Source of the DNA: Minisyncoccia bacterium
GTDB lineage: Bacteria > Patescibacteriota > Minisyncoccia > Phycocordibacterales > PALSA-1337
DNA length: 64,000 bases
Direction of reading: 5' to 3'
NCBI GenBank assembly: GCA_049997795.1
Contig: JBEKVT010000002.1
Coordinates: 129,664-193,663 of the forward strand
In this document: one piece after another, positions 1 to 64,000 of the stretch
Layout: each line of letters opens with the position of its first letter
Position numbering within the stretch: position 1 is the stretch's first letter
Program-made: the position numbers and the translations under genes
The notes under the pieces: model-generated
What the model saw: only the letters and a program-made list of their open reading frames with translations
Database searches by the model: none
What the model was told of the DNA's origin: nothing

Positions 1-702
1 GAGAAATTGAACGACGCCAAGAATCAATTCATCATGATCACCCAGCACCACCTGCGCACGCCGGTCACCAGCCTCATCTGGGGACTGGAGTCCGTTCTGA
101 AGGGGGTGACCGGCGTCATCGGGTCGGAGACGCGCTCGGCGGTCGAAGGCATGAAGTCGTCGGCGGACCGCCTGATGCATATCGTCGACGATTTCCTGAA
201 CATCACCACTCTGAAGATCGGCACGAGCATATTGAACATCTCCGATCGGAGCCTCAAACCGGCCATCGAAGGCATCATCGAGGAGCTTCAGCCGGAGATC
301 AAGCGCATGAACATCGCCGTCTCCTGGCCGCGCAACGACAGGGGCTGGCCCGAGCTCAAGATTGATTACGACAAGATGCGCGAGATCCTCTTCATCGTCG
401 TCGAGAATGCCGTGCGGTACAACCGCGAGGGCGGAATTGTCACGATATCCACGAAGACAGGCGGCGGCTCATTTGAGCTCTCGATCGAGAACACCGGTAT
501 CGGCATCACCCAGGAAGAGGCACGGAAGATCGGCTCGTCGCTCTTCTACCGCGGAGAATGCGCTCGCAAGGCCCATCCTATCGGCATGGGCATCGGCTTG
601 TCCGTCGTCAAGGCCATCGTCAAGGCTCACCATGGGAGTTTTTCTATCGAATCGAAAGGGAAGGAAGAGGGGGCTAAGGTTACAGTGGAATTGCCAAAAT
701 AA
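1..702 (+). CDS. Sensor histidine kinase, C-terminal HisKA+HATPase_c portion; probably 5'-truncated by the window edge
   Basis: ORF 7..702. H-box 'ITQHHLRTPVTSL'. The C-terminus reads 'GMGIGLSVVKAIVKAHHG', an ATP-binding G-box. No sensor domain precedes it, so the gene likely starts upstream of the window. Confidence 0.75.
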   Translation, partial: EKLNDAKNQFIMITQHHLRTPVTSLIWGLESVLKGVTGVIGSETRSAVEGMKSSADRLMHIVDDFLNITTLKIGTSILNISDRSLKPAIEGIIEELQPEIKRMNIAVSWPRNDRGWPELKIDYDKMREILFIVVENAVRYNREGGIVTISTKTGGGSFELSIENTGIGITQEEARKIGSSLFYRGECARKAHPIGMGIGLSVVKAIVKAHHGSFSIESKGKEEGAKVTVELPK

Positions 703-719
703 ATTACGTTGCTGAGATT

Positions 720-1418
720 TTATGCTCCAGTTTCTGCCGTCTTCGGCGCCATCTCGCGGATTCTATCCATGACGACGTTGGCGTAGGCCTTGAAATCGTC
801 GGGTGAGAGGGCGGCAGCGCCGGGCTTGGGGGTGATGTAGATGGGCGCGCCGTAAGTGACAGAGAGCTTGCGGCGGCCGCGGAAGAAATCGGCGGGCGAG
901 AGCCGGAAAGTGCCGCCGAGATAGACGGGTACGATGGGCCGGCCGGTCTTGTATGCGAGATAAGCCACGCCTCCCTTCCCTTCCTGGATCTTGCCGTCGA
1001 GGGTCCGGCGGCCTTCGGGGAAGATGCAGAGATTGCCCCGAAGCCGGAGGATGGCCAGGTGATTCACCAGCGACTTGTCGTAATCATTGAGGCCGGCATA
1101 GACCGGGTGGGCGCCCCAGGCCTTGAAGAAAGTCCCGCCATAGAAGCGCTGGCGCCAGCCGGAATTCTTGTAGAAGGCCCTTTCGCGCGAGGTGTAGAAC
1201 ATCGGGGCGAAGCGGGTGAACATCGGCAGAGAGCCGGGCACGAGAAAAACGTCAAATTCGCTGGAGTGGTTGGTGGCGAAGATGACGTTGGTCTTGAGGC
1301 CTTTCAGATGTTCCAAGCCTTTGATCTCGATATGGCCGCAGAAGATGAACAAGAGGCGGAACGGTATCCAGATGAGCTTCTGAAGAACAAATGGAACAAA
1401 AAAGTGCCAGTTTTTCAC
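720..1418 (-). CDS. plsC: 1-acyl-sn-glycerol-3-phosphate acyltransferase (LPLAT/PlsC family)
   Basis: HX4D motif 'NHSSEFD' and 'FPEGRR' motif. N-terminal hydrophobic anchor. Confidence 0.8.
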   Translation of the reverse strand: MKNWHFFVPFVLQKLIWIPFRLLFIFCGHIEIKGLEHLKGLKTNVIFATNHSSEFDVFLVPGSLPMFTRFAPMFYTSRERAFYKNSGWRQRFYGGTFFKAWGAHPVYAGLNDYDKSLVNHLAILRLRGNLCIFPEGRRTLDGKIQEGKGGVAYLAYKTGRPIVPVYLGGTFRLSPADFFRGRRKLSVTYGAPIYITPKPGAAALSPDDFKAYANVVMDRIREMAPKTAETGA

Positions 1419-1556
1419 CGGAGCATTATATCACGCTTCCCTTGCCATCTCATGGAACAGGTGTTAGCATCATCTCGACGATCCGTTCTTTCCAAATGCA
1501 ACAGGAAGGACGGCCCTATTTTTAACTGCAGATCAACAAGGAAGGAGCAGGTTATC

Positions 1557-2333
1557 ATGAAGAACAGAAAAGAGGGCCGGCCGGCCCTTTGTTACGCGGT
1601 ATTCGGGCTTGCTTTGCTCGCGGCGGCGACCTGTCTCTCGGGTTGCGCCGCCACCGAAGTGGCCCTCGAACACAAGGACCTCAAAGTCTCGACCCAGATG
1701 TCCTCGACCATATTCCTGGACGTGGAGAACCGCACCGCCAGGACCGTCTATCTCGACGTCCGGAACACTTCGGACAAGGATATCGACGTCAGGCCGCTCA
1801 TCGAATCGCGGCTGGTCGCTCAGGGCTATACGGTCACCCCGAACGCCAAGGAGGCCTTCTACATCCTGCAGATGAACATCCTCCAGGTCGGCGTGGCCGA
1901 TCCGTCCGCCGCGCACGAATCATTGTACGCGGGCTGGGGCGGTCAGCTTGCCGGGGGAGTGGCCGGAGCGATGATCGGCGGCAACCGGACGTCGAATTCC
2001 TTCGGGGGCGCGATGAACGGCGCCGGGATCGGCGGGCTTGTCGGCGGAGCCGGTGAATTGATCGCCGGAGCGCTGGTCAAGAACGTGACCTATTCGATCA
2101 TCACCGACCTGCAGATCCTCGAGAGGACGGATGAAGCGGTCAAGCAGACCGTGCAATCCGACCTAGCCCAGGGTACCGGCACGCGCGTTCTCCAGACGAG
2201 CGAGAGCACGCAAGGCCGGAAGAAGTATCAGACCAGGATCCTTTCTACGGCGAACCAGGTCAACTTGAAATTCGAACAGGCCCTGCCAATCCTCGAGGAG
2301 CAGCTCGCCAAATCGGTGGCAGGTCTGCTGTGA
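1557..2333 (+). CDS. traT: TraT-like complement-resistance / surface-exclusion outer-membrane lipoprotein
   Basis: The track ORF 1059..2333 was trimmed to the ATG at 1557, which follows AGGAG. Lipobox 'LSGCAA'. The whole sequence aligns to F-plasmid TraT: 'VSTQMSSTIFLDV...NTSDKD', 'YQTRILSTANQVNLKFEQALPILEEQLAKSVAGLL'. Confidence 0.8.
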   Translation: MKNRKEGRPALCYAVFGLALLAAATCLSGCAATEVALEHKDLKVSTQMSSTIFLDVENRTARTVYLDVRNTSDKDIDVRPLIESRLVAQGYTVTPNAKEAFYILQMNILQVGVADPSAAHESLYAGWGGQLAGGVAGAMIGGNRTSNSFGGAMNGAGIGGLVGGAGELIAGALVKNVTYSIITDLQILERTDEAVKQTVQSDLAQGTGTRVLQTSESTQGRKKYQTRILSTANQVNLKFEQALPILEEQLAKSVAGLL

Positions 2334-2353
2334 CCTTCACGGCGCGGCCTCCG

Positions 2354-2386
2354 GAGCGACGCACCCGCGTCGCTCTTTTTTATTGC
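2354..2386. terminator. Bidirectional rho-independent terminator between convergent traT and tatD
   Basis: 'GGAGCGACGCacccGCGTCGCTC' followed by TTTTTTATT. Confidence 0.55.
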
Positions 2387-2387
2387 T

Positions 2388-3212
2388 TCACAAGCTCACT
2401 CCCCACACTCTCCTGGCATTCTCGAGCAGGGCTTTTTCTACCTCCTCGAGCGGCAGTTTCTTGATGCGGGCGATCTTGTCGACGACTTCGGAGACGTAGG
2501 CCGGCTCGTTGCGCTCGCCTCTGTGGGGCACCGGAGCGACGAAGGGACAGTCAGTCTCGGCTTGGATCATATCGAGAGGCACGTACTCGACAAGCTCGGC
2601 ATATTGTTTGGCGAAAGTTATGGCCCCGGTGAACGAGAGGGTGAAGCCGAGATCAAGGAACCGGCGGGCCTCTTCGATGGTGCCGGCGAAGAAATGGGAA
2701 TCGCCCTTGACCTTGGCGTGGGCCGCGAGGATATCCAGGGCGTCGCCGTAAGCCTCCCGGATATGGAGCATGAGCGGCTTGCCAGATTCGTTGGCGAGGG
2801 CTATCTGCGCGATAAAGGCTTCTTTCTGTTTGGCGATCGAGTCGGCCGGCAGGCGGTGATAATCGAGACCGCACTCCCCTACCCCAACGACCTTCGGATG
2901 CTTGAGCAATTCCCGATAGACAACAGGGTCGAATGTCTCGCCGCGCGACGTGAATCCGCCTCCACCCTTTCCCAGCTCCTTCTCGTCATGGAAAGAGGCC
3001 GAGGTATGTATGGGGTGCAAGCCGACGATGGCATAGGCGCCTTCCGGATATTCCTCCGCTAATTCAAGGGCTTTTCCGGAGGTATCGATCTGGGTGCCTA
3101 CGTTTATGAAAGCCGTGCCAGCGCGAAGAGCGCGCTTGGCCGTCGCCTCCCTGTCCGCGTCAAAGGCCGCGAAATTCAGGTGAGCGTGAATGTCGATGCG
3201 GCGGAACGGCAC
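2388..3212 (-). CDS. tatD: TatD-family metal-dependent hydrolase / DNase
   Basis: 'IDIHAHLNF' start. 'VGECGLDYH' motif. Typical length of 274 aa. Confidence 0.85.
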   Translation of the reverse strand: MPFRRIDIHAHLNFAAFDADREATAKRALRAGTAFINVGTQIDTSGKALELAEEYPEGAYAIVGLHPIHTSASFHDEKELGKGGGGFTSRGETFDPVVYRELLKHPKVVGVGECGLDYHRLPADSIAKQKEAFIAQIALANESGKPLMLHIREAYGDALDILAAHAKVKGDSHFFAGTIEEARRFLDLGFTLSFTGAITFAKQYAELVEYVPLDMIQAETDCPFVAPVPHRGERNEPAYVSEVVDKIARIKKLPLEEVEKALLENARRVWGVSL

Positions 3213-3215
3213 GAC

Positions 3216-4445
3216 TTATATCTCGGTCTCGGAGGTATTGGTGATGATGAGATTGGCAGCCGGCGTATAGACCGGATCGCCCGAGACGCCGTCGGTGCAG
3301 GACAGATTGAAGTAATAGTGCCCGGTGGGAGAAGAGGTGTTGGTCGCCATCTGGGCGGTCGAACCCGTGCCGGTGAAGTTGGTGCCGGTCCAATTCGAGG
3401 TGAAGCTCGAGGGCGCGGTCTGGCCCGGAGGCGGAGTGACCGAGGCAGTGCAGGTGTATCCGGCGGGCAGGCTGTTCACCCATTTGACCACCACCGGCTG
3501 GCTTTGAGTGATGGTCAGGGAGCATGCCGTGGCAGAGGATGAGGTGTTGCCGATGTAGAGGGCGATCGAGCCCTGGTTGCAATTGCTGTTCACGCCAGCC
3601 ACCGTCACGTTGCCGCAATTCGGCGAGGCCGTGGCCTGCAGGCTCTGATTGTTGTGGTCGCGGACCACGAGGCTCGGGCCGAAGCCGCCCGGGGTGCTGT
3701 AGCTTATGGTATCGGTAGTGTTAGAGCCCCAGCCGCCGCCGCTCCAGTTGTAATCGTAGCTGCCGGAGCCGCCGGAAGGATAGGCGGTGAAGGTCACGTT
3801 GCCGGCGGAAGAGAGATTGGTCGGAGACGACGGGCTACAGTATGCCGCCACGGCCGTCGAGACGAGCTTGACGCCCTTGGTTGGCCCGGCGGGATCGTTG
3901 AACTCTATCCAACCGACGACCGATCCGCCCCAGGCGTAGCCGACGAGGGTGTTGTCGCTGGTCTTCAGGGTGACGCCGCCGTTGCCGCTCGTGTCTCCCG
4001 TCACGTGGTTGGGGCCGGATAATTCTATCCAGCCGTCCCAGCCGTCGCTCCTAGACGTCATGCTGGAGCAATTTCCGGAAGCGGTCCCGGCGCAGGCCCT
4101 GGCCCAGCCGTTGACCGCTCCGGTCGACAATACCAGGGTGGCGTTGGTCGCGCTCGTCCCGCCCGAGGGGAAGCTCGACAGGCCGCCGAATTTGATCCAG
4201 CCGATGCCCGAAGACCACATATAGCCGGTGATATTGTTCAAGCTGTCCACCTGGAGGCCGTACGGTCCGCCGCCGGCTCCAGCGTCAGTGGAGCTCGCCG
4301 ACAGCCAGCCGACATTCGACGACCAGGCCCAGCCCGAAAGATAGCCGGTGGTCGTCTGGGCATTAGTGGGCATGGTGCGGATGACGGCGACGAAGATCGC
4401 CGCGACGACGAGCAAGGCTGTCAGGCCGAGAAGGAGTTTTTTCAT
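3216..4445 (-). CDS. Secreted Gly/Ser/Thr-rich repeat protein with GW-type repeats and a 'GSGSYDYNWSGG' beta-sandwich-like module
   Basis: N-terminal signal/TM 'MKKLLLGLTALLVVAAIFVAV'. Repeated 'GW..S.N.GW(I/L)' motifs. It shares the 'GG.G.Y.Y.WSG' motif with ORF 34891..36192. Confidence 0.55.
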   Translation of the reverse strand: MKKLLLGLTALLVVAAIFVAVIRTMPTNAQTTTGYLSGWAWSSNVGWLSASSTDAGAGGGPYGLQVDSLNNITGYMWSSGIGWIKFGGLSSFPSGGTSATNATLVLSTGAVNGWARACAGTASGNCSSMTSRSDGWDGWIELSGPNHVTGDTSGNGGVTLKTSDNTLVGYAWGGSVVGWIEFNDPAGPTKGVKLVSTAVAAYCSPSSPTNLSSAGNVTFTAYPSGGSGSYDYNWSGGGWGSNTTDTISYSTPGGFGPSLVVRDHNNQSLQATASPNCGNVTVAGVNSNCNQGSIALYIGNTSSSATACSLTITQSQPVVVKWVNSLPAGYTCTASVTPPPGQTAPSSFTSNWTGTNFTGTGSTAQMATNTSSPTGHYYFNLSCTDGVSGDPVYTPAANLIITNTSETEI

Positions 4446-4557
4446 ATTGAAACGGCGGAAGAGAACGGTGCTTCTTAATTGTACATCATGGCAGGGGCCC
4501 TGACGAGGATGATGTGGACAAAACGGAGCCCTTTCGACATCCCTTACTTAATGGCTT

Positions 4558-6726
<2,169 letters not shown>

Positions 6727-6819
6727 GCAGGAAATAGTAGCAGAAAAACGCCCCGAACGAAAACCGCGCCTTGAAGCGCGGGTTTCGGGATCTTAGATCA
6801 GAGGATGCGGTCAGTTGCC

Positions 6820-7179
6820 TTAGAAGTGGTTTCCAAAACCGCCGCGGCCGTTGAAGCCGCCGTAGACCGGAGGAAAATATCGCACCGTCGGGACGAAATA
6901 GTTGTAATAGTAGCCGTTCGGGTAGGTCACCTGGAAGGTCCCGGTGTTGTAGTGAGTGGGAGCGGGCGGGTATGAATTGCCGTAACCGTTGCCCCAGTTG
7001 CCGTGACCGCCGCCATTCCAATTGCCGTTCCCGTTGCCGGTCCAGCCGCCATTGTGGTTGCTCGAGCCGGAACCGCTCCATTGGGCTGAAGCTAGACCGG
7101 GCGTAGAGACAAGAACGGCCGCTATGATCGCCAAGGCGATCACCCCCGCAAAAGACTGTATTTTAAGGCTATTTTGCAT
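6820..7179 (-). CDS. Small secreted Gly/Asn/Trp-rich protein
   Basis: Start trimmed to 'MQNSLKI...' with a signal peptide ending 'GLASA'. Low-complexity 'GNGNGNWNGGGHGNWGNGYG'. Confidence 0.4.
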   Translation of the reverse strand: MQNSLKIQSFAGVIALAIIAAVLVSTPGLASAQWSGSGSSNHNGGWTGNGNGNWNGGGHGNWGNGYGNSYPPAPTHYNTGTFQVTYPNGYYYNYFVPTVRYFPPVYGGFNGRGGFGNHF

Positions 7180-7285
7180 GATTATGTATATGATTAAGGT
7201 ATAATACGGCAACGACCGGCTATTGGGTATTGCTTGTCGCATGCTATGTTAATGACACAGAAATGTCAAGTATGTCCATACTTCC

Positions 7286-8596
7286 ATGATCATCCTCGGG
7301 ATTGAGACTTCATGCGATGAGACGGCCCTGGCGCTTCTCGAGACGCGAGGGCATGGAGCGCCAGCCGGCCGGCGGATCGAATGCCGCGTGATATCCTCTC
7401 TCGTCCATTCGCAAGCGGACCTGCACAGCCCTTACGGCGGCGTCTTCCCTTCCCTCGCCAAGCGCGAACACGGCAAGAACCTCGTGCCGCTTTTGCACAA
7501 GCTGCTCACGGAGGCGGAACGGGAAGAGGCCCTGAAGAGTACGACGTCGGCGCGGCCATCGCGCCGCGTCTCATTCTCGCCGACGCATGGAAACCGGCAT
7601 TCCGATATCGAGCGTGCGTCGGCTCCGAAAGCCTCTTCAGAACCTCTTCCCGTTCCGCTCGAAGACATCCTCGAGCAGTTCCGTGCCGAGGTAGCGCCTC
7701 AGAATCCGGAACTGTTCGAATCTTTTGCCGCGGCCGATTTCCTGAAAGACGCGCCGCCTATGATAGACAAGATCGCCGTGACCGAAGGGCCGGGTTTGGA
7801 GCCGACTCTGTGGGTCGGCATAAATTTCGCCAGGATGCTCGCGGCTCTCTGGAAGGCGCCGATCGTGCCTGTCGACCACATGGAGGGGCACATCGTCGGC
7901 TCGCTCCTTGCGCCGGAGGCGATGGACGGCGCCTGGCACGGATTGCACGAAGCGCCGATGCCGGCCGTCGCTCTTCTCATAAGCGGCGGCCACACGGAAT
8001 TGGTGGAAGTGCGGAAGATCGGCGATTATAAAGTCATCGGCAAGACCCGGGACGATGCCGTGGGCGAAGCTTTCGACAAGGCGGCCAGGCTTATCGGCCT
8101 GCCCTATCCGGGAGGGCCGCATATAGAAGAACTCTCGCAGCTGGCGCGGGCGGAAAATCTGGAGCCGCCGGTAAAACTCCCCCGCCCGATGGTGAATAGC
8201 GGGAACCTCGATTTTTCCTTTTCAGGCCTGAAGACGGCCGTGCTGTACGCGGTGCGAGCCGCGCCGAAAGATCGGGGCGGAGTTTTGAGCGACGAATGGA
8301 AAAAAGGCCTGGCCCGCGAATTCGAACAGGCCGTTGTCGAGACTCTGGAAGCAAAATTGCGCTCGGCCGTAGAAAAGACCGGCGCGCGATCGATAATCGT
8401 GGGCGGCGGCGTCTCCGCCAACCGTTCCTTGCAGGAGAATTTCAAAAAAATCGCGGCGGAAAACGGCATCCCGCTCTTCCTGCCGACGCAGCATGTCTCC
8501 GGCGACAATGCTCTGATGATCGCTCTTGCCGGAGCCATGCATGACGAGACGAGAGCGCCCGGGAAAATCCGGGCGCATGGCACGAAAAGCCTTTGA
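7286..8596 (+). CDS. tsaD: tRNA N6-adenosine threonylcarbamoyltransferase TsaD carrying a ~95-aa low-complexity insertion
   Basis: 'MIILGIETSCDETALAL', 'HMEGH', 'GGGVSAN'. An insertion lies between 'LLHKLLTEAE' and 'IDKIAVTEGPGL'. Confidence 0.8.
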   Translation: MIILGIETSCDETALALLETRGHGAPAGRRIECRVISSLVHSQADLHSPYGGVFPSLAKREHGKNLVPLLHKLLTEAEREEALKSTTSARPSRRVSFSPTHGNRHSDIERASAPKASSEPLPVPLEDILEQFRAEVAPQNPELFESFAAADFLKDAPPMIDKIAVTEGPGLEPTLWVGINFARMLAALWKAPIVPVDHMEGHIVGSLLAPEAMDGAWHGLHEAPMPAVALLISGGHTELVEVRKIGDYKVIGKTRDDAVGEAFDKAARLIGLPYPGGPHIEELSQLARAENLEPPVKLPRPMVNSGNLDFSFSGLKTAVLYAVRAAPKDRGGVLSDEWKKGLAREFEQAVVETLEAKLRSAVEKTGARSIIVGGGVSANRSLQENFKKIAAENGIPLFLPTQHVSGDNALMIALAGAMHDETRAPGKIRAHGTKSL

Positions 8597-8621
8597 CGGC
8601 TCTCCGAATCCCGCAAGAAAG

Positions 8622-8888
8622 TCACCGCCTGATGACGAACCTGAGGAAAGAGACGACGGCGAGGAGGACGGCTCCAGCGATTACTCCGGCATATCCGAAT
8701 AGCCCGAGCCCCCTTCCCATGCCGAAGATGGCGTCATAGACAAAACCGACCGCCACCAGCTCGACATAGTACGGGAAGAGCCAAGCGGCGACGAGACCGA
8801 GCGGCAGGGCGACATACCATAGGCCGAGGATGGCGCAGAGCGTGATGACGACGTCGATGATGATGCGTAAGGTGAGTTTATTGTCCAT
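8622..8888 (-). CDS. Small integral membrane protein (3 TM)
   Basis: Hydrophobic 88-aa ORF between tsaD and mreC. Confidence 0.35.
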   Translation of the reverse strand: MDNKLTLRIIIDVVITLCAILGLWYVALPLGLVAAWLFPYYVELVAVGFVYDAIFGMGRGLGLFGYAGVIAGAVLLAVVSFLRFVIRR

Positions 8889-8949
8889 GGCGATCGGCTT
8901 TAGAGCGACAGACTTGATATGACAGGAGAGAGATCGTTAAACAGCAAGG

Positions 8950-9774
8950 TCATTTGGATTTCGGCTTAAGGTTCTTGTCCGGCGAGTTCAATTGAAGAAG
9001 GACCCAGCGCAATCCGGAAACGTTGACCGGCGGGGCGATGAGGATCTCGTCGAACGGATTCGATGGCCCGGAGACGACCGAGACGACGACACCGAAGGGA
9101 CCGTCGTAGAGCGACGGGTCGCTGACGAAGTCGCCGGCCGCGACGGACGAGCCGTGAGACAACTCGGCCCGGTACTGTCCGTCGCCGCGGCCGACGGCCG
9201 TGGCCGGCAGACGATCAGCGCCGATGAAGACGTTGTACGTTTCTCCGGGAGAGCTCAGCAGAGCCACCTCGGAGGTACGGGAAAGGACCGACACGACTCG
9301 GCCGATCAAGACATTGCCGGGAGCATAGACGAGGCTGGTCGTAGATACGCCATCGCTCCGACCGAGATCTATCGTCAATCCGTCATACGGCACCCATTGC
9401 GGGCGGGCGAGGACCGCCGCCAAGACGTACGGGGAGGGAGTGGTCGAGGCCCGGCCGAGCAAGGCCTTGAGCTCTGCGTTCTCGGTTTGGAGCATGGCCA
9501 CGGACGAGCTCGCGACATAGAGCTTCAGGGCGGCAAGCTCCGTTTGGAGAGCCGCGTTCTCAGCCAAGAGCTCCGCCGGCGATCGGAGGGCGCCGCTCTC
9601 TATCGAGAATCGCTCGCGCCAGAACGGCACGGCCAGGCTCGTGAAGAGCCCGGGGAAAACGGACGGCAAGGACCATTGGACGAGGATGACCAGGAATATC
9701 AAAAAGACGGCAGAGCCCAGGGCGGCGCGCTTCCGGCGCGACAGGGGCAGCTTATGAGGACGAAGGTATGTCAT
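8950..9774 (-). CDS. mreC: Rod shape-determining protein MreC
   Basis: N-terminal TM, coiled-coil 'ENAALQTELAALK...ENAELKALLG', C-terminal beta domain. Sits directly downstream of mreB and overlaps it by 23 nt. Confidence 0.75.
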   Translation of the reverse strand: MTYLRPHKLPLSRRKRAALGSAVFLIFLVILVQWSLPSVFPGLFTSLAVPFWRERFSIESGALRSPAELLAENAALQTELAALKLYVASSSVAMLQTENAELKALLGRASTTPSPYVLAAVLARPQWVPYDGLTIDLGRSDGVSTTSLVYAPGNVLIGRVVSVLSRTSEVALLSSPGETYNVFIGADRLPATAVGRGDGQYRAELSHGSSVAAGDFVSDPSLYDGPFGVVVSVVSGPSNPFDEILIAPPVNVSGLRWVLLQLNSPDKNLKPKSK

Positions 9775-10816
9775 CTTCGCTTTCGATCAAGACGGAGCGG
9801 TAACGGTCGATGTCTTCGAGGATGGCGCCGGCGCCCCGAGCCACGGCTGAGAGCGGGTCGTCGGCTATCGAGACCGGGAGCTTCAAGGTCTCGACGAGCA
9901 GGGCGTCGAGGCCTTTGATCAGAGCGCCGCCGCCCACGAGGTGCATGCCTCGGCGCATGACGTCGGAAAGGATCTCCGGCGGGGTGGTCTCCAGGACTTC
10001 TTTGGTCGCTTCGAGGATGGTCTCTATCGAGCTCGCCATGGCTTCGCGGATGTCGGAATCCGTGATGACGACTTCGCGAGGAAGCCCGGTGATGAGGTCG
10101 CGGCCGCGGATGGTCGTCTCCATGGGCTCGTCAGGCATGACCGCCCCGACGGCCATCTTCACCTGTTCGGCGGTGGTCTCGCCGATCAATATCTTGAATT
10201 CGTTCCTGATGTAAGAGACGATGTCGTTGTTCAATCGGTCGCCGGCGATCTTCAGGTTCTTGGAGCGGACGATGCCGCCGAGCGAGATCACGGCGATATC
10301 GGTCGTACCGCCGCCGATGTCGATGATCATCGAGCCGACGGGGTCGTGGACAGGCAGGCGGATGCCTATGGCCCCGGCCATGGGCTGCTCGATGATGTGG
10401 ACTTCGCGGGCGCCGGCGTTCCTCGTGGCGTCGCGCACGGCCCGGACTTCGACGTTGGTCACGCCGGAAGGCACACCGACCACCACTCTGGGCCCGAAAG
10501 GCTTCTTCGGCATGTATTCGGAGGCCCGCTTCATGAGGTAAGAGAGCATCTCCTCGGTCACTTCGAAGTCAGAGATGACGCCGTCGACGAGCGGCCTTAC
10601 AGCTGTGATATGGGCCGGCGTCCTACCGAGCATCTCTTTGGCGGCGGCGCCCACGGCCACCACCTGGCCGGTCTTCTCATTCACAGCCACGACCGACGGT
10701 TCGTTCACCACTATGCCCTTTCCGCGCACGTAAACAAGGGTATTTGCCGTGCCGAGGTCGATGCCAATATCGTTCGAAAAACGGCTGAAAAACCGGTCTT
10801 TCCACTCTTTGAACAT
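9752..10816 (-). CDS. mreB: Rod shape-determining protein MreB (actin-like)
   Basis: 'IGIDLGTANTLVYV', 'NEPSVVAV', 'DIGGGTTDIAVISLGGIV'. Confidence 0.9.
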   Translation of the reverse strand: MFKEWKDRFFSRFSNDIGIDLGTANTLVYVRGKGIVVNEPSVVAVNEKTGQVVAVGAAAKEMLGRTPAHITAVRPLVDGVISDFEVTEEMLSYLMKRASEYMPKKPFGPRVVVGVPSGVTNVEVRAVRDATRNAGAREVHIIEQPMAGAIGIRLPVHDPVGSMIIDIGGGTTDIAVISLGGIVRSKNLKIAGDRLNNDIVSYIRNEFKILIGETTAEQVKMAVGAVMPDEPMETTIRGRDLITGLPREVVITDSDIREAMASSIETILEATKEVLETTPPEILSDVMRRGMHLVGGGALIKGLDALLVETLKLPVSIADDPLSAVARGAGAILEDIDRYRSVLIESEDDIPSSS

Positions 10817-10906
10817 ACGGGAACATTACCACAAACCGCAAATATCGAGTAATTGACACCTCCACCTAAAAATGTTGAAAGATGCGGTTTTTTCTATACT
10901 AAATTT

Positions 10907-12142
10907 TTAGAGCGACTTCAGCTTTACCATCTCCACCTTCCCCGTCGCCCGGTCTTTGACCTCCACTGAATCGTCTTTAAGGGTTTTTTCGCTCACCACA
11001 TAGCGCTTGGGAATGCCAATAAGATCGGCGTCGCTGAATTTCTCGCCGGCGGAGGCTTCGCGGTCGTCGTACAGCACCTCGACACCCCTCTTCGTCATCT
11101 TGGTATACAAATCGTCAGCCGCCTTTTTCACCTTTCCCGCTTCGTCGTATAACGCCACCAGATGCACGGCGAACGGCGCCACTGATTCCGGCCAGACCAG
11201 TCCCTTGTCATCGGCATGGATCTCCACGATCGTGCCCATCACTCTGCCCGGACCGATGCCGTAGCTGCCCATGACGACCGGCTTGGACTTCCCCGCAGCA
11301 TCCTTGTAATTCAGGCCGAGCGCCTCGGAGAACCTAGTGCCCAACTGGAAGATGTTGCCGACTTCGATGGCCTTCTTCTCGACGAGCTCTTTCTTGTTCA
11401 GCTTTAGATCCTTGAGCACTTCGTCGCTCATGACCTCCTTGTTCACGGCGATCTTCTTGCCTTCATGCACATATATAGTATCCTCGCCGGCTTCGGAGAC
11501 CGTCTGGAACTCGTGGGAATATTTCGAGAACGAGCCGCCGGAGGAAAAAGTCACATAAGTCTCGGCGCCAAGGCCCAAGCGGTCGAATATCTTGACGTAC
11601 GCCTTCTTGGCCTTCTCGTAGAAAGCGTCTTGCTCCTTGACGTCCTTGCAGAACGAATATAGATCCTTCATCAGGAATTCCCTGCCGCGCAGGATGCCGC
11701 TCTTGGCCCGCTCCTCGTTGCGGAACTTGGTCTGGAATTGATAGACAGCCGTCGGCAGATCGCGGAACGAGCGGATGTGGTCCTTCATGAGGGCCGTCAG
11801 GGGTTCCTCATGGGTGAAGCTCAAACCGGTTTCGGCGCCGTTCTTGAACTTTGTCTTGAACCAATTATCCACCACCTCGTCGCTCCACCGGTTGGTCGTC
11901 TCCCATATCTTCTTGTCCTGAAGGGCCGCCAGGTAGACTTCCTGCCCGCCGATCGCGTCCATCTCATCGCGGATGACGTCGACGATCTTGTTCATGACGC
12001 GAAGGCCCAAAGGCAAGTATGAATAAACGCCTGCCATCTCCTTGTGGATGTAGCCGGCCCGGATCAGAAGCTCCGCGTTCTTGGCGACTTCGTCTTTGGG
12101 CGCTTCCCGGCGGGTCTTGGTGAAAAGCTGCGATTGGCGCAT
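10907..12142 (-). CDS. proS: Proline--tRNA ligase (short form without the INS editing domain)
   Basis: 'MRQSQLFTKTRREAPKD' N-terminus. Class II motifs ('FRNEERAKSGILRGREF'). 411 aa. Confidence 0.85.
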   Translation of the reverse strand: MRQSQLFTKTRREAPKDEVAKNAELLIRAGYIHKEMAGVYSYLPLGLRVMNKIVDVIRDEMDAIGGQEVYLAALQDKKIWETTNRWSDEVVDNWFKTKFKNGAETGLSFTHEEPLTALMKDHIRSFRDLPTAVYQFQTKFRNEERAKSGILRGREFLMKDLYSFCKDVKEQDAFYEKAKKAYVKIFDRLGLGAETYVTFSSGGSFSKYSHEFQTVSEAGEDTIYVHEGKKIAVNKEVMSDEVLKDLKLNKKELVEKKAIEVGNIFQLGTRFSEALGLNYKDAAGKSKPVVMGSYGIGPGRVMGTIVEIHADDKGLVWPESVAPFAVHLVALYDEAGKVKKAADDLYTKMTKRGVEVLYDDREASAGEKFSDADLIGIPKRYVVSEKTLKDDSVEVKDRATGKVEMVKLKSL

Positions 12143-12169
12143 GGCTGAATTGTAGCAGAGAATCGGCGA

Positions 12170-13258
12170 TTATTTAATCAGCCTGGCTATGTCCTGCCAG
12201 GTTACGATGACCATGAGCACCATGAGCAGGGCGAAGCCGGCGAGATTGACGGCGTTGATGACTTTGGCGGGTATGCGCCGGCGGACGGCGCCCTCGATGG
12301 CCACGACGAGGATGCGACCGCCGTCAAGGGCCGGGAATGGGATAAGGTTGACCACGCCGAGATTGATGGAGATGAGCGCCGTGACCATGAGGAGATAGGT
12401 GAAGCCCAGTTGGGCCGCGTTGCCGACGATGCCGGCGATGCCGACCGGCCCGGTCACTTCCGAGAAGTTCGGAGCGCCTCGGAAGATGTCGGCGACGAAG
12501 CCGTACAGGCTGACGAAAGTCTCTTTGATCAAGGTGAGGGTATAGCGCAAGCTCTCGGATACCGCATTGAAGAACGGCAGCTTAAGATCGACGACGTTGT
12601 CCATGGCTATGCCGATAGCGTACTTCCCCGTCACGAGGCCTGAGGCCGGTATGATCTCGACGGATTTCAATCCGGAGCCGCGCGCGTATTCCACGGAAAT
12701 GGTATGGCTAGCGACAGAATTGATCGTGTTTTGGATATCCGCTACTGATTGCCTGACCTTGCCGCCGACCGAGACGAACACGTCCCCTTCCTTGAGCCCG
12801 GCCTTCTCCGCCGGAGAATCCGGCAAGACGTAAGTGATCATGACGCGCTGATTATGGAAGAGATCGGCATACTTCTCGAAACCGTCGACCGAGGCTGTCA
12901 CGCCGGAAGCGAAGACCCCGGCGTAGAGGAGCCAGGCGAAGATGAAATTGGCGAGGACGCCGGAGGCGAGCACCAGGATCTGCTTTGAGCGCGGCTTATT
13001 GACGAGGCTTTTCGATGAATCCGGCCCGCTCGTGTTCTCCTCGTTCGGGTCCTCGCCGAAGATCTTGACGTAGCCGCCGAACGGGATCAAGTTCAGGGCA
13101 TATTCCGTCTCCTTCCCTTTCCAGGAGACGATCCGCGGCCCGAAGCCGAGGGCGAACTTGTCCACCCGGACGCCACAGGCCCTGGCCACGAGGAAATGGC
13201 CCAGCTCGTGGGCCAGGATGAGCGCCGCCAGGACGATGATGAAGACGAGGACGGTCAT
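12170..13258 (-). CDS. rseP: RIP zinc metalloprotease RseP (site-2 protease)
   Basis: 'HELGHF' HExxH motif in TM1. PDZ region. C-terminal 'LDGG' motif. Confidence 0.85.
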   Translation of the reverse strand: MTVLVFIIVLAALILAHELGHFLVARACGVRVDKFALGFGPRIVSWKGKETEYALNLIPFGGYVKIFGEDPNEENTSGPDSSKSLVNKPRSKQILVLASGVLANFIFAWLLYAGVFASGVTASVDGFEKYADLFHNQRVMITYVLPDSPAEKAGLKEGDVFVSVGGKVRQSVADIQNTINSVASHTISVEYARGSGLKSVEIIPASGLVTGKYAIGIAMDNVVDLKLPFFNAVSESLRYTLTLIKETFVSLYGFVADIFRGAPNFSEVTGPVGIAGIVGNAAQLGFTYLLMVTALISINLGVVNLIPFPALDGGRILVVAIEGAVRRRIPAKVINAVNLAGFALLMVLMVIVTWQDIARLIK

Positions 13259-13809
13259 CAGGAGAGGATCTCTTTTTCCTTCTTGGCGTACATCTCTTCC
13301 AGCTTCTTATTGGTCTCGTCCACGATCTTCTGGGTCTCGTTCTTCAGGCGGAAGACCTCATCCTTGCCGAAGCCGCTCGCCTTCTCCTTGGCCTGGAGGT
13401 CTTTGACGATCTGGTCGCGATGGCCGCGGACGTGCTTCTTGGCGTCCTCGAGCTTGTCCTTGGCCATCTTGGCGTAGTCCTTGCGCTTGTCCGACGTCAG
13501 CTCGGGGAAATTGACGCGCACGCCCTCCCCGTCGGCGGCCACGGACATGCCGAGATTCGCCTCGTTGACGGCTTTCTCTATCTCCTTCACCTGAGCCTTG
13601 TCCCACGGCGTGAGGCGCAGGGTCCGGGCCCCTTCTATGATGATGGAGGCCACTTCTTTCAAGGCCATGGGCGTGCCGTAGACTTCCACCCGCACGCCGT
13701 CGAGGACCGCCGGCGAAGCCTGGCCGGTCCTGATCTGGGTCAGTTCCTTCTTTAGCCATTCCTCGGCGCTCGCGAGATTCTTCTTGAATGGGTTGAAGTC
13801 GTAAGCCAT
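13258..13809 (-). CDS. frr: Ribosome recycling factor
   Basis: The start was trimmed from the track ORF 13258..13845 to 'MAYDFNPF...'. RRF-typical 'LTQIRTGQASPAVLDGVRVEVYG'. Confidence 0.85.
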   Translation of the reverse strand: MAYDFNPFKKNLASAEEWLKKELTQIRTGQASPAVLDGVRVEVYGTPMALKEVASIIIEGARTLRLTPWDKAQVKEIEKAVNEANLGMSVAADGEGVRVNFPELTSDKRKDYAKMAKDKLEDAKKHVRGHRDQIVKDLQAKEKASGFGKDEVFRLKNETQKIVDETNKKLEEMYAKKEKEILS

Positions 13810-13945
13810 CGGTACACGCATTATAACACGCATCGCACCAAGCAAGTATCGGGTTCGGGGACACGGATATTTTCCTGCCGGAAAATTCCTCGTGCTCGCG
13901 CCAGTCGCGCCCGCAAGGTCCCCTTACCCGACACTTGCTTGGAGC

Positions 13946-14629
13946 TCAGATGCTCAATGCTACGTATTCAAGGAGCATTTTGAGCGACGGTGCCCGGTCG
14001 TTCATGTACCTCCTCGCGGTTTCCACGGCCTCGAGCGCTCCGGCGTTTTTCTTCACGCTCCCTTCGTGGATCGTTTCCTCCAGAGCATTCAAAAAATCTA
14101 TGGCGTCCTGCTTCGGCCGTTTTTCTTTAGAGATATCGTCCATCAGGGATTTGACGGCGTCCAATCTTTGCTTAACAGATGATTTTACAAATCTCTCCGC
14201 TTCTTTCATAAGTTCGGAATCGGCGGCTGCCTTTGATCCCCCATTCCCGATGAATGACAGCCGCGATTTGACCGTCGGCAAGAGCAAATGCGCCGAAGGT
14301 ATGATCAAAAAGAAATGGGCACTCACCGGCGGCTCCTCGAGGAGCTTGAGCAAGGCGTTCTGGGCTTCGACCGTGATGCCATTCATCGTCAGGACGAACA
14401 TCTTCCTGCCGGATTCGCGGACCGGCTTCGTCTCGGCCGCCGATTTCACCTCGCGGGCGTCGTCTATCGTGAACGTCTCGTAAGCCCTGTCGAAGAAGTC
14501 CGGGTTGCCTGCGATTTTGATCTTATGGCCCCGCTCCAGGATTTTGATCAGTTCAGTTTTAACAGGACCGTCGCCGACTAGACAGTACGCGTGGTGCGAC
14601 AGGGATTCCAGGGCATCGGACAAATGCAT
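13946..14629 (-). CDS. holB: DNA polymerase III delta' subunit-like (clamp-loader AAA+ lid; the P-loop appears reduced)
   Basis: 'ALLKLLEEPP' sensor motif and 'LLPTVKSR'. 227 aa. Confidence 0.65.
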   Translation of the reverse strand: MHLSDALESLSHHAYCLVGDGPVKTELIKILERGHKIKIAGNPDFFDRAYETFTIDDAREVKSAAETKPVRESGRKMFVLTMNGITVEAQNALLKLLEEPPVSAHFFLIIPSAHLLLPTVKSRLSFIGNGGSKAAADSELMKEAERFVKSSVKQRLDAVKSLMDDISKEKRPKQDAIDFLNALEETIHEGSVKKNAGALEAVETARRYMNDRAPSLKMLLEYVALSI

Positions 14630-14778
14630 GCCTGTATTGTAGCAAAAAAGAGGCCTCTCCCGGCATGCCGGAAGAGGCCTGATGAACGGAACCGAACTCT
14701 TGGAGAACCAGTCCCGTTCGGGGACGGGAGGGAAAGCTAATGATAATCTTCCTAGGCGATCTTTGTCAACCCCTTATT

Positions 14779-15801
14779 TTATCTCTTCGCCACGATGGCT
14801 TTCTTGTAGACGTCCAGGTGCTCGAGGGCGATGCCGGTGCCTTTGGCGACGCAAAGCAGAGGGTCTTCGGCAAGCTCCGCCTTGACGCCGATCCGGCGGA
14901 AGACGAGCTCGGGGAAATGCCTAAGGAGCGAGGAACCGCCGGTCATGGTGATGCCTTGGTCGATGATGTCGGCCGCGAGCTCCGGCGGCGTCTCCTGGAG
15001 GACATCCTTCATGGCCTTGATCATGTCTCGAAGGGGCGCGGCCACGGCCTTGACGATCTCGTTGGTCTTGATCTCAGTCGAGCGCGGCAGGCCGGAGATG
15101 AAGTCCCGGCCCTTCACGGTCATGCCGAGCTCGGCCTCGAGCGGGATGGCCGAGCCGATCTGGATCTTGATGATCTCCGCCATGTGGTCGCCGATCCAGA
15201 GATTGAAGACCTTCTTGATGTGGTCGGCGATGGCGGCGTCGAGCTTGTTCCCCGCGCATTTGACGGAGATGGAGGAGACGATGCCCCCGAGCGAGATGAC
15301 CGCTATGTCGGTGGTGCCGCCGCCGATGTCGACGACCATGTGGCCGCGGGCTTCCTGGATGGGGATGCCGGCGCCGATAGCGGCCAGGACCGGCTCCTTG
15401 ACCACGTAGGCATTCTTGGCCCCGGCCCGGATGGCCGCCTCTATGACGGCCCGGCGCTCGGTCGAAGTGACCGAAGCAGGCACGGAGATCATGACGTCTG
15501 GCTTGAAGAAGCCCAGGCGGCCGAGGGCTTTGTCCATGAAATAGCGCAGCATGGCCTCGGTGATGCGGTAATCGGCGATGACGCCATCCTTCATCGGCCG
15601 GTAGGCCACGATCGATTCCGGGGTCCGGCCGACCATCTCCTTGGCGTCGTTCCCCACCGCCAGGACCTTCTTGTCCACTTCGGAAACGGCCACCACAGAC
15701 GGCTCGTTAAGGATGATGCCCTTGCCGGGCACGAAGACCAGAGTGTTGGCCGTGCCCAAATCGATGCCCAGTTTGGGGGCGAAAAAGCTCATGAAACGCA
15801 C
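14779..15801 (-). CDS. mreB: Second MreB-like actin homologue
   Basis: 'LGIDLGTANTLVFV', 'DIGGGTTDIAVISLGGIV'. A paralogue of the gene at 9752..10816. Confidence 0.85.
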   Translation of the reverse strand: MRFMSFFAPKLGIDLGTANTLVFVPGKGIILNEPSVVAVSEVDKKVLAVGNDAKEMVGRTPESIVAYRPMKDGVIADYRITEAMLRYFMDKALGRLGFFKPDVMISVPASVTSTERRAVIEAAIRAGAKNAYVVKEPVLAAIGAGIPIQEARGHMVVDIGGGTTDIAVISLGGIVSSISVKCAGNKLDAAIADHIKKVFNLWIGDHMAEIIKIQIGSAIPLEAELGMTVKGRDFISGLPRSTEIKTNEIVKAVAAPLRDMIKAMKDVLQETPPELAADIIDQGITMTGGSSLLRHFPELVFRRIGVKAELAEDPLLCVAKGTGIALEHLDVYKKAIVAKR

Positions 15802-17120
15802 TATAGCACAACTCTTTTTATTTGTGCACCGAGCGGGATCAGGCGCTCTTCGAGCCTCTCATAGCCCCGATCTATCAGATTGACGTTCCCCACGGTGAAA
15901 GTCCCCTTGCCCGCGAGAGCCGCCAGGGTGACGGCGAAGCCGGCGCGGATGTCATGGGCCTTGAGCTCTCCGTCGCCTGGCAAGACCGCAAGCGGCGTAG
16001 GGCCTTTGATCTCTATCTCGCGCGGATTCATGACGGCGATCGAAGCGCCGAGCTTCTTGAGGTCTTCGACGTATTTGAATCTCCCGTCGTATATCGTCTC
16101 GAAGACCTTGCTCTCCCCGGAGACCTGAGTGAGATACGTCACCATGACCGGCTGCAGGTCGGTGGGAAAGCCCGGATATTCGTGGGTGCGCAGGTCCAGG
16201 ACGGGCTTGAACGAGGAGGCCGGCTTCGAATTCCCCTTTATCCTGATCACGGACGACCCTGTCTCTATGGGCACTCCGGAATCCCTGAGGAGGCCGATCG
16301 TCGACTCGAGGTGGCCGGGCTCGCAGTCCTCGATGGCCAATTCTTCGGCGCACAGAGCGCCCAAGATGAGAAAACTGCCGGCTTCTATGCGGTCAGGGAT
16401 GGTCACGTAAGGCTTTTTCGGCGATAGCAACTTGCCGGCCGTCCCTTCTATCTCGATGGTCGGGGTGCCGGCGCCTTTTATCTTCGCGCCGCAGGCATTG
16501 AGCCATCCGGCCAAGCTGACTATCTCCGGTTCCATGGCGCAGTTTTTCAAGACCGTCCGGCCAGCCGCCAGCACGGCGGCCATCATCAGAGTCTCAGTCC
16601 CGCCGACGGATACCTTGTCGAAAAAGATCCCCGCGCCCTTAAGGCCGCCGGGCGCTCCTATCTTATACAGGCGGTCCTCGTCGTCGAGCGCGGCCACGGC
16701 GCCCATCTTCCGGTATCCGGCGATGAAGAGATCTATGGGACGGGTGCCTATGACGCAGCCGCCGGGGGCCGGGAATGACGCTTCTTTGAAGCGCGAGAGG
16801 AGCGGGCCGGTGAGGACTACCGAGGCCCTCATATTCCCAGCCAACTCCGAATCTACGCTGGTCGAATCCAGGGCGCCTGCATCGACCGTCAAAGTCTTGC
16901 CTTTGCGGCCGATCTTCGTCCCGAGCTTCGCCAGGATCTTCGAAAGAGTATCGATGTCGTCCGTTTCCGGGACATTCTCGAGGCAGACCGGCCCGTCGAA
17001 AAGCACGGCCGCGGCCATGGCTTTCAGGGCCGCGTTCTTGGCGCCGTTCACCTTGACGGTCCCCTTCAACCGCTTCTTACCGGCCAGGCCTTCTATGACG
17101 AATGATTCCTTATTTTCCAT
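15801..17120 (-). CDS. murA: UDP-N-acetylglucosamine 1-carboxyvinyltransferase
   Basis: 'KVNGAKNAALKAMAAAVL'. EPSP-synthase fold repeats. The 439-aa length fits MurA. Confidence 0.9.
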   Translation of the reverse strand: MENKESFVIEGLAGKKRLKGTVKVNGAKNAALKAMAAAVLFDGPVCLENVPETDDIDTLSKILAKLGTKIGRKGKTLTVDAGALDSTSVDSELAGNMRASVVLTGPLLSRFKEASFPAPGGCVIGTRPIDLFIAGYRKMGAVAALDDEDRLYKIGAPGGLKGAGIFFDKVSVGGTETLMMAAVLAAGRTVLKNCAMEPEIVSLAGWLNACGAKIKGAGTPTIEIEGTAGKLLSPKKPYVTIPDRIEAGSFLILGALCAEELAIEDCEPGHLESTIGLLRDSGVPIETGSSVIRIKGNSKPASSFKPVLDLRTHEYPGFPTDLQPVMVTYLTQVSGESKVFETIYDGRFKYVEDLKKLGASIAVMNPREIEIKGPTPLAVLPGDGELKAHDIRAGFAVTLAALAGKGTFTVGNVNLIDRGYERLEERLIPLGAQIKRVVL

Positions 17121-17231
17121 TTGTTCGCGTATGGGCTATTGTAATCGGTTCAGGGATATTTCACAAATAAAAAGCCCCGTGCGCCATCCATCATGCGGAT
17201 GGTCCACGGGGCGGCTGATCGATCGGAGAAG

Positions 17232-17453
17232 TCACGGTCTCGTCTCGTGGGACGGGGCCGGCTCGGCCGGAGCGGGAGAGGTTTTCCAGGTCCAACCGAG
17301 AAAATGGCCTACGACCCAGAGCACGCCTGCCGCGACGACGAAGATGATGATCGCCTTGGGCGCGGAGATCTTCTCCGACCTTGAAGAACTGTTGTAATCG
17401 AGCGGAGAGCTCATATGGCGTCTTATTGCTCCTTTCGAGATACGTAATAGCAT
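17232..17453 (-). CDS. Small single-TM protein (hypothetical)
   Basis: One hydrophobic helix 'IIIFVVAAGVLWVVGHFLGW'. No recognisable family. Confidence 0.3.
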   Translation of the reverse strand: MLLRISKGAIRRHMSSPLDYNSSSRSEKISAPKAIIIFVVAAGVLWVVGHFLGWTWKTSPAPAEPAPSHETRP

Positions 17454-17503
17454 CTATAGGATCTTTGTCAAGTATTTAAATGCCCTGAAAATAAGGTATA
17501 ACT

Positions 17504-19501
17504 ATGGCAATGAATCTGATCGCCGTCATCCCCCTCTCCCGCCTCAAGGTGGCTCCGACGCTCTCGTACTTCACTTCCTCGGAGGTGCCGGTCGGCGCGG
17601 TGGTGACCGTGCCCCTCCGGTCGAGGTCGGTCCACGCTATCGTGGCCGAAGCGCGCCGGGCCGAGGACTTGAAGGCCGAGCTCCGGAGCGCCCCGTACGA
17701 GATACGGAAGCTCGGCAAGGTCAAGGCCGGGGCCTTCTTCTCGACCGCTTTCATGGATTCGTGCCGAACGCTCGCCGACTGGTACGGGACGAATACCGGA
17801 GCCGTGGTCAAAGCCATGGTCTCCGAGACGATCTTGGAGAACGCCCATAGGATCGCCCCGCCCTTGCCGCTCCAGCCGAGCTTCCTAGGCGCCGAACCGG
17901 CCCCGGACGAGACCTACGCCGTAGAGGGAGACGACGCCGACCGCATGAGCTCGTGGCGGAGCCTCATCCGCCAGGAATTCGCCCGCAAGAAATCGGTGGC
18001 CGTCTACGTCCCGACCATCGAAGACGCCAGGCGGACCTTCGCCGCTCTGGAAAAAGGCATCGAAGGCTATATCATCCTCCTTCACGGGGGTCTTTCGAAG
18101 AAGAAGGCTTTGGAGGCTTGGGCGGCCGCGGCCGAGAACCGGCATCCGGTCGTGGTGGTGGCCACCGCTTCTTTTTCCGTCCTGCCGCGGGGCGACGTCG
18201 AGACCGTCGTCATCGAGCGGGAGAACAGCCGCGGCTGGGTCTCCCAGAGGGCGCCCTGCCTCGACCTGCGCCGGGCCCTGGAGGCCGCGGCGAGGCGAGA
18301 GCATCGGACCGTTTTCCTCTCGGATTGCTTGCTCCGAGTCGAGACCTTGAAGCGCCTGGACGAGCACGAGATCGCCCCGGGCACGCCATTCAAGTGGCGG
18401 TCCGTCTCCACAGCCAAGGATTCCTTGATAGACATGCGCCGCGTCCCGAAAGCCGGCGTCCCGGCGACGGCCAAGGGCAAACCAGGATCGGACGAAGAAA
18501 AACAACCCTTCAGAGTCATTTCGGCCGAGCTCGAGAGCTTGATAGCCGAGAATCGCCGCGACAGCACCCATCTTTTCATCCTGACGGCGAGGCGCGGCCT
18601 CTCGCCGATCACGACCTGCGACGATTGCGGCACCGTCGTCCTTTGTTCCCAATGTTCCGCTCCGGTCGTCCTGCACGCCTCGAAGGAGACTGGAGCGCCG
18701 GGCGGCAGGCAGGGCCTGCCTGCCGGTAGGCATGGCAAGAATTTCTTCATGTGCCATGTCTGCGGCGAGCGCCGGAGCGCCGAGGAGACCTGCAAGAACT
18801 GCGGCAGCTGGCGGCTCTCGCCCCTCGGCATCGGCATCGATCGGGCCGAGCAGGAGATCCGGGAGGGATTCCCGGATATAGACATGTTCAAGATAGACGC
18901 CGACGCCACCAAGACGGAGGGAGAGATGGCCGAGGTCATGGAGAAGTGGAAAGCAAGGCCCGGCAGCGTCCTCCTCGGCACGGAAGCGGCCCTCTCGCGC
19001 CTTGCCGCTCCGGTCGACCACGCGGCGGTGGTCTCGCTCGATTCCCTGTTCGCCCTGCCGGATTTCCGGATAACGGAGAGAGTGATGTATCTTCTGGTCC
19101 GCCTGCGGGCCGCCGTGAGCCGCTCCATCCTGGTCCAGACCAGGCGGCCGGAGGAGAAGATCTTTGAGTACGGCCTGAAGGGCAATTTGAGCGATTTTTA
19201 CCACGCCGTCCTCTCCGAGCGCCGGCGCTTCGATTACCCGCCATTCTCCACCCTGATCAAGATCACCCTCGAGGGCAAGAAGGACAGGATCGCCAAGGAG
19301 ATGGGCGAGCTGCAGGCCTTCCTCGCGCCGCACGACGTAGACGTCTTCCCCGCCTTCACCTCGACCGTCCGCGGCGCTTCCGTCATCCACGGCCTCATCA
19401 GGGTCCCGTCGAAGCATTGGCCGGAGCCGGAGCTCGTGGCCAAACTGCGGTCTTTGCCGCCCGGCGTTTCCGTCAAGATCGACCCGGAATCGCTATTGTA
19501 G
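17504..19501 (+). CDS. priA: Primosomal protein N' (PriA)-like with degenerate helicase motifs
   Basis: PriA Cys4 zinc-ribbon 'CDDCG...CSQCS...CHVCG...CKNCG'. Collinear with PriA through the helicase C-terminal and WH/CTD regions. Walker A is replaced by 'ARKKSVAV'. The DEEH box is replaced by 'IEREN'. Confidence 0.7.
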   Translation: MAMNLIAVIPLSRLKVAPTLSYFTSSEVPVGAVVTVPLRSRSVHAIVAEARRAEDLKAELRSAPYEIRKLGKVKAGAFFSTAFMDSCRTLADWYGTNTGAVVKAMVSETILENAHRIAPPLPLQPSFLGAEPAPDETYAVEGDDADRMSSWRSLIRQEFARKKSVAVYVPTIEDARRTFAALEKGIEGYIILLHGGLSKKKALEAWAAAAENRHPVVVVATASFSVLPRGDVETVVIERENSRGWVSQRAPCLDLRRALEAAARREHRTVFLSDCLLRVETLKRLDEHEIAPGTPFKWRSVSTAKDSLIDMRRVPKAGVPATAKGKPGSDEEKQPFRVISAELESLIAENRRDSTHLFILTARRGLSPITTCDDCGTVVLCSQCSAPVVLHASKETGAPGGRQGLPAGRHGKNFFMCHVCGERRSAEETCKNCGSWRLSPLGIGIDRAEQEIREGFPDIDMFKIDADATKTEGEMAEVMEKWKARPGSVLLGTEAALSRLAAPVDHAAVVSLDSLFALPDFRITERVMYLLVRLRAAVSRSILVQTRRPEEKIFEYGLKGNLSDFYHAVLSERRRFDYPPFSTLIKITLEGKKDRIAKEMGELQAFLAPHDVDVFPAFTSTVRGASVIHGLIRVPSKHWPEPELVAKLRSLPPGVSVKIDPESLL

Positions 19502-19527
19502 CCGTTCCATGATACATTTTTCCCAAT

Positions 19528-20061
19528 ATGTCTGAGATCGTAGGGCGCGACAACCCGATATTGCGGGGCAGGGCCAAGACGGTGCCGAGAAGCGACATCG
19601 GCTCCGATCGCTTGAAGAAGATCGTCGCCCGCCTGAGGGCCGCCCTGGCTCCCGAGAAGGACGGCATCGCCATCGCCGCGCCGCAGATCGGCGAGCCGAT
19701 CCGCCTTTTCCTCGTCTCGGGCGAGCTCTTGAAGAAAGCCGACAAGACCTACAAGGGCGACGGCTCCGACATGGTCTTCATAAATCCGGAGATCACCCGG
19801 CGGTCGCGGGACAAGAAGGAGGTCGAGGAGGGCTGCTTGTCCATCCGCTGGCTCTACGGCAAGGTCAAGCGCTCGACCCGCGTCACTTTGACCGCTCTGG
19901 ACGAGAACGGCGCCAAGATCGAACGCGGCGCGAGCGGCCTCCTGTCGCAGATCTTCCAGCACGAGGTCGATCATCTCGACGGCGTCCTTTTCACCGACAA
20001 GGCCCGGGAGATATGGGAGCTTTCGCCGGAAGAGATCGCCGAACTGCAGAATAAGCCCTGA
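19528..20061 (+). CDS. def: Peptide deformylase
   Basis: 'GIAIAAPQIG', 'EGCLS', 'QHEVDHLDG' motifs. Confidence 0.9.
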   Translation: MSEIVGRDNPILRGRAKTVPRSDIGSDRLKKIVARLRAALAPEKDGIAIAAPQIGEPIRLFLVSGELLKKADKTYKGDGSDMVFINPEITRRSRDKKEVEEGCLSIRWLYGKVKRSTRVTLTALDENGAKIERGASGLLSQIFQHEVDHLDGVLFTDKAREIWELSPEEIAELQNKP

Positions 20062-20079
20062 GCCGCGAGCGGCACTGCC

Positions 20080-20949
20080 ATGGTGAGCAAAGACATCAAA
20101 ATAGGATTCTTCGGGACGCCGGAATACGCCGCGACGACGCTCGAGCATCTGCAGAAAGCGGGCTTCAGCCTGAAGTTCGTCGTGACCAATCCGGACCGGC
20201 CGAGGGGCCGCGGCTTGGCCGTGACCGCTCCGCCCGCGAAGGTCTGGGCCGAAAAGCACGGCGTGCCCGTCCTCCAGCCGGAGACATTGCGCGGCAATAA
20301 GGAGCTCGCGGAAAAATTGAAATCCTACGGCTGCGACGTATTCATAGTGATAGCCTATGGAAAGATCATCCCTGAAGAAATATTCGATATCCCGCCGAGG
20401 AAGACTTTGAATATCCACGGCTCTCTTTTACCGAAACTGCGCGGAGCAAGCCCGATCGAGACCGCTATCCTGGAAGACCTGAGGGAGACCGGGGTGACCG
20501 TCATGCGCGTGGACGGCCTTTTGGATCACGGGCCGATCGTCGCGCAGAGAAAGGTCAGGGTCGAGCCATGGCCCCCATCGGCCCGCGAGTTGGGCGCGAA
20601 GATCGTCGAGGAAGGCGCAAGGCTGATCGTGGAGATCCTGCCGGACTGGGTAGCCGGGAAGATCCTGGAGACCGAGCAAAACCACGCCGCCGCGACCTTG
20701 ACCAAGAAGATATCCAAAGAAGACGCGCTTCTCGACCTTAAGGCAGACCCGTACGAGAATTTCCGGAAGGTCCAGGCCTTCAGCGAATGGCCCGTAGCTT
20801 ACTTCCTCGCGGAGCGCGGCGGCAAAAAGATCCGGGTGAAGATAACCCGGGCCTCATGGAAGGACGGCAAGCTCGAGATAGAGAAAGTCGTGCCGGAAGG
20901 AGCCAAAGAGATGGCTTACGGGGATTTTCTCAAAGGGCATCGTCTCTAG
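20080..20949 (+). CDS. fmt: Methionyl-tRNA formyltransferase
   Basis: 'IGFFGTPEYAA' N-terminus. 'NIHGSLLPKLRGASP' motif. Sits directly downstream of def. Confidence 0.9.
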   Translation: MVSKDIKIGFFGTPEYAATTLEHLQKAGFSLKFVVTNPDRPRGRGLAVTAPPAKVWAEKHGVPVLQPETLRGNKELAEKLKSYGCDVFIVIAYGKIIPEEIFDIPPRKTLNIHGSLLPKLRGASPIETAILEDLRETGVTVMRVDGLLDHGPIVAQRKVRVEPWPPSARELGAKIVEEGARLIVEILPDWVAGKILETEQNHAAATLTKKISKEDALLDLKADPYENFRKVQAFSEWPVAYFLAERGGKKIRVKITRASWKDGKLEIEKVVPEGAKEMAYGDFLKGHRL

Positions 20950-21340
20950 TCCGGCCCCTGCGCCATCCCCTCTCGCCCCACGGCCAGAGGCCCTTCATCA
21001 TCGCCTTGACGCGGGCGCCGCTCCTCCGGATGAACGACCGGTGCTTCTTCTTGCCAGTGCGGATCTCTTTGACGATCTCGTCGCGGACGCCGCAGACGGC
21101 CAGATGCAAATCCTCGTTCATGACCGCGGCGTAGGCGTCCAAGCCGCGGCCAACGATGTGGATCTCGGCCCGGAAGACGTCGCCTTTCTGATGGTGATCG
21201 GTGGTGCGCGACAGCTCCACGTCGCAGACGACCGACGGGTCGCGGCTGACGAGCTTCCTTATCTTCGCCAGGCGTTTCTCGAGATAGCCGGAGACCGACG
21301 GGTTCAGGGAGAGATTGGTGGCTTTGACGCGGATGTTCAT
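20930..21340 (-). CDS. hpf: Ribosome hibernation-promoting factor / RaiA family
   Basis: Start trimmed to 'MNIRVKATNLSLNPSVSGYLEKRL...'. YfiA fold signature. Confidence 0.7.
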   Translation of the reverse strand: MNIRVKATNLSLNPSVSGYLEKRLAKIRKLVSRDPSVVCDVELSRTTDHHQKGDVFRAEIHIVGRGLDAYAAVMNEDLHLAVCGVRDEIVKEIRTGKKKHRSFIRRSGARVKAMMKGLWPWGERGWRRGRTRDDAL

Positions 21341-21368
21341 GTCTTTGGCGGGATCATGTCCCGACGGA

Positions 21369-21968
21369 TCATTGCTTGGGCTGGAGCTTGCCGTACATGC
21401 CGACGAGCCTGGCCTGATCGAGGACATGGCCTTGCATGGCCTTGAAGACGTCGGCCTTTGACGCCCCTTCCGAAAGAGGCAGCATGCCGTCTACGGCGTA
21501 GACCATGAAGATATAATGGTGCGTCCCCAGGGGCGGGCACGGGCCGAAATAGCCGAGACCGCCGTTATCGTTCTTGCCGGAAGTGCCGACGGGGACCTGG
21601 CCCTCGGAGATGGCGGTGGTAGCCGGATCGATGTTGAAAGCCACCCAATGATCGAAACCCAGGGTGCTGGGGGCATCTGGGTCGTGCAAGACGAGAGTGA
21701 GCGACTGGGTTCCGGTCGGCACGCCGGAGATCGTAAGCGGCGGACTCGTGCCCCGGCCGTCGCAAGTATAGATGGCCGGAAGGCGCCCGTTATTCTCGAA
21801 GGCGGAGCTCGTCAGTTTTATGGTTGATGGTACGACGGCTGGCATGAATTCATTCGATGATCGCTCGTATATGAACTGCGGCAGGGAGAGCGCCGCCATC
21901 GAGACTACGGCTATGGTGACGGCGGCGGTGCAGAAGACGGCGAAGATGGTGGCGGTGTTCCACTTCAC
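21369..21968 (-). CDS. YbhB/YbcL-family PEBP (Raf kinase inhibitor-like) protein with signal/TM
   Basis: 'GRGTSPPL...LVLHDPDAP...GPCPP...HHYIF' PEBP motifs. Confidence 0.8.
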   Translation of the reverse strand: MKWNTATIFAVFCTAAVTIAVVSMAALSLPQFIYERSSNEFMPAVVPSTIKLTSSAFENNGRLPAIYTCDGRGTSPPLTISGVPTGTQSLTLVLHDPDAPSTLGFDHWVAFNIDPATTAISEGQVPVGTSGKNDNGGLGYFGPCPPLGTHHYIFMVYAVDGMLPLSEGASKADVFKAMQGHVLDQARLVGMYGKLQPKQ

Positions 21969-22088
21969 GGCTGTATCTTACCACCGTTTCCCCCGCTGCA
22001 CACGGCCGCGTCCGGAGGCGAAGACTGGTTTTTGATTTAGGCCGGTTGATATGCTACATTTCCCGATGTCGGCCTCATTCAAAAGACA

Positions 22089-22162
22089 TTCCGGAGTAGC
22101 TCAGCGGTAGAGCAGTCGCCTGTTAAGCGATTGGTCGGTGGTTCGAATCCACCCTCCGGAGC
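22089..22162 (+). tRNA. tRNA-Asn (anticodon GTT)
   Basis: Cloverleaf folded by hand. Acceptor TCCGGAG/CTCCGGA. T-arm GGTGG-TTCGAAT-CCACC. Anticodon loop CTGTTAA. Confidence 0.8.
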
Positions 22163-22183
22163 CGGTTGTGATATAATCCCGCC

Positions 22184-22396
22184 ATGGATCCCGCGGTGGA
22201 AAAGGAGCTGCGCGAGCAGCGCGAGCTCATCGAGAAGATATACGTCTCGGTCGAAAAGACCAGGAAGTATTACCTTTGGACGGTGTGGGGCACGGTCATC
22301 ATCTTCGTCGTGCCGCTCATCATCCTGGCCTTCGTCTTGCCTTCATTCATGAACACCTATTCCAGCTACTTGACCGGCAGCGGATTGGGTCTGTAG
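22184..22396 (+). CDS. Small membrane protein (hypothetical)
   Basis: 70 aa with one TM ('TVWGTVIIFVVPLIILAFVL'). Immediately downstream of tRNA-Asn. Confidence 0.35.
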   Translation: MDPAVEKELREQRELIEKIYVSVEKTRKYYLWTVWGTVIIFVVPLIILAFVLPSFMNTYSSYLTGSGLGL

Positions 22397-22515
22397 GAGC
22401 AGGTTTTGAGCCATATAACGGCAGACACCGGAACCTGGAACGAGAGAACTCATAACAGGGCCTGTGTTGATAAGCTCATGATGATTTGCTTTCGTAAAAG
22501 GGTTACAATATAGCC

Positions 22516-22845
22516 GTGACTCACGAAGAGAACGTTAAGAGCGCCAGAGCTTTGTGGTCGGTCCTCGCCGCGACCGCTTTGATCGGGGTGGCGTATTACA
22601 TCTCTGTCGCCTGGGGCAGCGAAAACTGGGCCATGACCAATTCCCTGTCGCCAGCGGAGGCACAGAGGATCATGGAATCCCTGAAGACGAACCGGGCCAG
22701 CGCCGATCAGAACCCGACCTTGACGCCGGAACAGCAAAAAGCGCTCAACGCTCTGAAAGAGCCCGCTTCAAAGGCCTCGCAACCTTCGCAGAACGAAGCG
22801 CCGGAGGTGAACACCGCCCTGCTCGACGCCTTGAAGGCCCATTAA
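22516..22845 (+). CDS. Membrane-anchored hypothetical protein
   Basis: N-terminal TM, Ala/Gln/Pro-rich tail. Confidence 0.4.
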   Translation: MTHEENVKSARALWSVLAATALIGVAYYISVAWGSENWAMTNSLSPAEAQRIMESLKTNRASADQNPTLTPEQQKALNALKEPASKASQPSQNEAPEVNTALLDALKAH

Positions 22846-22881
22846 TAGATCTGCAACGCTTAACAAAATAACTTTACAAAC

Positions 22882-24927
22882 ATGCGCCGCCACATGATCA
22901 TCGCCTCAGTCGCCGCCGGAGCCCTCATCGTCGGTCCTCTTCTCGTCCTGGCCGACTGGACCGCCGCCCCGGCCAGCCCGCCTTCCAGCAACGCCAGCGC
23001 TCCTTTGAACGTGAGCAGCACGGACCAGGCCAAGGCTGGCGGCCTTCAAGTGGCTTCTTTCATTTCCACTGGCGGCGCGGAAATAGGGAGCGTATCAGGA
23101 CTCTTGGGCGTCGGTATCAGTCCGAGCTACAAGCTCGACGTCTTGGGCGACATCAACTACACCGGCACCTTCTACCATAACGGCACAGCAGTCTCCTTCG
23201 GCGGCAGCCAGTGGACGACTACGGGTTCTGACATCTATTACAATACCGGCAAGGTTGGCATCGGAACGACGGGGCCAACTTATCCACTTGATGTTCAATC
23301 AAGTACAGGAAATGCCGTGATCAGGGCAAAAAGTACCGCTACCGCTGGCCAATCTTTTATTTTGATAGACCGGGCCACTATTTCTTCGGGAAATGCGGCA
23401 TCGGTTGGTTGGTTGACAAATGGTACATATGATTGGGGGCTTGGAACCTCACAGGGGTCTGCTGGTTCGAGCGACTGGAGCCTCTATAATTATGGGACTT
23501 CAGGCAACGCCATCACTGTTCTAAAGTCGAACAGCAACGTCGGCATCGGAACGGTGAGCCCAGGGTATAAACTGGAAGTCAACGGCAACACGAAGATCGA
23601 TACTGATTTGTATTTATTTAATACGGTATTAAATCCTGCCTCGGGATTTTCAAACCAGAGGGGGGCAGGCTTTAATTCTGCTACCGGAGCATTCGAAGTT
23701 GCAGCGAATAACGTTTCTCCTCTAACGGTAGGCAGATTTGGTGGTACTGGTTCGTTGATTAATTTCAGATACGCAGGCACGAGTATGGGAGATATTTCAA
23801 CTGACGGCACAAATTTGTCTATTATGCCTACCGGCTATGTCGGCATCGGGACGGTGAGCCCGGGGTATAAACTGGAAGTTTATGGGGGTGGTGTGAAAAT
23901 AAACGGCGGTGATCTTTACATTGCTAACACTGCCGCCCAAACAGCCACACAGCTCATCAGCTACAGTAACGCAAACAGTCTCTGGTTGATCCAGCCGACC
24001 ACGCAAAACCTTGTTCTCGCCGATAGCTTAAGTTGGGACCGCAGTATGTCTATTCAATACACTGCCGGCACAACAGGAGCAGGTGCCGGACAGTTGATCA
24101 TCGGGCAAATCAGTAAAAACGCCGGTACTTACACTCATGGGATCACATCTCTGTACACTAATGGTCTGGAAAGAATGAGGATCGATGCTAGCGGCCTTGT
24201 TGACATTGGGATGACCGGAGGAGATCAGAAACTAAACGTTAACGGTCAAATACACGTTTATAATGGCTCAAGCGTGAGCGCTGGCTACGTCTACAGCGAC
24301 AGCTCCGGCTTTGGTTTGTTGAACAATAATGGGAGCTGGATTTCCCGTACTCCGCTTGGCTCAACGGATACTTACTTCAGCACTACCGTCAGCATCAACT
24401 CGAGCAACCCGCTCTACTTCAACACCTACGGCGGCGGCTGGTACATGGTTGACAGCACTTATATAAGAGCGTACAACGATAAATATGTCTATACGGGTGG
24501 CATGATAGAGTCGGGTTCCAGCATGTATTCTCCGATCTACTACGACCTCAACAACAGCGGCTACTATCTCGATCCCGCCAGCACATCCAACCTCAATATC
24601 GTATACGCCCAGGTCTACTACTATTCGGACGCCAATCTGAAAAAGAACGTGGAGTCGCTGTCTTCGGCCGATTCGCTCAAAAAGATCATGGCCCTCGATC
24701 CGGTGACATTCGAATGGAAAGACTCGTCTCGCGGTACGGGTACGAACCTCGGCCTCATAGCCCAGGACGTGGAAAAGGTCCTGCCCGAGGCGGTCCACAC
24801 CGGAAAGGACGGAAAGGCTATAGACCTCGAAGGCTTGTCGGCGTCCATCATATCCGCCATGCAAGAGCAGCAGAAAGAGATAGACGCCCTGACGGCGAGA
24901 GTTAAGGCGCTCGAGGCCAGGCAATAA
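22882..24927 (+). CDS. Large secreted tail-fibre-like protein with a C-terminal intramolecular-chaperone (peptidase S74, endosialidase-chaperone) domain
   Basis: Signal peptide. Repeated 'VGIGT(T/V)SPGYKLEV' modules, with 50-bp near-identical DNA repeats at 23538 and 23838. The C-terminus reads 'LDPVTFEWKDS...GLIAQDVEKVLPEAV...IDLEGLSASIISAMQEQQKEIDAL...LEARQ'. Confidence 0.7.
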   Translation: MRRHMIIASVAAGALIVGPLLVLADWTAAPASPPSSNASAPLNVSSTDQAKAGGLQVASFISTGGAEIGSVSGLLGVGISPSYKLDVLGDINYTGTFYHNGTAVSFGGSQWTTTGSDIYYNTGKVGIGTTGPTYPLDVQSSTGNAVIRAKSTATAGQSFILIDRATISSGNAASVGWLTNGTYDWGLGTSQGSAGSSDWSLYNYGTSGNAITVLKSNSNVGIGTVSPGYKLEVNGNTKIDTDLYLFNTVLNPASGFSNQRGAGFNSATGAFEVAANNVSPLTVGRFGGTGSLINFRYAGTSMGDISTDGTNLSIMPTGYVGIGTVSPGYKLEVYGGGVKINGGDLYIANTAAQTATQLISYSNANSLWLIQPTTQNLVLADSLSWDRSMSIQYTAGTTGAGAGQLIIGQISKNAGTYTHGITSLYTNGLERMRIDASGLVDIGMTGGDQKLNVNGQIHVYNGSSVSAGYVYSDSSGFGLLNNNGSWISRTPLGSTDTYFSTTVSINSSNPLYFNTYGGGWYMVDSTYIRAYNDKYVYTGGMIESGSSMYSPIYYDLNNSGYYLDPASTSNLNIVYAQVYYYSDANLKKNVESLSSADSLKKIMALDPVTFEWKDSSRGTGTNLGLIAQDVEKVLPEAVHTGKDGKAIDLEGLSASIISAMQEQQKEIDALTARVKALEARQ

Positions 24928-24948
24928 AAGGGACAAGGAATAAGGAAG

Positions 24949-25914
24949 ATGAAAGACTTCTTCAAAAAACCGCTTTCCGAGACCGCTCTTATCGTCATCG
25001 CTCTTGTCGCAGGCGCCGGCATCGTCTATGCCGCCGCCAACAGCTTCAGCGCCCCGGGAAGCGGCGCCCAGACTTCGATCACCACGAACTTCGGCTGCCA
25101 GAAGGTAACGAACAACACCGGCTCCACCCTCTTCGTGCCAGCCAACACGTCGGCCGAGTGGAATTCCTTCTTGAACCATCTCCCCTCCGGGGTGACCATC
25201 TCTGCCTGCTGCGCCGGCAATTACGGCCAGACGTGCTACTCGGCTTACAACGACTGCGGCCAGAGGAATTCCAGCACTTATGACTGTTCCGGAAACTGCC
25301 CGGCCACCACTCCCGCCGATCCCTCATACTACGGCCAGACGTGCTACTCTAGCTATAACGACTGCAGTCAGAGGAACTCCGGAACGTATAACTGCAGCGA
25401 TGTCTGTTCGGCTTCGACGCCAGCCGATCCAAGTTACTACAACACCAGCTGTTCAGTGACATCGCCACAGAACTCTTGCGGCCAGACTCAGCAATGTGGA
25501 GGTACCTATAATTGTGCTGATACATGCGTCACTGGGACTTGCAATGCTCCTTCCAATAGCGGCTGTCCGATATACGGCTGCACTGACTCGAATGCCTTCA
25601 ACTACAACTCGGGCGCCAATACCAACGACGGCTCGTGCCATTACAACGGCTGCTACACGGTCTACTACGATCTGTATACATTCGGGTACTATGGAGGCGA
25701 TGCTATAGACATCTGTCGCGATAACGTGTATGGCCCGGACAGCTCCGGTCAGTGGCTTGGAACTTGCTCTGGCATCTCGACATGTACGAATGATGCGGCC
25801 TCATACAGTAATAATCTCAGTCTCCCCCACTATAACCAATGTGATGACTGGTCAACAAACCAAAGCGGTGTTGGCATTATCACTTCAGTCGACACTCCGT
25901 ATTCCTGCAATTAG
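24949..25914 (+). CDS. Secreted Cys-rich protein with internal tandem repeats
   Basis: N-terminal TM/signal. About 120-bp tandem DNA repeats encode 'YYGQTCYS.YNDC.QRNS.TY.CS..C.A.TPADPSYY'. There are more than 30 Cys. Confidence 0.55.
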   Translation: MKDFFKKPLSETALIVIALVAGAGIVYAAANSFSAPGSGAQTSITTNFGCQKVTNNTGSTLFVPANTSAEWNSFLNHLPSGVTISACCAGNYGQTCYSAYNDCGQRNSSTYDCSGNCPATTPADPSYYGQTCYSSYNDCSQRNSGTYNCSDVCSASTPADPSYYNTSCSVTSPQNSCGQTQQCGGTYNCADTCVTGTCNAPSNSGCPIYGCTDSNAFNYNSGANTNDGSCHYNGCYTVYYDLYTFGYYGGDAIDICRDNVYGPDSSGQWLGTCSGISTCTNDAASYSNNLSLPHYNQCDDWSTNQSGVGIITSVDTPYSCN

Positions 25915-25944
25915 CGCGACCCCTAAGCTAATCCTCATCCAAAA

Positions 25945-26427
25945 ATGAACAAGATCGTAAAATATGTGGTCGGGATCGTCGCGGTAGCCATAATAATAGC
26001 CGTGCTCGTGCTCGGTTATCTCACGTATCAAGGACAGGCTCCGACAGCGGTCGCGCCAAAGGGAGCGCCTGTCTCCACGCCGGTAAACCCCGCTGCCCTG
26101 CTCCGTACGCCCAACGCCTCGTCGACCCAACAGGAACGCGGCTCGTATTTCGACCTTGTGACGAAGAACGCCGTGGAGACTGGCTCTATCGACATAACCT
26201 CTTGTTCGCCGAACCCCGTGGCTTCCTCGGTCAAAAAAGGCGCCGACCTGACCTTCGTCAATAAAGACAGCATGTCTCACACCGTCGCGTTCAACCCGGC
26301 TCAGTCTTTCACCGTCGGCACCACTTCCTCGAAGACGGTGAAGGCGGACTTCGGGAAGTTCTTGGGTATATATCCTTTCAGTTGCGACGGGTCTAGGAAC
26401 CCTGTGGGCATCGTCGTCTTGAAGTGA
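25945..26427 (+). CDS. Membrane-anchored hypothetical protein, possibly a cupredoxin-like beta-sandwich
   Basis: N-terminal TM. 'SMSHTVAFNP...FSCDGSRNPVG' is weakly plastocyanin-like. No confident assignment. Confidence 0.45.
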   Translation: MNKIVKYVVGIVAVAIIIAVLVLGYLTYQGQAPTAVAPKGAPVSTPVNPAALLRTPNASSTQQERGSYFDLVTKNAVETGSIDITSCSPNPVASSVKKGADLTFVNKDSMSHTVAFNPAQSFTVGTTSSKTVKADFGKFLGIYPFSCDGSRNPVGIVVLK

Positions 26428-26455
26428 GCGGCCCCTTATGAGATAACGGACATCA

Positions 26456-26485
26456 AAACCTCCCCGTTGCGGGGAGGTTTTTGTT
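26456..26485 (+). terminator. Rho-independent terminator
   Basis: 'AACCTCCCCGttgCGGGGAGGTT' followed by TTTTGTTG. Confidence 0.7.
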
Positions 26486-26522
26486 GTATAATGCCTCCGG
26501 AAAGCCCAGCTTTCGATCGGCC

Positions 26523-26611
26523 GCCCGGGTGGCGAAATTGGTCATACGCGCAAGACTTAAAATCTTGTTTCCGTTCATTCGGAAGTGTGAGTTCGACTCT
26601 CACCCCGGGCA
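26523..26611 (+). tRNA. tRNA-Leu (anticodon TAA), class II with a long variable arm
   Basis: Acceptor GCCCGGG/CCCGGGC. Anticodon stem CAAGA/TCTTG with loop CTTAAAA. Variable-arm hairpin TCCG..CGGA. T-arm GTGAG-TTCGACT-CTCAC. Confidence 0.75.
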
Positions 26612-26635
26612 CTGCGTGAGAAGGAGAAGGGATCG

Positions 26636-26753
26636 AAGAAGTAACAGGAATAGGGTTTGAAGGACCTTGCGCGCGCGACTGGCGCGCGCATCGAGGGATT
26701 TTCCAGCAGGAAAATCCCGTGTCCGGAAAACCCTATTCCTGTTACTTCTTTAT
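26636..26753. repeat. Nested inverted-repeat element with 24-bp perfect outer arms enclosing two to three internal hairpins
   Basis: Outer arm 'GAAGAAGTAACAGGAATAGGGTTT' and its exact reverse complement. The inner hairpin 'GGGATTTTCC agca GGAAAATCCC' is perfect. The GC palindrome 'TGCGCGCGCGactggCGCGCGCA' is imperfect: one arm is 10 bp and the other only 8 bp. The distal arm overlaps the 3' end of rnhB. Confidence 0.5.
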
Positions 26754-27350
26754 CTTTACTCTCTTGAGGAAACTCCGGCGATGCTCCGGCGTCAGGCCGT
26801 GCTTCCGGATGGCACGATAATGAGCCTTGGTGCCGTAGCCTTTGTGCACCTCGAAGCCGTGATGCGGATATTTCCTCGCCAATCTCTTCATGCGCCGGTC
26901 GCGCAGGACCTTGGCGCAGATCGAGGCTAGGGCGATGACCCGCTCCTTCGAGTCGCCGTCTATGATGGTCGTCTGGTCCGTATAGCGCCCGGAGGCGTAG
27001 AGCAAACCGTCAAGGAGGATCTTCGAGTCCGGCGAGACGGCGAAGCGGCGTTCGAGCTTCTTCAAGGCGCGATTCAGAGCTGAATATATGGCTGGCGAAA
27101 GGCCCTTCCCGTCGATGGTCTCGGCCCGGCTGAATGAGACAGCGTATAGCGCTTCCCCGTCCTCCATGCGGCTTCTTATCGCCCTGAACCACTCTTCCCT
27201 TTGCTTCTCGGAGAGCTTTTTCGAGTCCTTGACGCCGCGGAATCTCGTGAGGGCCGCTTTCGACCGGACGGCGAAAGCGCCCACCGCCACCGGACCAGCC
27301 AAAGGCCCTCGTCCTGCTTCGTCGACGCCGATTAGATGCTTCCTCGCCAT
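26742..27350 (-). CDS. rnhB: Ribonuclease HII
   Basis: 'LIGVDEAGRGPLAGPV' catalytic N-terminus. Confidence 0.9.
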   Translation of the reverse strand: MARKHLIGVDEAGRGPLAGPVAVGAFAVRSKAALTRFRGVKDSKKLSEKQREEWFRAIRSRMEDGEALYAVSFSRAETIDGKGLSPAIYSALNRALKKLERRFAVSPDSKILLDGLLYASGRYTDQTTIIDGDSKERVIALASICAKVLRDRRMKRLARKYPHHGFEVHKGYGTKAHYRAIRKHGLTPEHRRSFLKRVKIKK

Positions 27351-27396
27351 ACGGTCAATTCTACCACTGATTATCTGTTATACTAATCCTACCGCC

Positions 27397-30300
27397 ATGC
27401 CTGCCCGCTTCGTCCACCTCCATACCCATTCCCACTATTCCCTGCTCGCCGCCCTGCCCAAGATAGACGAATTGGTGGCCGAGGCCAAGATCCGCGGCAT
27501 GGACGCCTTGGCGCTCACCGACAACGGCAATATGTACGGCGCCATCGAGTTCTACATGGCCTGCAAGAAGAAGGAGGTCAAGCCGATCCTCGGCGTGGAT
27601 TTCTACGTGGCCGCGCGGGGGCGCAAGGACATGCAGGCAGGTATAGATAATCGACGTGCGCGGCTGGTTTTGCTCGCCATGAACGAGACCGGCTATAAGA
27701 ATCTGTTGAAGCTCGTCACGGCCTCGCATCTCGAGGGCTTCTACTACAAGCCGCGCATAGACCATGAATTGCTTGGACAGATGAATGGAGGTTTGATCGC
27801 CGTCATCCCGTCCTTCTCCGGCGAGATCGCCCAGGCCCTGAAGGGCCGCAACCAGGACAAGGCCGCAGAGACCGCCGATTTCTACAAGAAGGCGTTCGGC
27901 GACCGCCTGTATCTCGAGATAACGAAACATCCCGAGATAGACGGACACGAGCAATCCATGAAAGCTCTCGCCGACTTCGGCAGGAAGCACGGCATCCCGC
28001 CGATGGCCGCTCACGACGTCTATTATCTCCACCCGGAAGACCGCCAAGCCAGGGAAACGCTCCTGCGCGTCAACTCCCATACCGACCCTTCCGACCGGGT
28101 CACGGACGGAGACGAGGATGATTTCTCTTTCATCCCGGCCGAAAAGGCTGAGGAATCATTCAGGGACTTGCCCGAAGCTCTCGACAATACCAGGAAGATA
28201 GCCGACGCTTGTAATCTGGAGCTCATCCTCGGCAAATGGGTCTTTCCGGACTATGTCGCGAAAAACGGCCTGTCGCACGACGCCGAATTGAGGCGCCTCG
28301 TCGAAGATGGCTACGCCAAGAAGGGCCTCGAGAAGACCAAGACGATGGCCGCTCGGGCCGACTATGAGCTAGAGATCATCAAGAACAAGGGTTATGCCCC
28401 GTATTTCCTGGTGGTCGCTGACCTCCTCGGCCACGCCCACGACAAAGGCATCATCACCACAACTAGAGGCTCGGCTGCCGGCTCGTTCGTCTCGTATTTG
28501 ACCGGCATCACCAACGTCGACCCGATCGCCTTCAACCTGCCCTTCGAAAGATTCCTGAATCCGGACCGCCCTTCGCCGCCGGACATCGACATGGACATCG
28601 CCGACAACCGCCGCGACGAGATGATCGGCTACGTCAAGGAAAAGTACGGCGCCGACCGCGTGGCCCAGATCGGCACTTTCGGCACCATGCTCGCCCGCGG
28701 CGCGGTCCGCGACGTGGCCAGGGCCATGGGCTTCCCGTTCGACCGGGGCGACAGGATATCCAAGCTCATCCCTCTCGGCTCACAAGGCTTCCCCATGACC
28801 ATAGACCACGCCATGGAGATGGTGCCGGAGATCCGCGCGATGTACGAGAAAGAGGCGGACACGCGCCGCATCATAGACATGGCGAAGAAGATCGAGGGCT
28901 GCGCCAGGCACATCTCGGTCCATGCCGCCGGGGTGGTCATCGCCCCGGAGCCCCTGGTCGGATTCACGCCGCTCCAGCTCGACCCGAAAGGCGAAGACAA
29001 GATCATCACTCAGTACGACATGTACGCCATCGAGGAGGCCGGCCTTCTGAAGCTCGACTTCCTCGGCATCAGGAACCTCGCCATCCTGGCCGACGCCGTG
29101 GAGCGCTTGAAAAAGATCGAGAACATCGACATCGACATCGAGAACATCCCGCTCGACGACAAGAAGACCTTCGAGATGCTCGCCCGCGGCGAGACCATCG
29201 GCCTTTTCCAGCTGAACGGCTCCGGCATGACGCGCTTTTTGGTCGAGCTCAAACCGACCGTCATCCACGACATCAACCTGATGATCGCCCTCTACCGTCC
29301 GGGCCCGATGGACAACATCAACGAGTACATCTTGCGCAAGAACGGCAAGAAGCCGGTAGTCTATCCTCATCCGGCCATGAAGAAATTCCTGGAGACGAAT
29401 TACGGCGTGATGGTCTATCAGGACGATCTTCTGATGACCGCCGTCGAGGTGGCCGGCTATTCATGGAGCGAGGTGGACAAGTTCCGCAAGGCGGTCGGCA
29501 AGAAGATCCCGGAGGAGATGGCCAAACAGCACAAGACCTTCGTCGAGGGGGCCATGAAGCACGGCGGCCTTTCCGAGAAGAAGGCCGAGGGCATCTGGAA
29601 GCTCTTCGAGCCGTTCCAGGGCTACGGCTTCAACAAGGCCCACGCCGCCTCTTACGGCAAGGTGGCTTACCAGACGGCTTATCTCAAGGCCAATTACCCG
29701 GAGATCTACATGTCGGCTGTCTTATCGGCGGAATCGGGCGATATCGAGACGATCGGCGAGATCGTCACGGAGTGCCGGCGGATGGGCATCCCGGTCCTGC
29801 CGCCTGACGTGAACGAGAGCTACAGCCAATTCACGGTGGTCAAGGAGAGTGCGGGTAAGGAACCGGGCGGTCTTCAGGACACGCAGTCGTCCCCGCCGCT
29901 TCCGCATTATCACCGCATCCGCTTCGGCATGGTGACCATCAAGAATTTCGGCCAAGGCGTCTCGACGGCCATCATCGAGGAACGCAAAAGAGGCGGCAGA
30001 TACAAGTCTCTTGCCGACTTCCTCGGCCGGGTCAAGGACCGTAACCTCAACAGGAAGTCGCTCGAGTCGCTCATCAGGGCCGGCGCCTTGGATTGTTTCG
30101 GCGAGGACCGGGGAGTGATGCTCGCCAACATAGACCGGCTCCTCGAATACAACAAGGAAGGCGGCAAACGGCACAGCGAGCAGGATTCCTTGTTCGGCGG
30201 CATGAGCGACGCCTCGAGCGTGCCAGGCTTGCGCCTCGACCCGGCGCCCAAGGCCGAACTCAAGGAGATGCTGGCCTGGGAGAAGGAGCTCCTCGGCCTT

Positions 30301-30636
30301 TACGTCTCCGGCCACCCGCTCGAGCGCTACCGCGAGACGATCGTCAAGAAGGACATCGACATCAAGAAAGCCAAGGAGACCGCCAAGGAAGGCGCCACGG
30401 TCATCTTGGGCGTGATCGTGAACGCCGTGCGCAACGTCCAGACCAAGAACAACGAGACCATGGCCTTCGTCACCATATCCGATTTCTCCGGCACCGCCGA
30501 GGCCGTAGTCTTCCCGCGCGTCTATAAGGCGCACAAGGAGATGCTCGTGCCGGACGCCTGTTTGGCCATCAGGGCCACCGTCAACACCCGAAACGGCGAA
30601 AAGGGCTTCCTCATCGAGAAAGCCAAGCGGCTATGA
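27397..30636 (+). CDS. dnaE: DNA polymerase III alpha subunit
   Basis: The track ORF 27088..30636 was trimmed to the ATG at 27397 'MPARFVHLHTHSHYSLL' (PHP domain). Polymerase core and OB-fold follow. 1079 aa. Confidence 0.9.
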   Translation: MPARFVHLHTHSHYSLLAALPKIDELVAEAKIRGMDALALTDNGNMYGAIEFYMACKKKEVKPILGVDFYVAARGRKDMQAGIDNRRARLVLLAMNETGYKNLLKLVTASHLEGFYYKPRIDHELLGQMNGGLIAVIPSFSGEIAQALKGRNQDKAAETADFYKKAFGDRLYLEITKHPEIDGHEQSMKALADFGRKHGIPPMAAHDVYYLHPEDRQARETLLRVNSHTDPSDRVTDGDEDDFSFIPAEKAEESFRDLPEALDNTRKIADACNLELILGKWVFPDYVAKNGLSHDAELRRLVEDGYAKKGLEKTKTMAARADYELEIIKNKGYAPYFLVVADLLGHAHDKGIITTTRGSAAGSFVSYLTGITNVDPIAFNLPFERFLNPDRPSPPDIDMDIADNRRDEMIGYVKEKYGADRVAQIGTFGTMLARGAVRDVARAMGFPFDRGDRISKLIPLGSQGFPMTIDHAMEMVPEIRAMYEKEADTRRIIDMAKKIEGCARHISVHAAGVVIAPEPLVGFTPLQLDPKGEDKIITQYDMYAIEEAGLLKLDFLGIRNLAILADAVERLKKIENIDIDIENIPLDDKKTFEMLARGETIGLFQLNGSGMTRFLVELKPTVIHDINLMIALYRPGPMDNINEYILRKNGKKPVVYPHPAMKKFLETNYGVMVYQDDLLMTAVEVAGYSWSEVDKFRKAVGKKIPEEMAKQHKTFVEGAMKHGGLSEKKAEGIWKLFEPFQGYGFNKAHAASYGKVAYQTAYLKANYPEIYMSAVLSAESGDIETIGEIVTECRRMGIPVLPPDVNESYSQFTVVKESAGKEPGGLQDTQSSPPLPHYHRIRFGMVTIKNFGQGVSTAIIEERKRGGRYKSLADFLGRVKDRNLNRKSLESLIRAGALDCFGEDRGVMLANIDRLLEYNKEGGKRHSEQDSLFGGMSDASSVPGLRLDPAPKAELKEMLAWEKELLGLYVSGHPLERYRETIVKKDIDIKKAKETAKEGATVILGVIVNAVRNVQTKNNETMAFVTISDFSGTAEAVVFPRVYKAHKEMLVPDACLAIRATVNTRNGEKGFLIEKAKRL

Positions 30637-30930
30637 AGCAAGCGTCAGGATCGCGTCGAAATCGTCGTCCTCCGACGCCTTGTTCTTCTTCTCGAATCTG
30701 CATTTAACGCAACGGTGAGTGATCACATAGCCGCCATCTTTGGGCTCGGCGGCGATCGGTTCCATCATGCCTCCGCACCGCTCCAGGCGGTCGCCGGGGT
30801 TCATGTCCACGTGCTTGCTCCAAAGGCACCGCGGGCAGTGGTTGGTATAGCCGCTTCCCTTCACCTCAAAGCCGCAATGCTCGCAGGCGAAATCCTCGAC
30901 GGCGCGCTGGAATCTCTTTGTTTCGTTCAT
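30631..30930 (-). CDS. Zinc-ribbon (RNHCP-like) hypothetical protein
   Basis: Two CxxC pairs: 'CEHCG...CPRC' and 'CVKC'. Confidence 0.45.
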   Translation of the reverse strand: MNETKRFQRAVEDFACEHCGFEVKGSGYTNHCPRCLWSKHVDMNPGDRLERCGGMMEPIAAEPKDGGYVITHRCVKCRFEKKNKASEDDDFDAILTLAS

Positions 30931-30964
30931 GCTCCGGCCATGAGGACTATAGGTCTCTGGATTG

Positions 30965-31036
30965 TTGCGGGGGCCGGAGTCGAACCGGCATATTCAAGGT
31001 TATGAGCCTTGCGGGTTACCATTACCCTACCCCGCG
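30965..31036 (-). tRNA. tRNA-Met (anticodon CAT), initiator-like with a C1:A72 mismatch
   Basis: Reverse-strand fold. Acceptor CGCGGGG / CCCCGCA+A. Anticodon loop CTCATAA. T-arm GCCGG-TTCGACT-CCGGC. Confidence 0.7.
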
Positions 31037-31134
31037 GCGATTCGACGATTATGGCATAAGATGCCGCCCGGTGCAAATCGAGCCGAATAAAAAGCCGCGA
31101 CACCACGTCGCGGCTGAAGGAGGGCGGGGACGGA

Positions 31135-31809
31135 TCACGCGGAAACGGCGCGGCTGTTCGTGATATTCAGGGCCGGCCTTATCAGGCTGTCGAACCCGGG
31201 AATCTCGTTTCCACGGAGAATAGAAGATACACGACTGTTGTTCCGTACCTTGTGCAGGGCGTGAAGCTCTATCTGCCTCGCCCTTTCCCTGGTGCAGCGG
31301 ATCTCATGAGCGACCTCATCGAGAATGAATCCTTTAAGGTAACGCATCTCGAGGACTTTCCACTCTCTCGGGGTCAAGATCTCTCTGATAGCGGCTATGA
31401 CGTCTTCGCAGTTCAGGCCGGAACCGGCTTCCGGCAGCATGAAGACCTGTACATTCGAAGACGGCTCGATCTTCAAGGTCTCCATGTCCCTGTCCACGAA
31501 GAAATCGAACGACTTCGCCCTTTCCATCACTCTGTCGTTGAAGACCTCGCCGGGGAACAGCTCATCGAACGACTTTCCGGTGAGTATGAGGAGTTTGGCC
31601 TTGAGCCGTTCGAGCCTTGCCTGCCCTCCTTTTTGGTTCCTGAAAGCGGGGGGTTTCATCCTCAAATTGATGATCCTCCCAAGATGACCTTCGTCTATTC
31701 CCAGGAATTCGGCGGCTTGTCTTATGGTCCAGCCGCGCCTTTTGATGGCTTGATACAAGTCCCCGTGTTTATGACGGATGACCACTGCGACCTTGAATTT
31801 TTTGCTCAT
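31135..31809 (-). CDS. Sigma-70 region-4-like HTH protein (no region 2); putative transcription regulator
   Basis: The C-terminus 'REWKVLEMRYL...LDEVAHEIRCTRERARQIELHALHKVR' is sigma region 4. There is an additional N-terminal HTH 'WTIRQAAEFLGIDEGHLGRII'. Confidence 0.5.
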   Translation of the reverse strand: MSKKFKVAVVIRHKHGDLYQAIKRRGWTIRQAAEFLGIDEGHLGRIINLRMKPPAFRNQKGGQARLERLKAKLLILTGKSFDELFPGEVFNDRVMERAKSFDFFVDRDMETLKIEPSSNVQVFMLPEAGSGLNCEDVIAAIREILTPREWKVLEMRYLKGFILDEVAHEIRCTRERARQIELHALHKVRNNSRVSSILRGNEIPGFDSLIRPALNITNSRAVSA

Positions 31810-31896
31810 CGGTAATCGGTTTTGGAGGTTGAAGGTTTGGTTTGCAAAAAGGTTCTGAAAAAATTATACACAAATATTTGACTCTGTCAAGATAAG

Positions 31897-33693
31897 TTGC
31901 CGGCGGCCTCGAAAGAAGATATCATTATTTCCACCAACATGGCCGCCTCGATCGAGCACATCCGCCACTCCCTCGCCCACCTCCTGGCGGCGGCGGTCTT
32001 GGAGATGTACCCGGGGGCGAAGAACACCATCGGCCCGGCCATAGACAACGGCTTCTACTACGACTTCGAATTCCCCAAGGGCAAGGCGCCGTCGGACAAG
32101 GACCTGCCGAAGATAGAGAAGAAGATGAAGGAGATCCTCCCGACCTGGAAGGGCTTCACCGGCAAGGAAGTCTCGGCAAAGGAGGCCCGGGCCGCCTTCA
32201 AGGGCAACCCGTACAAGCTCGAGCTCATCAAGGACCTCGTCGCCGACAAGGAAAAGATCACTCTCTACACCGCCGGCTCATTCACCGACCTCTGCCGCGG
32301 CGGCCACGCCGAGAATCCGGGGAAGGATATCGCTCCCGACTCATTCAAGCTCGCGCGCCTGGCCGGTGCCTATTGGCGCGGCGACGAGAAGAACGCCATG
32401 CTCACCAGGATCTACGGCCTGGCTTTCGGCTCCAAGAAAGAGCTCGAGGACTACGAGGCCATGATGAAAGAGGCAGAGAAGCGGGACCACCGCAAGCTCG
32501 GCAAGGAGATGGACATCTTCGAGTTCGACGATGACGTCGGCCCCGGTCTTCCCCTCTGGCTCCCGAACGGCGGCGCCATGATCGAGGAATTGGAGAAGTT
32601 GGCCAAAGAGACCGAATTCAAGGCCGGCTATGTCCGGGTGCGCACCCCGCACATCGCCAAAGAATCCATGTACTTGAAGAGCGGCCATCTGCCCTATTAC
32701 GAAGAGACCATGTTCCCACCCATGGAATACGAAGGCGGCAAGTACTACCTGAAGGCCATGAATTGCCCGCACCACCACAAGATCTACGCTTCGCGCAAGC
32801 GGAGCTGGCGGGATCTGCCCCTGCGCCTCGCAGAATACGGCACGAACTACCGGCACGAGAAGTCGGGCGAGCTCTTCGGCCTGATGAGGGTTCGCATGCT
32901 TTCGATGAACGACGCCCATATATATTGCTCGGAAGAGCAGTTCGCCGACGAATTCAGGGCCGTCAACGATATGTATCTCCAATACTTCAAGATCTTCGGC
33001 CTCGGCAGATACGTCATGCGCTTTTCCACTCATGACCCCGAGCAGCTCGGCAAAAAATACGTCGGCGAGCCGGAACTGTGGAAGAAGACCGAGGACATGG
33101 TCCGCAAGGTCCTGGTGGATTCGAAGATCCCGTTCGTGGAAGCGCCGAACGAGGCCGCCTTCTACGGTCCGAAGATAGACGTCCAGGTCTGGAGCGCCAT
33201 CGGCCGGGAATTCACTCTGGCGACTAATCAAGTGGACTTCGCCGTGCCGCGCCGCTTCGGCCTCACCTACACCGACAAGGACGGCAAGGAGAAGACCCCG
33301 CTCTGCATCCACCGCGCGCCACTCGGCACACACGAGCGCTTCATCGGCTTCCTGATCGAGCATTACGGCGGCAACTTCCCTCTCTGGCTCGCGCCCGTCC
33401 AGGTCAAAGTCGTCCCGGTGGCCGAGGCCCATTTCGACGCCGCCAAGAAAGTCCATGAATCTCTGCGCGCCGCCATGATTCGCTCGGAGATAGACTTGTC
33501 GAACGACTCGTTCGGCAAGAAGATCCGGAACGCCAAGACCGCTCGCGTCCCTTATTTCATCGTGATCGGCGAGAAGGACATCCAAGCCGGCAAGGCCACC
33601 TTGGAGAGCCGCGACAAGGGCCAGATCGGGCAGATGCCGCTTCAGGAGATATTGAAAAGGTTCGAGGAAGAGATAAAAGAAAGGCGCGGCTGA
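31897..33693 (+). CDS. thrS: Threonine--tRNA ligase (short form lacking the N-terminal TGS domain)
   Basis: 'HIRHSLAHLLAAAV' (editing-domain Zn ligands), class II core and anticodon-binding domain. The track start at 31897 is TTG; an alternative ATG lies at 31939. Confidence 0.9.
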   Translation: MPAASKEDIIISTNMAASIEHIRHSLAHLLAAAVLEMYPGAKNTIGPAIDNGFYYDFEFPKGKAPSDKDLPKIEKKMKEILPTWKGFTGKEVSAKEARAAFKGNPYKLELIKDLVADKEKITLYTAGSFTDLCRGGHAENPGKDIAPDSFKLARLAGAYWRGDEKNAMLTRIYGLAFGSKKELEDYEAMMKEAEKRDHRKLGKEMDIFEFDDDVGPGLPLWLPNGGAMIEELEKLAKETEFKAGYVRVRTPHIAKESMYLKSGHLPYYEETMFPPMEYEGGKYYLKAMNCPHHHKIYASRKRSWRDLPLRLAEYGTNYRHEKSGELFGLMRVRMLSMNDAHIYCSEEQFADEFRAVNDMYLQYFKIFGLGRYVMRFSTHDPEQLGKKYVGEPELWKKTEDMVRKVLVDSKIPFVEAPNEAAFYGPKIDVQVWSAIGREFTLATNQVDFAVPRRFGLTYTDKDGKEKTPLCIHRAPLGTHERFIGFLIEHYGGNFPLWLAPVQVKVVPVAEAHFDAAKKVHESLRAAMIRSEIDLSNDSFGKKIRNAKTARVPYFIVIGEKDIQAGKATLESRDKGQIGQMPLQEILKRFEEEIKERRG

Positions 33694-33727
33694 AACGCAC
33701 AAGCCGCGCATAACATAAAATGTTTCA

Positions 33728-33762
33728 GGCCCTTCGCATCGGATGCGAAAGGCCTGGGTTTG
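33728..33762 (+). terminator. Hairpin terminator downstream of thrS
   Basis: 'CAGGCCCTTCGCATCggATGCGAAAGGCCTG' followed by a G/T-rich run. Confidence 0.45.
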
Positions 33763-33769
33763 GGTTAAA

Positions 33770-34111
33770 TCACGCTGCGCATCGGGCGCGGACTTGGGCG
33801 ATACCCCGGAGCGTTTGCTCGCGGTCAGGGATATCCTCGCTTATCCACGCGCCGAACTGTTGCAGGCTCGAGATCATCTTCTTGGGATCGCCAGGTTCTC
33901 CGACGCACACCGGGATGAACTGCTTGCGTCTCAGGCTTTCCGAGAGGAATCTCATCGCTCCTGCCAAGGAGGCCTTGACTTGGACGGCGCCGATTTCCGG
34001 CACCATCACGTCTTTGCCTCCGTCATTGAGTCCGCCGACTACTTGTCCGCCAAGGAGGCGGGCATAAGCGGTCTCGAACTCATCGCCGACGAATTTGGTC
34101 GTCGTTCTCAT
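33770..34111 (-). CDS. Hypothetical protein
   Basis: The ORF has no recognisable motifs. The start is uncertain (MRTTTKF... at 34111 or the upstream Met at 34144). Confidence 0.3.
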   Translation of the reverse strand: MRTTTKFVGDEFETAYARLLGGQVVGGLNDGGKDVMVPEIGAVQVKASLAGAMRFLSESLRRKQFIPVCVGEPGDPKKMISSLQQFGAWISEDIPDREQTLRGIAQVRARCAA

Positions 34112-34496
34112 GGGAGTTGTGTAACTGACAAGGTTCTGGAACAAAGGTTAGTCTGTCGTCTTACCGTCAGAAGAGGTGGAGTCCTTTCGAGAGTTCCCGA
34201 AGGATCCCCGCCCTCGCGCGATCCCATGTTTCCTTGTGCTCTGAAGCCATAAGGAAATGGATCGCCATGCGTGCCAGACTGCTATGGATCACTGCGCACG
34301 CCAGGAAAATTTCAAGCTTCTGTTTCATGGGATGATAAAGTGTTGTTTCCGTGATCTTTCTACTACATATTATAGCATATCAGTATACATAATGTCAAGT
34401 ATCATTGCGCAATATTAAGACACGAAAAGCCCTTGATATTCAAGGGTTTCCTGGTTCAGTCCAAGGACATATCGAAAATAATGGTGCCCGGGAAGT

Positions 34497-34760
34497 TCAT
34501 TCGCCGGGCACTGGTTCGCGCTTCGCCTCGTCGGAAGATCGGGACATCATTCCCGCCTTCATCCCTCTCGCCTTTATTCTCCTCGCCAGAGTAAGGATGG
34601 TCTCGCGGGTATAGCCGAGTTCTCTCGAGATCACGACCATCCCGGCCGTTGCTTCCGACTCTTCTTTGGTAAAAGAGCCTCTGCCCTCCCTCTCTCTCGC
34701 CTGGAGGACTTTCGCCAGTTCCGCGTAGCGCAGCACCTTCTCTCTTTCGAGGTCGTTCAT
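34497..34760 (-). CDS. Small hypothetical protein followed by terminator hairpins
   Basis: 87-aa ORF. Downstream on the minus strand lie 'CCCTTGAATATCAAGGG'+CTTTT and 'GTGCCCGG...CCGGGCAC'. Confidence 0.3.
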   Translation of the reverse strand: MNDLEREKVLRYAELAKVLQAREREGRGSFTKEESEATAGMVVISRELGYTRETILTLARRIKARGMKAGMMSRSSDEAKREPVPGE

Positions 34761-34890
34761 TTTGTTGACCTCCTTTCTTTCCGCCGGTCCAAATCTATCA
34801 CAGCCGACCGACGGGAGTCAAATCTCCGCAAAAACGAAAGGACTCCCTCTAGGGAGCCCTTTCGCCGTTTTTCCTTAAGGCTTATAAGCT

Positions 34891-36192
34891 TCAGATCTTC
34901 GGCCGATTGAAGAGGAGATACATGACCGTGGAGAAGAGAACCAGGATGACCATGACCGCTATCCAGCCCCAAGGCACATTGCCGAGAGAGAAGGCCGCGG
35001 CCGCGGGCAAGGCGTTCCCTTGCGTCTGTTGCTGGACCGCCGGTTGCTGTTGGACAGGGGCAGCAGTGCCACCGCCAGCGCCTCTTACAGTGACCGTGTT
35101 GGAGCAGGCCTTGGTGCCCGTCTTGCCGTCGGCCGAAGTGACCGCTACGATAGCGCTCTTGGCGCCGGAAGAAGCGTAGTACTTGATGGCCGAGCTCTGA
35201 GTGCCGGAAAGGCCGTCGGAGCCGGTCCAGGAATAGGTGTAGGGAGCGAGACCGCCGGAAACTTCAACAGACCAGGTGATCGGCTGATTCACGGCCGCAG
35301 TCGACGGGTCGGCGTAACAACCGATGTCGAGACCGCTCGCGTTGGACGAGCCGACCACAACCGTGGTGGCGCCGGCCGGGATCCCCACGTTCACGAAGCT
35401 ATTGCAGGGCTCGGTGATGGTCTGGCCGTTGGAATAGACCGTGACCGAGGCGTACTTCGAGCCTGGCTGGCCATAGGTGTAGTAGATCGACTGGCCAGAG
35501 CCGGATATGCCGTCGGTGCCGGACCAGCTGTAGTTGTAGTAGCCGTTGCCGCCGGTCGCCGAGGCGCTCCAGGTGACGGCCGTGCCGAGGGGCGTGTAGG
35601 TCGTGTTGGCCTGGCAGGAAGCGGAGAGCGACGGATAGTAGGTGCCGTACGGCTGGTTGTAATAGTACGCATTGCCGTAGACGCTGACCGAACCGCTGCA
35701 ATTGACCGTGATAGTCTGGCCGTTGGAATAGACCGTGACCGAGGCAGTCTTGACGCCCGAGTTGTAATAGGACATCGAGATCGACTGGCCGGAGCCGGAA
35801 AGGCCGTCAGTGCCGGACCAGCTGTAGCTGTAAGAGCCGCTGCCGCCGGAAGCGGAAGCCGCCCATTGGATCGCCGTACCGGTAGGCACGGACGCTCCCG
35901 CGTTCACGGCATAGCAGGAAGCGGTGAGCGGATAGTACGACTGATACTGCGTGTAGTAGGTCGGGTAATTATAGCTGACCGCGGGCTCAGACTCGCATTG
36001 CCAGTAGCCGCTCGAGGTGAGCATCACTGGATAGGTGCCCGCGGGACAGTTGTAATTGCTGCCATACCAGTCCGCCTTGGCATAAGAAGGAAAGGCTCCG
36101 ACGGATACGGCGAGGACGAGCGTAAGCAACGCCAGTCCAATCGACACACCGATCTTGTTATTGTATAGGTTTTTCATAAATGGCTTAACCAA
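34891..36192 (-). CDS. Secreted protein with three ~90-aa tandem repeats and a C-terminal TM anchor
   Basis: Signal peptide. Three copies of 'G..I.W.AS..GG.G.Y.YSWSGTDG(L/I)SGSGQSI...SVTVYSNGQTIT..C'. A C-terminal hydrophobic helix. Confidence 0.6.
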   Translation of the reverse strand: MVKPFMKNLYNNKIGVSIGLALLTLVLAVSVGAFPSYAKADWYGSNYNCPAGTYPVMLTSSGYWQCESEPAVSYNYPTYYTQYQSYYPLTASCYAVNAGASVPTGTAIQWAASASGGSGSYSYSWSGTDGLSGSGQSISMSYYNSGVKTASVTVYSNGQTITVNCSGSVSVYGNAYYYNQPYGTYYPSLSASCQANTTYTPLGTAVTWSASATGGNGYYNYSWSGTDGISGSGQSIYYTYGQPGSKYASVTVYSNGQTITEPCNSFVNVGIPAGATTVVVGSSNASGLDIGCYADPSTAAVNQPITWSVEVSGGLAPYTYSWTGSDGLSGTQSSAIKYYASSGAKSAIVAVTSADGKTGTKACSNTVTVRGAGGGTAAPVQQQPAVQQQTQGNALPAAAAFSLGNVPWGWIAVMVILVLFSTVMYLLFNRPKI

Positions 36193-36268
36193 GCGTTATA
36201 TCATGGCTCGGTTGGTTTAAAGTGATAACGTAATGTATTGTATACTAAAACGCAATAAAAGTCAAGGG

Positions 36269-36342
36269 GGTGCCGAGGACCAGGATCGAACTGGTGACCC
36301 TTCCCTCTTCAGGGGAATGCTCTACCAACTGAGCTACCTCGG
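36269..36342 (-). tRNA. tRNA-Phe (anticodon GAA)
   Basis: The reverse complement folds as GCCGAGG-TA-GCTC..GAGC-TTCCC-CTGAAGA-GGGAA..CCAGT-TTCGATC-CTGGT-CCTCGGC-A. Confidence 0.8.
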
Positions 36343-36379
36343 CGTTGATTCGTATTTTCAAACCTAATGGCGACTGATA

Positions 36380-36628
36380 TCACATTCCCAGCGAGTGTTG
36401 GATGCCTGGTAACCCGCCGACCTTATCCAACAGAGCCGAGAGGGTCATCAAATAAGGCTGAACGTAATAATAGGCACCGAACGAAACGACGATGATGACG
36501 ATCCAGTAGAGGACATGCAAGATGGAGGTGAACCGGTTAGAACGGCGGATGCCGCGGAGGATCTTATTGTTCTCCTCCGAGAGCTGGCAAGCCCGCTCTA
36601 GCATCGATCTCTCTTCCGGGGTCATCAC
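36380..36628 (-). CDS. Small membrane protein (hypothetical)
   Basis: 82 aa. One TM 'ILHVLYWIVIIVVSFGAYYY'. Confidence 0.35.
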   Translation of the reverse strand: MMTPEERSMLERACQLSEENNKILRGIRRSNRFTSILHVLYWIVIIVVSFGAYYYVQPYLMTLSALLDKVGGLPGIQHSLGM

Positions 36629-36693
36629 GGTAAATCCTAGCAGAAAAGCGGAAATGCCGCAAAACGCTTCATGTGCTATATTCCTAGTGCGGC

Positions 36694-36765
36694 GCCCCCG
36701 TAGTTCAACGGATAGAACAACTCCGTCCTAAGGAGTGGATGTAGGTTCAATTCCTGCCGGGGGTA
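36694..36765 (+). tRNA. tRNA-Arg (anticodon CCT)
   Basis: Acceptor GCCCCCG/CGGGGGT (G1:U72 wobble). D-arm GTTC-AACGGATA-GAAC. Anticodon stem ACTCC/GGAGT with loop GTCCTAA. T-arm GTAGG-TTCAATT-CCTGC. Confidence 0.65.
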
Positions 36766-37706
36766 CTCTTAAGAGCTTCGACGATCGGACCTATCTTCCC
36801 TTTCATAATCTCGGGAAGATTGTGCCACGATTCATTGATGCGGTGGTCGGTGACGCGGTCCTGCGGGAAGTTATAGGTGCGGATCTTCTCGGAGCGATCG
36901 CCGGTGCCGATCTGGCCTTTGCGTTCGGCGGCGAACTTCTTCATGTCCTCTTCGGCCTTAAGAGCTTCGAGCTTGGCCGTGAGGACGACGAAGGCCCGCT
37001 CCTTGTTGGCATTCTGGCTGCGCTCGGCGCTCGAACGGATCATGATGCCGCTCGGCTTGTGGAAGAGGCGGACGGCCGTCTCGACCTTGTTGACGTTCTG
37101 GCCGCCCTTGCCGCCGGAGCGCGTGAACTCGACCGTGATGTCTGCGGGGTCGATGACGATCTTGGATTTCTTGCGGATAGGCATGATGGCCACCGAGGCG
37201 GTCGAGGTGTGGACACGACCTGATTTCTCCGTCTCCGGCACGCGCTGGACGCGGTGGACGCCGGTCTCGAAGCGCAGATCGTCGTAAGCGCCATTGCCTT
37301 TTATCTCCATCGAGGCCTCCTTATAGCCGCCCAGGTCGTTCTTCGATTCGTCTATGACCTTCGCCATCCAGCCCTTGGCTTCGGCGTATTTCTTGTACAT
37401 GTTCAAAAGCTCGGCCGCGAAGAGAGCGGCTTCGTCGCCGCCGGCGCCAGCCCTGACTTCAAGGATCATCTCGACCGGGCTCTCTTCCTCTTCTTCGCCT
37501 TTATCGGCCGAGACGATAGCGGCCATCTGGGCTTCCAGGGCCTTCTTCTGCTCTAGGATGGACGCGAGGTCGTGCTCCGCCATCTCTTTAAGCGACGGAT
37601 CCTTCTCCATCATCGCTCTGGTCTCCGCCTCATCTTTATCCAGTTTCTCGTATAGGCCGGCGATAAAAGACGTCTTGGGATTCGCTTTGAAAGCTTTCAG
37701 ATCCAT
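36747..37706 (-). CDS. prfA: Peptide chain release factor 1
   Basis: The 628-aa track ORF 36747..38633 was trimmed to '[11 protein letters not shown]...'. GGQ motif '[15 protein letters not shown]'. 'RVQRVPETE' motif. Its ATG overlaps the rpmE stop (TAATG). Confidence 0.9.
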
Positions 37707-37981
37707 TATTTCTTGGCCTGCCTGCCGGTAGGCACGGCCTTGGCCTGGCGGGTCTTGAATTTCTCCACCCGGCCGGCGGTATCCACGATCTTCTCCTGGT
37801 TGGTGTAGAACGGGTGCGAGGCGCTCGAGATCTCGACGCGGTGCAGCGGGTATTCCTTGCCGTCGGTCCATTTGGCGGTCTCTTTGGCCTCGATGGTGGA
37901 CGAGATGAGGAACCTCGCTTGGCTCGAATTGTCGGCGAAGATGACTGGACGGTAATTCTTGGGATGGATGTCTTTTTTCAT
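37706..37981 (-). CDS. rpmE: 50S ribosomal protein L31
   Basis: '[15 protein letters not shown]...HPFYT'. Confidence 0.85.
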
Positions 37982-38036
37982 AGCTCCGATAATTTAGCAC
38001 GGAAATCCGTGGAACACAAGGAAAATCCCTGTTATA

Positions 38037-39217
38037 ATGGCTCTCATCATGAACAACCATCCGGCTCCGAGAAGCCACATGGTCTATACCATCGCCGTCA
38101 TCGGCTTCATCTACACCCTGAACCTGGTGATCCCGATGTACTCCAACTCGAGCTTCTTGTCGCTCTTCGCCGACGAGCAGACGCTGGGCTTCATCTATAT
38201 GGCGGGAGCGGCGGTCTCCGTCCTGGGCCTCCTCCTCGCGCCGGCCGTGATAAGGAGGCTCGGTAATTACACGACGGCACTCTGGCTCGTGATCATCCAG
38301 ATCGCCCTTTTCTGGGGCCTGGTCGGGGCCTCTTCGCCGAGCCTGTTGGCTTTCATCTTCATCCTGCAAACGGCCGTGGCGACGGTGATCGGCCTTTCGC
38401 TCGACATCTTCCTGGAAGTCTATACCGGCGGCCAGTCCGTCGGGGCCGTGCGCGGCTTGTACAACGCCACCTTGAACGCCTCGTGGGTGGTGGCTCCGCT
38501 CATCGGTTCGATGCTCATAAACGGCACAGGCAGCTTCCGGAACACCTACGTGGCCGGCCTGGCCATGCTCTTCCCGCTCGCCTACCTCATATACCGAAAT
38601 TTCCCGCGCTTCAAGGACCCGAACTACATGCACTTGTCTCCCTGGCAGCTATGGAAGCATGTCTCCGCGAACGTAAGCTGGGTCAGGCTGTTCTTCGCCA
38701 GCGTCATCCTGCAAGTCTTCTACGCCTGGATGACGGTCTACAGCCCGCTCTACCTCAATAAGACCATGGGCTTCGGCTGGGAGGAGATCGGCATCATCCT
38801 GGTCGTCATGCTCTTGCCGTTCCCCCTCATCCAATATCCCCTCGGCAAGCTGTCCGACAAGAGGTACGGCGAGAAGAAGATCATGGCCACGGGCTTCGGC
38901 TTGATGGGGCTTTCGACCATGGTCCTCGCTTTCATAACCGCGCATAGCGTCCTCGTCTGGGCCGCCGCTCTCTTCGTGACCAGGATCGGCGCGGCGGCGG
39001 CGGAAGTGATGATGGAGTCATACTTTTTCAAGACCGTCTCGCCGCGCGACTCGGCTGCTCTCGGCATGTTCCGGATAACCAGGCCGATCTCTTACTTCAT
39101 CGCTCCGCTCGTGACCGGCTTCGGGCTCCTGTTCGTCCCGAACGCCTATCTCTTCACGGTGATAGGCGCCATCTCGCTCCTAGCCCTGTGGCCGGCGCTG
39201 ACGATCAGGGATACGAA

Positions 39218-39221
<4 letters not shown>
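38037..39221 (+). CDS. MFS transporter
   Basis: About 12 predicted TM helices. 394 aa. Confidence 0.8.
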
Positions 39222-41281
<2,060 letters not shown>

Positions 41282-41309
41282 ATGTCCGTCTTTTCCGAGC
41301 AAAAAGAAA

Positions 41310-41340
41310 ATCCCCGTTCGGGGAGTTTTCTTTTTGCGAC
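41310..41340 (+). terminator. Rho-independent terminator after eno
   Basis: 'TCCCCGttCGGGGA' followed by GTTTTCTTTTTG. Confidence 0.6.
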
Positions 41341-41631
41341 TCCCGAACCATGACCTAGGCCCGCGAAGGAGTCTGCGGAGCCGGCGGCGGGACCGGAGGA
41401 ACCGGAGAGGCCGGAGGCGGCACGGGCGGAACTGGCGGCTTGGCCATAATGATAAAGGCGGGTTGATTAGCTCCCGCACGCGTCGAAGTATACACCTGAA
41501 TCAAGCTGTGCCAAGGTTAGCTAATCGAATTGACGGCTTGTCAATAATGACGACAGGATAATGGCCCAAATAAGCCATTTAAGGACACGGCACCGGCCGA
41601 CAGAATATTAGGAAATGCACCTCCGAAACCT

Positions 41632-43002
41632 TCAAGAATGAGACAGGGGAGCCTCCCGGATCTTCCCCGCCAGGAGCGTCCCCGCGTATCGGACCAGGAG
41701 GATCGAGGCCGTGGCGCAAAAGATCCCGAGCGACCAGCCGGCGATGACGTCGGAAGCCCAGTGGACGTTCAAAACCAGGCGTGACAGGCCGATCGCGATC
41801 GTGAGGAGCACGCAGCCGGTCATCAGGAGCTCGCGCTTGATCCAGGAACGGACGCGGAACGACAGCAAGTACGCCACGACGACGAAAAAGGCGGCGGCGA
41901 AGGCCGCGTGGCCAGACGGGAAGCTCGGGTCGGAGATAAGGGAGGCGTGATCGAAGAAGATCCCCAAGCCGGCCGGAGGGGCCGGGATGAGCCCGACGAG
42001 GCCGTCCGGCCGGACCCTAAGGACCAGATCTTTCAGCCAGCCGACGGAGAGGGCCGTCGAGCCGACCGAAAGGAGCATGATGGCGGCCGAGCGCCAGCGC
42101 TTCCGATAAGCCATGATCATGCCGCCGATAACGGTCAGGATGCCTACCGTCGTCACGCCGCCCACGGCGCTCACCCAGGCGGCCGTCTCGGCGATGCGCG
42201 GTCCGGCGGCGCTTCCGGCCATGGAGACCGACAGAGCGCTCGCCCAGAGATCGAAACCGGCCAGATACGGCGGGCTGGTGAAGACGTCGCCTATCGTCCA
42301 GGCCAGGAAGCAAAGCGACAGCAGATTGAGCCCGAGGGCGAATAATTCGTAGCGCCGGAAGATGTGGAAGCGGATATTAACGAAGCGGTAGCTCCAGACG
42401 ATCAGGACGGAAGCGATGGCTGCCATCACCAAGAACCGGCCCCAGGCGACGGTCGCGGCTACCGCACTGTAGCCGAGACCCAGGCAATAGCCCAAAGCGA
42501 CGGAAAGGACGACCCAAAGGACGGCGCCCAAGCCGTTATAGAACCAGAATGACTTGTAGGGGGCCCGGTTGGCGCCGACGAGGAACGGCATGATGCCCCT
42601 CGTGACCGGATTGAACCTGCCGATCACCAAGGCCTTGCCGGTGTGAGCGTCGAGCAGGCGCTTGGCCTTCTCTAGGTGCGCGTCTTTTATGAAGAAATAC
42701 TTCCTCAGGCGGTCGATGAGCGGCCAGCCGTATCTCCTACCGAGGAGAAAGCTCGCATAATCGCCTGCCACGGCGCCGGTGATGCCTATCAAGAGGACGG
42801 GGACGGCGCCGAATACTCCGACTGAGACCAGGAAGCCGGCGGCCACGATAGTCACGTGGCCGGGAACGAGGATGCCGATGAGAGGTATGCCCTCGAGGAG
42901 CATTATGAAGAAGAGCGACGCATAACCGCCGCCTATTGCGACGGCGGTCAGGACCTTGGAAAGAGAGGATAGAAATCGCAGATAAGCCATGGAATAAGGC
43001 AC
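41632..43002 (-). CDS. DedA/SNARE-associated domain fused to a PAP2 (phosphatidic acid phosphatase type 2) domain; membrane protein
   Basis: N-terminal DedA-like region ('GRFNPVTRGIMPFLVGA'). C-terminal PAP2 motifs 'PSGHA' and 'SR...H..D'. Confidence 0.7.
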   Translation of the reverse strand: MPYSMAYLRFLSSLSKVLTAVAIGGGYASLFFIMLLEGIPLIGILVPGHVTIVAAGFLVSVGVFGAVPVLLIGITGAVAGDYASFLLGRRYGWPLIDRLRKYFFIKDAHLEKAKRLLDAHTGKALVIGRFNPVTRGIMPFLVGANRAPYKSFWFYNGLGAVLWVVLSVALGYCLGLGYSAVAATVAWGRFLVMAAIASVLIVWSYRFVNIRFHIFRRYELFALGLNLLSLCFLAWTIGDVFTSPPYLAGFDLWASALSVSMAGSAAGPRIAETAAWVSAVGGVTTVGILTVIGGMIMAYRKRWRSAAIMLLSVGSTALSVGWLKDLVLRVRPDGLVGLIPAPPAGLGIFFDHASLISDPSFPSGHAAFAAAFFVVVAYLLSFRVRSWIKRELLMTGCVLLTIAIGLSRLVLNVHWASDVIAGWSLGIFCATASILLVRYAGTLLAGKIREAPLSHS

Positions 43003-43109
43003 ATTATAACATGATTGCGGCGTAAAACCGACCGGTGTGATACAATATCAGTCTAATAAAGAGGTTGATCGAATTAAAAATACTAAGACATAGTCATTAT
43101 CATCGATTT

Positions 43110-43346
43110 ATGAAAGAAGTCACCATTTATTCCACGCCGACCTGCGTCTACTGCAACATGGCCAAGAGCTTTTTCAAGGCCAACGGACTGGATTACAAGG
43201 ATTTCAACGTGGCCACCGACTTGGAAAAGCGCAAGGAGATGATAGACAAGACCGGCCAGATGGGCGTGCCGGTCATAGATATCGGAGGGCAGATCGTCGT
43301 CGGCTTCGACGAGCAGAAGCTCCGGGCCGCGCTAGGGATCAAGTAA
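43110..43346 (+). CDS. Glutaredoxin-like protein
   Basis: Start trimmed to 'MKEVTIYSTPTCVYC' (CxxC) from the track ORF 43065..43346. 'GVPVIDIGG'. Confidence 0.7.
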   Translation: MKEVTIYSTPTCVYCNMAKSFFKANGLDYKDFNVATDLEKRKEMIDKTGQMGVPVIDIGGQIVVGFDEQKLRAALGIK

Positions 43347-43389
43347 GGGGAAAGTCAGGCGGAGAGGGAGCATATCGACAGCACATAAC

Positions 43390-44967
43390 ATGCCGGCCAA
43401 CATCCACCTGATCATTCACGACTCGATAGGTGTTTTGTCTACTCTGGTCGCCCTGAGTACGGCATTTTTCGTACTCAAGAGCGACCCCAAGAAGACCGTC
43501 AATATCACCCTGACCTTGACGAACCTGGCAGTGGCGGTCTTTTTGGTCCAAGACATCTGGGGCGCCAGCGTATCGGATCCGATATTGTCGACTAAGATCC
43601 TGATGTGGAACGTGAGCGTGATCTTCATCTGCATGTTCAACTTCCACTGCGTCATGGCGGCTCTGCACCGCGAGAAGGAGAAATGGCTGCTCATCTGGCT
43701 GGTCTATGCATTGGGCACAGCCTTCGTCGCCATGTTTCTCATCTTCCCGGACACTTTCATATTGCAGTCAGTGCCGAAGATGTACCTGCCGAACTATTAC
43801 GTTCCGGGGCAGTTCCATCTGGCGTTCCGGATCATATTCCAGGGCCTCCTCCCCTTCTATTTCATCTACGAACTGGTCAGGGCGTACCGCCATAACCTCG
43901 ATCCGATCGAAAGGAACAGATATTTCTATTTCGCCATCGCTTTCGCCATGGGCTGGGGGCTCGGCGTCATCCCGGACCTCTTGATCTACAACATCCCGGT
44001 GGATCCGATGTGGGGCCTCTTGTTCCCGATCGGCTATGTCATCCCCTTCACTTACGCGGTCCTCCGCTACGAGCTCCTGGACATCAGAGTGGTGGCCAAA
44101 AGGGCGTTCTTGTACGCCCTGGGCGTAGTCGGCGTCGGCCTCTTGATCGGCTTGTTCAACTTCCTGAGCCAGTTGCTCCAGAGCATGTATCCGGGATTCC
44201 CGATCTGGATCACGCCGCTCGTATCCGCCATCATCATCGTCTCGACCGCCCTCCTCGTCTGGCGGCAGCTCAAGGAGGCGGACATCCTGAAATACGAGTT
44301 CGTCACCACCGTGACCCATAAGTTCCGCACGCCCCTGACGCACATCAAATGGGCGGCCGAGAACCTGAAGAAGACGGGGATATCCGAAGACCAGAAGAAT
44401 CAGGTGGACTACATCGAGAGCGCCAACGTCAAGCTGGTGGAATTGACCGACCTCCTGGCCAATGCCTCCGACAGCGACGAGAACGTCTACCAGTACACTC
44501 TGAGGCGCCATGATTTCTCGGCCTTCGTCGAGGAGGTCGTAAACGCGGCCATGGAACATATGAACGCCAAGAAGATCCTGCTCGTCAAGGAGATCTCCCC
44601 GGACGTGTACGCCTCTTTCGACGTCGCTCGTCTCCGGTTCGTGCTCCAGACGTTCCTCGAGAACGCCGTCAACTACACGCCGGAGGGCGGCACGGTCACG
44701 GTCATCGTTTCCAATCGCGGCAGGAGCGCCGTCTGCTCCGTCAAGGACACTGGGCTCGGCATGTCGAAGAGCGAGCTGCCCCTCATCTTCACTAAGCTGT
44801 ATCGCGGGGCGAGAGCGCGCTCGGTCGACACCGAGGGCATGGGCATAGGCCTGTTCATCTCGAAAGGGATCATGAACAGGCACCACGGCAGGATCTGGGT
44901 CGAGTCGGAAGGAGAGAATAAAGGATCCGTCTTCAGCTTCTCTCTGCCGCTCACAAGGCCGACGTAA
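43390..44967 (+). CDS. Sensor histidine kinase with an N-terminal 7-TM receptor module
   Basis: About 7 TM helices, then H-box 'VTHKFRTPLTHI', N-box and G-boxes 'DTGLGM' and 'GMGIGL'. Confidence 0.8.
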   Translation: MPANIHLIIHDSIGVLSTLVALSTAFFVLKSDPKKTVNITLTLTNLAVAVFLVQDIWGASVSDPILSTKILMWNVSVIFICMFNFHCVMAALHREKEKWLLIWLVYALGTAFVAMFLIFPDTFILQSVPKMYLPNYYVPGQFHLAFRIIFQGLLPFYFIYELVRAYRHNLDPIERNRYFYFAIAFAMGWGLGVIPDLLIYNIPVDPMWGLLFPIGYVIPFTYAVLRYELLDIRVVAKRAFLYALGVVGVGLLIGLFNFLSQLLQSMYPGFPIWITPLVSAIIIVSTALLVWRQLKEADILKYEFVTTVTHKFRTPLTHIKWAAENLKKTGISEDQKNQVDYIESANVKLVELTDLLANASDSDENVYQYTLRRHDFSAFVEEVVNAAMEHMNAKKILLVKEISPDVYASFDVARLRFVLQTFLENAVNYTPEGGTVTVIVSNRGRSAVCSVKDTGLGMSKSELPLIFTKLYRGARARSVDTEGMGIGLFISKGIMNRHHGRIWVESEGENKGSVFSFSLPLTRPT

Positions 44968-44992
44968 GCGGGCAGATTTCGATCTTTCGTTG

Positions 44993-45063
44993 TGCGAGAT
45001 GCGGGAATCGAACCCGCGCCGCATGCTTGGGAAGCACGCGTTCTGCCACTAAACTAATCTCGC
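44993..45063 (-). tRNA. tRNA-Gly (anticodon CCC)
   Basis: Reverse-strand fold. Acceptor GCGAGAT/ATCTCGC. Anticodon loop TTCCCAA. T-arm GCGGG-TTCGATT-CCCGC. Confidence 0.7.
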
Positions 45064-45106
45064 CTAAGGATCTCCCCCTCTCCGGCGCTGCCCGGTTAGA
45101 ATAGTA

Positions 45107-45520
45107 CTATCGAAGCCCTATCGCCCGCAACAGCCTCTGCCACCAGCCGAGAGCTTGGATGGGCGCGGTGGAAGAGGAAAGCTGATCCGAAGACGGAACA
45201 GCCGCGGTCTGGCTCGTGCCGCTATCGACGATGACGGCCACCGACTCGCCTGGCTCCGCCGCATGGTATTTCTCCCTCATAGCCGTTTCGACGCCGGCGG
45301 AGGTGGACAGGCCGGCCACCTTGGCCGCCAGATCCGCCCGATCGGCTTCCACCCTAGCCAGCTCGGACCTGGCCTGATCGAGGCGGACAGCGCTTTCGGC
45401 GGCCTTCCCGTATATGCCCCAGGCGGCTCGCGCCAGGAAGCCGAAGGCTATCGCCGCCGCAGCGAGCACGAACGGAGAGGAGATGAAAGCTTTGCGCCTG
45501 AAACGGTTGCGGGACTTCAT
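45107..45520 (-). CDS. Septum formation initiator family protein (FtsB/DivIC-like)
   Basis: N-terminal TM followed by the coiled-coil 'LDQARSELARVEADRADLAAKV'. Confidence 0.55.
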   Translation of the reverse strand: MKSRNRFRRKAFISSPFVLAAAAIAFGFLARAAWGIYGKAAESAVRLDQARSELARVEADRADLAAKVAGLSTSAGVETAMREKYHAAEPGESVAVIVDSGTSQTAAVPSSDQLSSSTAPIQALGWWQRLLRAIGLR

Positions 45521-45654
45521 GCCTCACAGTATACTACATGCATCATGTTATTCCATGAAAGGACCAGGAGAGCGGCCGGCATCGGCTTCATCGTAGTCTC
45601 CATATTGGTCATAATCAGCATGCTCCTCCTCTACTTCCCGGTGTGGCGGTAAGA

Positions 45655-45768
45655 GGCGAAGGAGGACATACCCCGAAAGAACTCCACTTTCGAAAGATTC
45701 AAGGCTGAAGAAGAACATTCCTAGGCAGGCTCCCGCTGGGAATGTTCTTTCGGGGCATTCCTCCTTCG
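45655..45768. repeat. Long imperfect palindrome (~28-nt arms) with a nested inner hairpin
   Basis: 'GGCGAAGGAGGACATACCCCGAAAGAAC' ... 'GTTCTTTCGGGGCATTCCTCCTTCGCC'. Inner hairpin 'GAACATTCC...GGAATGTTC'. Confidence 0.5.
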
Positions 45769-45774
45769 CCCCCC

Positions 45775-47568
45775 TCACTCCCCCGCCCGCATCATCTTGA
45801 CGAAGACATCCTGAGGGATGGTGACGGAGCCGTGCTCCTTCAAGCGCTTGCGACCCTCCTTCTGCTTCTCGCGGAGCTTCATCTTGCGGGTGATGTCGCC
45901 TCCGGAGAGCCCGCCGGCAGCGTCTTTCTTCTTGCCCGAGACCGTGCGCGAGGCGATGATGCGGCCCAAGGCCTTGGATTGGATCTTATAAGTGAAGAGC
46001 TCGCGCGGCATGATGGCGCGGAGGCGCTCCACGGCCGACTCGGCCTCTTCGGCGACCCTCCGGCGCGAGACGACCCGGGCGAAGGCCGGCACCGGAGTGT
46101 CCGCGACCAGGATATCCATGCGGACCACGTCGGCCGGACGATTTTCGGTAATATCGTAGGAGATCGAAGCGTAGCCGGACGAAAGGCTCTTCGTCTCGTC
46201 GAAGAAGTTCCTCATGAGCTCGCGCAAAGGCATGACGAGGGTGAGCATGGTCCGGTTGTCGCCGAAGGTGTCGGTGGCCTTGATATCCCCTTCGTGGTCA
46301 TAGATGGACTTCATCAGGCCTCCCAGATACTGAGGCGGCGTGATGATCTTCATGGTGACTATGGGCTCGGAGACCGATTTCAATTCGTGATCATCCGGGA
46401 ACAGGGACGGCGAGTAGACGTTCGACTTCTTGCCGTCCTTCGATTCCACGGAATAAGTGATGGTCGGGGTGGTCACGACGAGCTCAAGGCCGAATTCCCG
46501 GCGCAGGCGCTCGGTCGCAATCTCGAGGTGGAGCATGCCGAGGAAGCCGCATCGGTAGCCCTTGCCCAAGGTGCCGGAGGCCTCTTCTTCATAGCTGAAA
46601 GCTGAGTCGGACAGACGCAAGCGACCGAGGGCCTGGCGGAGAAGCGATAGGTCATCCTGCGATTCAGGGTATAGCGAAGCCCAGACGACCGGATAAGGGC
46701 TCTGGTATCCAGGAAGAGGCGGCAGTCGGTCTTTTTCTGAAGCGACAGTGTCTCCGACGGAGGCGATGCCGGGTTCCTTGACGCCGGTCACGATATAGCC
46801 GATCTCCCCCGCCCCGAGCGACTCTGTCGGAGTATCGTCGGGCTTGAAGACACCGACCTCGATGGCCTCGAATGCCCTGCCGGCTACCTTGAAGGCGAGC
46901 TTATCGTGCTTCTTCACATAGCCGGACATGACGCGCACATAGACGATGACGCCTGTGTGGTTAGAATATTGGAAATCGAAGACTAGAGATCTGAAAACTC
47001 CTGCGTTCTCCGTTTTAGGCGGCGGCACTCTTCTCACGATCTCGCTCAAAAGGTGCTCCACGCCTTCGCCGGTCTTGCCGGAAACCCTCAAAACATCGCC
47101 GGCCGGACAGTTGAGAAGCTGGCTGACTTCATGGACAGCTTCATCTATTTTAGCCAGCGGAGAATCTATCTTGGATACGACGGGGATGATAACGAGCCCG
47201 GCCTGGCGGGCCATATTGAGGGTCGTCAAGGTCTGGGCCTGGACCCCTTGAGTGGCATCGACGAGAAGGATCGAGCCTTCGACGGCGCCGAGCGAGCGCG
47301 AGACTTCATAGGAAAAATCGATGTGACCGGGAGTGTCGATCAAGTTCAAGACGTAATCCTGGCCGCCGGACTTATACTCCATGCGGACCGGCTGCATCTT
47401 GATGGTGATCCCCCGTTCCCTTTCGAGCTCCATCGAGTCCAGGACTTGTTCCTGCATCTTGCGCTTCTCGATAGTGCCCGTGAGCTCGAGCAGACGGTCG
47501 GCCAGGGTCGATTTGCCGTGGTCGATGTGGGCGATGATGGAGAAATTGCGGATATGGCGCGGATCCAT
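45775..47568 (-). CDS. lepA: Elongation factor 4 (LepA)
   Basis: 'IRNFSIIAHIDHGKSTLADR'. G-domain and the LepA-specific C-terminus. 597 aa. Confidence 0.95.
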   Translation of the reverse strand: MDPRHIRNFSIIAHIDHGKSTLADRLLELTGTIEKRKMQEQVLDSMELERERGITIKMQPVRMEYKSGGQDYVLNLIDTPGHIDFSYEVSRSLGAVEGSILLVDATQGVQAQTLTTLNMARQAGLVIIPVVSKIDSPLAKIDEAVHEVSQLLNCPAGDVLRVSGKTGEGVEHLLSEIVRRVPPPKTENAGVFRSLVFDFQYSNHTGVIVYVRVMSGYVKKHDKLAFKVAGRAFEAIEVGVFKPDDTPTESLGAGEIGYIVTGVKEPGIASVGDTVASEKDRLPPLPGYQSPYPVVWASLYPESQDDLSLLRQALGRLRLSDSAFSYEEEASGTLGKGYRCGFLGMLHLEIATERLRREFGLELVVTTPTITYSVESKDGKKSNVYSPSLFPDDHELKSVSEPIVTMKIITPPQYLGGLMKSIYDHEGDIKATDTFGDNRTMLTLVMPLRELMRNFFDETKSLSSGYASISYDITENRPADVVRMDILVADTPVPAFARVVSRRRVAEEAESAVERLRAIMPRELFTYKIQSKALGRIIASRTVSGKKKDAAGGLSGGDITRKMKLREKQKEGRKRLKEHGSVTIPQDVFVKMMRAGE

Positions 47569-47644
47569 AAGGAACCAACTATAACAGATAAAAACTGTTT
47601 TACAAAAGATCGGGCCGCCGACATGGCGGCCGCTTTATCCTCGG

Positions 47645-49324
47645 TCACAAGTGCTCCACTTCGGCCGGCGGCACGGCGGCTTTCCAGATCTTGCGATGGA
47701 AGGCGGCCCAGACCTCGGAGAGCTCCCTGTTCTGGAGGATGATGAGAGTGATGACGAACACTACCAGGCCGATCACGCCCGACAAGAAACCCTGCATGAA
47801 GACGCCCCAGACTTTGGTGAGCGGGAAGACGGCAGCGAAGATCCGGAGCGACAGGTACGAGGCGTAACCCATGATGACCGAGGCGGCGAAGCTGTGGAAG
47901 ATGGTCGAGAAGACCGGCTTGGTGAAGCCGGGGTAGGAACGTTCGAAGGTCACCCAGTGCAGGATGGTGTTCAGGATAACGCCAAGGGTGTAGGCCAGGG
48001 CCAGGATGAGCACGCTGCCGCCGGTCTGGCCGCTGGTCTTCAGGAGATCTTCCAGGAAATAATGGAAGAATGGCATGGTGAAGTAGACCTTCCAGAAGAT
48101 GAAGGCCAGGACGACGATGGAGACAGCGGAGATGGCGTTGATCATCAAGGGCTTGGCCGTCTTGCCTTCGGCGTAGAAGCCGCGGACGAAGAGCACTATG
48201 AGGCTCTGGCCGACGGTCGAGACGATGAAAAGAGCCAGCATGGCGGCGGTCAGCCGAGTGTCGGTCCAGTCGAATTTGCCGGCGCCGAGGACCGTCCTAA
48301 CGATCTGGGCGCGCAGGACGATGAATAAGACCGTAAGCGGCATAGACCAGAAGATGATGTGCCTGGCCGAAGCGATCATCTTCTCCAGGAATTCCTTGAT
48401 GTTCTTGTCGTAATAGAGGCGCGAGAGGGTCGGGAAGACGGCCGACGAGTAGCTCGCTCCGATCAAAGAGAGGGGCACGGACTGCAGATTGAAGGCGAAG
48501 TTGAAGATGGAGATCGAGCCGGAGGCCATGAGCGAAGCCATGGATACCAAGACGAAAGAGGCCAGCTGATTGGCCGAGAGGGTGAGGGTGCGCGGGAAGG
48601 ACGTGAGGATGATGCGCCTGATGTTCGGCCAGTCTATCTTCATGGTGAAGCGCGGCAGGAGCTTCTCGGCCGCCATGAACGGGATCTGGATGCCCATGTG
48701 AAGGAACGCGCCTAAGGCGACGCCCAGGGCGAGACCGGAGACGCCCATGAAGGGATAGAAGAGGAGCACTCCGGCGATGATGCCGGCGTTGTAGACGACC
48801 GGACTCGCGGCATAGACCAAGAAGCGGTGGCGCATCTGGGTCAAGCTGGAGAAGAGGTTCGAAAGGCCGAGGAAGAACGGCGACAGGAGCATGATGCGCA
48901 TGGAGAAGATTAGGGCCGGCAGGGACGGATCACGGGCGAAGCCGGGGATCAATACCGGGATGAGGTATGGCGCGAGGACGAAGGCGACGGCGCTCGCTGC
49001 CACGATCAAGGCGAAGAAGACGGTGAAGATGGAGTCGGAAAAGCCCATGCCCTCTTCCCGGCTCCGGCCGAAACGATCGATGAAATAAGGCAAGAGGATG
49101 GAGGCCGAGACCAGGGAGCCTATCGAAGCGAAGATGAAGTCGGGGATGCGGAAAGCCGCGTAGTAGATGTCCAGAGTGTGCCCGGCACCGAAAGAGAAGG
49201 CCAGGAGCTTGTCGCGGACGAGAGCGAGGATGAGGGAGATCAGGGCGAAGAGCGCCAAGAGATAAGCGGCCTCATGCAGGCCGCGGATCTCCCTGCCTAT
49301 CAGCGTGAACCATCGCTTGACCAT
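47645..49324 (-). CDS. murJ: Lipid II flippase MurJ (MviN)
   Basis: 14-TM MOP-superfamily architecture. The 'DIYYAAFRIPDFIFASIGS' N-terminus is typical of MurJ. Confidence 0.85.
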   Translation of the reverse strand: MVKRWFTLIGREIRGLHEAAYLLALFALISLILALVRDKLLAFSFGAGHTLDIYYAAFRIPDFIFASIGSLVSASILLPYFIDRFGRSREEGMGFSDSIFTVFFALIVAASAVAFVLAPYLIPVLIPGFARDPSLPALIFSMRIMLLSPFFLGLSNLFSSLTQMRHRFLVYAASPVVYNAGIIAGVLLFYPFMGVSGLALGVALGAFLHMGIQIPFMAAEKLLPRFTMKIDWPNIRRIILTSFPRTLTLSANQLASFVLVSMASLMASGSISIFNFAFNLQSVPLSLIGASYSSAVFPTLSRLYYDKNIKEFLEKMIASARHIIFWSMPLTVLFIVLRAQIVRTVLGAGKFDWTDTRLTAAMLALFIVSTVGQSLIVLFVRGFYAEGKTAKPLMINAISAVSIVVLAFIFWKVYFTMPFFHYFLEDLLKTSGQTGGSVLILALAYTLGVILNTILHWVTFERSYPGFTKPVFSTIFHSFAASVIMGYASYLSLRIFAAVFPLTKVWGVFMQGFLSGVIGLVVFVITLIILQNRELSEVWAAFHRKIWKAAVPPAEVEHL

Positions 49325-51718
49325 TTACTTGCCCGGCGAGGCCTGCGGCGCCTGCTTCGCCGCCGCGCCATTTCCCGGGAGGGCGGCGGCCGGCAACGGC
49401 TTGCCAGCTCGGAGGGTCGAGAGGATGGCGGCGACTTCGGCGTTGCCCGGGTCTGCCTGGGCTAGCCGGCTAAAGATGTCGATGGCCTCGGCCGTCTTGC
49501 CGAGACGAGCGTCAGAGAGGCCTAGGAGATATGGGGCGCTGGCATAACCGGGGCTAAGCGACTCTATCTTGCTGAAATTCGATGCGGCGGAAGCGTAATC
49601 TCCCTTGACGTATTGGAAGAGGCCGAGGCGGAAGAGAGCCAGGGGGTTTTGGGGAGTCAGGTTCACGGCGAATTGGGCGGCCGAGATGGCCTCGGGAAGG
49701 CTCCCTTTGGAGGACTCGACCTGCGCCAAAAGGAAGATGGCGTCGAAATAGTCGCTCTTCACCGCCAGGGCGTCGCCTATCGTCTGGATGGCCTCGTCGT
49801 ACTGCTTATTCACCGCCTGGAGCCTCGCGAGACTGAGATAGATCGACGGGTTGCCGGGGTTCTCCCTGATGGCGTTGGCATAAGCTGTGACGGCCGTCTC
49901 AGGGCCGTTCGTCATGCCGATAGCCGTCGCCATTTCCGCCACTCTGGCTTCCGAGATGTAATTGTAATAGTTGTCCGGATCGGCGGAGACGGCGGCGAGA
50001 GCGTATCCCAGGCCTTGGTTGACCACGCTCGCGGCCGACTTCACCACTATTTGCGATGTCGAGGCGGTAGACGTCGACGTCAGAGTGCCGACGAGCTCCC
50101 TCGACAGGGCGATGGCCGCCTCGGCGCGCGCCTGCCAATAGATGTCCGTGGGATTCAGGGCGAGGGCGGCGCGGAAGCTGTCATCGGCCATGATCGGGTC
50201 GTTGTCCGCGGTGAGCTCCTTGACGCCCCGGCCGAAATAGGCCAAGGCCTCGGCGCTCCTCAAGAAGACGATCCCCCAGGCGCCGGCGACGACCATGCAG
50301 ACGACCGTCGTGGCCGTAAAGACGCGGCCTCCCGGCTTCATGACGAGATCGAGCGGGCGGAGATGGCCGTAAGCCGCCGAAGCCCCGAGCCATACGCCGG
50401 TCAAGACGAAGGCGGAGTAGAGGACGGCATGCGGCGGCACGTATATGAGGGCCACGAGCCATAGGAAGGCCGCGCCGAAGTACGAAGAGACGACGATGAA
50501 GCCCGCGCACGATCTTTCCGGCTCCGGAGCCGCGCCCCCGCCTTCCGGCGAACGGAGAAGGCTGCGGAGAGACCAGAAGCCGAGCAAGCCGAAGAGCAGG
50601 AGGAACATGGCCCAGACGGCGCCTCCGAACAATCCCTGGGTCACGATGGCGGTCGGCAAGAAGCCGAAGCCGTAATTGAACTCGACGCCCCAGGCATCGG
50701 TCTGATTTATAGCCGAAGGCTTATGATCCAGGAAGGCCTGGATGAAGCGGTTAGGCCCGATGCCGAAGATCGGAGAATCGTTGAGCTCTCCGGCAGTGAC
50801 ATCGAGCGAGAGGCGCCACGGCAGCGAGAATTCGGAATAACCGAGGTTCAATCTGGTGATGACAGGACCGGCCAGAGAGACGCCGTTCCAAATGAAAATC
50901 GAGCAGATGATGGCGGCAGCGAGAGGCAGCCAGGCGATGCGCCGGAGGATAGACGCGCGGGGGCCAGGCGATCGCGGCTTGCCGAGGGACAGGCATACGG
51001 CAAGCGCCAAGAAAGCGACGGCGGCGGCTTCCCAGACTTGGACGCTGTTGATGATATAAGCGAGGATGGCTGACAAGGCGAGCGCGACGTAGCACAGCGC
51101 CTTTTGCCTGGACGCAAGGGACAGGAGCGCCAGAGCGGAGATGGCGAAGATGGCCACGACCGCGGCATACATGGCCAGAGCGTACCAACTGCCGGCGACG
51201 GTCACCGTCGCCGCTTGCAGGACGCCGAACGAAGCGAAGCCGGGTCCGAAGACAAGACGGAGGAAGTGGAAGACGTACAGGACAGCGAACGAGCCGACGA
51301 GGCCGGCGTAAAGGATGACGGCGCGCCCGGCGCTCCTTGCCACGGCGCGATAAGCGACCAGGCCGGCGACGCAAAGGAGCAGGATGAAGCTGCCGGTGCC
51401 GAGCTCGAATCCCTGGCCGAAGAACGATTTGGCGAAATGACCGCTTAGAGCCGACGAGGCGAGGGTGGAGACGGCGAGGAGAGCGCCGACGTAGATCATG
51501 CTCTTGGGCGGCAGGCGGACTTCCCTCTCCTGGAAGGCCGCAACCGAGAAGAGCGCGGCCGAGATCAGGGTCCCGACGGCGATGACGACGGTCTTCGCGG
51601 TCTCCAGAGCGACGTACTGGCTCGGCCAGAAGGCGAGCGGGGCGAGGATGACGGTGGCAAGGAGGACGTAAAAAGCGGCGGATTCCAGACGGGCCGAACG
51701 CGAGGCGGGTGATGGCAT
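49325..51718 (-). CDS. O-antigen ligase (Wzy_C)-like polytopic membrane protein with C-terminal TPR repeats
   Basis: About 12 TM helices. The C-terminal ~300 aa hold TPR-like repeats ('AIALSRELVG...AYANAIRENPGN...ALAVKSDYFDAIFLLAQ...'). Confidence 0.7.
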   Translation of the reverse strand: MPSPASRSARLESAAFYVLLATVILAPLAFWPSQYVALETAKTVVIAVGTLISAALFSVAAFQEREVRLPPKSMIYVGALLAVSTLASSALSGHFAKSFFGQGFELGTGSFILLLCVAGLVAYRAVARSAGRAVILYAGLVGSFAVLYVFHFLRLVFGPGFASFGVLQAATVTVAGSWYALAMYAAVVAIFAISALALLSLASRQKALCYVALALSAILAYIINSVQVWEAAAVAFLALAVCLSLGKPRSPGPRASILRRIAWLPLAAAIICSIFIWNGVSLAGPVITRLNLGYSEFSLPWRLSLDVTAGELNDSPIFGIGPNRFIQAFLDHKPSAINQTDAWGVEFNYGFGFLPTAIVTQGLFGGAVWAMFLLLFGLLGFWSLRSLLRSPEGGGAAPEPERSCAGFIVVSSYFGAAFLWLVALIYVPPHAVLYSAFVLTGVWLGASAAYGHLRPLDLVMKPGGRVFTATTVVCMVVAGAWGIVFLRSAEALAYFGRGVKELTADNDPIMADDSFRAALALNPTDIYWQARAEAAIALSRELVGTLTSTSTASTSQIVVKSAASVVNQGLGYALAAVSADPDNYYNYISEARVAEMATAIGMTNGPETAVTAYANAIRENPGNPSIYLSLARLQAVNKQYDEAIQTIGDALAVKSDYFDAIFLLAQVESSKGSLPEAISAAQFAVNLTPQNPLALFRLGLFQYVKGDYASAASNFSKIESLSPGYASAPYLLGLSDARLGKTAEAIDIFSRLAQADPGNAEVAAILSTLRAGKPLPAAALPGNGAAAKQAPQASPGK

Positions 51719-51782
51719 AAGGGTATTATATCAAGCCTTGCCTTATATGGACAAGCGCCCTGTTGAGGGGCGCTCGTCCGTG

Positions 51783-52114
51783 GGCGTCGCACATAAGCCG
51801 AATTCTGTTTGGACAACCATATCTCTAGGATGCGCGTCGCCGCGCATCTCAAGCGGTTCTCCGCCTGCCTTGCGGCAGACGGCACGACCTTGCACCGAGG
51901 TAAGGATTTGGCCGTTGCACCCCTCAAGTTTCCATGAGGGCTGATCCCGAAGGATCCGCCAGCCGTTTCCGGCCGGCGCGTCTCTGTTCGCACCTCTCGG
52001 ATCACCCGGACGGGCGTTACCCGCTACCCTGCTGCTCCCGCCTTGCGGCGCGGCCGGTGTTCGGACTTTCCTCACGCGGACGCGAGGCCCGCGCGCGGTT
52101 GTCTGTGCGACTGA
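51783..52114 (-). ncRNA. rnpB: RNase P RNA, bacterial type A
   Basis: The minus strand carries the universally conserved blocks 'GAGGAAAGUCCG', 'CAGGGUAGCGGGUAACGCCCGUCCGGG', 'GGUGCGAACAGAGACGCG', 'GGCCAAAUCC' and 'ACAGAAUUCGGCUUAUG'. P1 pairs as 'AGUCGCACA / UGUGCGACG'. The ends are approximate (+/-10 nt). Confidence 0.75.
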
Positions 52115-52144
52115 AAGTCACCATACCACTCTTCAGGCTCTTTT

Positions 52145-52185
52145 ACAAGAAAATAAAAGAACCGCCCACGAAGAACGGTTTCCTT
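52145..52185 (-). terminator. Rho-independent terminator downstream of the RNR gene
   Basis: The minus strand reads 'AACCGttcttcgtgggCGGTT' then CTTTTATTTTCTT. Confidence 0.5.
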
Positions 52186-52204
52186 CCATCGATCTCTGGA
52201 TCTC

Positions 52205-54529
52205 CTACACGATCTCGCACACTCCCGCCACGCAGGCAAGCTCTTTCCTCAGGTCGGTCTCGTTCTGCTTCTCGTAAGTGATGATCTTCGAATAGTCGAC
52301 GTGCTCCAGGCGCTTCGAGAGCTCCTTGTACGTCTTCTCGTCGATGGCTTCGTAAGGCGCGAGCTTGTAGATGTGGTCTTCGCGCGGCAGGAACGACAGG
52401 CCGCCGACGATATCCCAATTCTTGTAGACCCAGTTGGCCACCTCTATCCACTCGCCGTTCCCCACGGAGATGGTCGCCGAAGGATTGTGCTCGCAGTAAT
52501 TCAGCTTGACCATCTTCCAGTGCTCGAGCTGCTCCAGGGCGGTGATGTCGTCCTTGAAGATGGAGCCGGCCGGGGCCTTGACCGGGAATTCGAGGACGTA
52601 GGTCGTGGCGCTCCCTTCGGTCTGGCCCACCTCCGGATGGAACGGCACGCCCTGGTCCTTCAGCATCTTGAAGAGAGTGTCGGTGGCGGCGATCCGGATG
52701 CGGCGGATGTAGTACTTGGAGTGGCGCGGGTGGACGCCGGACGAGCAGTCGACGGTCTGGGACAGGCTGCCGGAAGGCTTGACGCAGGTGATGCAGGTCG
52801 ACTCGTTCACGCCGAAGCGCTTGGCGAACTCGCGGTTCGTCTTCAGGGCCTCGGCCTTGAGCTTCCTCAGGACCTCGGGCCTCCTCGCGGCCGGCGAATC
52901 CCACTGACCCGTGAGAGAGACGCCGAGCAGGCGCTCGCGCTCGCAGCGCTCCTTCCATTCCTTCGAGAGGTACGGGAAATGCGTCAGTATCGACTGGTAG
53001 GTGCCGAGGATGGTGGCTATCCTCACCTTCCGGAGCAGGGTCTTCTCCGTATCTTCGACGCGGCAGACGACCTCGGACAGATTGCAGAACTGCTTGGGCT
53101 GGAGGATGATCTCGGCGCATGGGTTAGTGCCTATCTGGCCGACGATCTTGGTGCCGGAGGCATCGAAATAGCCCTTGTACTCCCTCAAGACCTTGAGGCG
53201 GCGCTCCGGCAGGGTCCTCGCGAGCGAGCCGCGGTTGAATATGCCCCGTTCGCCGGAGCGGCTCTCTATCAAGGACATCCATTCCTTCAGGAATTCCTCG
53301 TTGGTCGGCTTGCTCATGTAGACGGCCGAGTTGTTGGCCAGCATGCGGTGCGGATGGGTCAGGTAAAAAGCCCCCCTCTTGGCGTCGCGGATCTCCTGGT
53401 CGTCGAGATTGGACAGGGAGATCATGGCGCTCCTCCGGACGCCGCCAGCCACCACGCAGTCGCCGATCATGCAGATGATGTCGTGGAGATCTATCGGATG
53501 GAGCCTCCTGCCCTGGCGCGCCAGCATGACCTCGCGAGTGAACGAGAGCAATCTCTGGAGCGGAGCCGGACCGGAAGCCTTGCCGCCCATGGTCTTCAGG
53601 CGCGAGCCCTCTGGACGGACGGCGGAGAAATCAAATTCGATGTCCTTGCCGGCGGCCCAGGCCTTCATGCCGACAACGAGCGAGTCGGCCCAGCCTTCCT
53701 TGCTGTCGTCGATCACGTGCTTGGGCAATTTGACGCCGGTCTGCACCATGATCTGCGGGAACTTCTCGGTGTTGGCGCTCTCGACGGACCAGCCGGCCCC
53801 GGTGCCGCACATGGAGATGTACATGATCTCGGCGAGGTCCTGGAAAGATTCGGGAGCGGTGAACGAGCAGTTGTAAGCGCAGACGTTGGTGGCGCGGGCC
53901 GCCTTGCCGGCGAATTGGAGGAGCCGCATCGAGGGCATGGCCTCGTGATTCAGGATGGCCTCGCGGACTTCCTTGTACTCGGCGTCGGAGAGCTTCTTGC
54001 CGAGGTTCTCGCGCATGAAGTCCACGTAGCGGTCGACGGTCTCGATCCAGGTCTCCCGCCGGCTCTCGGAATCTATCCAGCGCGAGTAGGTGCGGTAATA
54101 GACGAATTCGCCAAGGGCGTTCCGGAAATATTTCTTGGAATCGGCGGCGAGCTTGCGGACGTATTCGGGCGCTTCGAGGCCTTCGGCCCGGATCTTGGCG
54201 CGCTCGTCGCGGTAGATGACGTAGTGCTTGGCGGTCTTGACGAAGTCGGAGCGCATCAATTCCTGCTCGACGATGTCCTGGACGCCCTCGACGGTCGGCA
54301 CGAAGTTGGAGAATTTGCGCTTGATGCGGACGAGTTCGGCCAGGATCTGGCCGGCGATCATCCGGGCGTCTTCGAGCGACCCTTCATGCACCGTATTCAT
54401 GCCCTTCCAGACGGCGTTGACGATCTTTTCCACGTCGAACGGCACGATCCTGCCGTCTCTCTTTATGATCGTCGGGATGACGACTGTTTTGGCCGCTTGT
54501 CCTGAAGCGGATCTCTTCTTTGGGGGCAT
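52205..54529 (-). CDS. nrdJ: Ribonucleotide reductase large subunit with an N-terminal ATP-cone; probably class II (B12-dependent) because no nrdB is adjacent
   Basis: ATP-cone 'VIKRDGRIVPFDVEKIVNAV'. RNR 10-stranded barrel motifs ('NPCAEIIL', 'CNLSEV'). C-terminal CxxxxC. 774 aa. Confidence 0.8.
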   Translation of the reverse strand: MPPKKRSASGQAAKTVVIPTIIKRDGRIVPFDVEKIVNAVWKGMNTVHEGSLEDARMIAGQILAELVRIKRKFSNFVPTVEGVQDIVEQELMRSDFVKTAKHYVIYRDERAKIRAEGLEAPEYVRKLAADSKKYFRNALGEFVYYRTYSRWIDSESRRETWIETVDRYVDFMRENLGKKLSDAEYKEVREAILNHEAMPSMRLLQFAGKAARATNVCAYNCSFTAPESFQDLAEIMYISMCGTGAGWSVESANTEKFPQIMVQTGVKLPKHVIDDSKEGWADSLVVGMKAWAAGKDIEFDFSAVRPEGSRLKTMGGKASGPAPLQRLLSFTREVMLARQGRRLHPIDLHDIICMIGDCVVAGGVRRSAMISLSNLDDQEIRDAKRGAFYLTHPHRMLANNSAVYMSKPTNEEFLKEWMSLIESRSGERGIFNRGSLARTLPERRLKVLREYKGYFDASGTKIVGQIGTNPCAEIILQPKQFCNLSEVVCRVEDTEKTLLRKVRIATILGTYQSILTHFPYLSKEWKERCERERLLGVSLTGQWDSPAARRPEVLRKLKAEALKTNREFAKRFGVNESTCITCVKPSGSLSQTVDCSSGVHPRHSKYYIRRIRIAATDTLFKMLKDQGVPFHPEVGQTEGSATTYVLEFPVKAPAGSIFKDDITALEQLEHWKMVKLNYCEHNPSATISVGNGEWIEVANWVYKNWDIVGGLSFLPREDHIYKLAPYEAIDEKTYKELSKRLEHVDYSKIITYEKQNETDLRKELACVAGVCEIV

Positions 54530-54683
54530 ATCCTGAGCGCAAGCGCCCGTCTGGCGGACAGACAGGGCGCGCTGTGACGCTTAAGGTTTTTAATAAACGC
54601 GGACCGACCGGGGCAACGAACGAATTTTTCTTACTTGTCCATTCTACTCTCGGCCATCGGACAAAAAAAGGTGTGGATAAGTT

Positions 54684-55238
54684 TTAGAACACGAGTTGCG
54701 TGCCGGTTGCAATGCCGAACTTCGCCGCAGCGCCGGAATCAAGCTCCAAAACGTACAAGATCGGCGATGGCGGAGAGAAAACGTCTGGGAACGTGTCGGG
54801 AGAGATGCCTCCGGTGACACCTGCGACACGCTTGTCTGCCGCGATCCAGACCATGTCGAGCGGGAAGCGCATGTTCAGCATCCAAAAACCATAGAGGGCG
54901 GGTTTCATGAACGGGAATAGCATGCCGGCATCCGCCGGAAGCTGGTCCCGGCCGCCCAAACCCAGTGCTTGCTCTTCGGAAGTGGAGGCGATCATGGCGT
55001 GGATGGTCCCGCGAGGTGTTTTAACGCCCATAGTCTCGAGATTTTCCGCTGGAGAGGCCGGCATAACCTCAGCCGGAGAGGTCGTCGCGGCGGCAGAAGC
55101 GCGTGGTGAGGGTCGATTTTGATCCAAGAGCGGCGACCGCACGGTCGGAGCCAGCTTTTCGCCGACCAAAAAGAGCACGTATATGCTCACCAGGACGACG
55201 ATGAGGGTCGAGAGCTGTGAGAAAGTCTTCGATTTCAT
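54684..55238 (-). CDS. DUF192-family protein with N-terminal signal/TM
   Basis: Start trimmed to 'MKSKTFSQLSTLIVVL'. DUF192 motifs 'MLFPF...FWMLNMRFPLDMVWI'. Confidence 0.55.
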   Translation of the reverse strand: MKSKTFSQLSTLIVVLVSIYVLFLVGEKLAPTVRSPLLDQNRPSPRASAAATTSPAEVMPASPAENLETMGVKTPRGTIHAMIASTSEEQALGLGGRDQLPADAGMLFPFMKPALYGFWMLNMRFPLDMVWIAADKRVAGVTGGISPDTFPDVFSPPSPILYVLELDSGAAAKFGIATGTQLVF

Positions 55239-55348
55239 GTAGATCGTATTTGTCGGCGCGCGCGATACGGACATATTAGCATAACGCCGCCATATGAGCT
55301 TTGTGTTATACAAAAAAGAGCGGACCGATCGGGGTCCGCTCTCGCAAA

Positions 55349-55702
55349 TCACGCCGTCTGGGTCTGGACTTCAGCGTCTTCGGTCTTGGAGATCGCGAGC
55401 TTGTGCCTTTCCCTGAAGTCGATGCAACCCTGACGGATCGCTCTCGGGTTCTCGATATAATTCCAGGCGAGGTCGTTGTCCGTCGGATTATTGCCATCGA
55501 TCTTGGGATCAAGACTGGTGTAATACTTGTTGTCAGATCCTCTTATCTCCTGCATCTGACAAAGATTGTAATCTTTCAGAGACGGGCACTGGCACGGATG
55601 TTCTTTTGAAAGAGCGGCGACTTCGGCCGGCGTGAGGAACGGGCATTGGAAATCTACAGGGCAAGTCAATAGATGACTCATGGGACACCTCCTATTTTTC
55701 AT
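55349..55702 (-). CDS. Cys-rich hypothetical protein
   Basis: Several Cys ('CPVDFQCP', 'CQCPS', 'C' near 'RQGCIDF'). No family recognised. Confidence 0.35.
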   Translation of the reverse strand: MKNRRCPMSHLLTCPVDFQCPFLTPAEVAALSKEHPCQCPSLKDYNLCQMQEIRGSDNKYYTSLDPKIDGNNPTDNDLAWNYIENPRAIRQGCIDFRERHKLAISKTEDAEVQTQTA

Positions 55703-55741
55703 TCTAGCGCCGGAAGTTTAAAAAGCAACAGGACCGCGGCT

Positions 55742-56365
55742 TCAATTTATGATCTGCCCTTTGTTCGCCAAGTCCGTCTCCGTGTCGGCTTCTTTCTCGC
55801 CCTCCACGACCTGCACGCCGATCTTGCGCTGGAGCATGAGCCGGATCTCGTCGGCCGTCTCCTTGTCGATCGGCTCGAGGACGATGTCCGTCTCGTTGTC
55901 CTCAGTCTTCTCTTCGTGCCCGGCCGAGTCTATGACGACTCTCGAGGTGCCGGTCAGCCGGTGCAGGAGGCTCCGTTCGACGTCCACGTCCTGCATCTGG
56001 CGGTACGGGATCGAGACGATGGTGGTGCTCACTATGCCCTGCTTCAGCTTCAGGTCGAATTCCTCGAAGGTGAAGGTGTAGTTGGCGTACTGGAGCTTGG
56101 CGATGACGAGGCCGACGATGCAGGCGAGGAGCGCCACGATGATAAGACCCATGATGAGGCCTCCCACTGTCCCGGAAACGGCTGCCGTAGCCCCTTTGGC
56201 GCCGCCTATTATAAGGACGCCGGCCAGGAACCCCGATATTGGGGCGCTCAAAACCATCAAAACGACGGCTATAAGCAATATAACCAGCCCCGCCGTCATT
56301 TTCCGCGATGCCAGGAGCAGGTATGCCTTCCGTCCCAGCCGCTGTTCTTGGTTTAAGGGGATCAT
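55742..56365 (-). CDS. Bacterial PH-domain (bPH_2 / YdbS-YdbT-like) membrane protein
   Basis: Two TM helices, then 'TFTFEEFDLKLKQGIVSTTIVSIPYRQMQDVDVERSLLHRLTG', the bPH_2 signature. Confidence 0.6.
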   Translation of the reverse strand: MIPLNQEQRLGRKAYLLLASRKMTAGLVILLIAVVLMVLSAPISGFLAGVLIIGGAKGATAAVSGTVGGLIMGLIIVALLACIVGLVIAKLQYANYTFTFEEFDLKLKQGIVSTTIVSIPYRQMQDVDVERSLLHRLTGTSRVVIDSAGHEEKTEDNETDIVLEPIDKETADEIRLMLQRKIGVQVVEGEKEADTETDLANKGQIIN

Positions 56366-56380
56366 AGGATGATTATACTA

Positions 56381-56842
56381 CTAAGTTTCCAGAGTAGAAA
56401 TAAGCTCTTTCCAATAGTTCATGACGTTTTTAAAAATTTTAATAATGAACAAGGTTGAGCCATCGATTTTCAGTGTTAAGAATGACGTGGTGATAGCCGA
56501 AAGACCTGAGGCAAAACCATCCTCTTTTTGTGCAACTTGAATATCATTATGATGGCCGTCTGAATGTTTTGTGTGAGTTGCTAATTCCTGGATGATTTTA
56601 AGATCAGGGCATTTTGAAAAAATAAAATTGTGGAAGTCATTTATATCTTTTATTCCAAATTTAGATTGTAATCTTGCTTCCTCAGATGACCAAACCCAGT
56701 CTTTCTGGTGCCAGAGAATAATAGAACATGTTAAAGCTTCCTTTACATCCAACTGGCTTTTTAAAAAATCTTCGTAATTAGGTACTAGAATATTTTCAAA
56801 ATAATCTCTCGCCGTATTTATTCCAAAGGTAGCGGTGCTCAT
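56381..56842 (-). CDS. Hypothetical 153-aa protein encoded in a low-GC (~35%) segment
   Basis: The composition drops abruptly relative to the flanking sequence. No recognisable motifs ('ARDYFENILVPNYEDFLKS...'). Confidence 0.5.
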   Translation of the reverse strand: MSTATFGINTARDYFENILVPNYEDFLKSQLDVKEALTCSIILWHQKDWVWSSEEARLQSKFGIKDINDFHNFIFSKCPDLKIIQELATHTKHSDGHHNDIQVAQKEDGFASGLSAITTSFLTLKIDGSTLFIIKIFKNVMNYWKELISTLET

Positions 56843-56894
56843 GTTTATTATTAGCTGCGCGGTACGATGTTGGAGCTTATTTTACCAAGGGGGT

Positions 56895-57206
56895 TTAATC
56901 ACCCTTGTAATTTTCCAGCTTCTTTTTCCATTTCTCAACTTCTTTCCAAAAGCCACAAACGCTGGTGAACAAAATCACAAAGAAAATCGTTATGGGGATA
57001 AAAATTATTTTCAAGACAATGATTCTCCATTCTGTGAGATGATTAAAGCCGTTATAGGTATACCATGCAGTAATGATTAATCCGCTGATCCAAAGACAAA
57101 ATAGCATCCAAGCATATCTGATTATCTCTACAAGTATTTTCATTAGACGTCTTATCATTTCTATGTTTGTGAGACTTGGACTCGAACTAATCAAATCTTC
57201 TAACAA
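56895..57206 (-). CDS. Small 2-TM membrane protein in the low-GC segment (track start is TTG; an internal ATG gives an 87-aa protein)
   Basis: Two hydrophobic helices 'AWMLFCLWISGLIITAW' and 'IIVLKIIFIPITIFFVILF', then a Lys-rich tail. Confidence 0.45.
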   Translation of the reverse strand: MLEDLISSSPSLTNIEMIRRLMKILVEIIRYAWMLFCLWISGLIITAWYTYNGFNHLTEWRIIVLKIIFIPITIFFVILFTSVCGFWKEVEKWKKKLENYKGD

Positions 57207-57404
57207 AACTATTTCTGGCGGCAGTTTTTACTTGAAGTTCGAACTTTTTTCGCCGAAAATCCGTGCCCATGAATCATTGCGCCTTCGCTCCGCTTGGCGC
57301 TCGGAAAAGGGCGGACGGCGGCCGGGGGTGTGGGGGTTCCTCTTCGTTTTCGCGCGCCGCCCTGCTGATTTTTTCGGGGGCGATTCGGAACAAGATCCAA
57401 GTTA

Positions 57405-57437
57405 CCTGTGGCTCATTTGGTGGATTTGAGCCACAGG
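57405..57437. repeat. Perfect 11-bp-stem hairpin 'CCTGTGGCTCA-tttggtggatt-TGAGCCACAGG'
   Basis: Read directly. It is one of two inverted copies of the same palindromic element. Confidence 0.55.
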
Positions 57438-57632
57438 CATTTTAGCACAGGTTTGGGAGGCTCGAAGCGGCCCACTTCCGCTTCAGATAGAGTTCTGTAG
57501 CGCGTTCGGCGTCAGTCCGTGTGGCTCCATTGCATTTCGCCGCACCGACATTCCGCCAGACGCGGATGGCAGTTGATGGAAGAAGCGGAAGTCGGCCGCT
57601 TCTCGGCGGAAGTTGGTGGTGAATCTGAAACA

Positions 57633-57665
57633 CATGTGGCTCATTTCCACCATATGAGCCACAAC
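57633..57665. repeat. Second copy, inverted, of the TGTGGCTCA hairpin element: 'TGTGGCTCAT-ttccaccat-ATGAGCCACA'
   Basis: The loop is the complement of the first copy's loop. It lies immediately 3' of the wHTH gene and may serve as its terminator. Confidence 0.5.
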
Positions 57666-57670
57666 TGGGT

Positions 57671-58228
57671 TTAGTGAAGAAACTGGTACTTGGCATCGCG
57701 CGGGTTTCCCGCGCGTGCAAGGTGGCCTTGCTGGACTAACTTGACCAGATATCTCGTTGCTGTGGCGCTGGAGATGTGCAAGGTCTTCTGCACATCTTCG
57801 TTGGCTATGATTTTCTTTTTCTGTGCCAACAGAATGATCTTGTCGAGCTTCTTCTGTTTGTTTGACTGGATTTTTGCATTCGCTTTGGCGAGCAGAGCGC
57901 GGATGAAGCCGGTCTGGTCTGGTTGCGCCGGCGATTGCGCCTGTGGCACTTGCGGAGTCGGTGCCGCCGGCGCGGACACAGGAGGTGGCGCAGGTTGTAA
58001 TGGTTCAGAAATCGGCTCAGACGCAGGTTCTGTTGTTGGCTCATCTGTCGCAGGCACTGTCATCTGATCTTCGACTGGAGCAACTGGCACAGATTCAGTA
58101 GGTTCAGAAATTGGTTCAGAAACCGGAGTGTTATCAGTTACCATTTCTACTTGAGCAGGTTCTGGCGCAGGAACCTCTGAAACCACCGGTTCAGCTACTG
58201 GCGCGCTTTGAGCATTTTCATCATCCAT
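57671..58228 (-). CDS. Winged-helix DNA-binding protein with a long acidic Pro/Glu-rich N-terminal region
   Basis: The C-terminus 'IIANEDVQKTLHISSATATRYLVKLVQQGHLARAGNPRDAKYQF' is wHTH-like. The N-terminus holds 'PVSEPISEP' repeats. Confidence 0.5.
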   Translation of the reverse strand: MDDENAQSAPVAEPVVSEVPAPEPAQVEMVTDNTPVSEPISEPTESVPVAPVEDQMTVPATDEPTTEPASEPISEPLQPAPPPVSAPAAPTPQVPQAQSPAQPDQTGFIRALLAKANAKIQSNKQKKLDKIILLAQKKKIIANEDVQKTLHISSATATRYLVKLVQQGHLARAGNPRDAKYQFLH

Positions 58229-58301
58229 GGAGATATTTTAGCATCAAAATAGGTCTATTTTTGAGCCTCCATAGAGCCACCGCATGAGCATGCTATTGGG
58301 C

Positions 58302-58330
58302 TTGCAATTTACATGGAGCTATGGTATAAT
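58302..58330 (+). promoter_or_regulatory. Sigma-70-type promoter (TTGCAA - 17 nt - TATAAT) upstream of the DMT transporter
   Basis: Perfect -10 and near-consensus -35 with a 17-nt spacer. A GGAGG RBS lies at 58381. Confidence 0.5.
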
Positions 58331-58390
58331 ACTAGAGTAGTTTCAAATAGTGATTTTTAACAATAAACCCTTAACCCTACGGAGGTCCAA

Positions 58391-58801
58391 ATGGATGGTT
58401 TACAAATCAAGGCCCTACTAGCTGGCCTATTCTTCGGATTGTGGCCGCTACTTATGAACAAGAGCGGACTCAATGGCAATGTTTCGGCGATGGCATTCGC
58501 TGGTCTGGTGTTGTTATTCGTCTCCCCTTTTGCCTTGAGCAACATCGGAGATCTTTCCAACACCAAATGGCTCATGGTCGTCGGAGCAGGCTTGTTCGGT
58601 GCCCTCGGCGTCATGTCCTTCAACGGCATGCTTGCCAAGGCAACCCCGCAGGCGGTGAGCACGCTCTTTGTTCTGATGATTGTGGTGCAAACAGCCGTTC
58701 CGGCTGTGTATCAAGTCATCATGAACGGTGGGCTTTCGCTCACCAAAGGATTAGGGTTTGCGCTCGCGGCGATCGCCGCGGTGCTACTCGTCAAGTCCTG
58801 A
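58391..58801 (+). CDS. Small 4-TM EamA/DMT-superfamily (SMR-like) transporter
   Basis: 136 aa, four hydrophobic helices. A terminator-like 'GCGAGGCGGGTTTTCTTTTTG' follows at ~58835-58860. Confidence 0.55.
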   Translation: MDGLQIKALLAGLFFGLWPLLMNKSGLNGNVSAMAFAGLVLLFVSPFALSNIGDLSNTKWLMVVGAGLFGALGVMSFNGMLAKATPQAVSTLFVLMIVVQTAVPAVYQVIMNGGLSLTKGLGFALAAIAAVLLVKS

Positions 58802-58914
58802 AAAGAGTTTACACGCCCGCTTTGCACAGAAAATCTGTCGCGAGGCGGGTTTTCTTTTTGGGCTGATAGGCAAGCACCTTGGAAACGAGGTATTTCTATG
58901 TTATCGTTTTATGA

Positions 58915-59631
58915 ATGAAAAACCGTAACTTTTTCTTTCAACAATACGACAAAATCAATTGGGCGAATCAAGACAAGACGAATCTGAACGTCGCTGTATA
59001 CCAGCACTTGATCGAGAACATCATCTCCAAGAAAGATGGGCCTTTTAAGCTATTCGATGTGGGCTCTGGTATAGGATTATTTATCCGACTGCTCAAGGAA
59101 AAGTTCGGCAATTCTGTCCGCATCGATGGCTGTGAGCCGTCGAAAAAGAGCTATGACTATTTTATGAAGAGTGACATAGATAAGACTAACGTCACGATAT
59201 ATCCTGAAACGTTCCAAAACATCAAAACAAATGAGAAATTTGATTTCATAACCGCAATATATGTCTTTCCGCATTTTATAGAAGCGGATTTAGGCAAGGT
59301 CGCACAAAAAATATCCAGCATGCTCAATGAAGCTGGAAAGTTGATCATCGTGGTCTCCAATGAAGAATATTTACGAAATAAGTTAGAGACTAAAAAAGAT
59401 CTCTTTATCGAAAAGAATGTAATCGAATTTAAGGGCAAGGAGTATAAGGAATATCTGCACTATGTCGAGATTCCTGATATGGGAACTGTCATAGATTACG
59501 ATAGAGAAGAAGATTACTATAAAGATTTGCTGGAGGATAACGGGTTGAGATTTGTGAAAAAGGACAAGATAAACAGCGACGAATACATCTGCACCATATT
59601 CACTTTTGAGAAAGGCGAACTCACTAAGTGA
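58915..59631 (+). CDS. Class I SAM-dependent methyltransferase (low GC, ~37%)
   Basis: Motif I 'LFDVGSGIGLF'. Motif II-like 'FDFITAIYVFPHF'. Confidence 0.65.
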   Translation: MKNRNFFFQQYDKINWANQDKTNLNVAVYQHLIENIISKKDGPFKLFDVGSGIGLFIRLLKEKFGNSVRIDGCEPSKKSYDYFMKSDIDKTNVTIYPETFQNIKTNEKFDFITAIYVFPHFIEADLGKVAQKISSMLNEAGKLIIVVSNEEYLRNKLETKKDLFIEKNVIEFKGKEYKEYLHYVEIPDMGTVIDYDREEDYYKDLLEDNGLRFVKKDKINSDEYICTIFTFEKGELTK

Positions 59632-59678
59632 TCGCAAATAACGGCACTGATTCTAGCCCGTGGCAAAAGTAGCGGAAT

Positions 59679-60230
59679 ATGCTAATGTTTTATGCAATGA
59701 AATACCATCTAGGGGAAGCATACGATTTCTATAAGAAATTCATATACAACAAGGAAAAGCAGACTCTGCTCGCAGAACGCAATCTTCACGTCGCCGGAAG
59801 CGTTCCGTCCGTGGACTGGGAGCTGTTCGGCGCTATTCTCACCGGCGATGACGGCAAGGGCGGCTATGGCTCAGATCTCAAGCGTCACGAGATCAAATCG
59901 TCCGTAAGCGGCGCGAGCTTCGAATATCAATATCACTTGAACGGCGGCATGAAGAAGCTCGCCGACGACATGAAAGTCGACCACATCTTCATCTCATACA
60001 GCCCAGACTACAGAGACATCGAGGCGCGAGTCATCAAGGGAACCGTCCTGAAAAAGACCTTCAAGGGCTGGGAGCCGGGATTGATTGAGAACTACGCAGG
60101 CCCGAACAGGAAACAACGCTATCGCCGTAGTATCTCGTACGGGACGGTCAAGTCCGACGGCAAGCTTATACTGAAAATTGAACAGGGCGAGCTCGTCCAA
60201 GACGAAGCGTCTGTTGCAACGAAGAAATAG
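59679..60230 (+). CDS. Putative Type II restriction endonuclease (PD-(D/E)xK fold), convergent with the C5-MTase
   Basis: 'GSDLKRHEIKS' fits a D-x(n)-E-x-K catalytic core. 183 aa. Its 3' end overlaps the methyltransferase 3' end by 65 nt. Confidence 0.45.
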   Translation: MLMFYAMKYHLGEAYDFYKKFIYNKEKQTLLAERNLHVAGSVPSVDWELFGAILTGDDGKGGYGSDLKRHEIKSSVSGASFEYQYHLNGGMKKLADDMKVDHIFISYSPDYRDIEARVIKGTVLKKTFKGWEPGLIENYAGPNRKQRYRRSISYGTVKSDGKLILKIEQGELVQDEASVATKK

Positions 60231-61377
60231 AATTCAGATAGTGATTGCCTAGCCACTCCAAGACTGGCACGCAGACGGCATCGCCGAAGCCGAAAAGGAC
60301 ATCGTTCAAGGAAAGATCTGGATTTATCTTGAATTCATCAGCACCCATCAATCTGGCGGCCTCTTTTCCGTTTATCAGGCGCGCATCAATCTTTCCCCGG
60401 CCAGCTCTCACGATTATCTGCCTTGCACTTCCTCCTTTCGGGGTACGCAAACAGCCAGCGATTCCATCTGTACGCAACTCGGCAGTCGAGAGCGACTTAC
60501 CGTTGCGAACCCTCATCCGGCGAAATACAGTGAAATAGGAATATCTCGATTCTTTCTTTTTTGCTTCCAGAATGATCTTATGCCTGTCGTGCATTTGGTC
60601 ATACAGATATTCGGTTCTTTCTTTTTCCCACCATTCCGCCGAGGGATCGACTATCTCTTCGAGAGAAATCTGCCGTTGCGGCAGGTTCGGCAAGGAATGA
60701 AAATACCATTTCAGATCGGCGTTAGCGGAGATATATTCGGCTATCTTCTCCGGTCGAGCATTTGATGACCCGAGATTATGTTGTTGCGACAATATGTCAT
60801 CGGCCAGGCCAGATACGTTCACGGCCGAACTGTGCACGCCGACTACGAATATCCTTACGCGGCTTTGCGGCACGAAGTTCGCACCGTTGATCATGATGAG
60901 GTCCACCAGATATCCCAGCTCATTGAGTGAGCTAAGGACGGCTCTCAAGTCCTTCCCTTGATTTGACGAAAGCAGGCCTTCGACATTCTCCACGAGAACG
61001 AACGGGGGTTTCCCATCTCCGCGCTCCGCACGCATCTCCTTCAGAATGCGTAGGAAGTGCCAAAATGCCGACGACTCTCCGGCGTGTATTCCTCCACGCG
61101 CTCCGGCGACCGAAAGATCAGTGCAAGGAAACGAGGCATGGGCCAGCATCACGTCAGGAACGTCCTTTCCTTTAACGTCTGCGATGTCGCTTACGTGGTA
61201 GTGGCCTTGGCCGAAATTATTCTCATACGCGGCCGCCTTCGCTTTCTCATAGTCAAGGGCATAGACCGTTTTCCAGCCGGCTTTCTCAAGTCCCATCGTG
61301 ACAAGACCGATGCCGGCGAAAAAATCAGCGACTGTCTTTTCTTTCATCTTCGGTTTTGTAATGCTCATTGATAACAT
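60166..61377 (-). CDS. DNA (cytosine-5)-methyltransferase
   Basis: Motif I 'DFFAGIGL', motif IV 'FPCTDLS', motif VI 'ENVEGL', plus a C-terminal target-recognition domain. Confidence 0.9.
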   Translation of the reverse strand: MLSMSITKPKMKEKTVADFFAGIGLVTMGLEKAGWKTVYALDYEKAKAAAYENNFGQGHYHVSDIADVKGKDVPDVMLAHASFPCTDLSVAGARGGIHAGESSAFWHFLRILKEMRAERGDGKPPFVLVENVEGLLSSNQGKDLRAVLSSLNELGYLVDLIMINGANFVPQSRVRIFVVGVHSSAVNVSGLADDILSQQHNLGSSNARPEKIAEYISANADLKWYFHSLPNLPQRQISLEEIVDPSAEWWEKERTEYLYDQMHDRHKIILEAKKKESRYSYFTVFRRMRVRNGKSLSTAELRTDGIAGCLRTPKGGSARQIIVRAGRGKIDARLINGKEAARLMGADEFKINPDLSLNDVLFGFGDAVCVPVLEWLGNHYLNSISSLQQTLRLGRARPVQFSV

Positions 61378-61483
61378 TTTATCAGATAATGATTGAAATG
61401 GATAAGGTGCTTATATTATAGCCGATGCGTAAAGGCCGTCAAGGGTTATTGCACTATTTCAAAGAGTATGCTATCATACGACT

Positions 61484-62155
61484 ATGATGCATAAAATACA
61501 GGAAAAACTGCTAATGCTCTCGAAAGAGAGGAACCTCGGCCAGCACTCGTTGCGCCAGATCGGCGAGATGGTAGGCGGAGCCTCCCCGCAGACTATAAAG
61601 CACCACCTCAATCAGCTTGAAAAGAAAGGGCTGATACGGGTGGACAAGGCAAAGGGCCTCGTTGAAAAGACCAAGCCCGGCTGGGCAGAGACATCGATGA
61701 AGAATGCCCGGCTCCTGGTCCTTCCGATACTCGGCGGCGCGAATGCTGGTCCGGCCGTCATAAATGCCGAAGAGAACATCGAGGGCTATCTGCGAGTATC
61801 GAACAGCATCGTCGGCAGGAAAAGCGGGGACGGGCTTTTCGCCCTTCGCGTAAGCGGCCCGTCCATGAACAAGGCCTCGTTCGATGGAAAGACGATCGAG
61901 GACGGCGACTACATCATCGTAGACGGCAAGGATCGTTCGCCGCGCGACGGAGATATCGTTCTTTCCGTAATAGACCGTATGGCGAATGTGAAGCGTTTCC
62001 ATTTCGACAAGGACAGCGGGCAAATCGCCCTTGTGTCGGAATCGACGCAGAACTTCCCCCCGATCTACATGCATCAGAGCGACGACTACATGATCAACGG
62101 CAAGGTCGTGCAGGTCATTAAAAAGCCGAAAACTAACTCTCAACCCTCGTCATGA
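61484..62155 (+). CDS. lexA: LexA-like repressor (N-terminal wHTH plus C-terminal S24 autopeptidase)
   Basis: Collinear with LexA. wHTH 'LRQIGEMVGGASPQTIKHHLNQLEKKGLI'. Cleavage region 'LPILGGANAGP'. 'LRVSGPSMNK' holds the catalytic Ser and 'VKRF' the Lys. A promoter-like TTGCAC-17-TATCAT and the palindrome ATCATAcgacTATGAT lie upstream. Confidence 0.8.
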   Translation: MMHKIQEKLLMLSKERNLGQHSLRQIGEMVGGASPQTIKHHLNQLEKKGLIRVDKAKGLVEKTKPGWAETSMKNARLLVLPILGGANAGPAVINAEENIEGYLRVSNSIVGRKSGDGLFALRVSGPSMNKASFDGKTIEDGDYIIVDGKDRSPRDGDIVLSVIDRMANVKRFHFDKDSGQIALVSESTQNFPPIYMHQSDDYMINGKVVQVIKKPKTNSQPSS

Positions 62156-62658
62156 TTTCAATATATTCAGCGCTCGGAACGATCTCGACCTTCGACGGCG
62201 TCGTTCATGTAATCATCGGACTCATCGTCGCTTCCGCATTTCTAGCCGCATTTTCTGTTTTTTTCTTCAAAAAAGAGATCCGGCTATTCCTGAATCGCCG
62301 ACGGCCGATAAAGATATTCATGGCTGATGGCGTGAATATGGGAGCGGAGGTGGAAATGCTTCGTAAAAGCAAGCTATTCAAAATAGAGGAACCGACGACC
62401 GACCATAGGCAATGCGACGGCATTGGAAACCACAGCCTTATTATCATCGGCTATAAACGCCAGATGGCCGGACTCTCCGATATCGTCAACGCCGCGCGCA
62501 CAGCAAAGATTCCGGTAATCGTTTACGCAAAGGAACAGCTCGAGGAAACCGATAAGAGCCTCTTGAACAGCTATTCCTGGCATTCAGTCTGCAATTTCCC
62601 TCTCAAGCTCATGAATGACGTGTTTACCATATTATCAACGTTCCCTAAAATGAAATAA
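62152..62658 (+). CDS. Single-TM protein with a Rossmann/CheY-like (possibly SLOG/TIR-like) cytoplasmic domain
   Basis: Its ATGA overlaps the lexA-like stop. N-terminal TM, then alternating beta/alpha elements 'IKIFMADG...SLIIIGY...IPVIVYAKE'. Confidence 0.45.
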   Translation: MISIYSALGTISTFDGVVHVIIGLIVASAFLAAFSVFFFKKEIRLFLNRRRPIKIFMADGVNMGAEVEMLRKSKLFKIEEPTTDHRQCDGIGNHSLIIIGYKRQMAGLSDIVNAARTAKIPVIVYAKEQLEETDKSLLNSYSWHSVCNFPLKLMNDVFTILSTFPKMK

Positions 62659-62661
62659 GCC

Positions 62662-63669
62662 ATGACAACATCAGAATATTTCGAGAAGCTCCTAGACCGA
62701 GTCAATCTGAAGATCGACGATGACGAACGCAAAATGATAGAAGAAAAACATAACGGCTTTCGTGAGATGTTGCTCGCCAAGCTGCCCTTGAAGGACGATT
62801 TTCTTACAGGCTCATATCGCAGACATACGATTATCAAGCCCAGAAAAGACGGAGACAAATTCGACGTCGATGTTTTCGTGGCTTTTGATAAAGAGGATTA
62901 TGGCGAGAAAGAGCTCGCTGAACTGCGAGGCGAGGTAGCCGAGGCCTTGAACGCTATCAAGGATGAAAATCCTGAGCTTGGCATCACGAATGTAAACGAT
63001 AGCCAACGGCGATCTGTGTGCGTCGAATTCGGCAACAACTTCCGAATAGATGTCGTGCCCTCGATCGAGATCGAAAAGGACAAGCTCTACAAGATATTCG
63101 ATCGACGGACTCTCAAAGCAATCAAATCAAACCCAAAATTGCACGCGGCTCTTTTGAGCGAAGCGAATGAGAAGACCGGCGGCAGGCTTGTGCCCGTCAT
63201 CAAAATCCTGAAAGGATGGAAGCGCGTCAAGTGCGATTATGTTAAGTCCTTTCACATCGAGATGCTGGCATTGGACATATTGGGCAACGCTGAAATATCG
63301 TCATATGCCGAAGGGGTCGCCAAATTCTTTTCCGATGCCGGATCAAAGCTTCAGAAGGCTTCCCTGGCAGACCCAGCCAACAAGGAACACTATATCGACG
63401 CATATCTGGACGATGACGGGAATCGTCAACGGCTTCTTGGCATTATCGCGACCGAGGATGACGCTGCGTGTCGAGCGCTCGATGCCGAGAAAAGGGAAAA
63501 CGGAGATCCGGTCAAAGAGTGGGAATCTATATTTGAAAACGCTGATACGGATATCGCCAAAGCCATAGAGAGCGGCAGCTTTGCCATGGGTATCGGAGGC
63601 ATCCGGGTGGGCGGAACAACAAGCCATGGCAGATCAATCAAATCACCAAATTCCTGGAGAGCCGACTAA
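62662..63669 (+). CDS. Minimal nucleotidyltransferase of the SMODS / cGAS-DncV-like (CD-NTase) type
   Basis: 'GSYRRHTIIKPRKDGDKFDVDVFVAF' (GS...[DE]hD NTase core) and a downstream 'FRIDVVPS' third acidic residue. A helical C-terminal domain. It starts 3 nt after the preceding gene. Confidence 0.55.
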   Translation: MTTSEYFEKLLDRVNLKIDDDERKMIEEKHNGFREMLLAKLPLKDDFLTGSYRRHTIIKPRKDGDKFDVDVFVAFDKEDYGEKELAELRGEVAEALNAIKDENPELGITNVNDSQRRSVCVEFGNNFRIDVVPSIEIEKDKLYKIFDRRTLKAIKSNPKLHAALLSEANEKTGGRLVPVIKILKGWKRVKCDYVKSFHIEMLALDILGNAEISSYAEGVAKFFSDAGSKLQKASLADPANKEHYIDAYLDDDGNRQRLLGIIATEDDAACRALDAEKRENGDPVKEWESIFENADTDIAKAIESGSFAMGIGGIRVGGTTSHGRSIKSPNSWRAD

Positions 63670-64000
63670 GCAATGGCATGAACTGCTTCCGGAACGGTTC
63701 AAAGAGGAAGCCCTGCTGATGCAGGAGGACTTTCCTGATTTTGCCATTCATAATGAGCCAGGAAAAAATGTTTATTGGACTGGAGAAGCGAAAGCGCTTC
63801 GCCCTGACGGTTCGACTCTGAAATCTCTTCACATAAAGATCGAGTGCGCTCCGAATTATCCCAAAATATTTCCGCGAGTATCTGACACGGCCGGCGTACT
63901 TAACCTTAAAACATGCCCGCATCTTTCCAAATTTGACGGAGACAAATTCGCCTTTTGTTATGGCAATCGTTTGGATGCGCAACTCGATTTTGAAGGAAAC
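63626..64000 (+). CDS. Ubiquitin-conjugating E2-like (UBC-fold) protein, cut off by the window end; possibly the N-terminus of a Cap2-like E2(-E1)
   Basis: A complete ORF-track entry is absent because the gene runs off the window. My translation 'VYWTGEAK..DGSTLKSLHIKIECAPNYPKIFPRVSD...CPHLSKFDGDKFAFCYG' matches the UBC pattern (YP..PP.v.F ... HPN ... G.iC). It overlaps the NTase 3' end by 44 nt in another frame. Confidence 0.45.
   Translation, partial: MADQSNHQIPGEPTKQWHELLPERFKEEALLMQEDFPDFAIHNEPGKNVYWTGEAKALRPDGSTLKSLHIKIECAPNYPKIFPRVSDTAGVLNLKTCPHLSKFDGDKFAFCYGNRLDAQLDFEGN

Follow-up and report, generated by a model that had tools for sequence, protein, structure and literature searches.

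The 665-residue product of an open reading frame in a 64-kb stretch of Minisyncoccia DNA (hereafter, the window) is best explained as a primosomal protein PriA whose helicase core no longer acts as a motor. We put at roughly 70% the probability that this is a priA passed down by vertical descent in a bacterium of the Parcubacteria/Paceibacteria type and that it encodes a pseudohelicase, which would recognise forks and recruit the replicative helicase with no unwinding. This reading is built on observed homology, fold, motif states, conservation, synteny and taxonomic spread. The initial annotation had likewise proposed a PriA with a dead helicase, maintained in a small-genome lineage for restart or for primosome loading, a proposal that fits all of the evidence computed here from the sequence.

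A priA orthologue in a Minisyncoccia genome

The ORF listing returns a single uninterrupted frame for the gene (Table 1). Its first start codon, at 17504, is preceded by an AAGG 7 nt upstream, and an alternative ATG at 17510 would give the 663-residue protein found in databases; the second Met is also the start in most relatives. The product is a 100% match to ‘hypothetical protein ABSF56_03150 [Minisyncoccia bacterium]’, the NCBI label being ‘hypothetical protein’ and the JGI label ‘primosomal protein N'’. The host is a member of the Minisyncoccia/Paceibacterota (Parcubacteria; Patescibacteria/CPR), an ultrasmall bacterium, and the gene-bearing contigs measure 0.66-1.0 Mb, corresponding to very small genomes; the present copy lies on a contig of 657 kb.

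An unannotated protein that scores under the curated PriA cut-offs could be taken for a gene in decay, or for an error of assembly or sequencing, but this explanation has already been refuted and we leave it virtually no weight. The ORF is intact, the identical protein recurs on 18 contigs that were assembled independently, in JGI, ENA and other assemblies, which rules out an assembly error, and hundreds of full-length relatives conserve all of its domains strongly. A frameshift hiding the missing motifs, which the initial annotation had named as a possible refutation, was sought by searching P-loop, DExH and GRxGR patterns in the three forward frames of positions 17401-19600 and in all six frames of the window; nothing relevant was found, and no motif is restored in an alternative frame. 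The ORF is thus a real gene, the orthologue of priA in a Minisyncoccia/Paceibacterota genome.

For comparison with canonical PriA we used the E. coli and K. pneumoniae proteins, PDB entries 4NL4, 6DGD and 8FAK, and the TIGR00595 model. Among solved structures, the sole significant relatives of the protein are PriAs (phmmer against the PDB, E = 4.5e-30), and a profile built from the family matches PriA in the PDB with E = 3.7e-68, at an identity to E. coli PriA of approximately 22%. Alignment to TIGR00595 (priA), a check suggested at the outset, yields a clear PriA match (E = 4.9e-55), yet its 187.0 bits fall under the curated cut-off of 230.35 bits. NF004066 scores 187.9 bits against a cut-off of 813, and the other curated PriA models, PRK05580 and PRK14873, have cut-offs of 763-1249 bits, so that the protein lies under all curated NCBIfam PriA cut-offs; the NCBI label of ‘hypothetical protein’ is explained by these scores. 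Pfam DEAD, ResIII and Helicase_C give no at-threshold match in the protein. The only precomputed Pfam domain of its relatives is PriA_3primeBD; DEAD, ResIII and Helicase_C are annotated in the canonical PriAs that this search also returned.

The AlphaFold2 (AF2) model of the protein is confident overall (pLDDT 84, pTM 0.82) and contains the two-RecA-like-lobe core fold of SF2 helicases, as judged from pLDDT values of 87-96 in lobe 1 and from Foldseek matches to PriA. Both lobes are confidently predicted, in agreement with the retention of the RecA-like fold that the initial annotation had wished to see confirmed by structure prediction. Foldseek matches PriA structures with E values of 2.6e-38 to 2e-27 and TM scores of 0.65-0.72, the best query-length-normalised TM score (0.72) being that of an E. 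coli PriA from which the winged-helix (WH) domain had been deleted (6dcr). RecG, Mfd and RadD are not closer than PriA in this search (E = 1e-6 to 1e-8, TM 0.2-0.4), and the protein has zero Pfam or NCBIfam matches to other SF2 fork-remodelling families (RecG, Mfd, RadD, UvrB-like).

Table 1 Features of the priA-like gene, its product and its downstream neighbours, in window coordinates.
Feature	Position	Strand	Basis or remark
priA-like gene	17504..19501	+	665 aa + stop; 100% match to database protein
3'-end-binding domain (3'BD), aa 1-112	17504..17839	+	PF17764, 28.1 bits (cut-off 22.7); pLDDT 79-94
Linker, aa 113-135, short, weakly conserved	17840..17908	+	Stands for WH domain and Q-motif segment
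RecA-like helicase lobe 1, aa 136-310	17909..18433	+	Without nucleotide-binding motifs; pLDDT 87-96
Pseudo-P-loop GDDADRM, aa 142-148	17927..17947	+	MAFFT; profile HMM against PDB PriA
Motif Ia remnant VPTIED (canonical VPEIxL)	18008..18025	+	DNA-contact motif, kept; alignments
Pseudo-motif II EREN for DEEH, aa 238-241	18215..18226	+	Alignments
Aromatic/basic loop SRGWVSQRAPCLDLRR, aa 242-257	18227..18274	+	Counterpart of E. coli fork-junction wedge loop DSSYKQQEGWRYHARD
Pseudo-motif III LSDCL for GSATP	18317..18331	+	Alignments; family consensus g-D-x-l-L-R
Motif IV ARRG (canonical NRRG)	18587..18598	+	Kept; R363 498/503, G365 502/503
Cys-rich region, aa 369-436, four CxxC pairs	18608..18811	+	Two predicted Zn sites; aligned to Cys-rich region of PDB PriA
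Motif V LGTEA (canonical GTQM)	18974..18988	+	G-T kept, Q to E
Motif VI remnant RLRAAVSR for QVAGRAGR	19100..19123	+	5-residue deletion; alignments
C-terminal domain, aa 579-665, beta-alpha-beta-beta-alpha-beta	19238..19498	+	Predicted; pLDDT 73-95
def (peptide deformylase)	19528..20061	+	26 nt 3' of priA; Pfam Pep_deformylase
fmt (methionyl-tRNA formyltransferase)	20080..20949	+	Pfam Formyl_trans_N

The nucleotide-binding motifs are lost

Motif states were scored in 503 relatives aligned with four canonical PriAs using MAFFT. Motifs Q, I (GxTGSGKT), II (DEEH), III (SAT) and VI (QxxGRxGR) are matched neither in the 665-residue protein nor in the 503 relatives, so the degeneration that the initial annotation had proposed to look for in orthologues is shared by all of them. 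Loss of the Walker A motif, as originally claimed, stands: a GxxxxGK[ST] pattern is found at the P-loop position neither in this protein nor in any relative. The replacement then proposed, ‘ARKKSVAV’ (aa 160-167), does not, as it aligns with ‘AQGKQALV’ of E. coli, just ahead of motif Ia. The true site is GDDADRM, in which R147 occupies the column of the Walker A lysine (E. coli Lys230) both in the MAFFT alignment and, independently, in the profile HMM alignment with PDB PriA. This column is Arg in 502 of the 503 family members and Lys in all four canonical PriAs. The helix that follows the pseudo-P-loop begins in the model at residue 144, leaving a loop of two residues. Lobe 1 is otherwise modelled as alternating beta and alpha elements and aligns with K. 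pneumoniae PriA from residue 249 on.

The substitution of ‘DEEH’ by ‘EREN’ had been read correctly from the start and is borne out by the alignment. Across the 503 relatives, the first column of motif II is acidic (E in 442, D in 61), while the second, that of the catalytic Glu, is R in 255, H in 100, K in 85 and N in 24; the third (E240) is Glu in 491, and the fourth is N in 233 and S in 220. The GRAGR sequence of motif VI is deleted, the 5-residue deletion being family-wide among the 503 relatives, and one Arg of the motif persists (115 of 151). The segment that carries the Q-motif-like ‘LNTEQ’ of E. coli has no counterpart in the alignment of the 665-residue protein. Taken together, these replacements suggest that Parcubacteria PriA would be unable to bind or hydrolyse ATP.

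The converse, an active ATPase or translocase with a non-canonical nucleotide site, strikes us as highly improbable. It would draw on the confidently predicted RecA-like fold of both lobes, on the persistence of motifs IV and V and of the single motif VI Arg, and on a second, weaker nucleotide site postulated in E. coli PriA, whose location has never been established (PMC5778457). Such an enzyme would nevertheless have to work without phosphate-loop glycines, Q segment or GRAGR arginine fingers and with a basic residue for the catalytic Glu, and in E. coli PriA the K230R substitution by itself abolishes ATPase activity (PMC5778457, PMC4504706).

DNA-contact elements are kept and the winged helix is deleted

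The 3'BD claimed for the N-terminus is detected above its Pfam threshold, and two columns of its 3'-end pocket are conserved: the pocket Tyr (Y22; Y18 in E. coli) is kept in 497 of 503 members and the K61 column is K or R in 497 of 503. The D17 column has Ser or Thr instead of Asp. The family conserves the aromatic loop and the motifs that contact DNA (Ia, Ic, IV and V). P170 of motif Ia is at least 90% conserved across the broad family, T493 of motif V is present in 500 of 503 members, and the neighbouring Q column is Glu in 141 of 151. In the loop that corresponds to the fork-junction wedge, the aromatic residue is conserved as Y, W or F in 147 of 150 representatives and the following position is K or R in 126 of 150.

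The zinc-ribbon region is intact, as had been noted, with eight of eight cysteines present (C372, 375, 381, 384, 417, 420, 430 and 433), each conserved in at least 497 of 503 members. A Gly/Pro-rich insertion within this region (aa 395-411) is modelled with pLDDT <50 and is absent from the family consensus. Just N-terminal of the C-terminal domain lies a conserved ERRxFxYPPF element. The C-terminal domain, also said to be kept, is confidently predicted in the model as an alpha/beta domain; PF18074, the Pfam family of the S10-like C-terminal fold of PriA, is undetected here and found in few relatives, and the full-length Foldseek matches to PriA have TM scores of ~0.7.

In E. coli PriA the WH domain is circularly permuted, lies between the 3'BD and the helicase core, and docks on the parental duplex. 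The earlier description of a protein collinear with PriA over its full length, with a WH domain retained after the helicase lobes, fails on both counts: the WH domain of PriA is N-terminal of the lobes, and here it is deleted, neither it nor the Q-motif segment having a counterpart. E. coli PriA residues ~109 to 215, which include the WH domain (109-181), lie opposite gaps in the alignment. The 23 residues of the linker that stand in their place have a mean pairwise identity in the family of 0.17, and their pLDDT drops below 50 at aa 128-132.

The degenerate form is conserved across a large family

The mean pairwise identity of lobe 1 is 0.41, against 0.38-0.48 in the other domains, which points to constraint on the dead lobe rather than decay. 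We relied on per-domain conservation instead of dN/dS because synonymous sites are presumably saturated, the closest orthologue being 69% identical in protein. The family is old, as pairwise identity falls to 26% and 980 clusters at 50% identity are recovered with E<=1e-30. When three family members, among them the most divergent representative, were used as queries, the matches bore Parcubacteria-type names only and were followed directly by distant canonical PriAs. All 507 relatives gathered by these three queries are of the degenerate type, and canonical PriAs turned up just three times, always as very distant matches. The motor-less state is common to all 503 aligned relatives, and a large bacterial group therefore probably restarts replication without a PriA motor.

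The gene also keeps its place. The order murA | priA-def-fmt | hpf is maintained in most of 80 related genomes, def lying directly downstream of priA in 53 of the 67 with enough sequence and fmt downstream in 50 of 58; these genomes come from a collection scan with an alignment of close relatives, which reaches close relatives only and covers loci of 6-10 kb around each match. In the window, def and priA probably form one operon. A second PriA-like gene is absent from the 64-kb window by tblastn with both E. coli PriA and the 665-residue protein, in answer to the question raised by the initial annotation of a second intact priA. It is the occupied priA-def-fmt slot, together with the lack of another PriA-like sequence in the window, that leads us to read the gene as the orthologue. 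None of DnaB, DciA, DnaC/DnaI, DnaD, PriB or DnaT was found among the window ORFs scanned.

These observations bear on two further explanations. In the first, helicase-dependent restart is performed by an intact canonical priA at another site in the genome, and the present gene is a paralogue. The window indeed covers 64 kb of a genome whose size is at least 657 kb, but we consider this arrangement quite improbable, given that the genomes are very small (gene-bearing contigs of 0.66-1.0 Mb), that the gene itself occupies the syntenic priA-def-fmt slot, that JGI names its own product primosomal protein N', and that the family searches met degenerate relatives throughout (507/507), with canonical PriAs limited to the three very distant matches.

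In the second, the protein is a PriA derivative that has kept structure-specific DNA binding but serves another process, its former ATP pocket binding a new ligand or partner; recombination control, fork protection, and origin-independent or plasmid/phage-type initiation are candidate processes. Pointing this way are the near-invariance of R147 (502/503) and E240 (491/503), which exceeds what structural filler strictly needs, the loss of the WH domain, and the wide score gap that separates the family (at least 246 bits) from canonical PriA (at most 94 bits). We nonetheless judge repurposing unlikely, because the priA-def-fmt position is kept, because all PriA elements known to be required for helicase-independent restart (3'BD, Cys-rich region, DNA-contact motifs and the C-terminal domain, here a predicted one) are retained, and because no second PriA that could fill the restart role exists within the 64-kb window.

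Proposed mechanism of helicase-independent restart

Returning to the pseudohelicase reading, we infer that ATPase activity has been lost from a scaffold (3'BD, two RecA-like lobes, two-zinc Cys-rich region and C-terminal domain) that would still bind forks and recruit DnaB. [quoted passage not shown] The Cys-rich region and adjoining surfaces could then serve as a platform on which DnaB is recruited, either directly or via a loader, and the lagging arm would not be unwound by Parcubacteria PriA itself. Fork recognition may differ from that of E. coli PriA, as the WH domain is absent and Asp17 is replaced by Ser or Thr.

At the former nucleotide site, the glycine-rich P-loop has given way to an acidic stretch ending in Arg (GDDADR), and the catalytic Glu of motif II to a basic residue. 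The pocket is probably locked by salt bridges among the acidic pseudo-P-loop, Arg147 and the basic residue of motif II, and such a putative latch would account for the near-invariance of the replacement residues. An alternative reading of the near-invariance of Arg147 and Glu240 is that a ligand may still occupy the pocket, whose role would then not be purely structural.

Relation to canonical PriA, natural pseudohelicases and laboratory alleles

Like canonical PriA, the protein combines a 3'BD, two RecA-like lobes, an eight-Cys insertion within lobe 2 and a predicted C-terminal alpha/beta domain, and it shares motifs Ia, Ic, IV and V, the wedge loop, the ERRxxxxPP(F/W) element and the def-fmt neighbourhood. 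Unlike canonical PriA, it is without the WH domain and Q segment, GSGKT has become DDADR, DEEH has become EREN, GSATP has become LSDCL, and GRAGR is deleted.

In the literature, the helicase motifs of PriA are treated as conserved throughout bacteria, the one exception noted being Deinococcus-Thermus (PMC4504706, PMC5778457). The Deinococcus-Thermus pseudohelicase (Lopper et al. 2015, PMC4504706) resembles the present protein in its poor motifs I and II and in the Lys to Arg change of Walker A. D. radiodurans PriA is without ATPase and helicase activity and binds forks, ssDNA and DnaB, and a role in restart through fork binding and DnaB contact has been proposed for it; recognisable PriB or DnaT is absent from D. 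radiodurans (PMC4504706), as both are from this window. The two proteins differ in that degeneration here also takes in motif III, motif VI and the Q segment, in the deletion of the WH domain, and in that the inactivity of D. radiodurans PriA was shown biochemically whereas that of the Parcubacteria protein is predicted. From the taxonomic distance of the Minisyncoccota/Patescibacteria and the different extent of the degeneration, the loss is presumably independent of that in Deinococcus-Thermus.

The same Lys to Arg change defines the E. coli priA300 allele (K230R), K230A and K230D being further laboratory alleles of the Walker A lysine. ATPase-dead PriA (K230R or K230A) sustains restart in vivo, and these alleles support primosome assembly, near-wild-type growth and DnaB loading in vitro (PMC5778457, PMC10175261): priA300 cells are much like wild type (PMC5778457), and K230A PriA loads DnaB in vitro (PMC10175261). 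Each of these laboratory alleles changes one residue of a protein that is canonical in every other respect and has PriB, DnaT and DnaC as partners, and in E. coli the PriA-PriC pathway does not function with the helicase-dead allele. In Parcubacteria PriA, by contrast, natural selection has remodelled the entire nucleotide site and brought the new form to fixation. The deletion of the WH domain has its own laboratory parallel in the E. coli construct 6DCR, where the 3'BD is joined straight to the helicase core, and the family profile reaches further N-terminal on 6DCR than on full-length PriA; 6DCR differs in being an engineered deletion with intact ATPase motifs. Given these precedents in Deinococcus-Thermus and E. 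coli, the description of the protein as unusual, made in the initial annotation, needs qualifying.

The pseudohelicase concept is thus already known, but a Parcubacteria lineage with a dead, WH-less PriA appears to be undescribed in the literature searched, in which we found no report of PriA motif loss in Patescibacteria or Parcubacteria. We give even odds to a broader proposition: that a major CPR branch, the Parcubacteria/Paceibacteria (Taylorbacteria, Nomurabacteria, Wolfebacteria, Zambryskibacteria and relatives, in hundreds of sequence clusters), carries a self-latched, WH-less PriA pseudohelicase of a second origin after Deinococcus-Thermus, which converged on the Lys-to-Arg change of priA300 and makes restart in these ultrasmall symbionts obligatorily helicase-independent, with PriB/DnaT-free loading of DnaB. 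If this is true, a second and much larger lineage without helicase motifs would make helicase-independent restart a recurrent natural solution, and evolution would have fixed what E. coli K230R shows in the laboratory. A minimal natural PriA consisting of 3'BD, dead core, zinc region and C-terminal domain, and lacking the WH domain, could allow fork recognition and helicase loading to be separated from unwinding, and could help in the search for loading partners that are independent of PriB and DnaT.

The two database labels could each mislead in its own way. As most of the family is named ‘hypothetical protein’ under the NCBI thresholds, surveys could wrongly call Parcubacteria PriA-less, and the JGI labels could wrongly imply an active helicase in these bacteria.

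A PriA homologue in the canonical gene order

Translation from the second in-frame ATG of the PriA-like gene, at 17510, gives the 663-residue version found in public databases, which matches 'MAG: hypothetical protein ABSF56_03150 [Minisyncoccia bacterium]' at 100% identity and is named 'primosomal protein N'' at JGI. Its similarities point entirely to PriA, as the initial annotation had held: the only PDB matches are PriAs of K. pneumoniae and E. coli (E 4.5e-30, sequence search), the only NCBIfam matches are PriA models (TIGR00595 at 187 bits, E 4.9e-55, below the cut-off of 230 bits), and the only Pfam domain over threshold is the PriA 3'-end-binding domain (3'BD), with no match to DEAD, ResIII or Helicase_C. 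An AlphaFold2 model built with a 60-sequence alignment (pLDDT 84, pTM 0.82) predicts a RecA-like lobe 1 with high pLDDT, and its top Foldseek matches in the PDB are PriA structures (E 2.6e-38 to 2e-27, TM 0.65-0.72), compared with only 1e-8 and TM 0.2-0.4 for the other SF2 helicases Upf1, Mfd, RecG and RadD.

Downstream of the gene come def, 26 nt away, and then fmt, with murA divergent upstream. We compared 80 related loci in GTDB species genomes: def is the immediate downstream neighbour in 53 of the 67 with sufficient sequence, fmt is next in 50/58, and murA is upstream in 60/69. The order priA-def-fmt, which we take to be the canonical priA arrangement in Bacillus subtilis and many other bacteria, supports orthology over a stray paralogue, and no other PriA-like sequence was found within the 64-kb window. 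In many related genomes, synteny with priA extends to the murA/mreB/holB block; here, frr, the gene for ribosome recycling factor, also lies in the minus-strand block upstream of murA (8950-15801).

Table. Features of the window and predicted domains of the PriA-like protein (aa, residues)
Feature	Position	Strand	Remarks
TraT-domain protein, 424 aa	1059-2333	+	full-length TraT, E 1.3e-67, residues 207-423
mreC	8950-9774	-	upstream of murA
MreB/actin-like gene	9752-10816	-	upstream of murA
holB (DNA polymerase III delta' subunit)	13946-14629	-	upstream of murA
MreB/actin-like gene	14779-15801	-	upstream of murA
PriA-like gene	17504-19501	+	uninterrupted ORF, 665 codons
3'BD	aa 1-112		AlphaFold2 model
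Linker	aa 113-135		low confidence in AlphaFold2 model
RecA-like lobe 1	aa 136-310		pLDDT 87-96
Variable insert	aa 311-339		AlphaFold2 model
Lobe 2	aa 340-578		interrupted by Cys-rich region
Cys-rich region	aa 369-436		inserted in lobe 2
Gly/Pro/Arg-rich insertion	18686-18736 (aa 395-411)		between second and third CxxC pairs of zinc region
C-terminal domain	aa 579-665		beta-alpha-beta-beta-alpha-beta (AlphaFold2 model)
tRNA-Asn	22090-22163	+	followed by small hypothetical ORFs
Peptidase_S74-domain protein, 681 aa	22882-24927	+	two further hypothetical ORFs follow
RNase HII	~26.7-27.3 kb	-	placed from locus L002 coordinates 19233-19841; <10 kb from priA
dnaE	27088-30636	+	<10 kb from priA
tRNA-Arg	36694-36766	+	
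Longest ORF, 628 aa	36747-38633	-	PCRF and RF-1 domains only in residues 328-598
110-codon ORF	51743-52075	-	overlaps RNase P RNA
Bacterial class A RNase P RNA	51782-52111	-	106.1 bits vs Rfam gathering score 100
Ribonucleotide reductase, 774 aa	52205-54529	-	ATP-cone and B12-dependent (class II) insertion domain
C5 cytosine DNA methylase	60166-61377	-	
LexA homologue	61484-62155	+	LexA_DNA_bind and Peptidase_S24 domains
168-aa ORF	62152-62658	+	overlaps LexA homologue
SMODS/DncV-like nucleotidyltransferase	62662-63669	+	

Loss of the nucleotide site and of the winged helix

We aligned 503 full-length relatives, pooled from sequence searches, with four canonical PriAs. The Walker A motif is lost, as the initial annotation stated, but its proposed replacement, 'ARKKSVAV' (aa 160-167), pairs with E. 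coli 'AQGKQALV' just ahead of motif Ia. The P-loop position is instead occupied by GDDADRM (aa 142-148), with Arg147 in the E. coli Lys230 column in three MAFFT alignments; independently of MAFFT, a family profile HMM run against the PDB pairs the conserved Arg with the Lys of GKT. Throughout the family GVTGSGKT becomes 'Q-x-d-d-x-e/d-R', with Arg in 502/503 and the glycines absent. The reported loss of DExH likewise extends across the family: motif II reads E (442) or D (61) in its first column, R (255), H (100), K (85) or N (24) in its second, E (491) in its third, and N (233) or S (220) in its fourth, so that the catalytic Glu position carries a basic residue. Motif III changes from GSATP to g-D-x-l-L-R, motif VI from QVAGRAGR to 'rlr..t..' with a five-residue deletion, and the Q segment is missing.

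Other elements persist: motif Ia (P-T-I for canonical P-E-I), the invariant Thr of GTRS in motif Ic (broad 53-sequence alignment A2), RRG of motif IV (R 498/503, G 502/503), GT of motif V (T 500/503), the aromatic/basic loop past motif II (Y/W/F 147/150, K/R 126/150) and the ERRxFxYPPF element. The zinc region is intact, all eight Cys being kept in at least 497/503 each, and the C-terminal domain, to judge by the model, is probably retained, both as initially annotated. The 3'BD keeps its pocket Tyr (497/503) and K or R in the Lys61 column (497/503), with Asp17 replaced by Ser or Thr. In the alignments, therefore, the nucleotide-touching residues of SF2 helicases are gone while the DNA-touching residues and PriA-specific modules are preserved, which supports the view of a helicase-dead PriA. 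Within the window protein's own Cys-rich region, the Gly/Pro/Arg-rich insertion has pLDDT <50 and is missing from the close-relative consensus.

The residues now filling the former nucleotide site are almost invariant and invert its charges, with acidic residues at the P-loop position and a basic one in place of the catalytic Glu. In the model, strand 1 gives way to a helix from residue 144, leaving a two-residue loop at the P-loop place. Together these features suggest a salt-bridged, permanently closed former ATP pocket, and the protein is very probably ATPase-dead.

Collinearity with PriA over the full length, including the winged-helix (WH) domain, does not hold. The E. coli WH domain, residues 109-181 (PMC5778457), has no counterpart in the family, and the segment from there to the P-loop, with its Q-motif-like LNTEQ, also faces only gaps; a 23-residue linker takes the place of both. 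The best query-normalised TM (0.72) belongs to 6DCR, an engineered E. coli PriA without the WH domain, which fits a natural WH loss.

An old and constrained family

Artefact or decay as the source of motif loss can be rejected: independently assembled contigs from JGI, ENA and other sources, 18 in all and up to 657 kb long, encode the identical protein; the gene's other forward frames conceal no P-loop, DExH or GRxGR pattern; and the degeneration is common to the relatives in an old, constrained family. Among 1.84 billion cluster representatives searched exhaustively with HMMER, 980 clusters reach E<=1e-30; the top 150 span 570-710 aa and share 34-57% identity with the query. Together with two more searches started from divergent members, this gave the 503 full-length relatives. 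Pairwise identity within the family drops to 26%, which argues for its age. Mean pairwise identity is 0.38 for the 3'BD, 0.41 for lobe 1, 0.48 for the Cys-rich region, 0.43 for lobe 2, 0.40 for the C-terminal domain and 0.17 for the linker; by this sequence measure, the 'dead' lobe 1 is as constrained as the remaining domains.

With the most divergent member as query, scores drop from family proteins at >=246 bits directly to canonical PriAs at <=94 bits, the latter carrying Pfam DEAD, ResIII, Helicase_C, PriA_CRR and PriA_C, and the family is therefore discrete. Named relatives come from Candidatus Paceibacterota, Parcubacteria, Taylorbacteria, Nomurabacteria, Wolfebacteria, Zambryskibacteria, Candidatus Paceibacter and Minisyncoccia/Minisyncoccota, the last being the NCBI phylum of Minisyncoccia. 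Many 'uncultured Candidatus Saccharibacteria' records are third-party assemblies (TPA) of MAGs, and their names were not counted as evidence for that class.

A proposed passive platform for replication restart

In the cryo-EM structure of fork-bound E. coli PriA, the 3'BD grips the 3' end of the leading strand and a loop of lobe 1 forms a wedge at the junction. Lagging-strand ssDNA occupies a pore bordered by the Cys-rich region, by lobe 2 and by the C-terminal domain, and the WH contacts parental duplex DNA 10-20 bp away from the junction (PMC10175261). Given that the family conserves each of these elements apart from the WH domain, we propose that the PriA-like protein would act as a passive platform that recognizes a fork or D-loop and recruits the replicative helicase, on substrates that would not need lagging-arm unwinding. 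We put the probability that it is the cell's restart PriA, working in this way, at roughly 70%. No gene for PriB, DnaT, DnaC/DnaI, DnaD or DciA turned up among the ORFs scanned in the 64-kb window.

There are precedents for such a mode of action. Although devoid of ATPase, helicase and translocase activity, E. coli PriA K230R (priA300) is functional in restart assays and leaves cells near wild type (PMC5778457); K230A PriA is routinely used for DnaB loading on forks in vitro (PMC10175261); and D. radiodurans PriA, with the same Lys-to-Arg change, lacks ATPase and helicase activity and binds ssDNA, forks and DnaB (PMC4504706). By analogy, the PriA-like protein may work as do priA300 and the Deinococcus-Thermus pseudohelicase. 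The concept of a helicase-dead PriA is thus already published, a 2017 review naming Deinococcus as the exception (PMC5778457), and no new kind of system is revealed. In contrast to published cases, the family belongs to another lineage, a very large one, its degeneration is more complete (Q segment and motifs I, II, III and VI all lost), it also lacks the WH, and its pseudo-active site is strikingly conserved. Compared with curated 'PriA', the protein falls short in score cut-offs, nucleotide motifs and WH domain but matches in 3'BD, core fold, Cys-rich region and probably C-terminal domain. We found no description of PriA degeneration in Patescibacteria/Parcubacteria in the full text of open-access papers and bioRxiv. 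With this family, a known oddity reaches a major bacterial radiation; the family also provides a naturally minimal PriA useful for mechanistic work and exposes an annotation gap, most of its NCBI records being 'hypothetical protein'.

Other features of the window

TraT is a lipoprotein of enterobacterial conjugative plasmids, active in surface exclusion and complement resistance, and is unexpected in a Patescibacteria genome. Peptidase_S74 is an intramolecular chaperone of phage tail fibres and endosialidases, and the region at 22090-26430 could derive from a prophage or encode a fibre for host attachment; its ORF pattern varies slightly among contigs (downstream ORF 259 aa vs 321 aa). The N-terminal ~300 residues of the longest ORF have no Pfam match and could represent a genuine extension, another gene altogether or a longest-ORF artefact in high-GC DNA; its 3' end overlaps tRNA-Arg by ~20 nt. 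The ORF lying over the RNase P RNA is presumably spurious. The class II ribonucleotide reductase shows that this small genome retains de novo dNTP synthesis. GC content is 0.45-0.52 at 56000-64000, against ~0.59 elsewhere in the window, and this stretch is possibly an island of acquired DNA, bearing a CBASS-like defence gene beside a LexA-type repressor.

Follow-up and report, generated by a model that had tools for sequence, protein, structure and literature searches.

The window analysed here, a 64,000-nt stretch of a patescibacterial contig, ends in ~7.6 kb of DNA that stands apart in composition from what precedes it, and this raises the questions of whether the segment was acquired horizontally, by what means it arrived and where it stops. 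Our analysis indicates that this island is very probably a large serine recombinase (LSR) element at tRNA-Ser(GGA) accompanied by an older insert, with defence cargo, three core sites and modules that appear to flip.

Composition of the island

GC is 0.476 across positions 56381-64000, against 0.588 across 1-56380 (z = -7.6 relative to all 7.6-kb background windows, for which the mean is 0.587, the s.d. 0.015 and the minimum 0.557). The tetranucleotide L1 distance from island to background is 0.406, 2.3x the background maximum of 0.176, and GC3 spans 0.32-0.71 in island genes compared with 0.68-0.88 in flanking housekeeping genes, such that the GC, tetranucleotide and codon-usage shifts agree. 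The GC fall named in the original prediction is real, although it sets out from ~59% and not from 63% (values of 0.61-0.64 occur only at 49-54 kb), and the upstream sequence is less uniform than had been stated, GC falling to 0.50-0.53 at 22.9-25.9 kb and again at 55.3-55.75 kb. The mosaic of sub-blocks and the left boundary at 56380 had been drawn accurately, and the two blocks reported at ~35% GC, 56381-57206 (0.347) and 58915-59631 (0.379), both fall below the lowest 800-nt background window (0.479).

A probable LSR element at the end of tRNA-Ser(GGA)

Public same-strain contigs extend the locus past the window, where we use the coordinates of L002. The element measures ~9.6 kb, comprising window positions 57208-64000 plus ~2.75 kb past the window, and ends with a 538-aa LSR abutting tRNA-Ser(GGA), followed by HtpX-LemA-GroEL; past the tRNA, GC is back at 0.60-0.64. 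The features that define its limits are as follows.

56381..57207, minus strand: block A, GC 0.35, between bPH_2 and attL, outside the recombinase element
56381-56842, minus strand: u153, orphan ORF in block A
56895-57206, minus strand: u103, orphan ORF in block A, predicted membrane protein
57218..57221, plus strand: attL crossover core GCGG (CCGC on the tRNA strand), from three-site alignments
L002 11960-12090: attP-like sequence, an internal, inverted attP copy where repeats X′ and Y meet
L002 12533-14149, ~1.2 kb past the window end: LSR, 538 aa
L002 14083-14168: tRNA-Ser(GGA), abutting repeat Y′ (attR)

The LSR carries the Resolvase (PF00239), Recombinase (PF07508) and Zn_ribbon (PF13408) domains in that order, together with the catalytic motif YARKST, and its best PHROG is the integrase family PHROG 95 (1.7e-78), a DNA-invertase family matching at 3.9e-16 only. 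A small serine invertase (~190 aa, with a C-terminal HTH and a Fis enhancer) was considered and rejected on this size and this best match. The far boundary thus lies past 64000, as had been anticipated, and inspection of the downstream sequence yielded the recombinase gene there. The statement that neither integrase nor attachment site is visible in the window is correct for the LSR, but attL and repeat X do lie inside, at 57208-57382; attL went unrecognised from the window alone because its recognition needs the partner sites.

To the left of the attL core lies ...TATTTCTG, the old 3′ flank of the tRNA (reverse complement CCGCCAGAAATAG), and to its right the element arm CAGTTTTTACTTGAAGTTCGAAC; the 27-nt arm pattern occurs once in the window, with 0 occurrences expected by chance. 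The CCGC at the tRNA 3′ end is the sole sequence common to attL, attR and the attP-like site, and this 4-nt identity block includes the presumed crossover dinucleotide, the sites being deduced from junctions. CCGC+CAGAAATAG is kept at attL, and the inferred attB, ...ACCCTCCGC followed by CAGAAATAG, restores the encoded CCA end, as in the unoccupied tRNA-Ser genes of relatives. The LSR very probably inserted the element by site-specific recombination at the very 3′ end of tRNA-Ser(GGA), beside HtpX-LemA-GroEL, in the chromosome of a tiny-genome member of the Paceibacteria (Patescibacteria/CPR).

Block A provides the chromosomal arm of attL and is found in every same-strain contig reaching that far. 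Its ORFs have no match in Pfam, PADLOC, NCBIfam or PHROG, and the block shows no similarity to any fetched relative. It is probably a low-GC insert of its own, older than the element, and originally made up the flank downstream of the tRNA. Since block A lies outside the recombinase element, the island is composite.

In a synteny comparison, the flanks GroEL-HtpX-tRNA-Ser...DUF192-RNR are kept in several related Paceibacteria (e.g. L059, L076, L070 and L063), the cargo genes occur at this locus in 0/80 related genomes, and the same hotspot is taken by LSR elements with different cargo in at least eight lineages. An ancient, lineage-specific low-GC region held by selection, with no foreign insertion, which had been named beforehand as the outcome that would refute the prediction, would fit the presence of the island in every same-strain contig examined and the intermediate GC3 of some cargo (LexA-like gene, 0.71; u183, 0.67), but is made highly improbable by the exact att sites found next to a recombinase at the 3′ end of a tRNA, by the absence of the cargo from those 80 genomes and by the different cargo at the same site in other lineages. 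The LSR, the tRNA-Ser(GGA) end and the cargo missing from relatives instead support the original prediction of a horizontally acquired defence island.

Backbone and cargo genes

Between the attL arm and the LSR region, the element encodes the following genes.

57671..58228, minus strand: 185-aa protein with Pro/Glu-rich N-terminus and C-terminal winged helix (MarR/DUF977/AbiEi-like; weak wHTH matches)
58391..58801, plus strand: half-size EamA/DMT-like membrane protein, 136 aa (PF00892, E 1.5e-4, under gathering score)
58915..59631, plus strand: class I SAM-dependent methyltransferase, 238 aa, GC 0.38 (Methyltransf_23/25/11/12; PADLOC mad2 6e-10; PHROG 4752)
59679..60230, plus strand: u183, orphan ORF of 183 aa, overlapping the convergent C5-methyltransferase gene by 65 nt
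60166..61377, minus strand: DNA cytosine-5 methyltransferase (type II R-M methylase), 403 aa (PF00145 4e-47; PADLOC MTase_II 7.5e-104; TIGR00675)
61484..62155, plus strand: LexA-like repressor (wHTH + S24 self-cleaving peptidase), 223 aa (PF00717, PF01726; PHROG 4 transcriptional repressor)
62152..62658, plus strand: single-TM CBASS effector, 168 aa (PADLOC C3a59 7e-26, 'Effector 1TM' 9e-8)
62662..63669, plus strand: CD-NTase (CBASS cyclase), 335 aa (PF18144 SMODS 1.3e-19; PADLOC Cyclase 4.7e-54)
63626..64000, plus strand: 5′ part of the E2-like CBASS regulator gene, 284 aa with C-terminal SEC-C zinc motif (full gene L002 10965-11819; PADLOC E2 1.6e-18; PF02810)

The 185-aa wHTH protein, whose homologs (44-63%) adjoin the left X repeat in L097, L104, L117 and L125, belongs to the backbone of the element and may act as a regulator or as a directionality factor; no gene of the element could be identified as a recombination directionality factor. 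The 183-aa ORF, which has no match in Pfam, PADLOC, NCBIfam, PHROGs or PDB sequences, is by position alone a candidate for the cognate restriction endonuclease of the C5-methyltransferase. CD-NTase, effector and E2-like regulator lie in a single operon, the arrangement of an E2-only (type II short) CBASS. What had been called a lexA operon is not housekeeping lexA, as the protein scores 98.8 bits against TIGR00498, below the equivalog cut-off of 110.95; the gene does encode a repressor, which we call LexA-like because LexA_DNA_bind and S24 domains are present, and it is translationally coupled to the CBASS operon, its stop codon overlapping the effector start codon (ATGA). The cargo is of defence type, with the C5-methylase and its candidate nuclease, the SAM-methyltransferase and the LexA-like/CBASS operon, and also takes in the half-size EamA protein.

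An LSR together with a LexA/CI-like S24 repressor is typical of temperate phages (PHROG 95, PHROG 4), and one homologous locus is in IMG/VR, as would be expected if this were a degraded prophage or phage satellite and not an autonomous integrative island. We consider this unlikely, as the 9.6 kb contain no capsid, terminase, portal, tail, replication or packaging match (Pfam, PADLOC, NCBIfam, PHROG), members of the family at 1.5-8 kb hold defence or accessory cargo only, and relatives number 201 in metagenomes versus 1/18 among viral-collection candidates.

Nested inverted repeats and a family of related elements

Within this integrative element, one pair of inverted repeats of ~190 bp (X and X′) brackets the cargo, and a second pair of ~200 bp (Y and Y′) brackets the LSR gene.

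57208..57382, plus strand: repeat X, left inverted repeat, P′-type att arm
57458..57605, plus strand: segment s1, direct repeat with 81-82% identity to the LSR leader r1 (L002 12257-12435)
L002 11841-12030 (about window-equivalent 64502-64691): X′, inverted partner of X

The order is attL, X, cargo, inverted X′, internal site, Y, LSR gene, inverted Y′ and tRNA (attR), giving three core sites: attL, the internal site and attR. X and X′ (182-192 bp) are 97-99% identical; in the window copy of X, 17 nt have been deleted after 57336, and with them the 3′ half of a GC-rich hairpin. The LSR reading frame crosses the att core and continues into the tRNA, and an inverted duplicate of the 3′ end of the gene lies upstream of it. 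Segment s1 holds two 21-nt palindromes, GAAGCGG-N7-CCGCTTC, at 57464-57484 and 57582-57602; in 29/63 family loci the motif recurs at ~-270 and ~-110 relative to the start of the LSR.

The element belongs to a large and apparently undescribed family. The layout recurs in ~70 of 84 homologous loci, where Y/Y′ are present with a median identity of 98%; a tRNA adjoins the LSR 3′ end in ~50, and in 11 elements X/X′ enclose 1.5-8 kb of cargo, in each case adjoining Y and overlapping it by 4-12 nt. Other members carry mostly defence cargo (MvaI/BcnI, Mrr, N6/N4 and C5 methylases, Vsr, Z1, Schlafen/AlbA_2, Pycsar effector). LSRs across loci with the conserved layout are only 57-91% identical. Repeat arms are ~77-93% identical between elements versus a median of 98% inside one element, and this excess of within-element identity argues for ongoing homogenisation and for selection for the duplication. 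Such retention across divergent LSRs, and such homogenisation, count against a plain LSR genomic island in which the inverted repeats are passive and other orientations are functionless, arising as rare RecA inversions or as assembly mis-joins.

Alternative orientations of the modules

Same-strain contigs carry the cargo in both orientations, with reference and inverted junctions drawn from several samples and alternative junctions seen in both MEGAHIT and JGI assemblies; the contigs with inversions are short-read metagenome assemblies crossing 180-200 bp repeats, of which a minority could be mis-joins. L003 and L192 match at full length to cargo-inverted states only, while L182 and 6 similar contigs have a 185aa-X-Y′ arrangement. 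L005 is the one contig of this strain that bears on the orientation of the LSR module; it fits a doubly inverted integrated state and a circle junction equally well, and no other state. Neither an empty attB nor an unambiguous circle junction was found among ~45 same-strain contigs. Flipped or attP-type states also occur in other, unrelated elements (L112, L115). The wHTH gene is distal to the LSR in all five scorable elements, and therefore one orientation predominates.

We propose that the cargo and LSR modules are flipped either by the LSR or by RecA using the 190-200 bp repeats; excision followed by re-integration via either of two inverted attP copies would be an equivalent route. With the LSR 3′ end duplicated in Y and Y′, the recombinase ORF would stay complete in either state, and flipping may link expression of the LSR to either of the operons that read outward. 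Canonical LSRs (phiC31/Bxb1-type) recombine only attP x attB, or attL x attR with a directionality factor, and because of this an LSR-catalysed inversion between attL and the internal site would, to our knowledge, be without precedent. RecA-mediated and LSR-catalysed inversion are equally good sources of the observed orientations.

Passive repeats would agree with the predominance of a single orientation in long contigs and among family members, with alternative junctions confined to ~12 short contigs, and with canonical LSR rules, which for phiC31/Bxb1-type enzymes do not allow attL x attP; the recovery of those junctions from several samples and both assembly sources, and the states of L112 and L115, run against them. 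A plain island of this kind is a possible but doubtful account. The alternative, that members of this Patescibacteria family employ an LSR that uses three core copies both to integrate and to flip the cargo and its own gene, we advance tentatively.

Comparison with known systems

The cargo operon resembles E2-only CBASS in its CD-NTase, E2-like and 1TM effector genes, and differs in the translationally coupled LexA-like S24 repressor that precedes them and in the SEC-C motif of its E2. The described CBASS regulators CapW and CapH/CapP are distinct from such a repressor.

With LSR elements (phiC31, Bxb1, SPbeta SprA, skin SpoIVCA, SCCmec Ccr, Tn4451 TnpX), the element shares the Resolvase-Recombinase-Zn-ribbon order, short att sites whose identity core is tiny and an integrase gene beside attP/attR. 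The LSR elements known to us possess one attP each, and their att arms are not repeated as long inverted copies; also unlike them, the ORF here reads across the att core into the tRNA, with its 3′ end duplicated and inverted upstream.

With tRNA-targeting genomic islands and integrative mobilizable elements that carry defence systems (Islander/TIGER-type islands), the element shares foreign composition at a tRNA 3′ end, a recombinase at one end, att repeats at both ends, R-M and CBASS cargo, and sites that are empty or otherwise filled in relatives. According to the Islander work (PMC4383910), tDNA is usually targeted by tyrosine integrases, whereas the present enzyme is an LSR; its shared core is only 4 nt, at the very tRNA end (discriminator/CCA), an additional attP-like site lies inverted inside the element, and no conjugation or mobilisation genes are found. 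Prochlorococcus tycheposons, as described (bioRxiv 10.1101/2020.12.28.424599), are likewise small, tRNA-targeting elements of streamlined genomes with variable cargo at recurrent hotspots and without conjugative machinery; nested inverted repeats are not part of that description.

Serine-invertase switches (Hin/H segment, Gin/G segment, Cin/C segment of P1 with 0.6-kb inverted repeats, the Min multiple-inversion system, PinQ, PMC12529663) offer the parallel of segments bracketed by inverted repeats with crossover at the repeat borders, a recombinase encoded in or beside the invertible segment, and both orientations coexisting in a population; as in multi-site inversion systems, two adjacent invertible modules have a common middle site. 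Unlike these switches, the element has a 538-aa LSR in place of a ~190-aa invertase, no Fis/enhancer element identified and no swapping of alternative coding ends, and its sites double as chromosomal attachment sites. If the three-core reading is true, the family would combine an integrase island with a multi-site inversion switch, the duplicated LSR 3′ end preserving an intact enzyme in every state, and if the LSR itself catalyses the inversions, it would be a natural LSR operating outside the attP x attB / attL x attR rule.

Composition and extent of the island

The last 7620 bases of the window have a GC content of 0.476, compared with 0.588 for the first 56380, and a sliding window places a sharp fall at about 56380. 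All 7.6-kb background windows stand at or above 0.557 (z = -7.6 for the island), and the two lowest blocks, 56381-57206 (0.347) and 58915-59631 (0.379), lie below the lowest 800-nt background window (0.479). The tetranucleotide and codon-usage checks proposed with the original prediction gave a strand-symmetrised island-to-background distance of 0.406 against a background maximum of 0.176, and a GC3 of 0.32-0.71 in island genes versus 0.68-0.88 in RNR, bPH_2, HtpX, LemA and GroEL. The predicted GC drop is confirmed, including both lowest blocks, but its starting value of ~63% was overstated, the whole window being ~59%; similarly, the upstream composition described as uniform contains mild dips, while the remainder of that observation holds. 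One mild dip (0.51-0.53, window 22882-25914), outside the island, coincides with a 681-aa Gly/Ser/Thr-rich secreted protein whose C-terminal segment looks, by eye, like tail-fibre or intramolecular-chaperone domains; it is followed by a secreted, Cys-rich protein of 321 aa, likewise outside the island.

The locus was extended by exact-protein look-up of the cyclase, which led to same-strain contigs. Two of these, L001 and L002, are 21-kb excerpts of 657-kb contigs that were assembled independently; they agree with each other throughout, and with the window apart from one 17-nt indel. In L002, GC returns to 0.60-0.64 precisely at a tRNA-Ser(GGA) gene, and the island extends over L002 3700-14086, that is, from window 56381 to about window-equivalent 66747 (10.4 kb); its boundary thus lies past 64000, as had been anticipated.

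Genes at the locus, in order (window coordinates where given)
52205-54529, RNR-II, upstream of the island; then DUF192 and a 117-aa ORF
55742-56365, bPH_2 membrane protein, last gene before the low-GC ORFs
After bPH_2, u153 and u103, two orphan low-GC ORFs in block A
185-aa protein with a C-terminal winged helix
After the 185-aa gene, half-size EamA-like membrane protein
After the EamA-like gene, SAM-methyltransferase
59679-60230, orphan 183-aa ORF, convergent with the C5 DNA methyltransferase gene (65-nt overlap)
60166-61377, C5 DNA methyltransferase
61484-62658, LexA-like wHTH/S24 repressor and single-TM CBASS effector genes, with a stop/start overlap ATGA at 62152-62155
After the single-TM CBASS effector, CD-NTase
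E2-like protein with SEC-C motif, truncated by the window end

The overlap between the LexA-like and effector genes suggests that the CBASS operon is under a DNA-damage-type, self-cleaving repressor. A strong -35/-10 match, TTGACG-16-TATAAT (L002 8781-8754), stands upstream of the methylase gene in the region divergent with the LexA-like gene; apart from this, the promoter/terminator scan gave nothing informative. The 183-aa candidate nuclease and both block-A ORFs had no match in Pfam, PADLOC, NCBIfam, PHROGs or PDB sequences.

A large serine recombinase and its deduced attachment sites

The gene past E2 encodes a large serine recombinase (LSR) of 538 aa with Resolvase, Recombinase and Zn_ribbon domains (PHROG 95 integrase, 1.7e-78); the 3' end of this gene overlaps tRNA-Ser(GGA) on the opposite strand. 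Beyond the tRNA come HtpX, LemA, two unknown genes, GroEL and GroES. Self-comparison of L002 identified two pairs of inverted repeats, one around the cargo and one around the LSR gene:

4530-4721, X
11841-12030, X', inverted copy of X
12019-12224, Y
13882-14086, Y', inverted copy of Y

X' meets Y at an internal site, and the junctions and sites were read from a three-junction alignment.

Junctions and attachment sites
Left junction: ...TATTTCTGGCGG joined to CAGTTTTTAC...
Internal junction, reverse complement: ...CACTTTTTTGCGG joined to CAGTTTTTAC...
Right junction: ...CACTTTTTTGCGG joined to AGGGTAAGGGATTCGAACC..., at the tRNA 3' end
attR, tRNA strand: ACCCTCCGC joined to AAAAAAGTG
attL, tRNA strand: AAAACTGCCGC joined to CAGAAATAG
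Internal site, tRNA strand, attP-like (L002 11960-12090): AAAACTGCCGC joined to AAAAAAGTG
Deduced attB, tRNA strand: ACCCTCCGC joined to CAGAAATAG

CCGC is the only sequence common to all sites, and the alignment therefore places attL within the window (core 57218-57221), where no attachment site had been thought to be visible. The deduced attB regains an encoded CCA end, as in the unoccupied tRNA-Ser(GGA) genes of the related loci L059, L070, L032 and L040. A generic genomic repeat or known RNA was rejected as the identity of the repeats, since the 27-nt element arm is unique within the 64-kb window and Rfam matches the tRNA alone.

Block A (56381-57207, 35% GC, two orphan ORFs) sits on the strand of bPH_2, 15 nt upstream of it, and neither the libraries searched nor the fetched loci contain a homolog. 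It is an insert separate from the LSR element, lying outside it and giving the chromosomal arm of attL, and could be what is left of an earlier insertion into this tRNA hotspot.

Over L002 13882-14149 the LSR ORF crosses Y' and the att core and enters the tRNA gene, and an inverted 84-aa copy of its 3' end lies upstream of the gene (L002 11968-12222). In 17 of 17 members examined the ORF is open across Y' and the core into the tRNA, and its last residues therefore vary with the junction, reading ...FLR-RVRDSNPWWVAPHTLSKRAH beside the tRNA and ...FLR-QFLLEVRTFFAENPCP beside X. Codon-position differences show a strong third-position bias in the catalytic core (e.g. 52:28:195) and a weak one in the Y' part (13:8:20); constraint on the Y' part is thus mainly at the DNA level.

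Within Y' is a GC-rich hairpin (L002 13979-14025) whose loop, GGAGGGGTCTGGGGAGGAA, is rich in purines; comparison of L002 with L097, the locus of a 76%-identical LSR, shows compensatory changes at two of its base pairs. A similar hairpin in X has lost its 3' half in the window through the 17-nt deletion: the sequence AAGGTCGCCGGCCGCCC, present in L001 and L002 (L002 4659-4675), is missing at 57336/57337, a difference that reflects either variation between strains or an error of assembly at the hairpin. Next to the left X, a segment s1 shares with the LSR leader, r1, two 21-nt palindromes, GAAGCGG-N7-CCGCTTC:

Window 57464-57484, s1
Window 57582-57602, s1
L002 12263-12283, r1
L002 12412-12432, r1

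The central 7-mers of paired palindromes are complementary to each other, and in 29 of 63 family loci the palindromes keep their positions, about -270 and -110 relative to the LSR start. Operators or kissing hairpins are candidate roles for them, and the 185-aa wHTH protein is plausibly the binder of the operator-like palindromes.

A family of elements at a recurrent tRNA hotspot

LSR homologs number in the thousands, many annotated from Patescibacteria. One that is 84% identical (L095) occupies the same HtpX-adjacent tRNA-Ser(GGA) in another species, and L097, from a host of GC 0.41, repeats the entire layout abutting a tRNA-Ser (X/X' of 216 bp at 99%, Y/Y' of 198 bp at 99%, and s1/r1 direct repeats) with different cargo, namely a Z1/ResIII helicase, an N6/N4 methylase and a SAM-methyltransferase. 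Scanning metagenomes yielded a further 80 loci and IMG/VR one more, and 84 family loci were surveyed. Among those with downstream sequence, an opposite-strand tRNA overlaps the LSR 3' end in ~50, mostly tRNA-Ser (GGA, GCT, CGA, TGA or 'ACT'), with six Gln, one Arg and one Lys. HtpX/LemA/GroEL adjoin the LSR-tRNA pair in at least eight other lineages, and this tRNA is therefore a recurrent hotspot.

Y/Y' bracket the LSR in ~70 of the 84 loci (median identity 98%), and X/X' surround 1.5-8 kb of cargo in 11 elements, Y always being met with a 4-12 nt overlap. Many family contigs start 350-560 nt upstream of the LSR, within Y, which is the signature of an assembly-breaking repeat. Repeats are near-identical within an element, whereas arms are just ~77-93% conserved between elements, which implies that the repeats within each element are still being homogenised.

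Cargo in ten other elements is mainly defensive, comprising MvaI/BcnI and Mrr nucleases, N6/N4 and C5 methylases, Vsr, Z1, Schlafen/AlbA_2-HATPase and a Pycsar effector, alongside TPR, NYN, peptidase and unknown proteins. The 185-aa wHTH gene recurs immediately inside the left X in L097, L104, L117 and L125 and is on that basis backbone, while R-M, CBASS and the LexA-like gene are cargo; its product is a candidate directionality factor. A LexA-like gene also lies near an 89%-identical LSR (P0002) beside different cargo (DUF3800), which had prompted its consideration as backbone; this was dropped because tblastn found no close homolog in the 84 other family loci, and the gene is treated as cargo or subfamily-specific.

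The RNR protein led to 80 species-representative genomes of the Patescibacteria, Paceibacteria/'Taylorbacteria' group (identity at most 83%). Many retain DUF192-RNR, and GroES-GroEL-u232-LemA-HtpX on the other side is also kept in L059, L076, L070, L056, L063, L077 and others; between the two flanks lies tRNA-Ser(GGA) in the same orientation, then 1.3-9 kb of variable DNA. The island cargo genes occur in 0 of the 80. Relatives that keep the flanks thus lack the cargo, the reverse of the shared locus that was to speak against recent acquisition, and with an LSR at a tRNA 3' end the original prediction of a horizontally acquired defence island is right in substance. L040 is the sole related locus with a homolog of the 185-aa wHTH protein (58%), and no LSR was detected in the sequence examined there. 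The 6-9 kb past the syntenic tRNA-Ser(GGA) are also compositionally uneven in L040 (81-3262), L032 (158-8314) and L076 (2915-9440), tracts that could represent elements of another kind, or decayed ones, at this hotspot.

Orientation states and mobility

Same-strain contigs were aligned to the four possible isomers, written S for the cargo module and R for the LSR module with + for reference and - for inverted, and to the circle junction and the empty site. The long contigs, together with L185-L187, back the reference state. Over their full length, L003 (14.8 kb) and L192 agree solely with the cargo-inverted states (E2-X'-block A), and in L182 and six contigs like it 185aa-s1-X runs into Y'. 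S-R+ fits all of these as well as the doubly inverted state does; at the internal site, none of the same-strain contigs seen is specific to S+R-, or to S-R+ as against the doubly inverted state. In L005, 185aa-s1-X-Y' extends into the LSR C-terminus, an arrangement compatible solely with the doubly inverted isomer or the circle junction. Most short same-strain contigs stop within repeat X.

Inversion of the whole element, which gives junctions of the chromosomal flanks A with Y and B with X', was ruled out, as the junctions seen are A with X' and X with Y'; a 2-micron-like amplification circle was likewise discarded, the element having no replication gene. Exactly the doubly inverted isomer would result if a circle integrated by way of the internal, inverted attP and not the junction attP, and two inversions in succession would lead to it too. 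Neither an empty attB nor an unambiguous circle turned up among the contigs retrieved by exact match to the bPH_2, u153, 185-aa and cyclase proteins.

In elements unrelated to the window's strain, L112 (9392-11483) carries tRNA-Ser on the + strand, ~520 nt ahead of Y-LSR, so that its LSR module is flipped, and L115 (1961-1983) has the conserved element arm directly past the LSR ORF, an attP-type junction. Because the orientation evidence comes from short-read assemblies, among which L005 is the one contig of the window's strain that informs on the LSR module, cargo inversion is judged well supported, and the data are suggestive of inversion or excision of the LSR module.

Implications and comparison with known systems

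Patescibacteria/CPR have tiny genomes; to our knowledge, few mobile elements have been recognised in them, and their exchange of defence genes is poorly known. The locus provides a concrete vehicle: small LSR elements at the last bases of tRNA genes, mostly tRNA-Ser, that move R-M, CBASS, Pycsar and other systems among lineages of very different GC. A practical consequence for annotation pipelines is that CPR metagenome assemblies are systematically interrupted by these repeats ~400 nt upstream of the LSR gene. Should the flipping be the work of the recombinase, the family would supply LSR/att sets that are bidirectional by nature and of interest to genome engineers, and it would give a mobile element a new means of phase variation, either of its cargo or of its own mobility.

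Like ordinary genomic islands, this one is foreign DNA that lies at the 3' end of a tRNA gene and carries a recombinase together with defence genes. tDNA targeting is described as usually the work of tyrosine integrases (PMC4383910), whereas here the enzyme is an LSR, the identity core is just 4 nt at the extreme tRNA end, the host is a CPR bacterium, and the att arms are duplicated in inverted form, making the cargo and the LSR gene invertible-segment-like modules with a common middle site. Paired modules and a middle site recall Hin/Gin/Cin/Min-type inversion systems, but the small invertase and enhancer that define those are lacking. The three-site nested inverted-repeat arrangement is not part of the canonical LSR repertoire, and neither the architecture nor the family was described in the literature searched, an absence that does not prove novelty. 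In kind, the island is ordinary; the architectural variant merits follow-up and, if confirmed at read level, its conserved three-site design and the natural isomerisation of defence cargo would come as a surprise to specialists.

What the first reader, a model, noticed from the sequence alone, without database searches (positions are those of the whole stretch)
56381..57206. Very low-GC two-gene module (2TM micro-protein + 153-aa unknown protein) inserted between host genes
At ~35% GC these two minus-strand genes are the most AT-rich coding sequence in the window. They encode an 87-103-aa two-helix membrane protein and a soluble protein with no recognisable family. They are preceded by a 460-bp hairpin-dense leader. 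The architecture (a small membrane protein plus a partner of foreign composition, next to a defence island) resembles toxin/abortive-infection or holin-like modules. The function is unknown.
Basis: inference. Interest (0 to 1): 0.55.

Follow-up and report, generated by a model that had tools for sequence, protein, structure and literature searches.

The report
AT-rich islet with orphan defence-island gene
A 0.85-kb stretch of foreign, AT-rich DNA beside a phage-defence island carries a real gene from an undescribed protein family found in the mobile and defence regions of many bacteria, plus a small membrane ORF with no relatives; it is not a recognisable toxin or holin system.

Summary
Window 56378-57218 is the most AT-rich part of the window (GC 0.34, GC3 about 0.30, against 0.59 and about 0.8 for host genes). 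It holds two minus-strand ORFs.

- **153-aa ORF:** a real gene. HMMER finds about 290 cluster representatives. An AlphaFold model built on their alignment has pLDDT 90. K92-H93 is invariant, and H45, D/E48 and W49 are nearly so. No Pfam, NCBIfam, PADLOC or PDB sequence match exists. The only recurring fold hits are weak ones to HEPN toxins.
- **Family distribution:** members are scattered over at least six phyla, on plasmids, in prophages and in defence islands. Neighbours include CBASS with CapH/CapP-like regulators, DRT6/4, Shedu, R-M, HepT-MNT and PIN. The gene is AT-richer than its flanks in 37 of 38 loci.
- **No conserved neighbour:** the 2-TM ORF has no homologue outside this organism, and its length alone is only marginally significant. 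The "two-gene toxin/holin module" is therefore not supported as a system.
- **The leader:** the 460-bp "leader" belongs to the upstream wHTH gene, not to the islet. It is conserved in relatives that lack the islet.

Best reading: horizontally acquired cargo encoding a stand-alone, probably enzymatic conflict-system protein of unknown activity. Interest is moderate to low.

The parts
56378..57218 (-). AT-rich islet (about 0.84 kb, GC about 0.34) holding the two ORFs
   Evidence: GC profile. The upstream edge is fixed at about 57218, where homology of the leader with relatives ends. The downstream edge comes from composition only: the GC jump between the 153-aa stop at 56381 and the bPH_2 start at 56365.
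56381..56842 (-). 153-aa gene, a member of an uncurated 'KH-dyad' family. The AlphaFold2 model has four helices, a three-stranded sheet and a C-terminal helix. K92 and H93 are invariant.
   Evidence: About 290 representatives at E<=1e-3. Alignment A1. Conservation over 131 members. AF2 pLDDT 90.2 and pTM 0.85. An ORF this long appeared in 0 of 2000 shuffles.
56550..56573 (-). 24-bp in-frame segment missing in one population allele (contig L001). It removes residues 91-98, including the invariant K92-H93.
   Evidence: The intact allele is on contigs L039-L043.
56895..57206 (-). Orphan ORF of 82-103 aa with two hydrophobic segments and a Lys/Glu-rich tail. It is a plausible but unproven gene.
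   Evidence: The only match is its own cluster P0162, 100% identical, from the same organism. Length reached by about 5% of shuffles.
57218..57670 (-). Conserved, GC-rich, structured spacer that belongs to the upstream wHTH gene, not to the islet. In order: hairpin A, hairpin B, core, B', A', a terminator-like hairpin, then a conserved 45-nt motif.
57335..57336 (-). Site of a 17-bp deletion specific to the window's allele. It removes the 5' arm of the terminator-like hairpin that sits between the wHTH unit and the islet.
   Evidence: Fold energy is -34.2 kcal/mol with the 17 nt and -12.3 without.
57671..58228 (-). 185-aa protein with a low-complexity N-terminus and a C-terminal winged helix. 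It is the conserved partner of the structured spacer.

Best explanation
The block is a small piece of horizontally acquired cargo at the edge of a strain-variable defence island.

**153-aa gene.**
- It encodes a genuine, folded protein from an undescribed family. The family travels as a single gene on plasmids, in prophages and in defence islands of many phyla, without a fixed partner.
- The conserved residues are an invariant Lys-His dyad at the end of helix 4, a near-invariant His and Asp/Glu one turn apart on helix 2, and a frequent Arg.
- Inference: these residues suggest an enzyme or a specific ligand-binding pocket. The most likely activity is a nuclease- or phosphodiesterase-type effector (possibly a degenerate HEPN-like RNase) that acts alone in phage, plasmid and host conflict.

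**2-TM ORF.** It is a lineage-specific ORFan that came with, or arose in, the same AT-rich DNA. If it is expressed, it may modulate or anchor the 153-aa protein. No comparative evidence links the two.

**Upstream structured region.** It is an independent element conserved across the lineage.

**Shown:** foreign composition, gene reality, family extent, conserved residues, variable defence- and MGE-rich contexts, and absence of a conserved partner.

**Inferred:** enzymatic activity, a role in defence, and any link to the TM ORF.
For: **Composition:**

**Family:** 290 representatives. K92 and H93 are 99% conserved, D/E48 98%, W49 93% and H45 87% over 131 members. AF2 pLDDT is 90.2.

**Distribution:** 29 genome loci in Acidobacteriota, Cyanobacteriota, Bacteroidota, Pseudomonadota, Actinomycetota and Gemmatimonadota. 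There are also Agrobacterium, Rhizobium, Shinella and Bradyrhizobium plasmids and two viral contigs. Three members match phrog_33893.

**Contexts:**
- Directly after HTH plus ImmA/IrrE, beside CBASS, Abi, PLD and AbiEii.
- Next to Shedu DUF4263, PstI-type R-M and a recombinase.
- HepT/MNT about 2.2 kb away.
- 3 bp upstream of a Drt6/Drt4 reverse transcriptase.
- After PDC-S46, and after PIN_12/PDC-S34.
- Next to an integrase fragment.
- One member is fused to a type I HsdR C-terminal fragment.

**AT bias:** the family gene is AT-richer than its flanks in 37 of 38 loci, median -4.5 GC points. It often sits in islets of 1-1.5 kb.

**Partner:** no conserved neighbour.

**Fold:** the only recurring group among PDB fold hits is HEPN toxins and MNT-HEPN, with probability 0.14-0.41 and TM 0.34-0.46.
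Against: - No biochemical or genetic data exist.
- No fold or sequence match is significant. The best PDB Foldseek E-value is 0.28, and there is no PDB, Pfam or PADLOC profile hit.
- The canonical HEPN Arg is absent. The motif lies at the C-terminal end of a helix, unlike the position I recall for HEPN (start of helix 4; not checked here).
- The defence association rests on partly annotated neighbourhoods and has no statistical background.
- Several contexts look unremarkable: PPDK and HIT in L005, and hypothetical-rich plasmid regions in L064 and L065.
- One population allele lacks the invariant dyad. This could mean the gene is dispensable or decaying here.
Confidence: 0.55

Rival explanations
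1. A true two-component abortive-infection or toxin-antitoxin module. The 2-TM protein would be a membrane-depolarising toxin or effector, and the 153-aa protein its sensor, activator or antidote (or the reverse). The two would be co-transcribed.
For: The two ORFs are on the same strand, 52 nt apart, share the same foreign composition and lie beside a defence island. The TM ORF has two TM segments and a charged tail, like small membrane effectors. A few other family members have membrane ORFs next door: L013, L029, L038 and L068.
Against: The TM ORF has no homologue anywhere outside this organism. No neighbour family recurs with the 153-aa family. The rate of membrane-protein neighbours looks no higher than the share of membrane proteins I would expect among genes in general (my estimate, not measured here). 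The TM ORF's length is only marginally unlikely by chance.
Confidence: 0.12
2. An anti-defence or regulatory gene carried by mobile elements, for example an inhibitor or sponge directed against CBASS or another system. On this view the block is left over from a plasmid or prophage rather than being a host defence gene.
For: The family occurs on plasmids and in prophage-like contigs, and three members match a PHROG. CBASS lies nearby in the window and on the Agrobacterium plasmids. The protein is small and stands alone.
Against: Many copies are chromosomal and sit among several different defence systems, not in phage early or anti-defence regions. There was no match in 50,697 phage records with two queries. 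An invariant K-H dyad with an H/D pair looks more catalytic than sponge-like, but that is only an inference.
Confidence: 0.13
3. Functionless debris. The islet would be a decaying remnant of an old insertion, its genes are no longer used by this host, and the TM ORF is a chance ORF in AT-rich DNA.
For: One allele has lost the invariant dyad. The TM ORF is an ORFan of marginal length. No integrase, repeats or target-site duplication flank the block.
Against: The 153-aa ORF is intact on five of six independent contigs from several samples. It keeps every family-conserved residue except conservative changes. The one deletion seen is in-frame.
Confidence: 0.15
4. A holin-like lysis cassette.
For: The small 2-TM protein has a highly charged C-terminal tail.
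Against: There is no endolysin, spanin or phage structural gene nearby. The 153-aa family has no muralytic signature. The TM ORF hits no holin family in Pfam or PHROGs.
Confidence: 0.03

Closest known systems
Stand-alone HEPN / Abi-type RNase toxins (HepT, AbiV, AbiU2 and similar)
   Same: Small, largely helical proteins encoded singly or in variable pairs in defence islands and on mobile elements. The conserved motif [DE]-[ILV]-A-N-G-x-K-H has Asn and His at the same spacing as the R-N-x-x-x-H of many HEPN families (my reading of the motif, from memory of those families). HEPN toxins are the only recurring group among the PDB fold hits.
   Different: The defining Arg is missing; the position holds Ala, Thr or Cys. 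The basic residue sits immediately before the His. In the model the motif ends a helix rather than starting one. The protein has an extra three-stranded sheet. No Pfam HEPN model matches any of 56 members. hhalign against a HepT sequence finds nothing. Foldseek TM scores are 0.34-0.46 with E>=0.88.
Genes co-regulated with CBASS by CapH/CapP (HTH + ImmA/IrrE peptidase)
   Same: On two Agrobacterium Ti plasmids the homologue starts 17 nt after an ImmA/IrrE gene. That gene forms a divergent HTH + peptidase pair next to a patatin / CD-NTase / ThiF CBASS operon. CapH/CapP is described as a DNA-damage-responsive regulator of CBASS (bioRxiv 10.1101/2022.04.27.489752, abstract). The window copy lies 5 kb from a CBASS operon.
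   Different: This arrangement appears in one plasmid lineage only. In the window there is no ImmA/IrrE gene next to the islet, and CBASS has its own HTH gene. Most family members have no CBASS nearby.
Class II-type holins and small membrane toxins
   Same: 82-103 aa, two hydrophobic segments and a charged C-terminal tail.
   Different: No homologues, no lysis genes, and no phage context.
Low-GC genomic islets (horizontally acquired cargo in defence hotspots)
   Same: An abrupt GC and GC3 drop confined to the two ORFs. The block sits next to R-M, CBASS and methyltransferase genes of mixed composition. Assemblies from other samples break just upstream.
   Different: No integrase, tRNA or direct repeats mark the ends. 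No empty site was found in a relative.

Membership tests
HEPN superfamily | Rx4-6H catalytic motif | tested here: not met
   The family motif is [DE][ILV]A[ND]GxKH. The position five residues before the His is Ala, Thr or Cys, not Arg.
HEPN superfamily | Four-helix up-and-down bundle detectably similar to solved HEPN domains | tested here: inconclusive
HEPN superfamily | Match to a curated HEPN profile | tested here: not met
   No Pfam family at E<=0.1 is shared by more than 2 of the 56 members, and none is a HEPN family. There is no PDB profile hit at E<=10. hhalign against a HepT sequence gives probability 0.07.
Toxin-antitoxin / two-gene Abi module | The same gene pair recurs together in unrelated genomes | tested here: not met
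   Neighbour clustering by blastp and phmmer finds shared neighbours only among near-identical loci. The TM ORF is absent from all other family loci.
Holin / lysis cassette | Small TM protein with a charged C-terminus | tested here: met
   Two hydrophobic windows and a KEVEKWKKKLENYKGD tail.
Holin / lysis cassette | Adjacent endolysin and phage context | tested here: not met
   Pfam, PHROGs and PADLOC scans of the neighbours found no muralytic or phage structural genes.
Known anti-phage defence systems (PADLOC-DB 2.0) | Match to a system component model | tested here: not met
   No hit for the window proteins. Of the 56 family members, one has a weak TIR hit at E=0.00046 and one a PycTIR hit at E=0.0071.
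Defence-island gene (guilt by association) | Homologues enriched next to known defence genes | tested here: inconclusive
   Many positive examples: CBASS, Drt6/4, Shedu, R-M, HepT-MNT, PIN/PDC-S34, PDC-S46 and AbiEii. No background-corrected statistic was possible, and only part of the loci could be annotated.
Horizontally acquired islet | Composition deviating from the host | tested here: met
   GC 0.34 against 0.59, and GC3 0.30-0.33 against about 0.8.
Horizontally acquired islet | Mobility marks (integrase, att repeats, empty site in relatives) | tested here: not met
   No flanking repeats and no adjacent tRNA. Relatives that share the wHTH-leader unit have different genes downstream, but none shares the bPH_2 side, so no empty site was recovered.

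The most novel reading that the evidence does not exclude
The 'KH-dyad' proteins are a new single-gene anti-phage or abortive-infection family. On this reading they are a catalytic nuclease-like effector, perhaps a HEPN derivative in which Lys replaces the canonical Arg. The gene would be kept silent or regulated in defence islands (CapH/CapP-controlled on Agrobacterium plasmids), and the KH-deletion allele in this population would be an escape from its toxicity.
Probability: 0.2. Interest if true: 0.6.

Novelty: new member of a known kind. Interest (0 to 1): 0.33.

Why it matters
If the family proves to be an active defence or toxin gene, it would add a compact (about 150 aa), widely dispersed and currently unannotated component to the bacterial immune repertoire. 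It has a clear catalytic-looking dyad to mutate. As it stands, the result mainly turns an "ORFan pair" into two things: one well-defined uncharacterised family and one unsupported ORF. It also shows that the striking upstream hairpins belong to a different, lineage-conserved element.

Tried and rejected
- **Word-index homology search with the single protein** found only the same organism. The exhaustive HMMER search was needed to find the family.
- **Single-sequence AF2** was useless, with pLDDT 40.7.
- **The search for related loci** failed with alignments A1 and A2 because no stretch was conserved enough. It worked with A3, which omits the window protein.
- **Phage records:** tblastn with two queries found nothing. 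A third family query against plasmids also found nothing.
- **Pfam scans:** ten small neighbours, tested as possible HTH antitoxins, gave nothing. Longer family members gave only one EcoEI_R_C fragment.
- **hhalign:** against a HepT sequence it found nothing. Against an NFFKH-containing neighbour in L005 it gave E 0.054, which is not significant.
- **Rfam** at E<=1 found nothing on 56800-58400.
- **Flanking direct repeats** around the islet: none found.
- **Promoter and terminator scans** were no better than shuffles.
- **dN/dS** was impossible, because all population contigs are about 100% identical.
- **Host organism:** not identified.

Full report
**1. Observation.**
- The two minus-strand ORFs are present: 153 aa at 56381-56842, and a 2-TM ORF at 56895-57206 with possible starts at 57206 (TTG), 57158 and 57143 (ATG).
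- The window averages 0.575 GC, and 0.588 over its first 52 kb.
- The two ORFs have GC 0.344 and 0.335, with GC3 0.325 and 0.295. The adjacent bPH_2 and RNR genes have GC3 0.81 and 0.88.
- The lowest-GC 800-bp windows of the whole sequence lie at 56351-56501. The methyltransferase at about 58900 comes next.
- An ORF of 153 codons never arose in 2000 shuffles of the block. One of at least 87 codons arose in 5.2%. The larger ORF is therefore secure by length alone and the TM ORF is not.
- The TM ORF has two hydrophobic segments and a Lys/Glu-rich tail.

**2. The 153-aa protein is real and belongs to a family.**
- Curated libraries are silent: Pfam, PADLOC, PHROGs and NCBIfam.
- The word-indexed search found only a 95%-identical protein from the same organism.
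- The exhaustive HMMER scan of 1.84 billion representatives found 290 proteins at E<=1e-3 and 21 at E<=1e-10. Most are 145-180 aa and align end to end.
- In an alignment of 56 members, K92 and H93 are invariant. Over 131 members the figures are K92 99%, H93 99%, D/E48 98%, W49 93%, H45 87%, W144 85%, G109 82% and R34 64%. The signature is [DE][ILV]A[ND]GxKH.
- AlphaFold2 on this alignment gives pLDDT 90.2 and pTM 0.85. The model has helices 11-28, 33-62, 67-77 and 80-90, the KH dyad just after helix 4, three strands at 104-132, and a helix at 133-152.
- None of the 56 members matches a shared Pfam or PADLOC family. Three match phrog_33893, of unknown function.
- A profile search of all PDB sequences finds nothing at E<=10.
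- Foldseek against PDB has no hit better than E 0.28. The only recurrent group is HEPN toxins and MNT-HEPN proteins, at probability 0.14-0.41 and TM 0.34-0.46.
- BFVD gives one unnamed phage protein at E 2.9e-3.
- RefSeq calls the Agrobacterium homologues "hypothetical protein".

**3. Distribution and context.**
- A pattern scan of one genome per species returned 29 confirmed loci. They lie in Acidobacteriota, Cyanobacteriota, Bacteroidota, Alpha-, Beta- and Gammaproteobacteria, Actinomycetota and Gemmatimonadota.
- tblastn finds copies on Agrobacterium, Rhizobium, Shinella and Bradyrhizobium plasmids. Two copies are on viral contigs.
- On two Agrobacterium Ti plasmids the gene starts 17 nt after an ImmA/IrrE peptidase gene. 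That gene, with an HTH gene, lies divergent from a patatin / CD-NTase / ThiF CBASS operon. An Abi gene, a PLD protein and AbiEii follow. The HTH and peptidase pair matches the CapH/CapP arrangement described for CBASS regulation.
- Other contexts:
  - Shedu DUF4263, a PstI-type R-M system and a recombinase.
  - HepT/MNT.
  - A Drt6/Drt4-type reverse transcriptase starting 3 bp after the gene.
  - PDC-S46.
  - PIN_12/PDC-S34.
  - An integrase fragment.
  - One member fused to a type I HsdR C-terminal fragment.
- Some contexts are unremarkable.
- The gene is AT-richer than its flanks in 37 of 38 loci, with a median of -4.5 GC points and a maximum of -19. It often sits in an islet of 1-1.5 kb.

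**4. No conserved partner.**
- Clustering the three neighbours on each side by blastp, and the two on each side by phmmer, links only loci that are near-identical overall.
- The neighbour immediately upstream or downstream varies: a 267-aa protein, a PIN protein, an RT, a 183-aa helical protein, a 4-TM protein, or housekeeping genes.
- The window's TM ORF matches only its own cluster (P0162), found on contigs that are 100% identical to the window. It matches nothing in any other family locus.
- The "2TM + partner" architecture is therefore peculiar to this organism. It is not a system.

**5. The leader is a separate element.**
- The hairpin GTGGCTCA-N11-TGAGCCAC occurs twice in the spacer, in inverted orientation. 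It also occurs on 18 metagenome contigs.
- In at least 14 of those contigs, the C-terminal half of a homologous wHTH gene and the spacer are conserved at 71-86% DNA identity. These contigs come from related organisms of lower GC (0.41-0.50). None of the other window genes is present on them.
- Homology stops at window ~57218, exactly at the GC drop.
- The distal 286 nt fold to -131.6 kcal/mol (z -9.0). An eight-sequence alignment shows a conserved core with compensatory changes and a variable apical insertion.
- The loops of the outer hairpins are flipped in some relatives.
- There is no Rfam match at E<=1.
- A GC-rich terminator-like hairpin lies between this element and the islet. It is intact on other contigs of the same population but has lost its 5' arm in the window through a 17-bp deletion.

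**6. Population variation.**
- Six other contigs from different samples carry the locus at about 100% identity.
- One (L001) has a 24-bp in-frame deletion at window 56550-56573. It removes residues 91-98, including the invariant K92-H93.
- Two assemblies (L039, L041) end at or within about 46 nt of the 17-bp indel site at 57336, and two others (L040, L043) end 17-89 nt downstream of it. This points to strain heterogeneity at the edge of the defence island.

**7. Mechanism.**
- Shown: the DNA is foreign, the gene is real and folded, it has a conserved polar constellation, it is mobile and scattered, it often lies in defence- or MGE-rich neighbourhoods, and it has no fixed partner.
- Inferred: the protein works alone and its conserved H/D and K-H residues form an active or binding site. 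The most economical guess is a nuclease- or phosphodiesterase-type effector in inter-genome conflict, possibly a HEPN derivative. In the motif A-N-G-x-K-H the Asn and His are spaced as in R-N-x-x-x-H, but the Arg is missing.
- I put about 0.55 on the descriptive explanation and about 0.2 on a true defence-effector function.
- The rivals each have some support and are listed with their tests: a two-component Abi/TA module, an anti-defence gene, decaying debris, and a holin.

**8. Comparison and novelty.**
- The protein fails the testable HEPN membership criteria (motif and profiles), and the fold test is inconclusive.
- The pair fails the recurrence criterion for a TA or Abi pair.
- The TM ORF meets only the trivial holin criterion.
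- The block is best filed as a new, uncurated family of small accessory proteins of the kind that populate defence islands. That makes it a new member of a known kind of genomic feature, not a new kind of system.
- Interest is moderate to low unless the dyad proves catalytic.

Noticed in passing
window 57218-57997 (-); L044-L060: A wHTH gene with a low-complexity N-terminus, plus about 450 nt of GC-rich, highly structured non-coding sequence, forms a unit. The unit is conserved at 71-86% DNA identity in at least 14 metagenome contigs of related low-GC organisms, where the downstream genes are unrelated. The core shows compensatory changes and a variable apical insertion. There is no Rfam match. 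It is a candidate lineage-specific structured RNA or DNA element.
   Followed up: partly
window 57408-57434 and 57636-57662; L044, L046, L054, L060: The 27-nt hairpin GTGGCTCA-N11-TGAGCCAC has its loop (GGTGG or CCACC) in either orientation in different relatives. In some the two copies are swapped, and in others both point the same way. This suggests small inversions between the stem arms, or a motif read on either strand. The hairpin also occurs alone on other contigs (L055, L061).
   Followed up: partly
window 57335/57336: The window's allele lacks 17 bp (GGGCGGCCGGCGACCTT) that are present on four other contigs of the same population. The missing bases form the 5' arm of a GC-rich terminator-like hairpin (-34 against -12 kcal/mol), so read-through into the AT-rich islet may differ between strains.
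   Followed up: partly
window 56550-56573; L001: One population allele carries a 24-bp in-frame deletion, flanked by TCA microhomology. It removes the family-invariant Lys-His dyad of the 153-aa protein.
   Followed up: yes
window 58915-63669: A defence island with these parts: a low-GC (0.38) SAM methyltransferase with a mad2-like PADLOC hit; a 183-aa ORF with no family that overlaps tail-to-tail with a Dcm-type C5 methylase (a possible R-M pair); an HTH protein; and a CBASS operon made of a TM effector (PDLC01057) and a CD-NTase.
   Followed up: partly
L018 4920-7042; L015, L016: In Alphaproteobacteria MAGs the family gene ends 3 bp before a Drt6/Drt4-type defence reverse transcriptase (E 5e-133). 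In two related loci the RT is fragmented.
   Followed up: partly
L005 6010-6561: The gene just downstream of one family member encodes a 183-aa helical protein with an N-F-F-K-H motif. It aligns weakly (hhalign E 0.054) with the family's A-N-G-x-K-H region and may be a distant paralogue.
   Followed up: partly
window 51782-52111 (-): The class A RNase P RNA scores only 106 bits against a gathering threshold of 100, which suggests a divergent lineage. The host organism was not identified.
   Followed up: no
L039-L043 ends, corresponding to window 57247-57382: Four independent assemblies from different samples end between about window 57247 and 57382, in the proximal leader around the 17-bp indel site. 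This is consistent with strain-level heterogeneity or repeats at the boundary of the defence island.
   Followed up: partly
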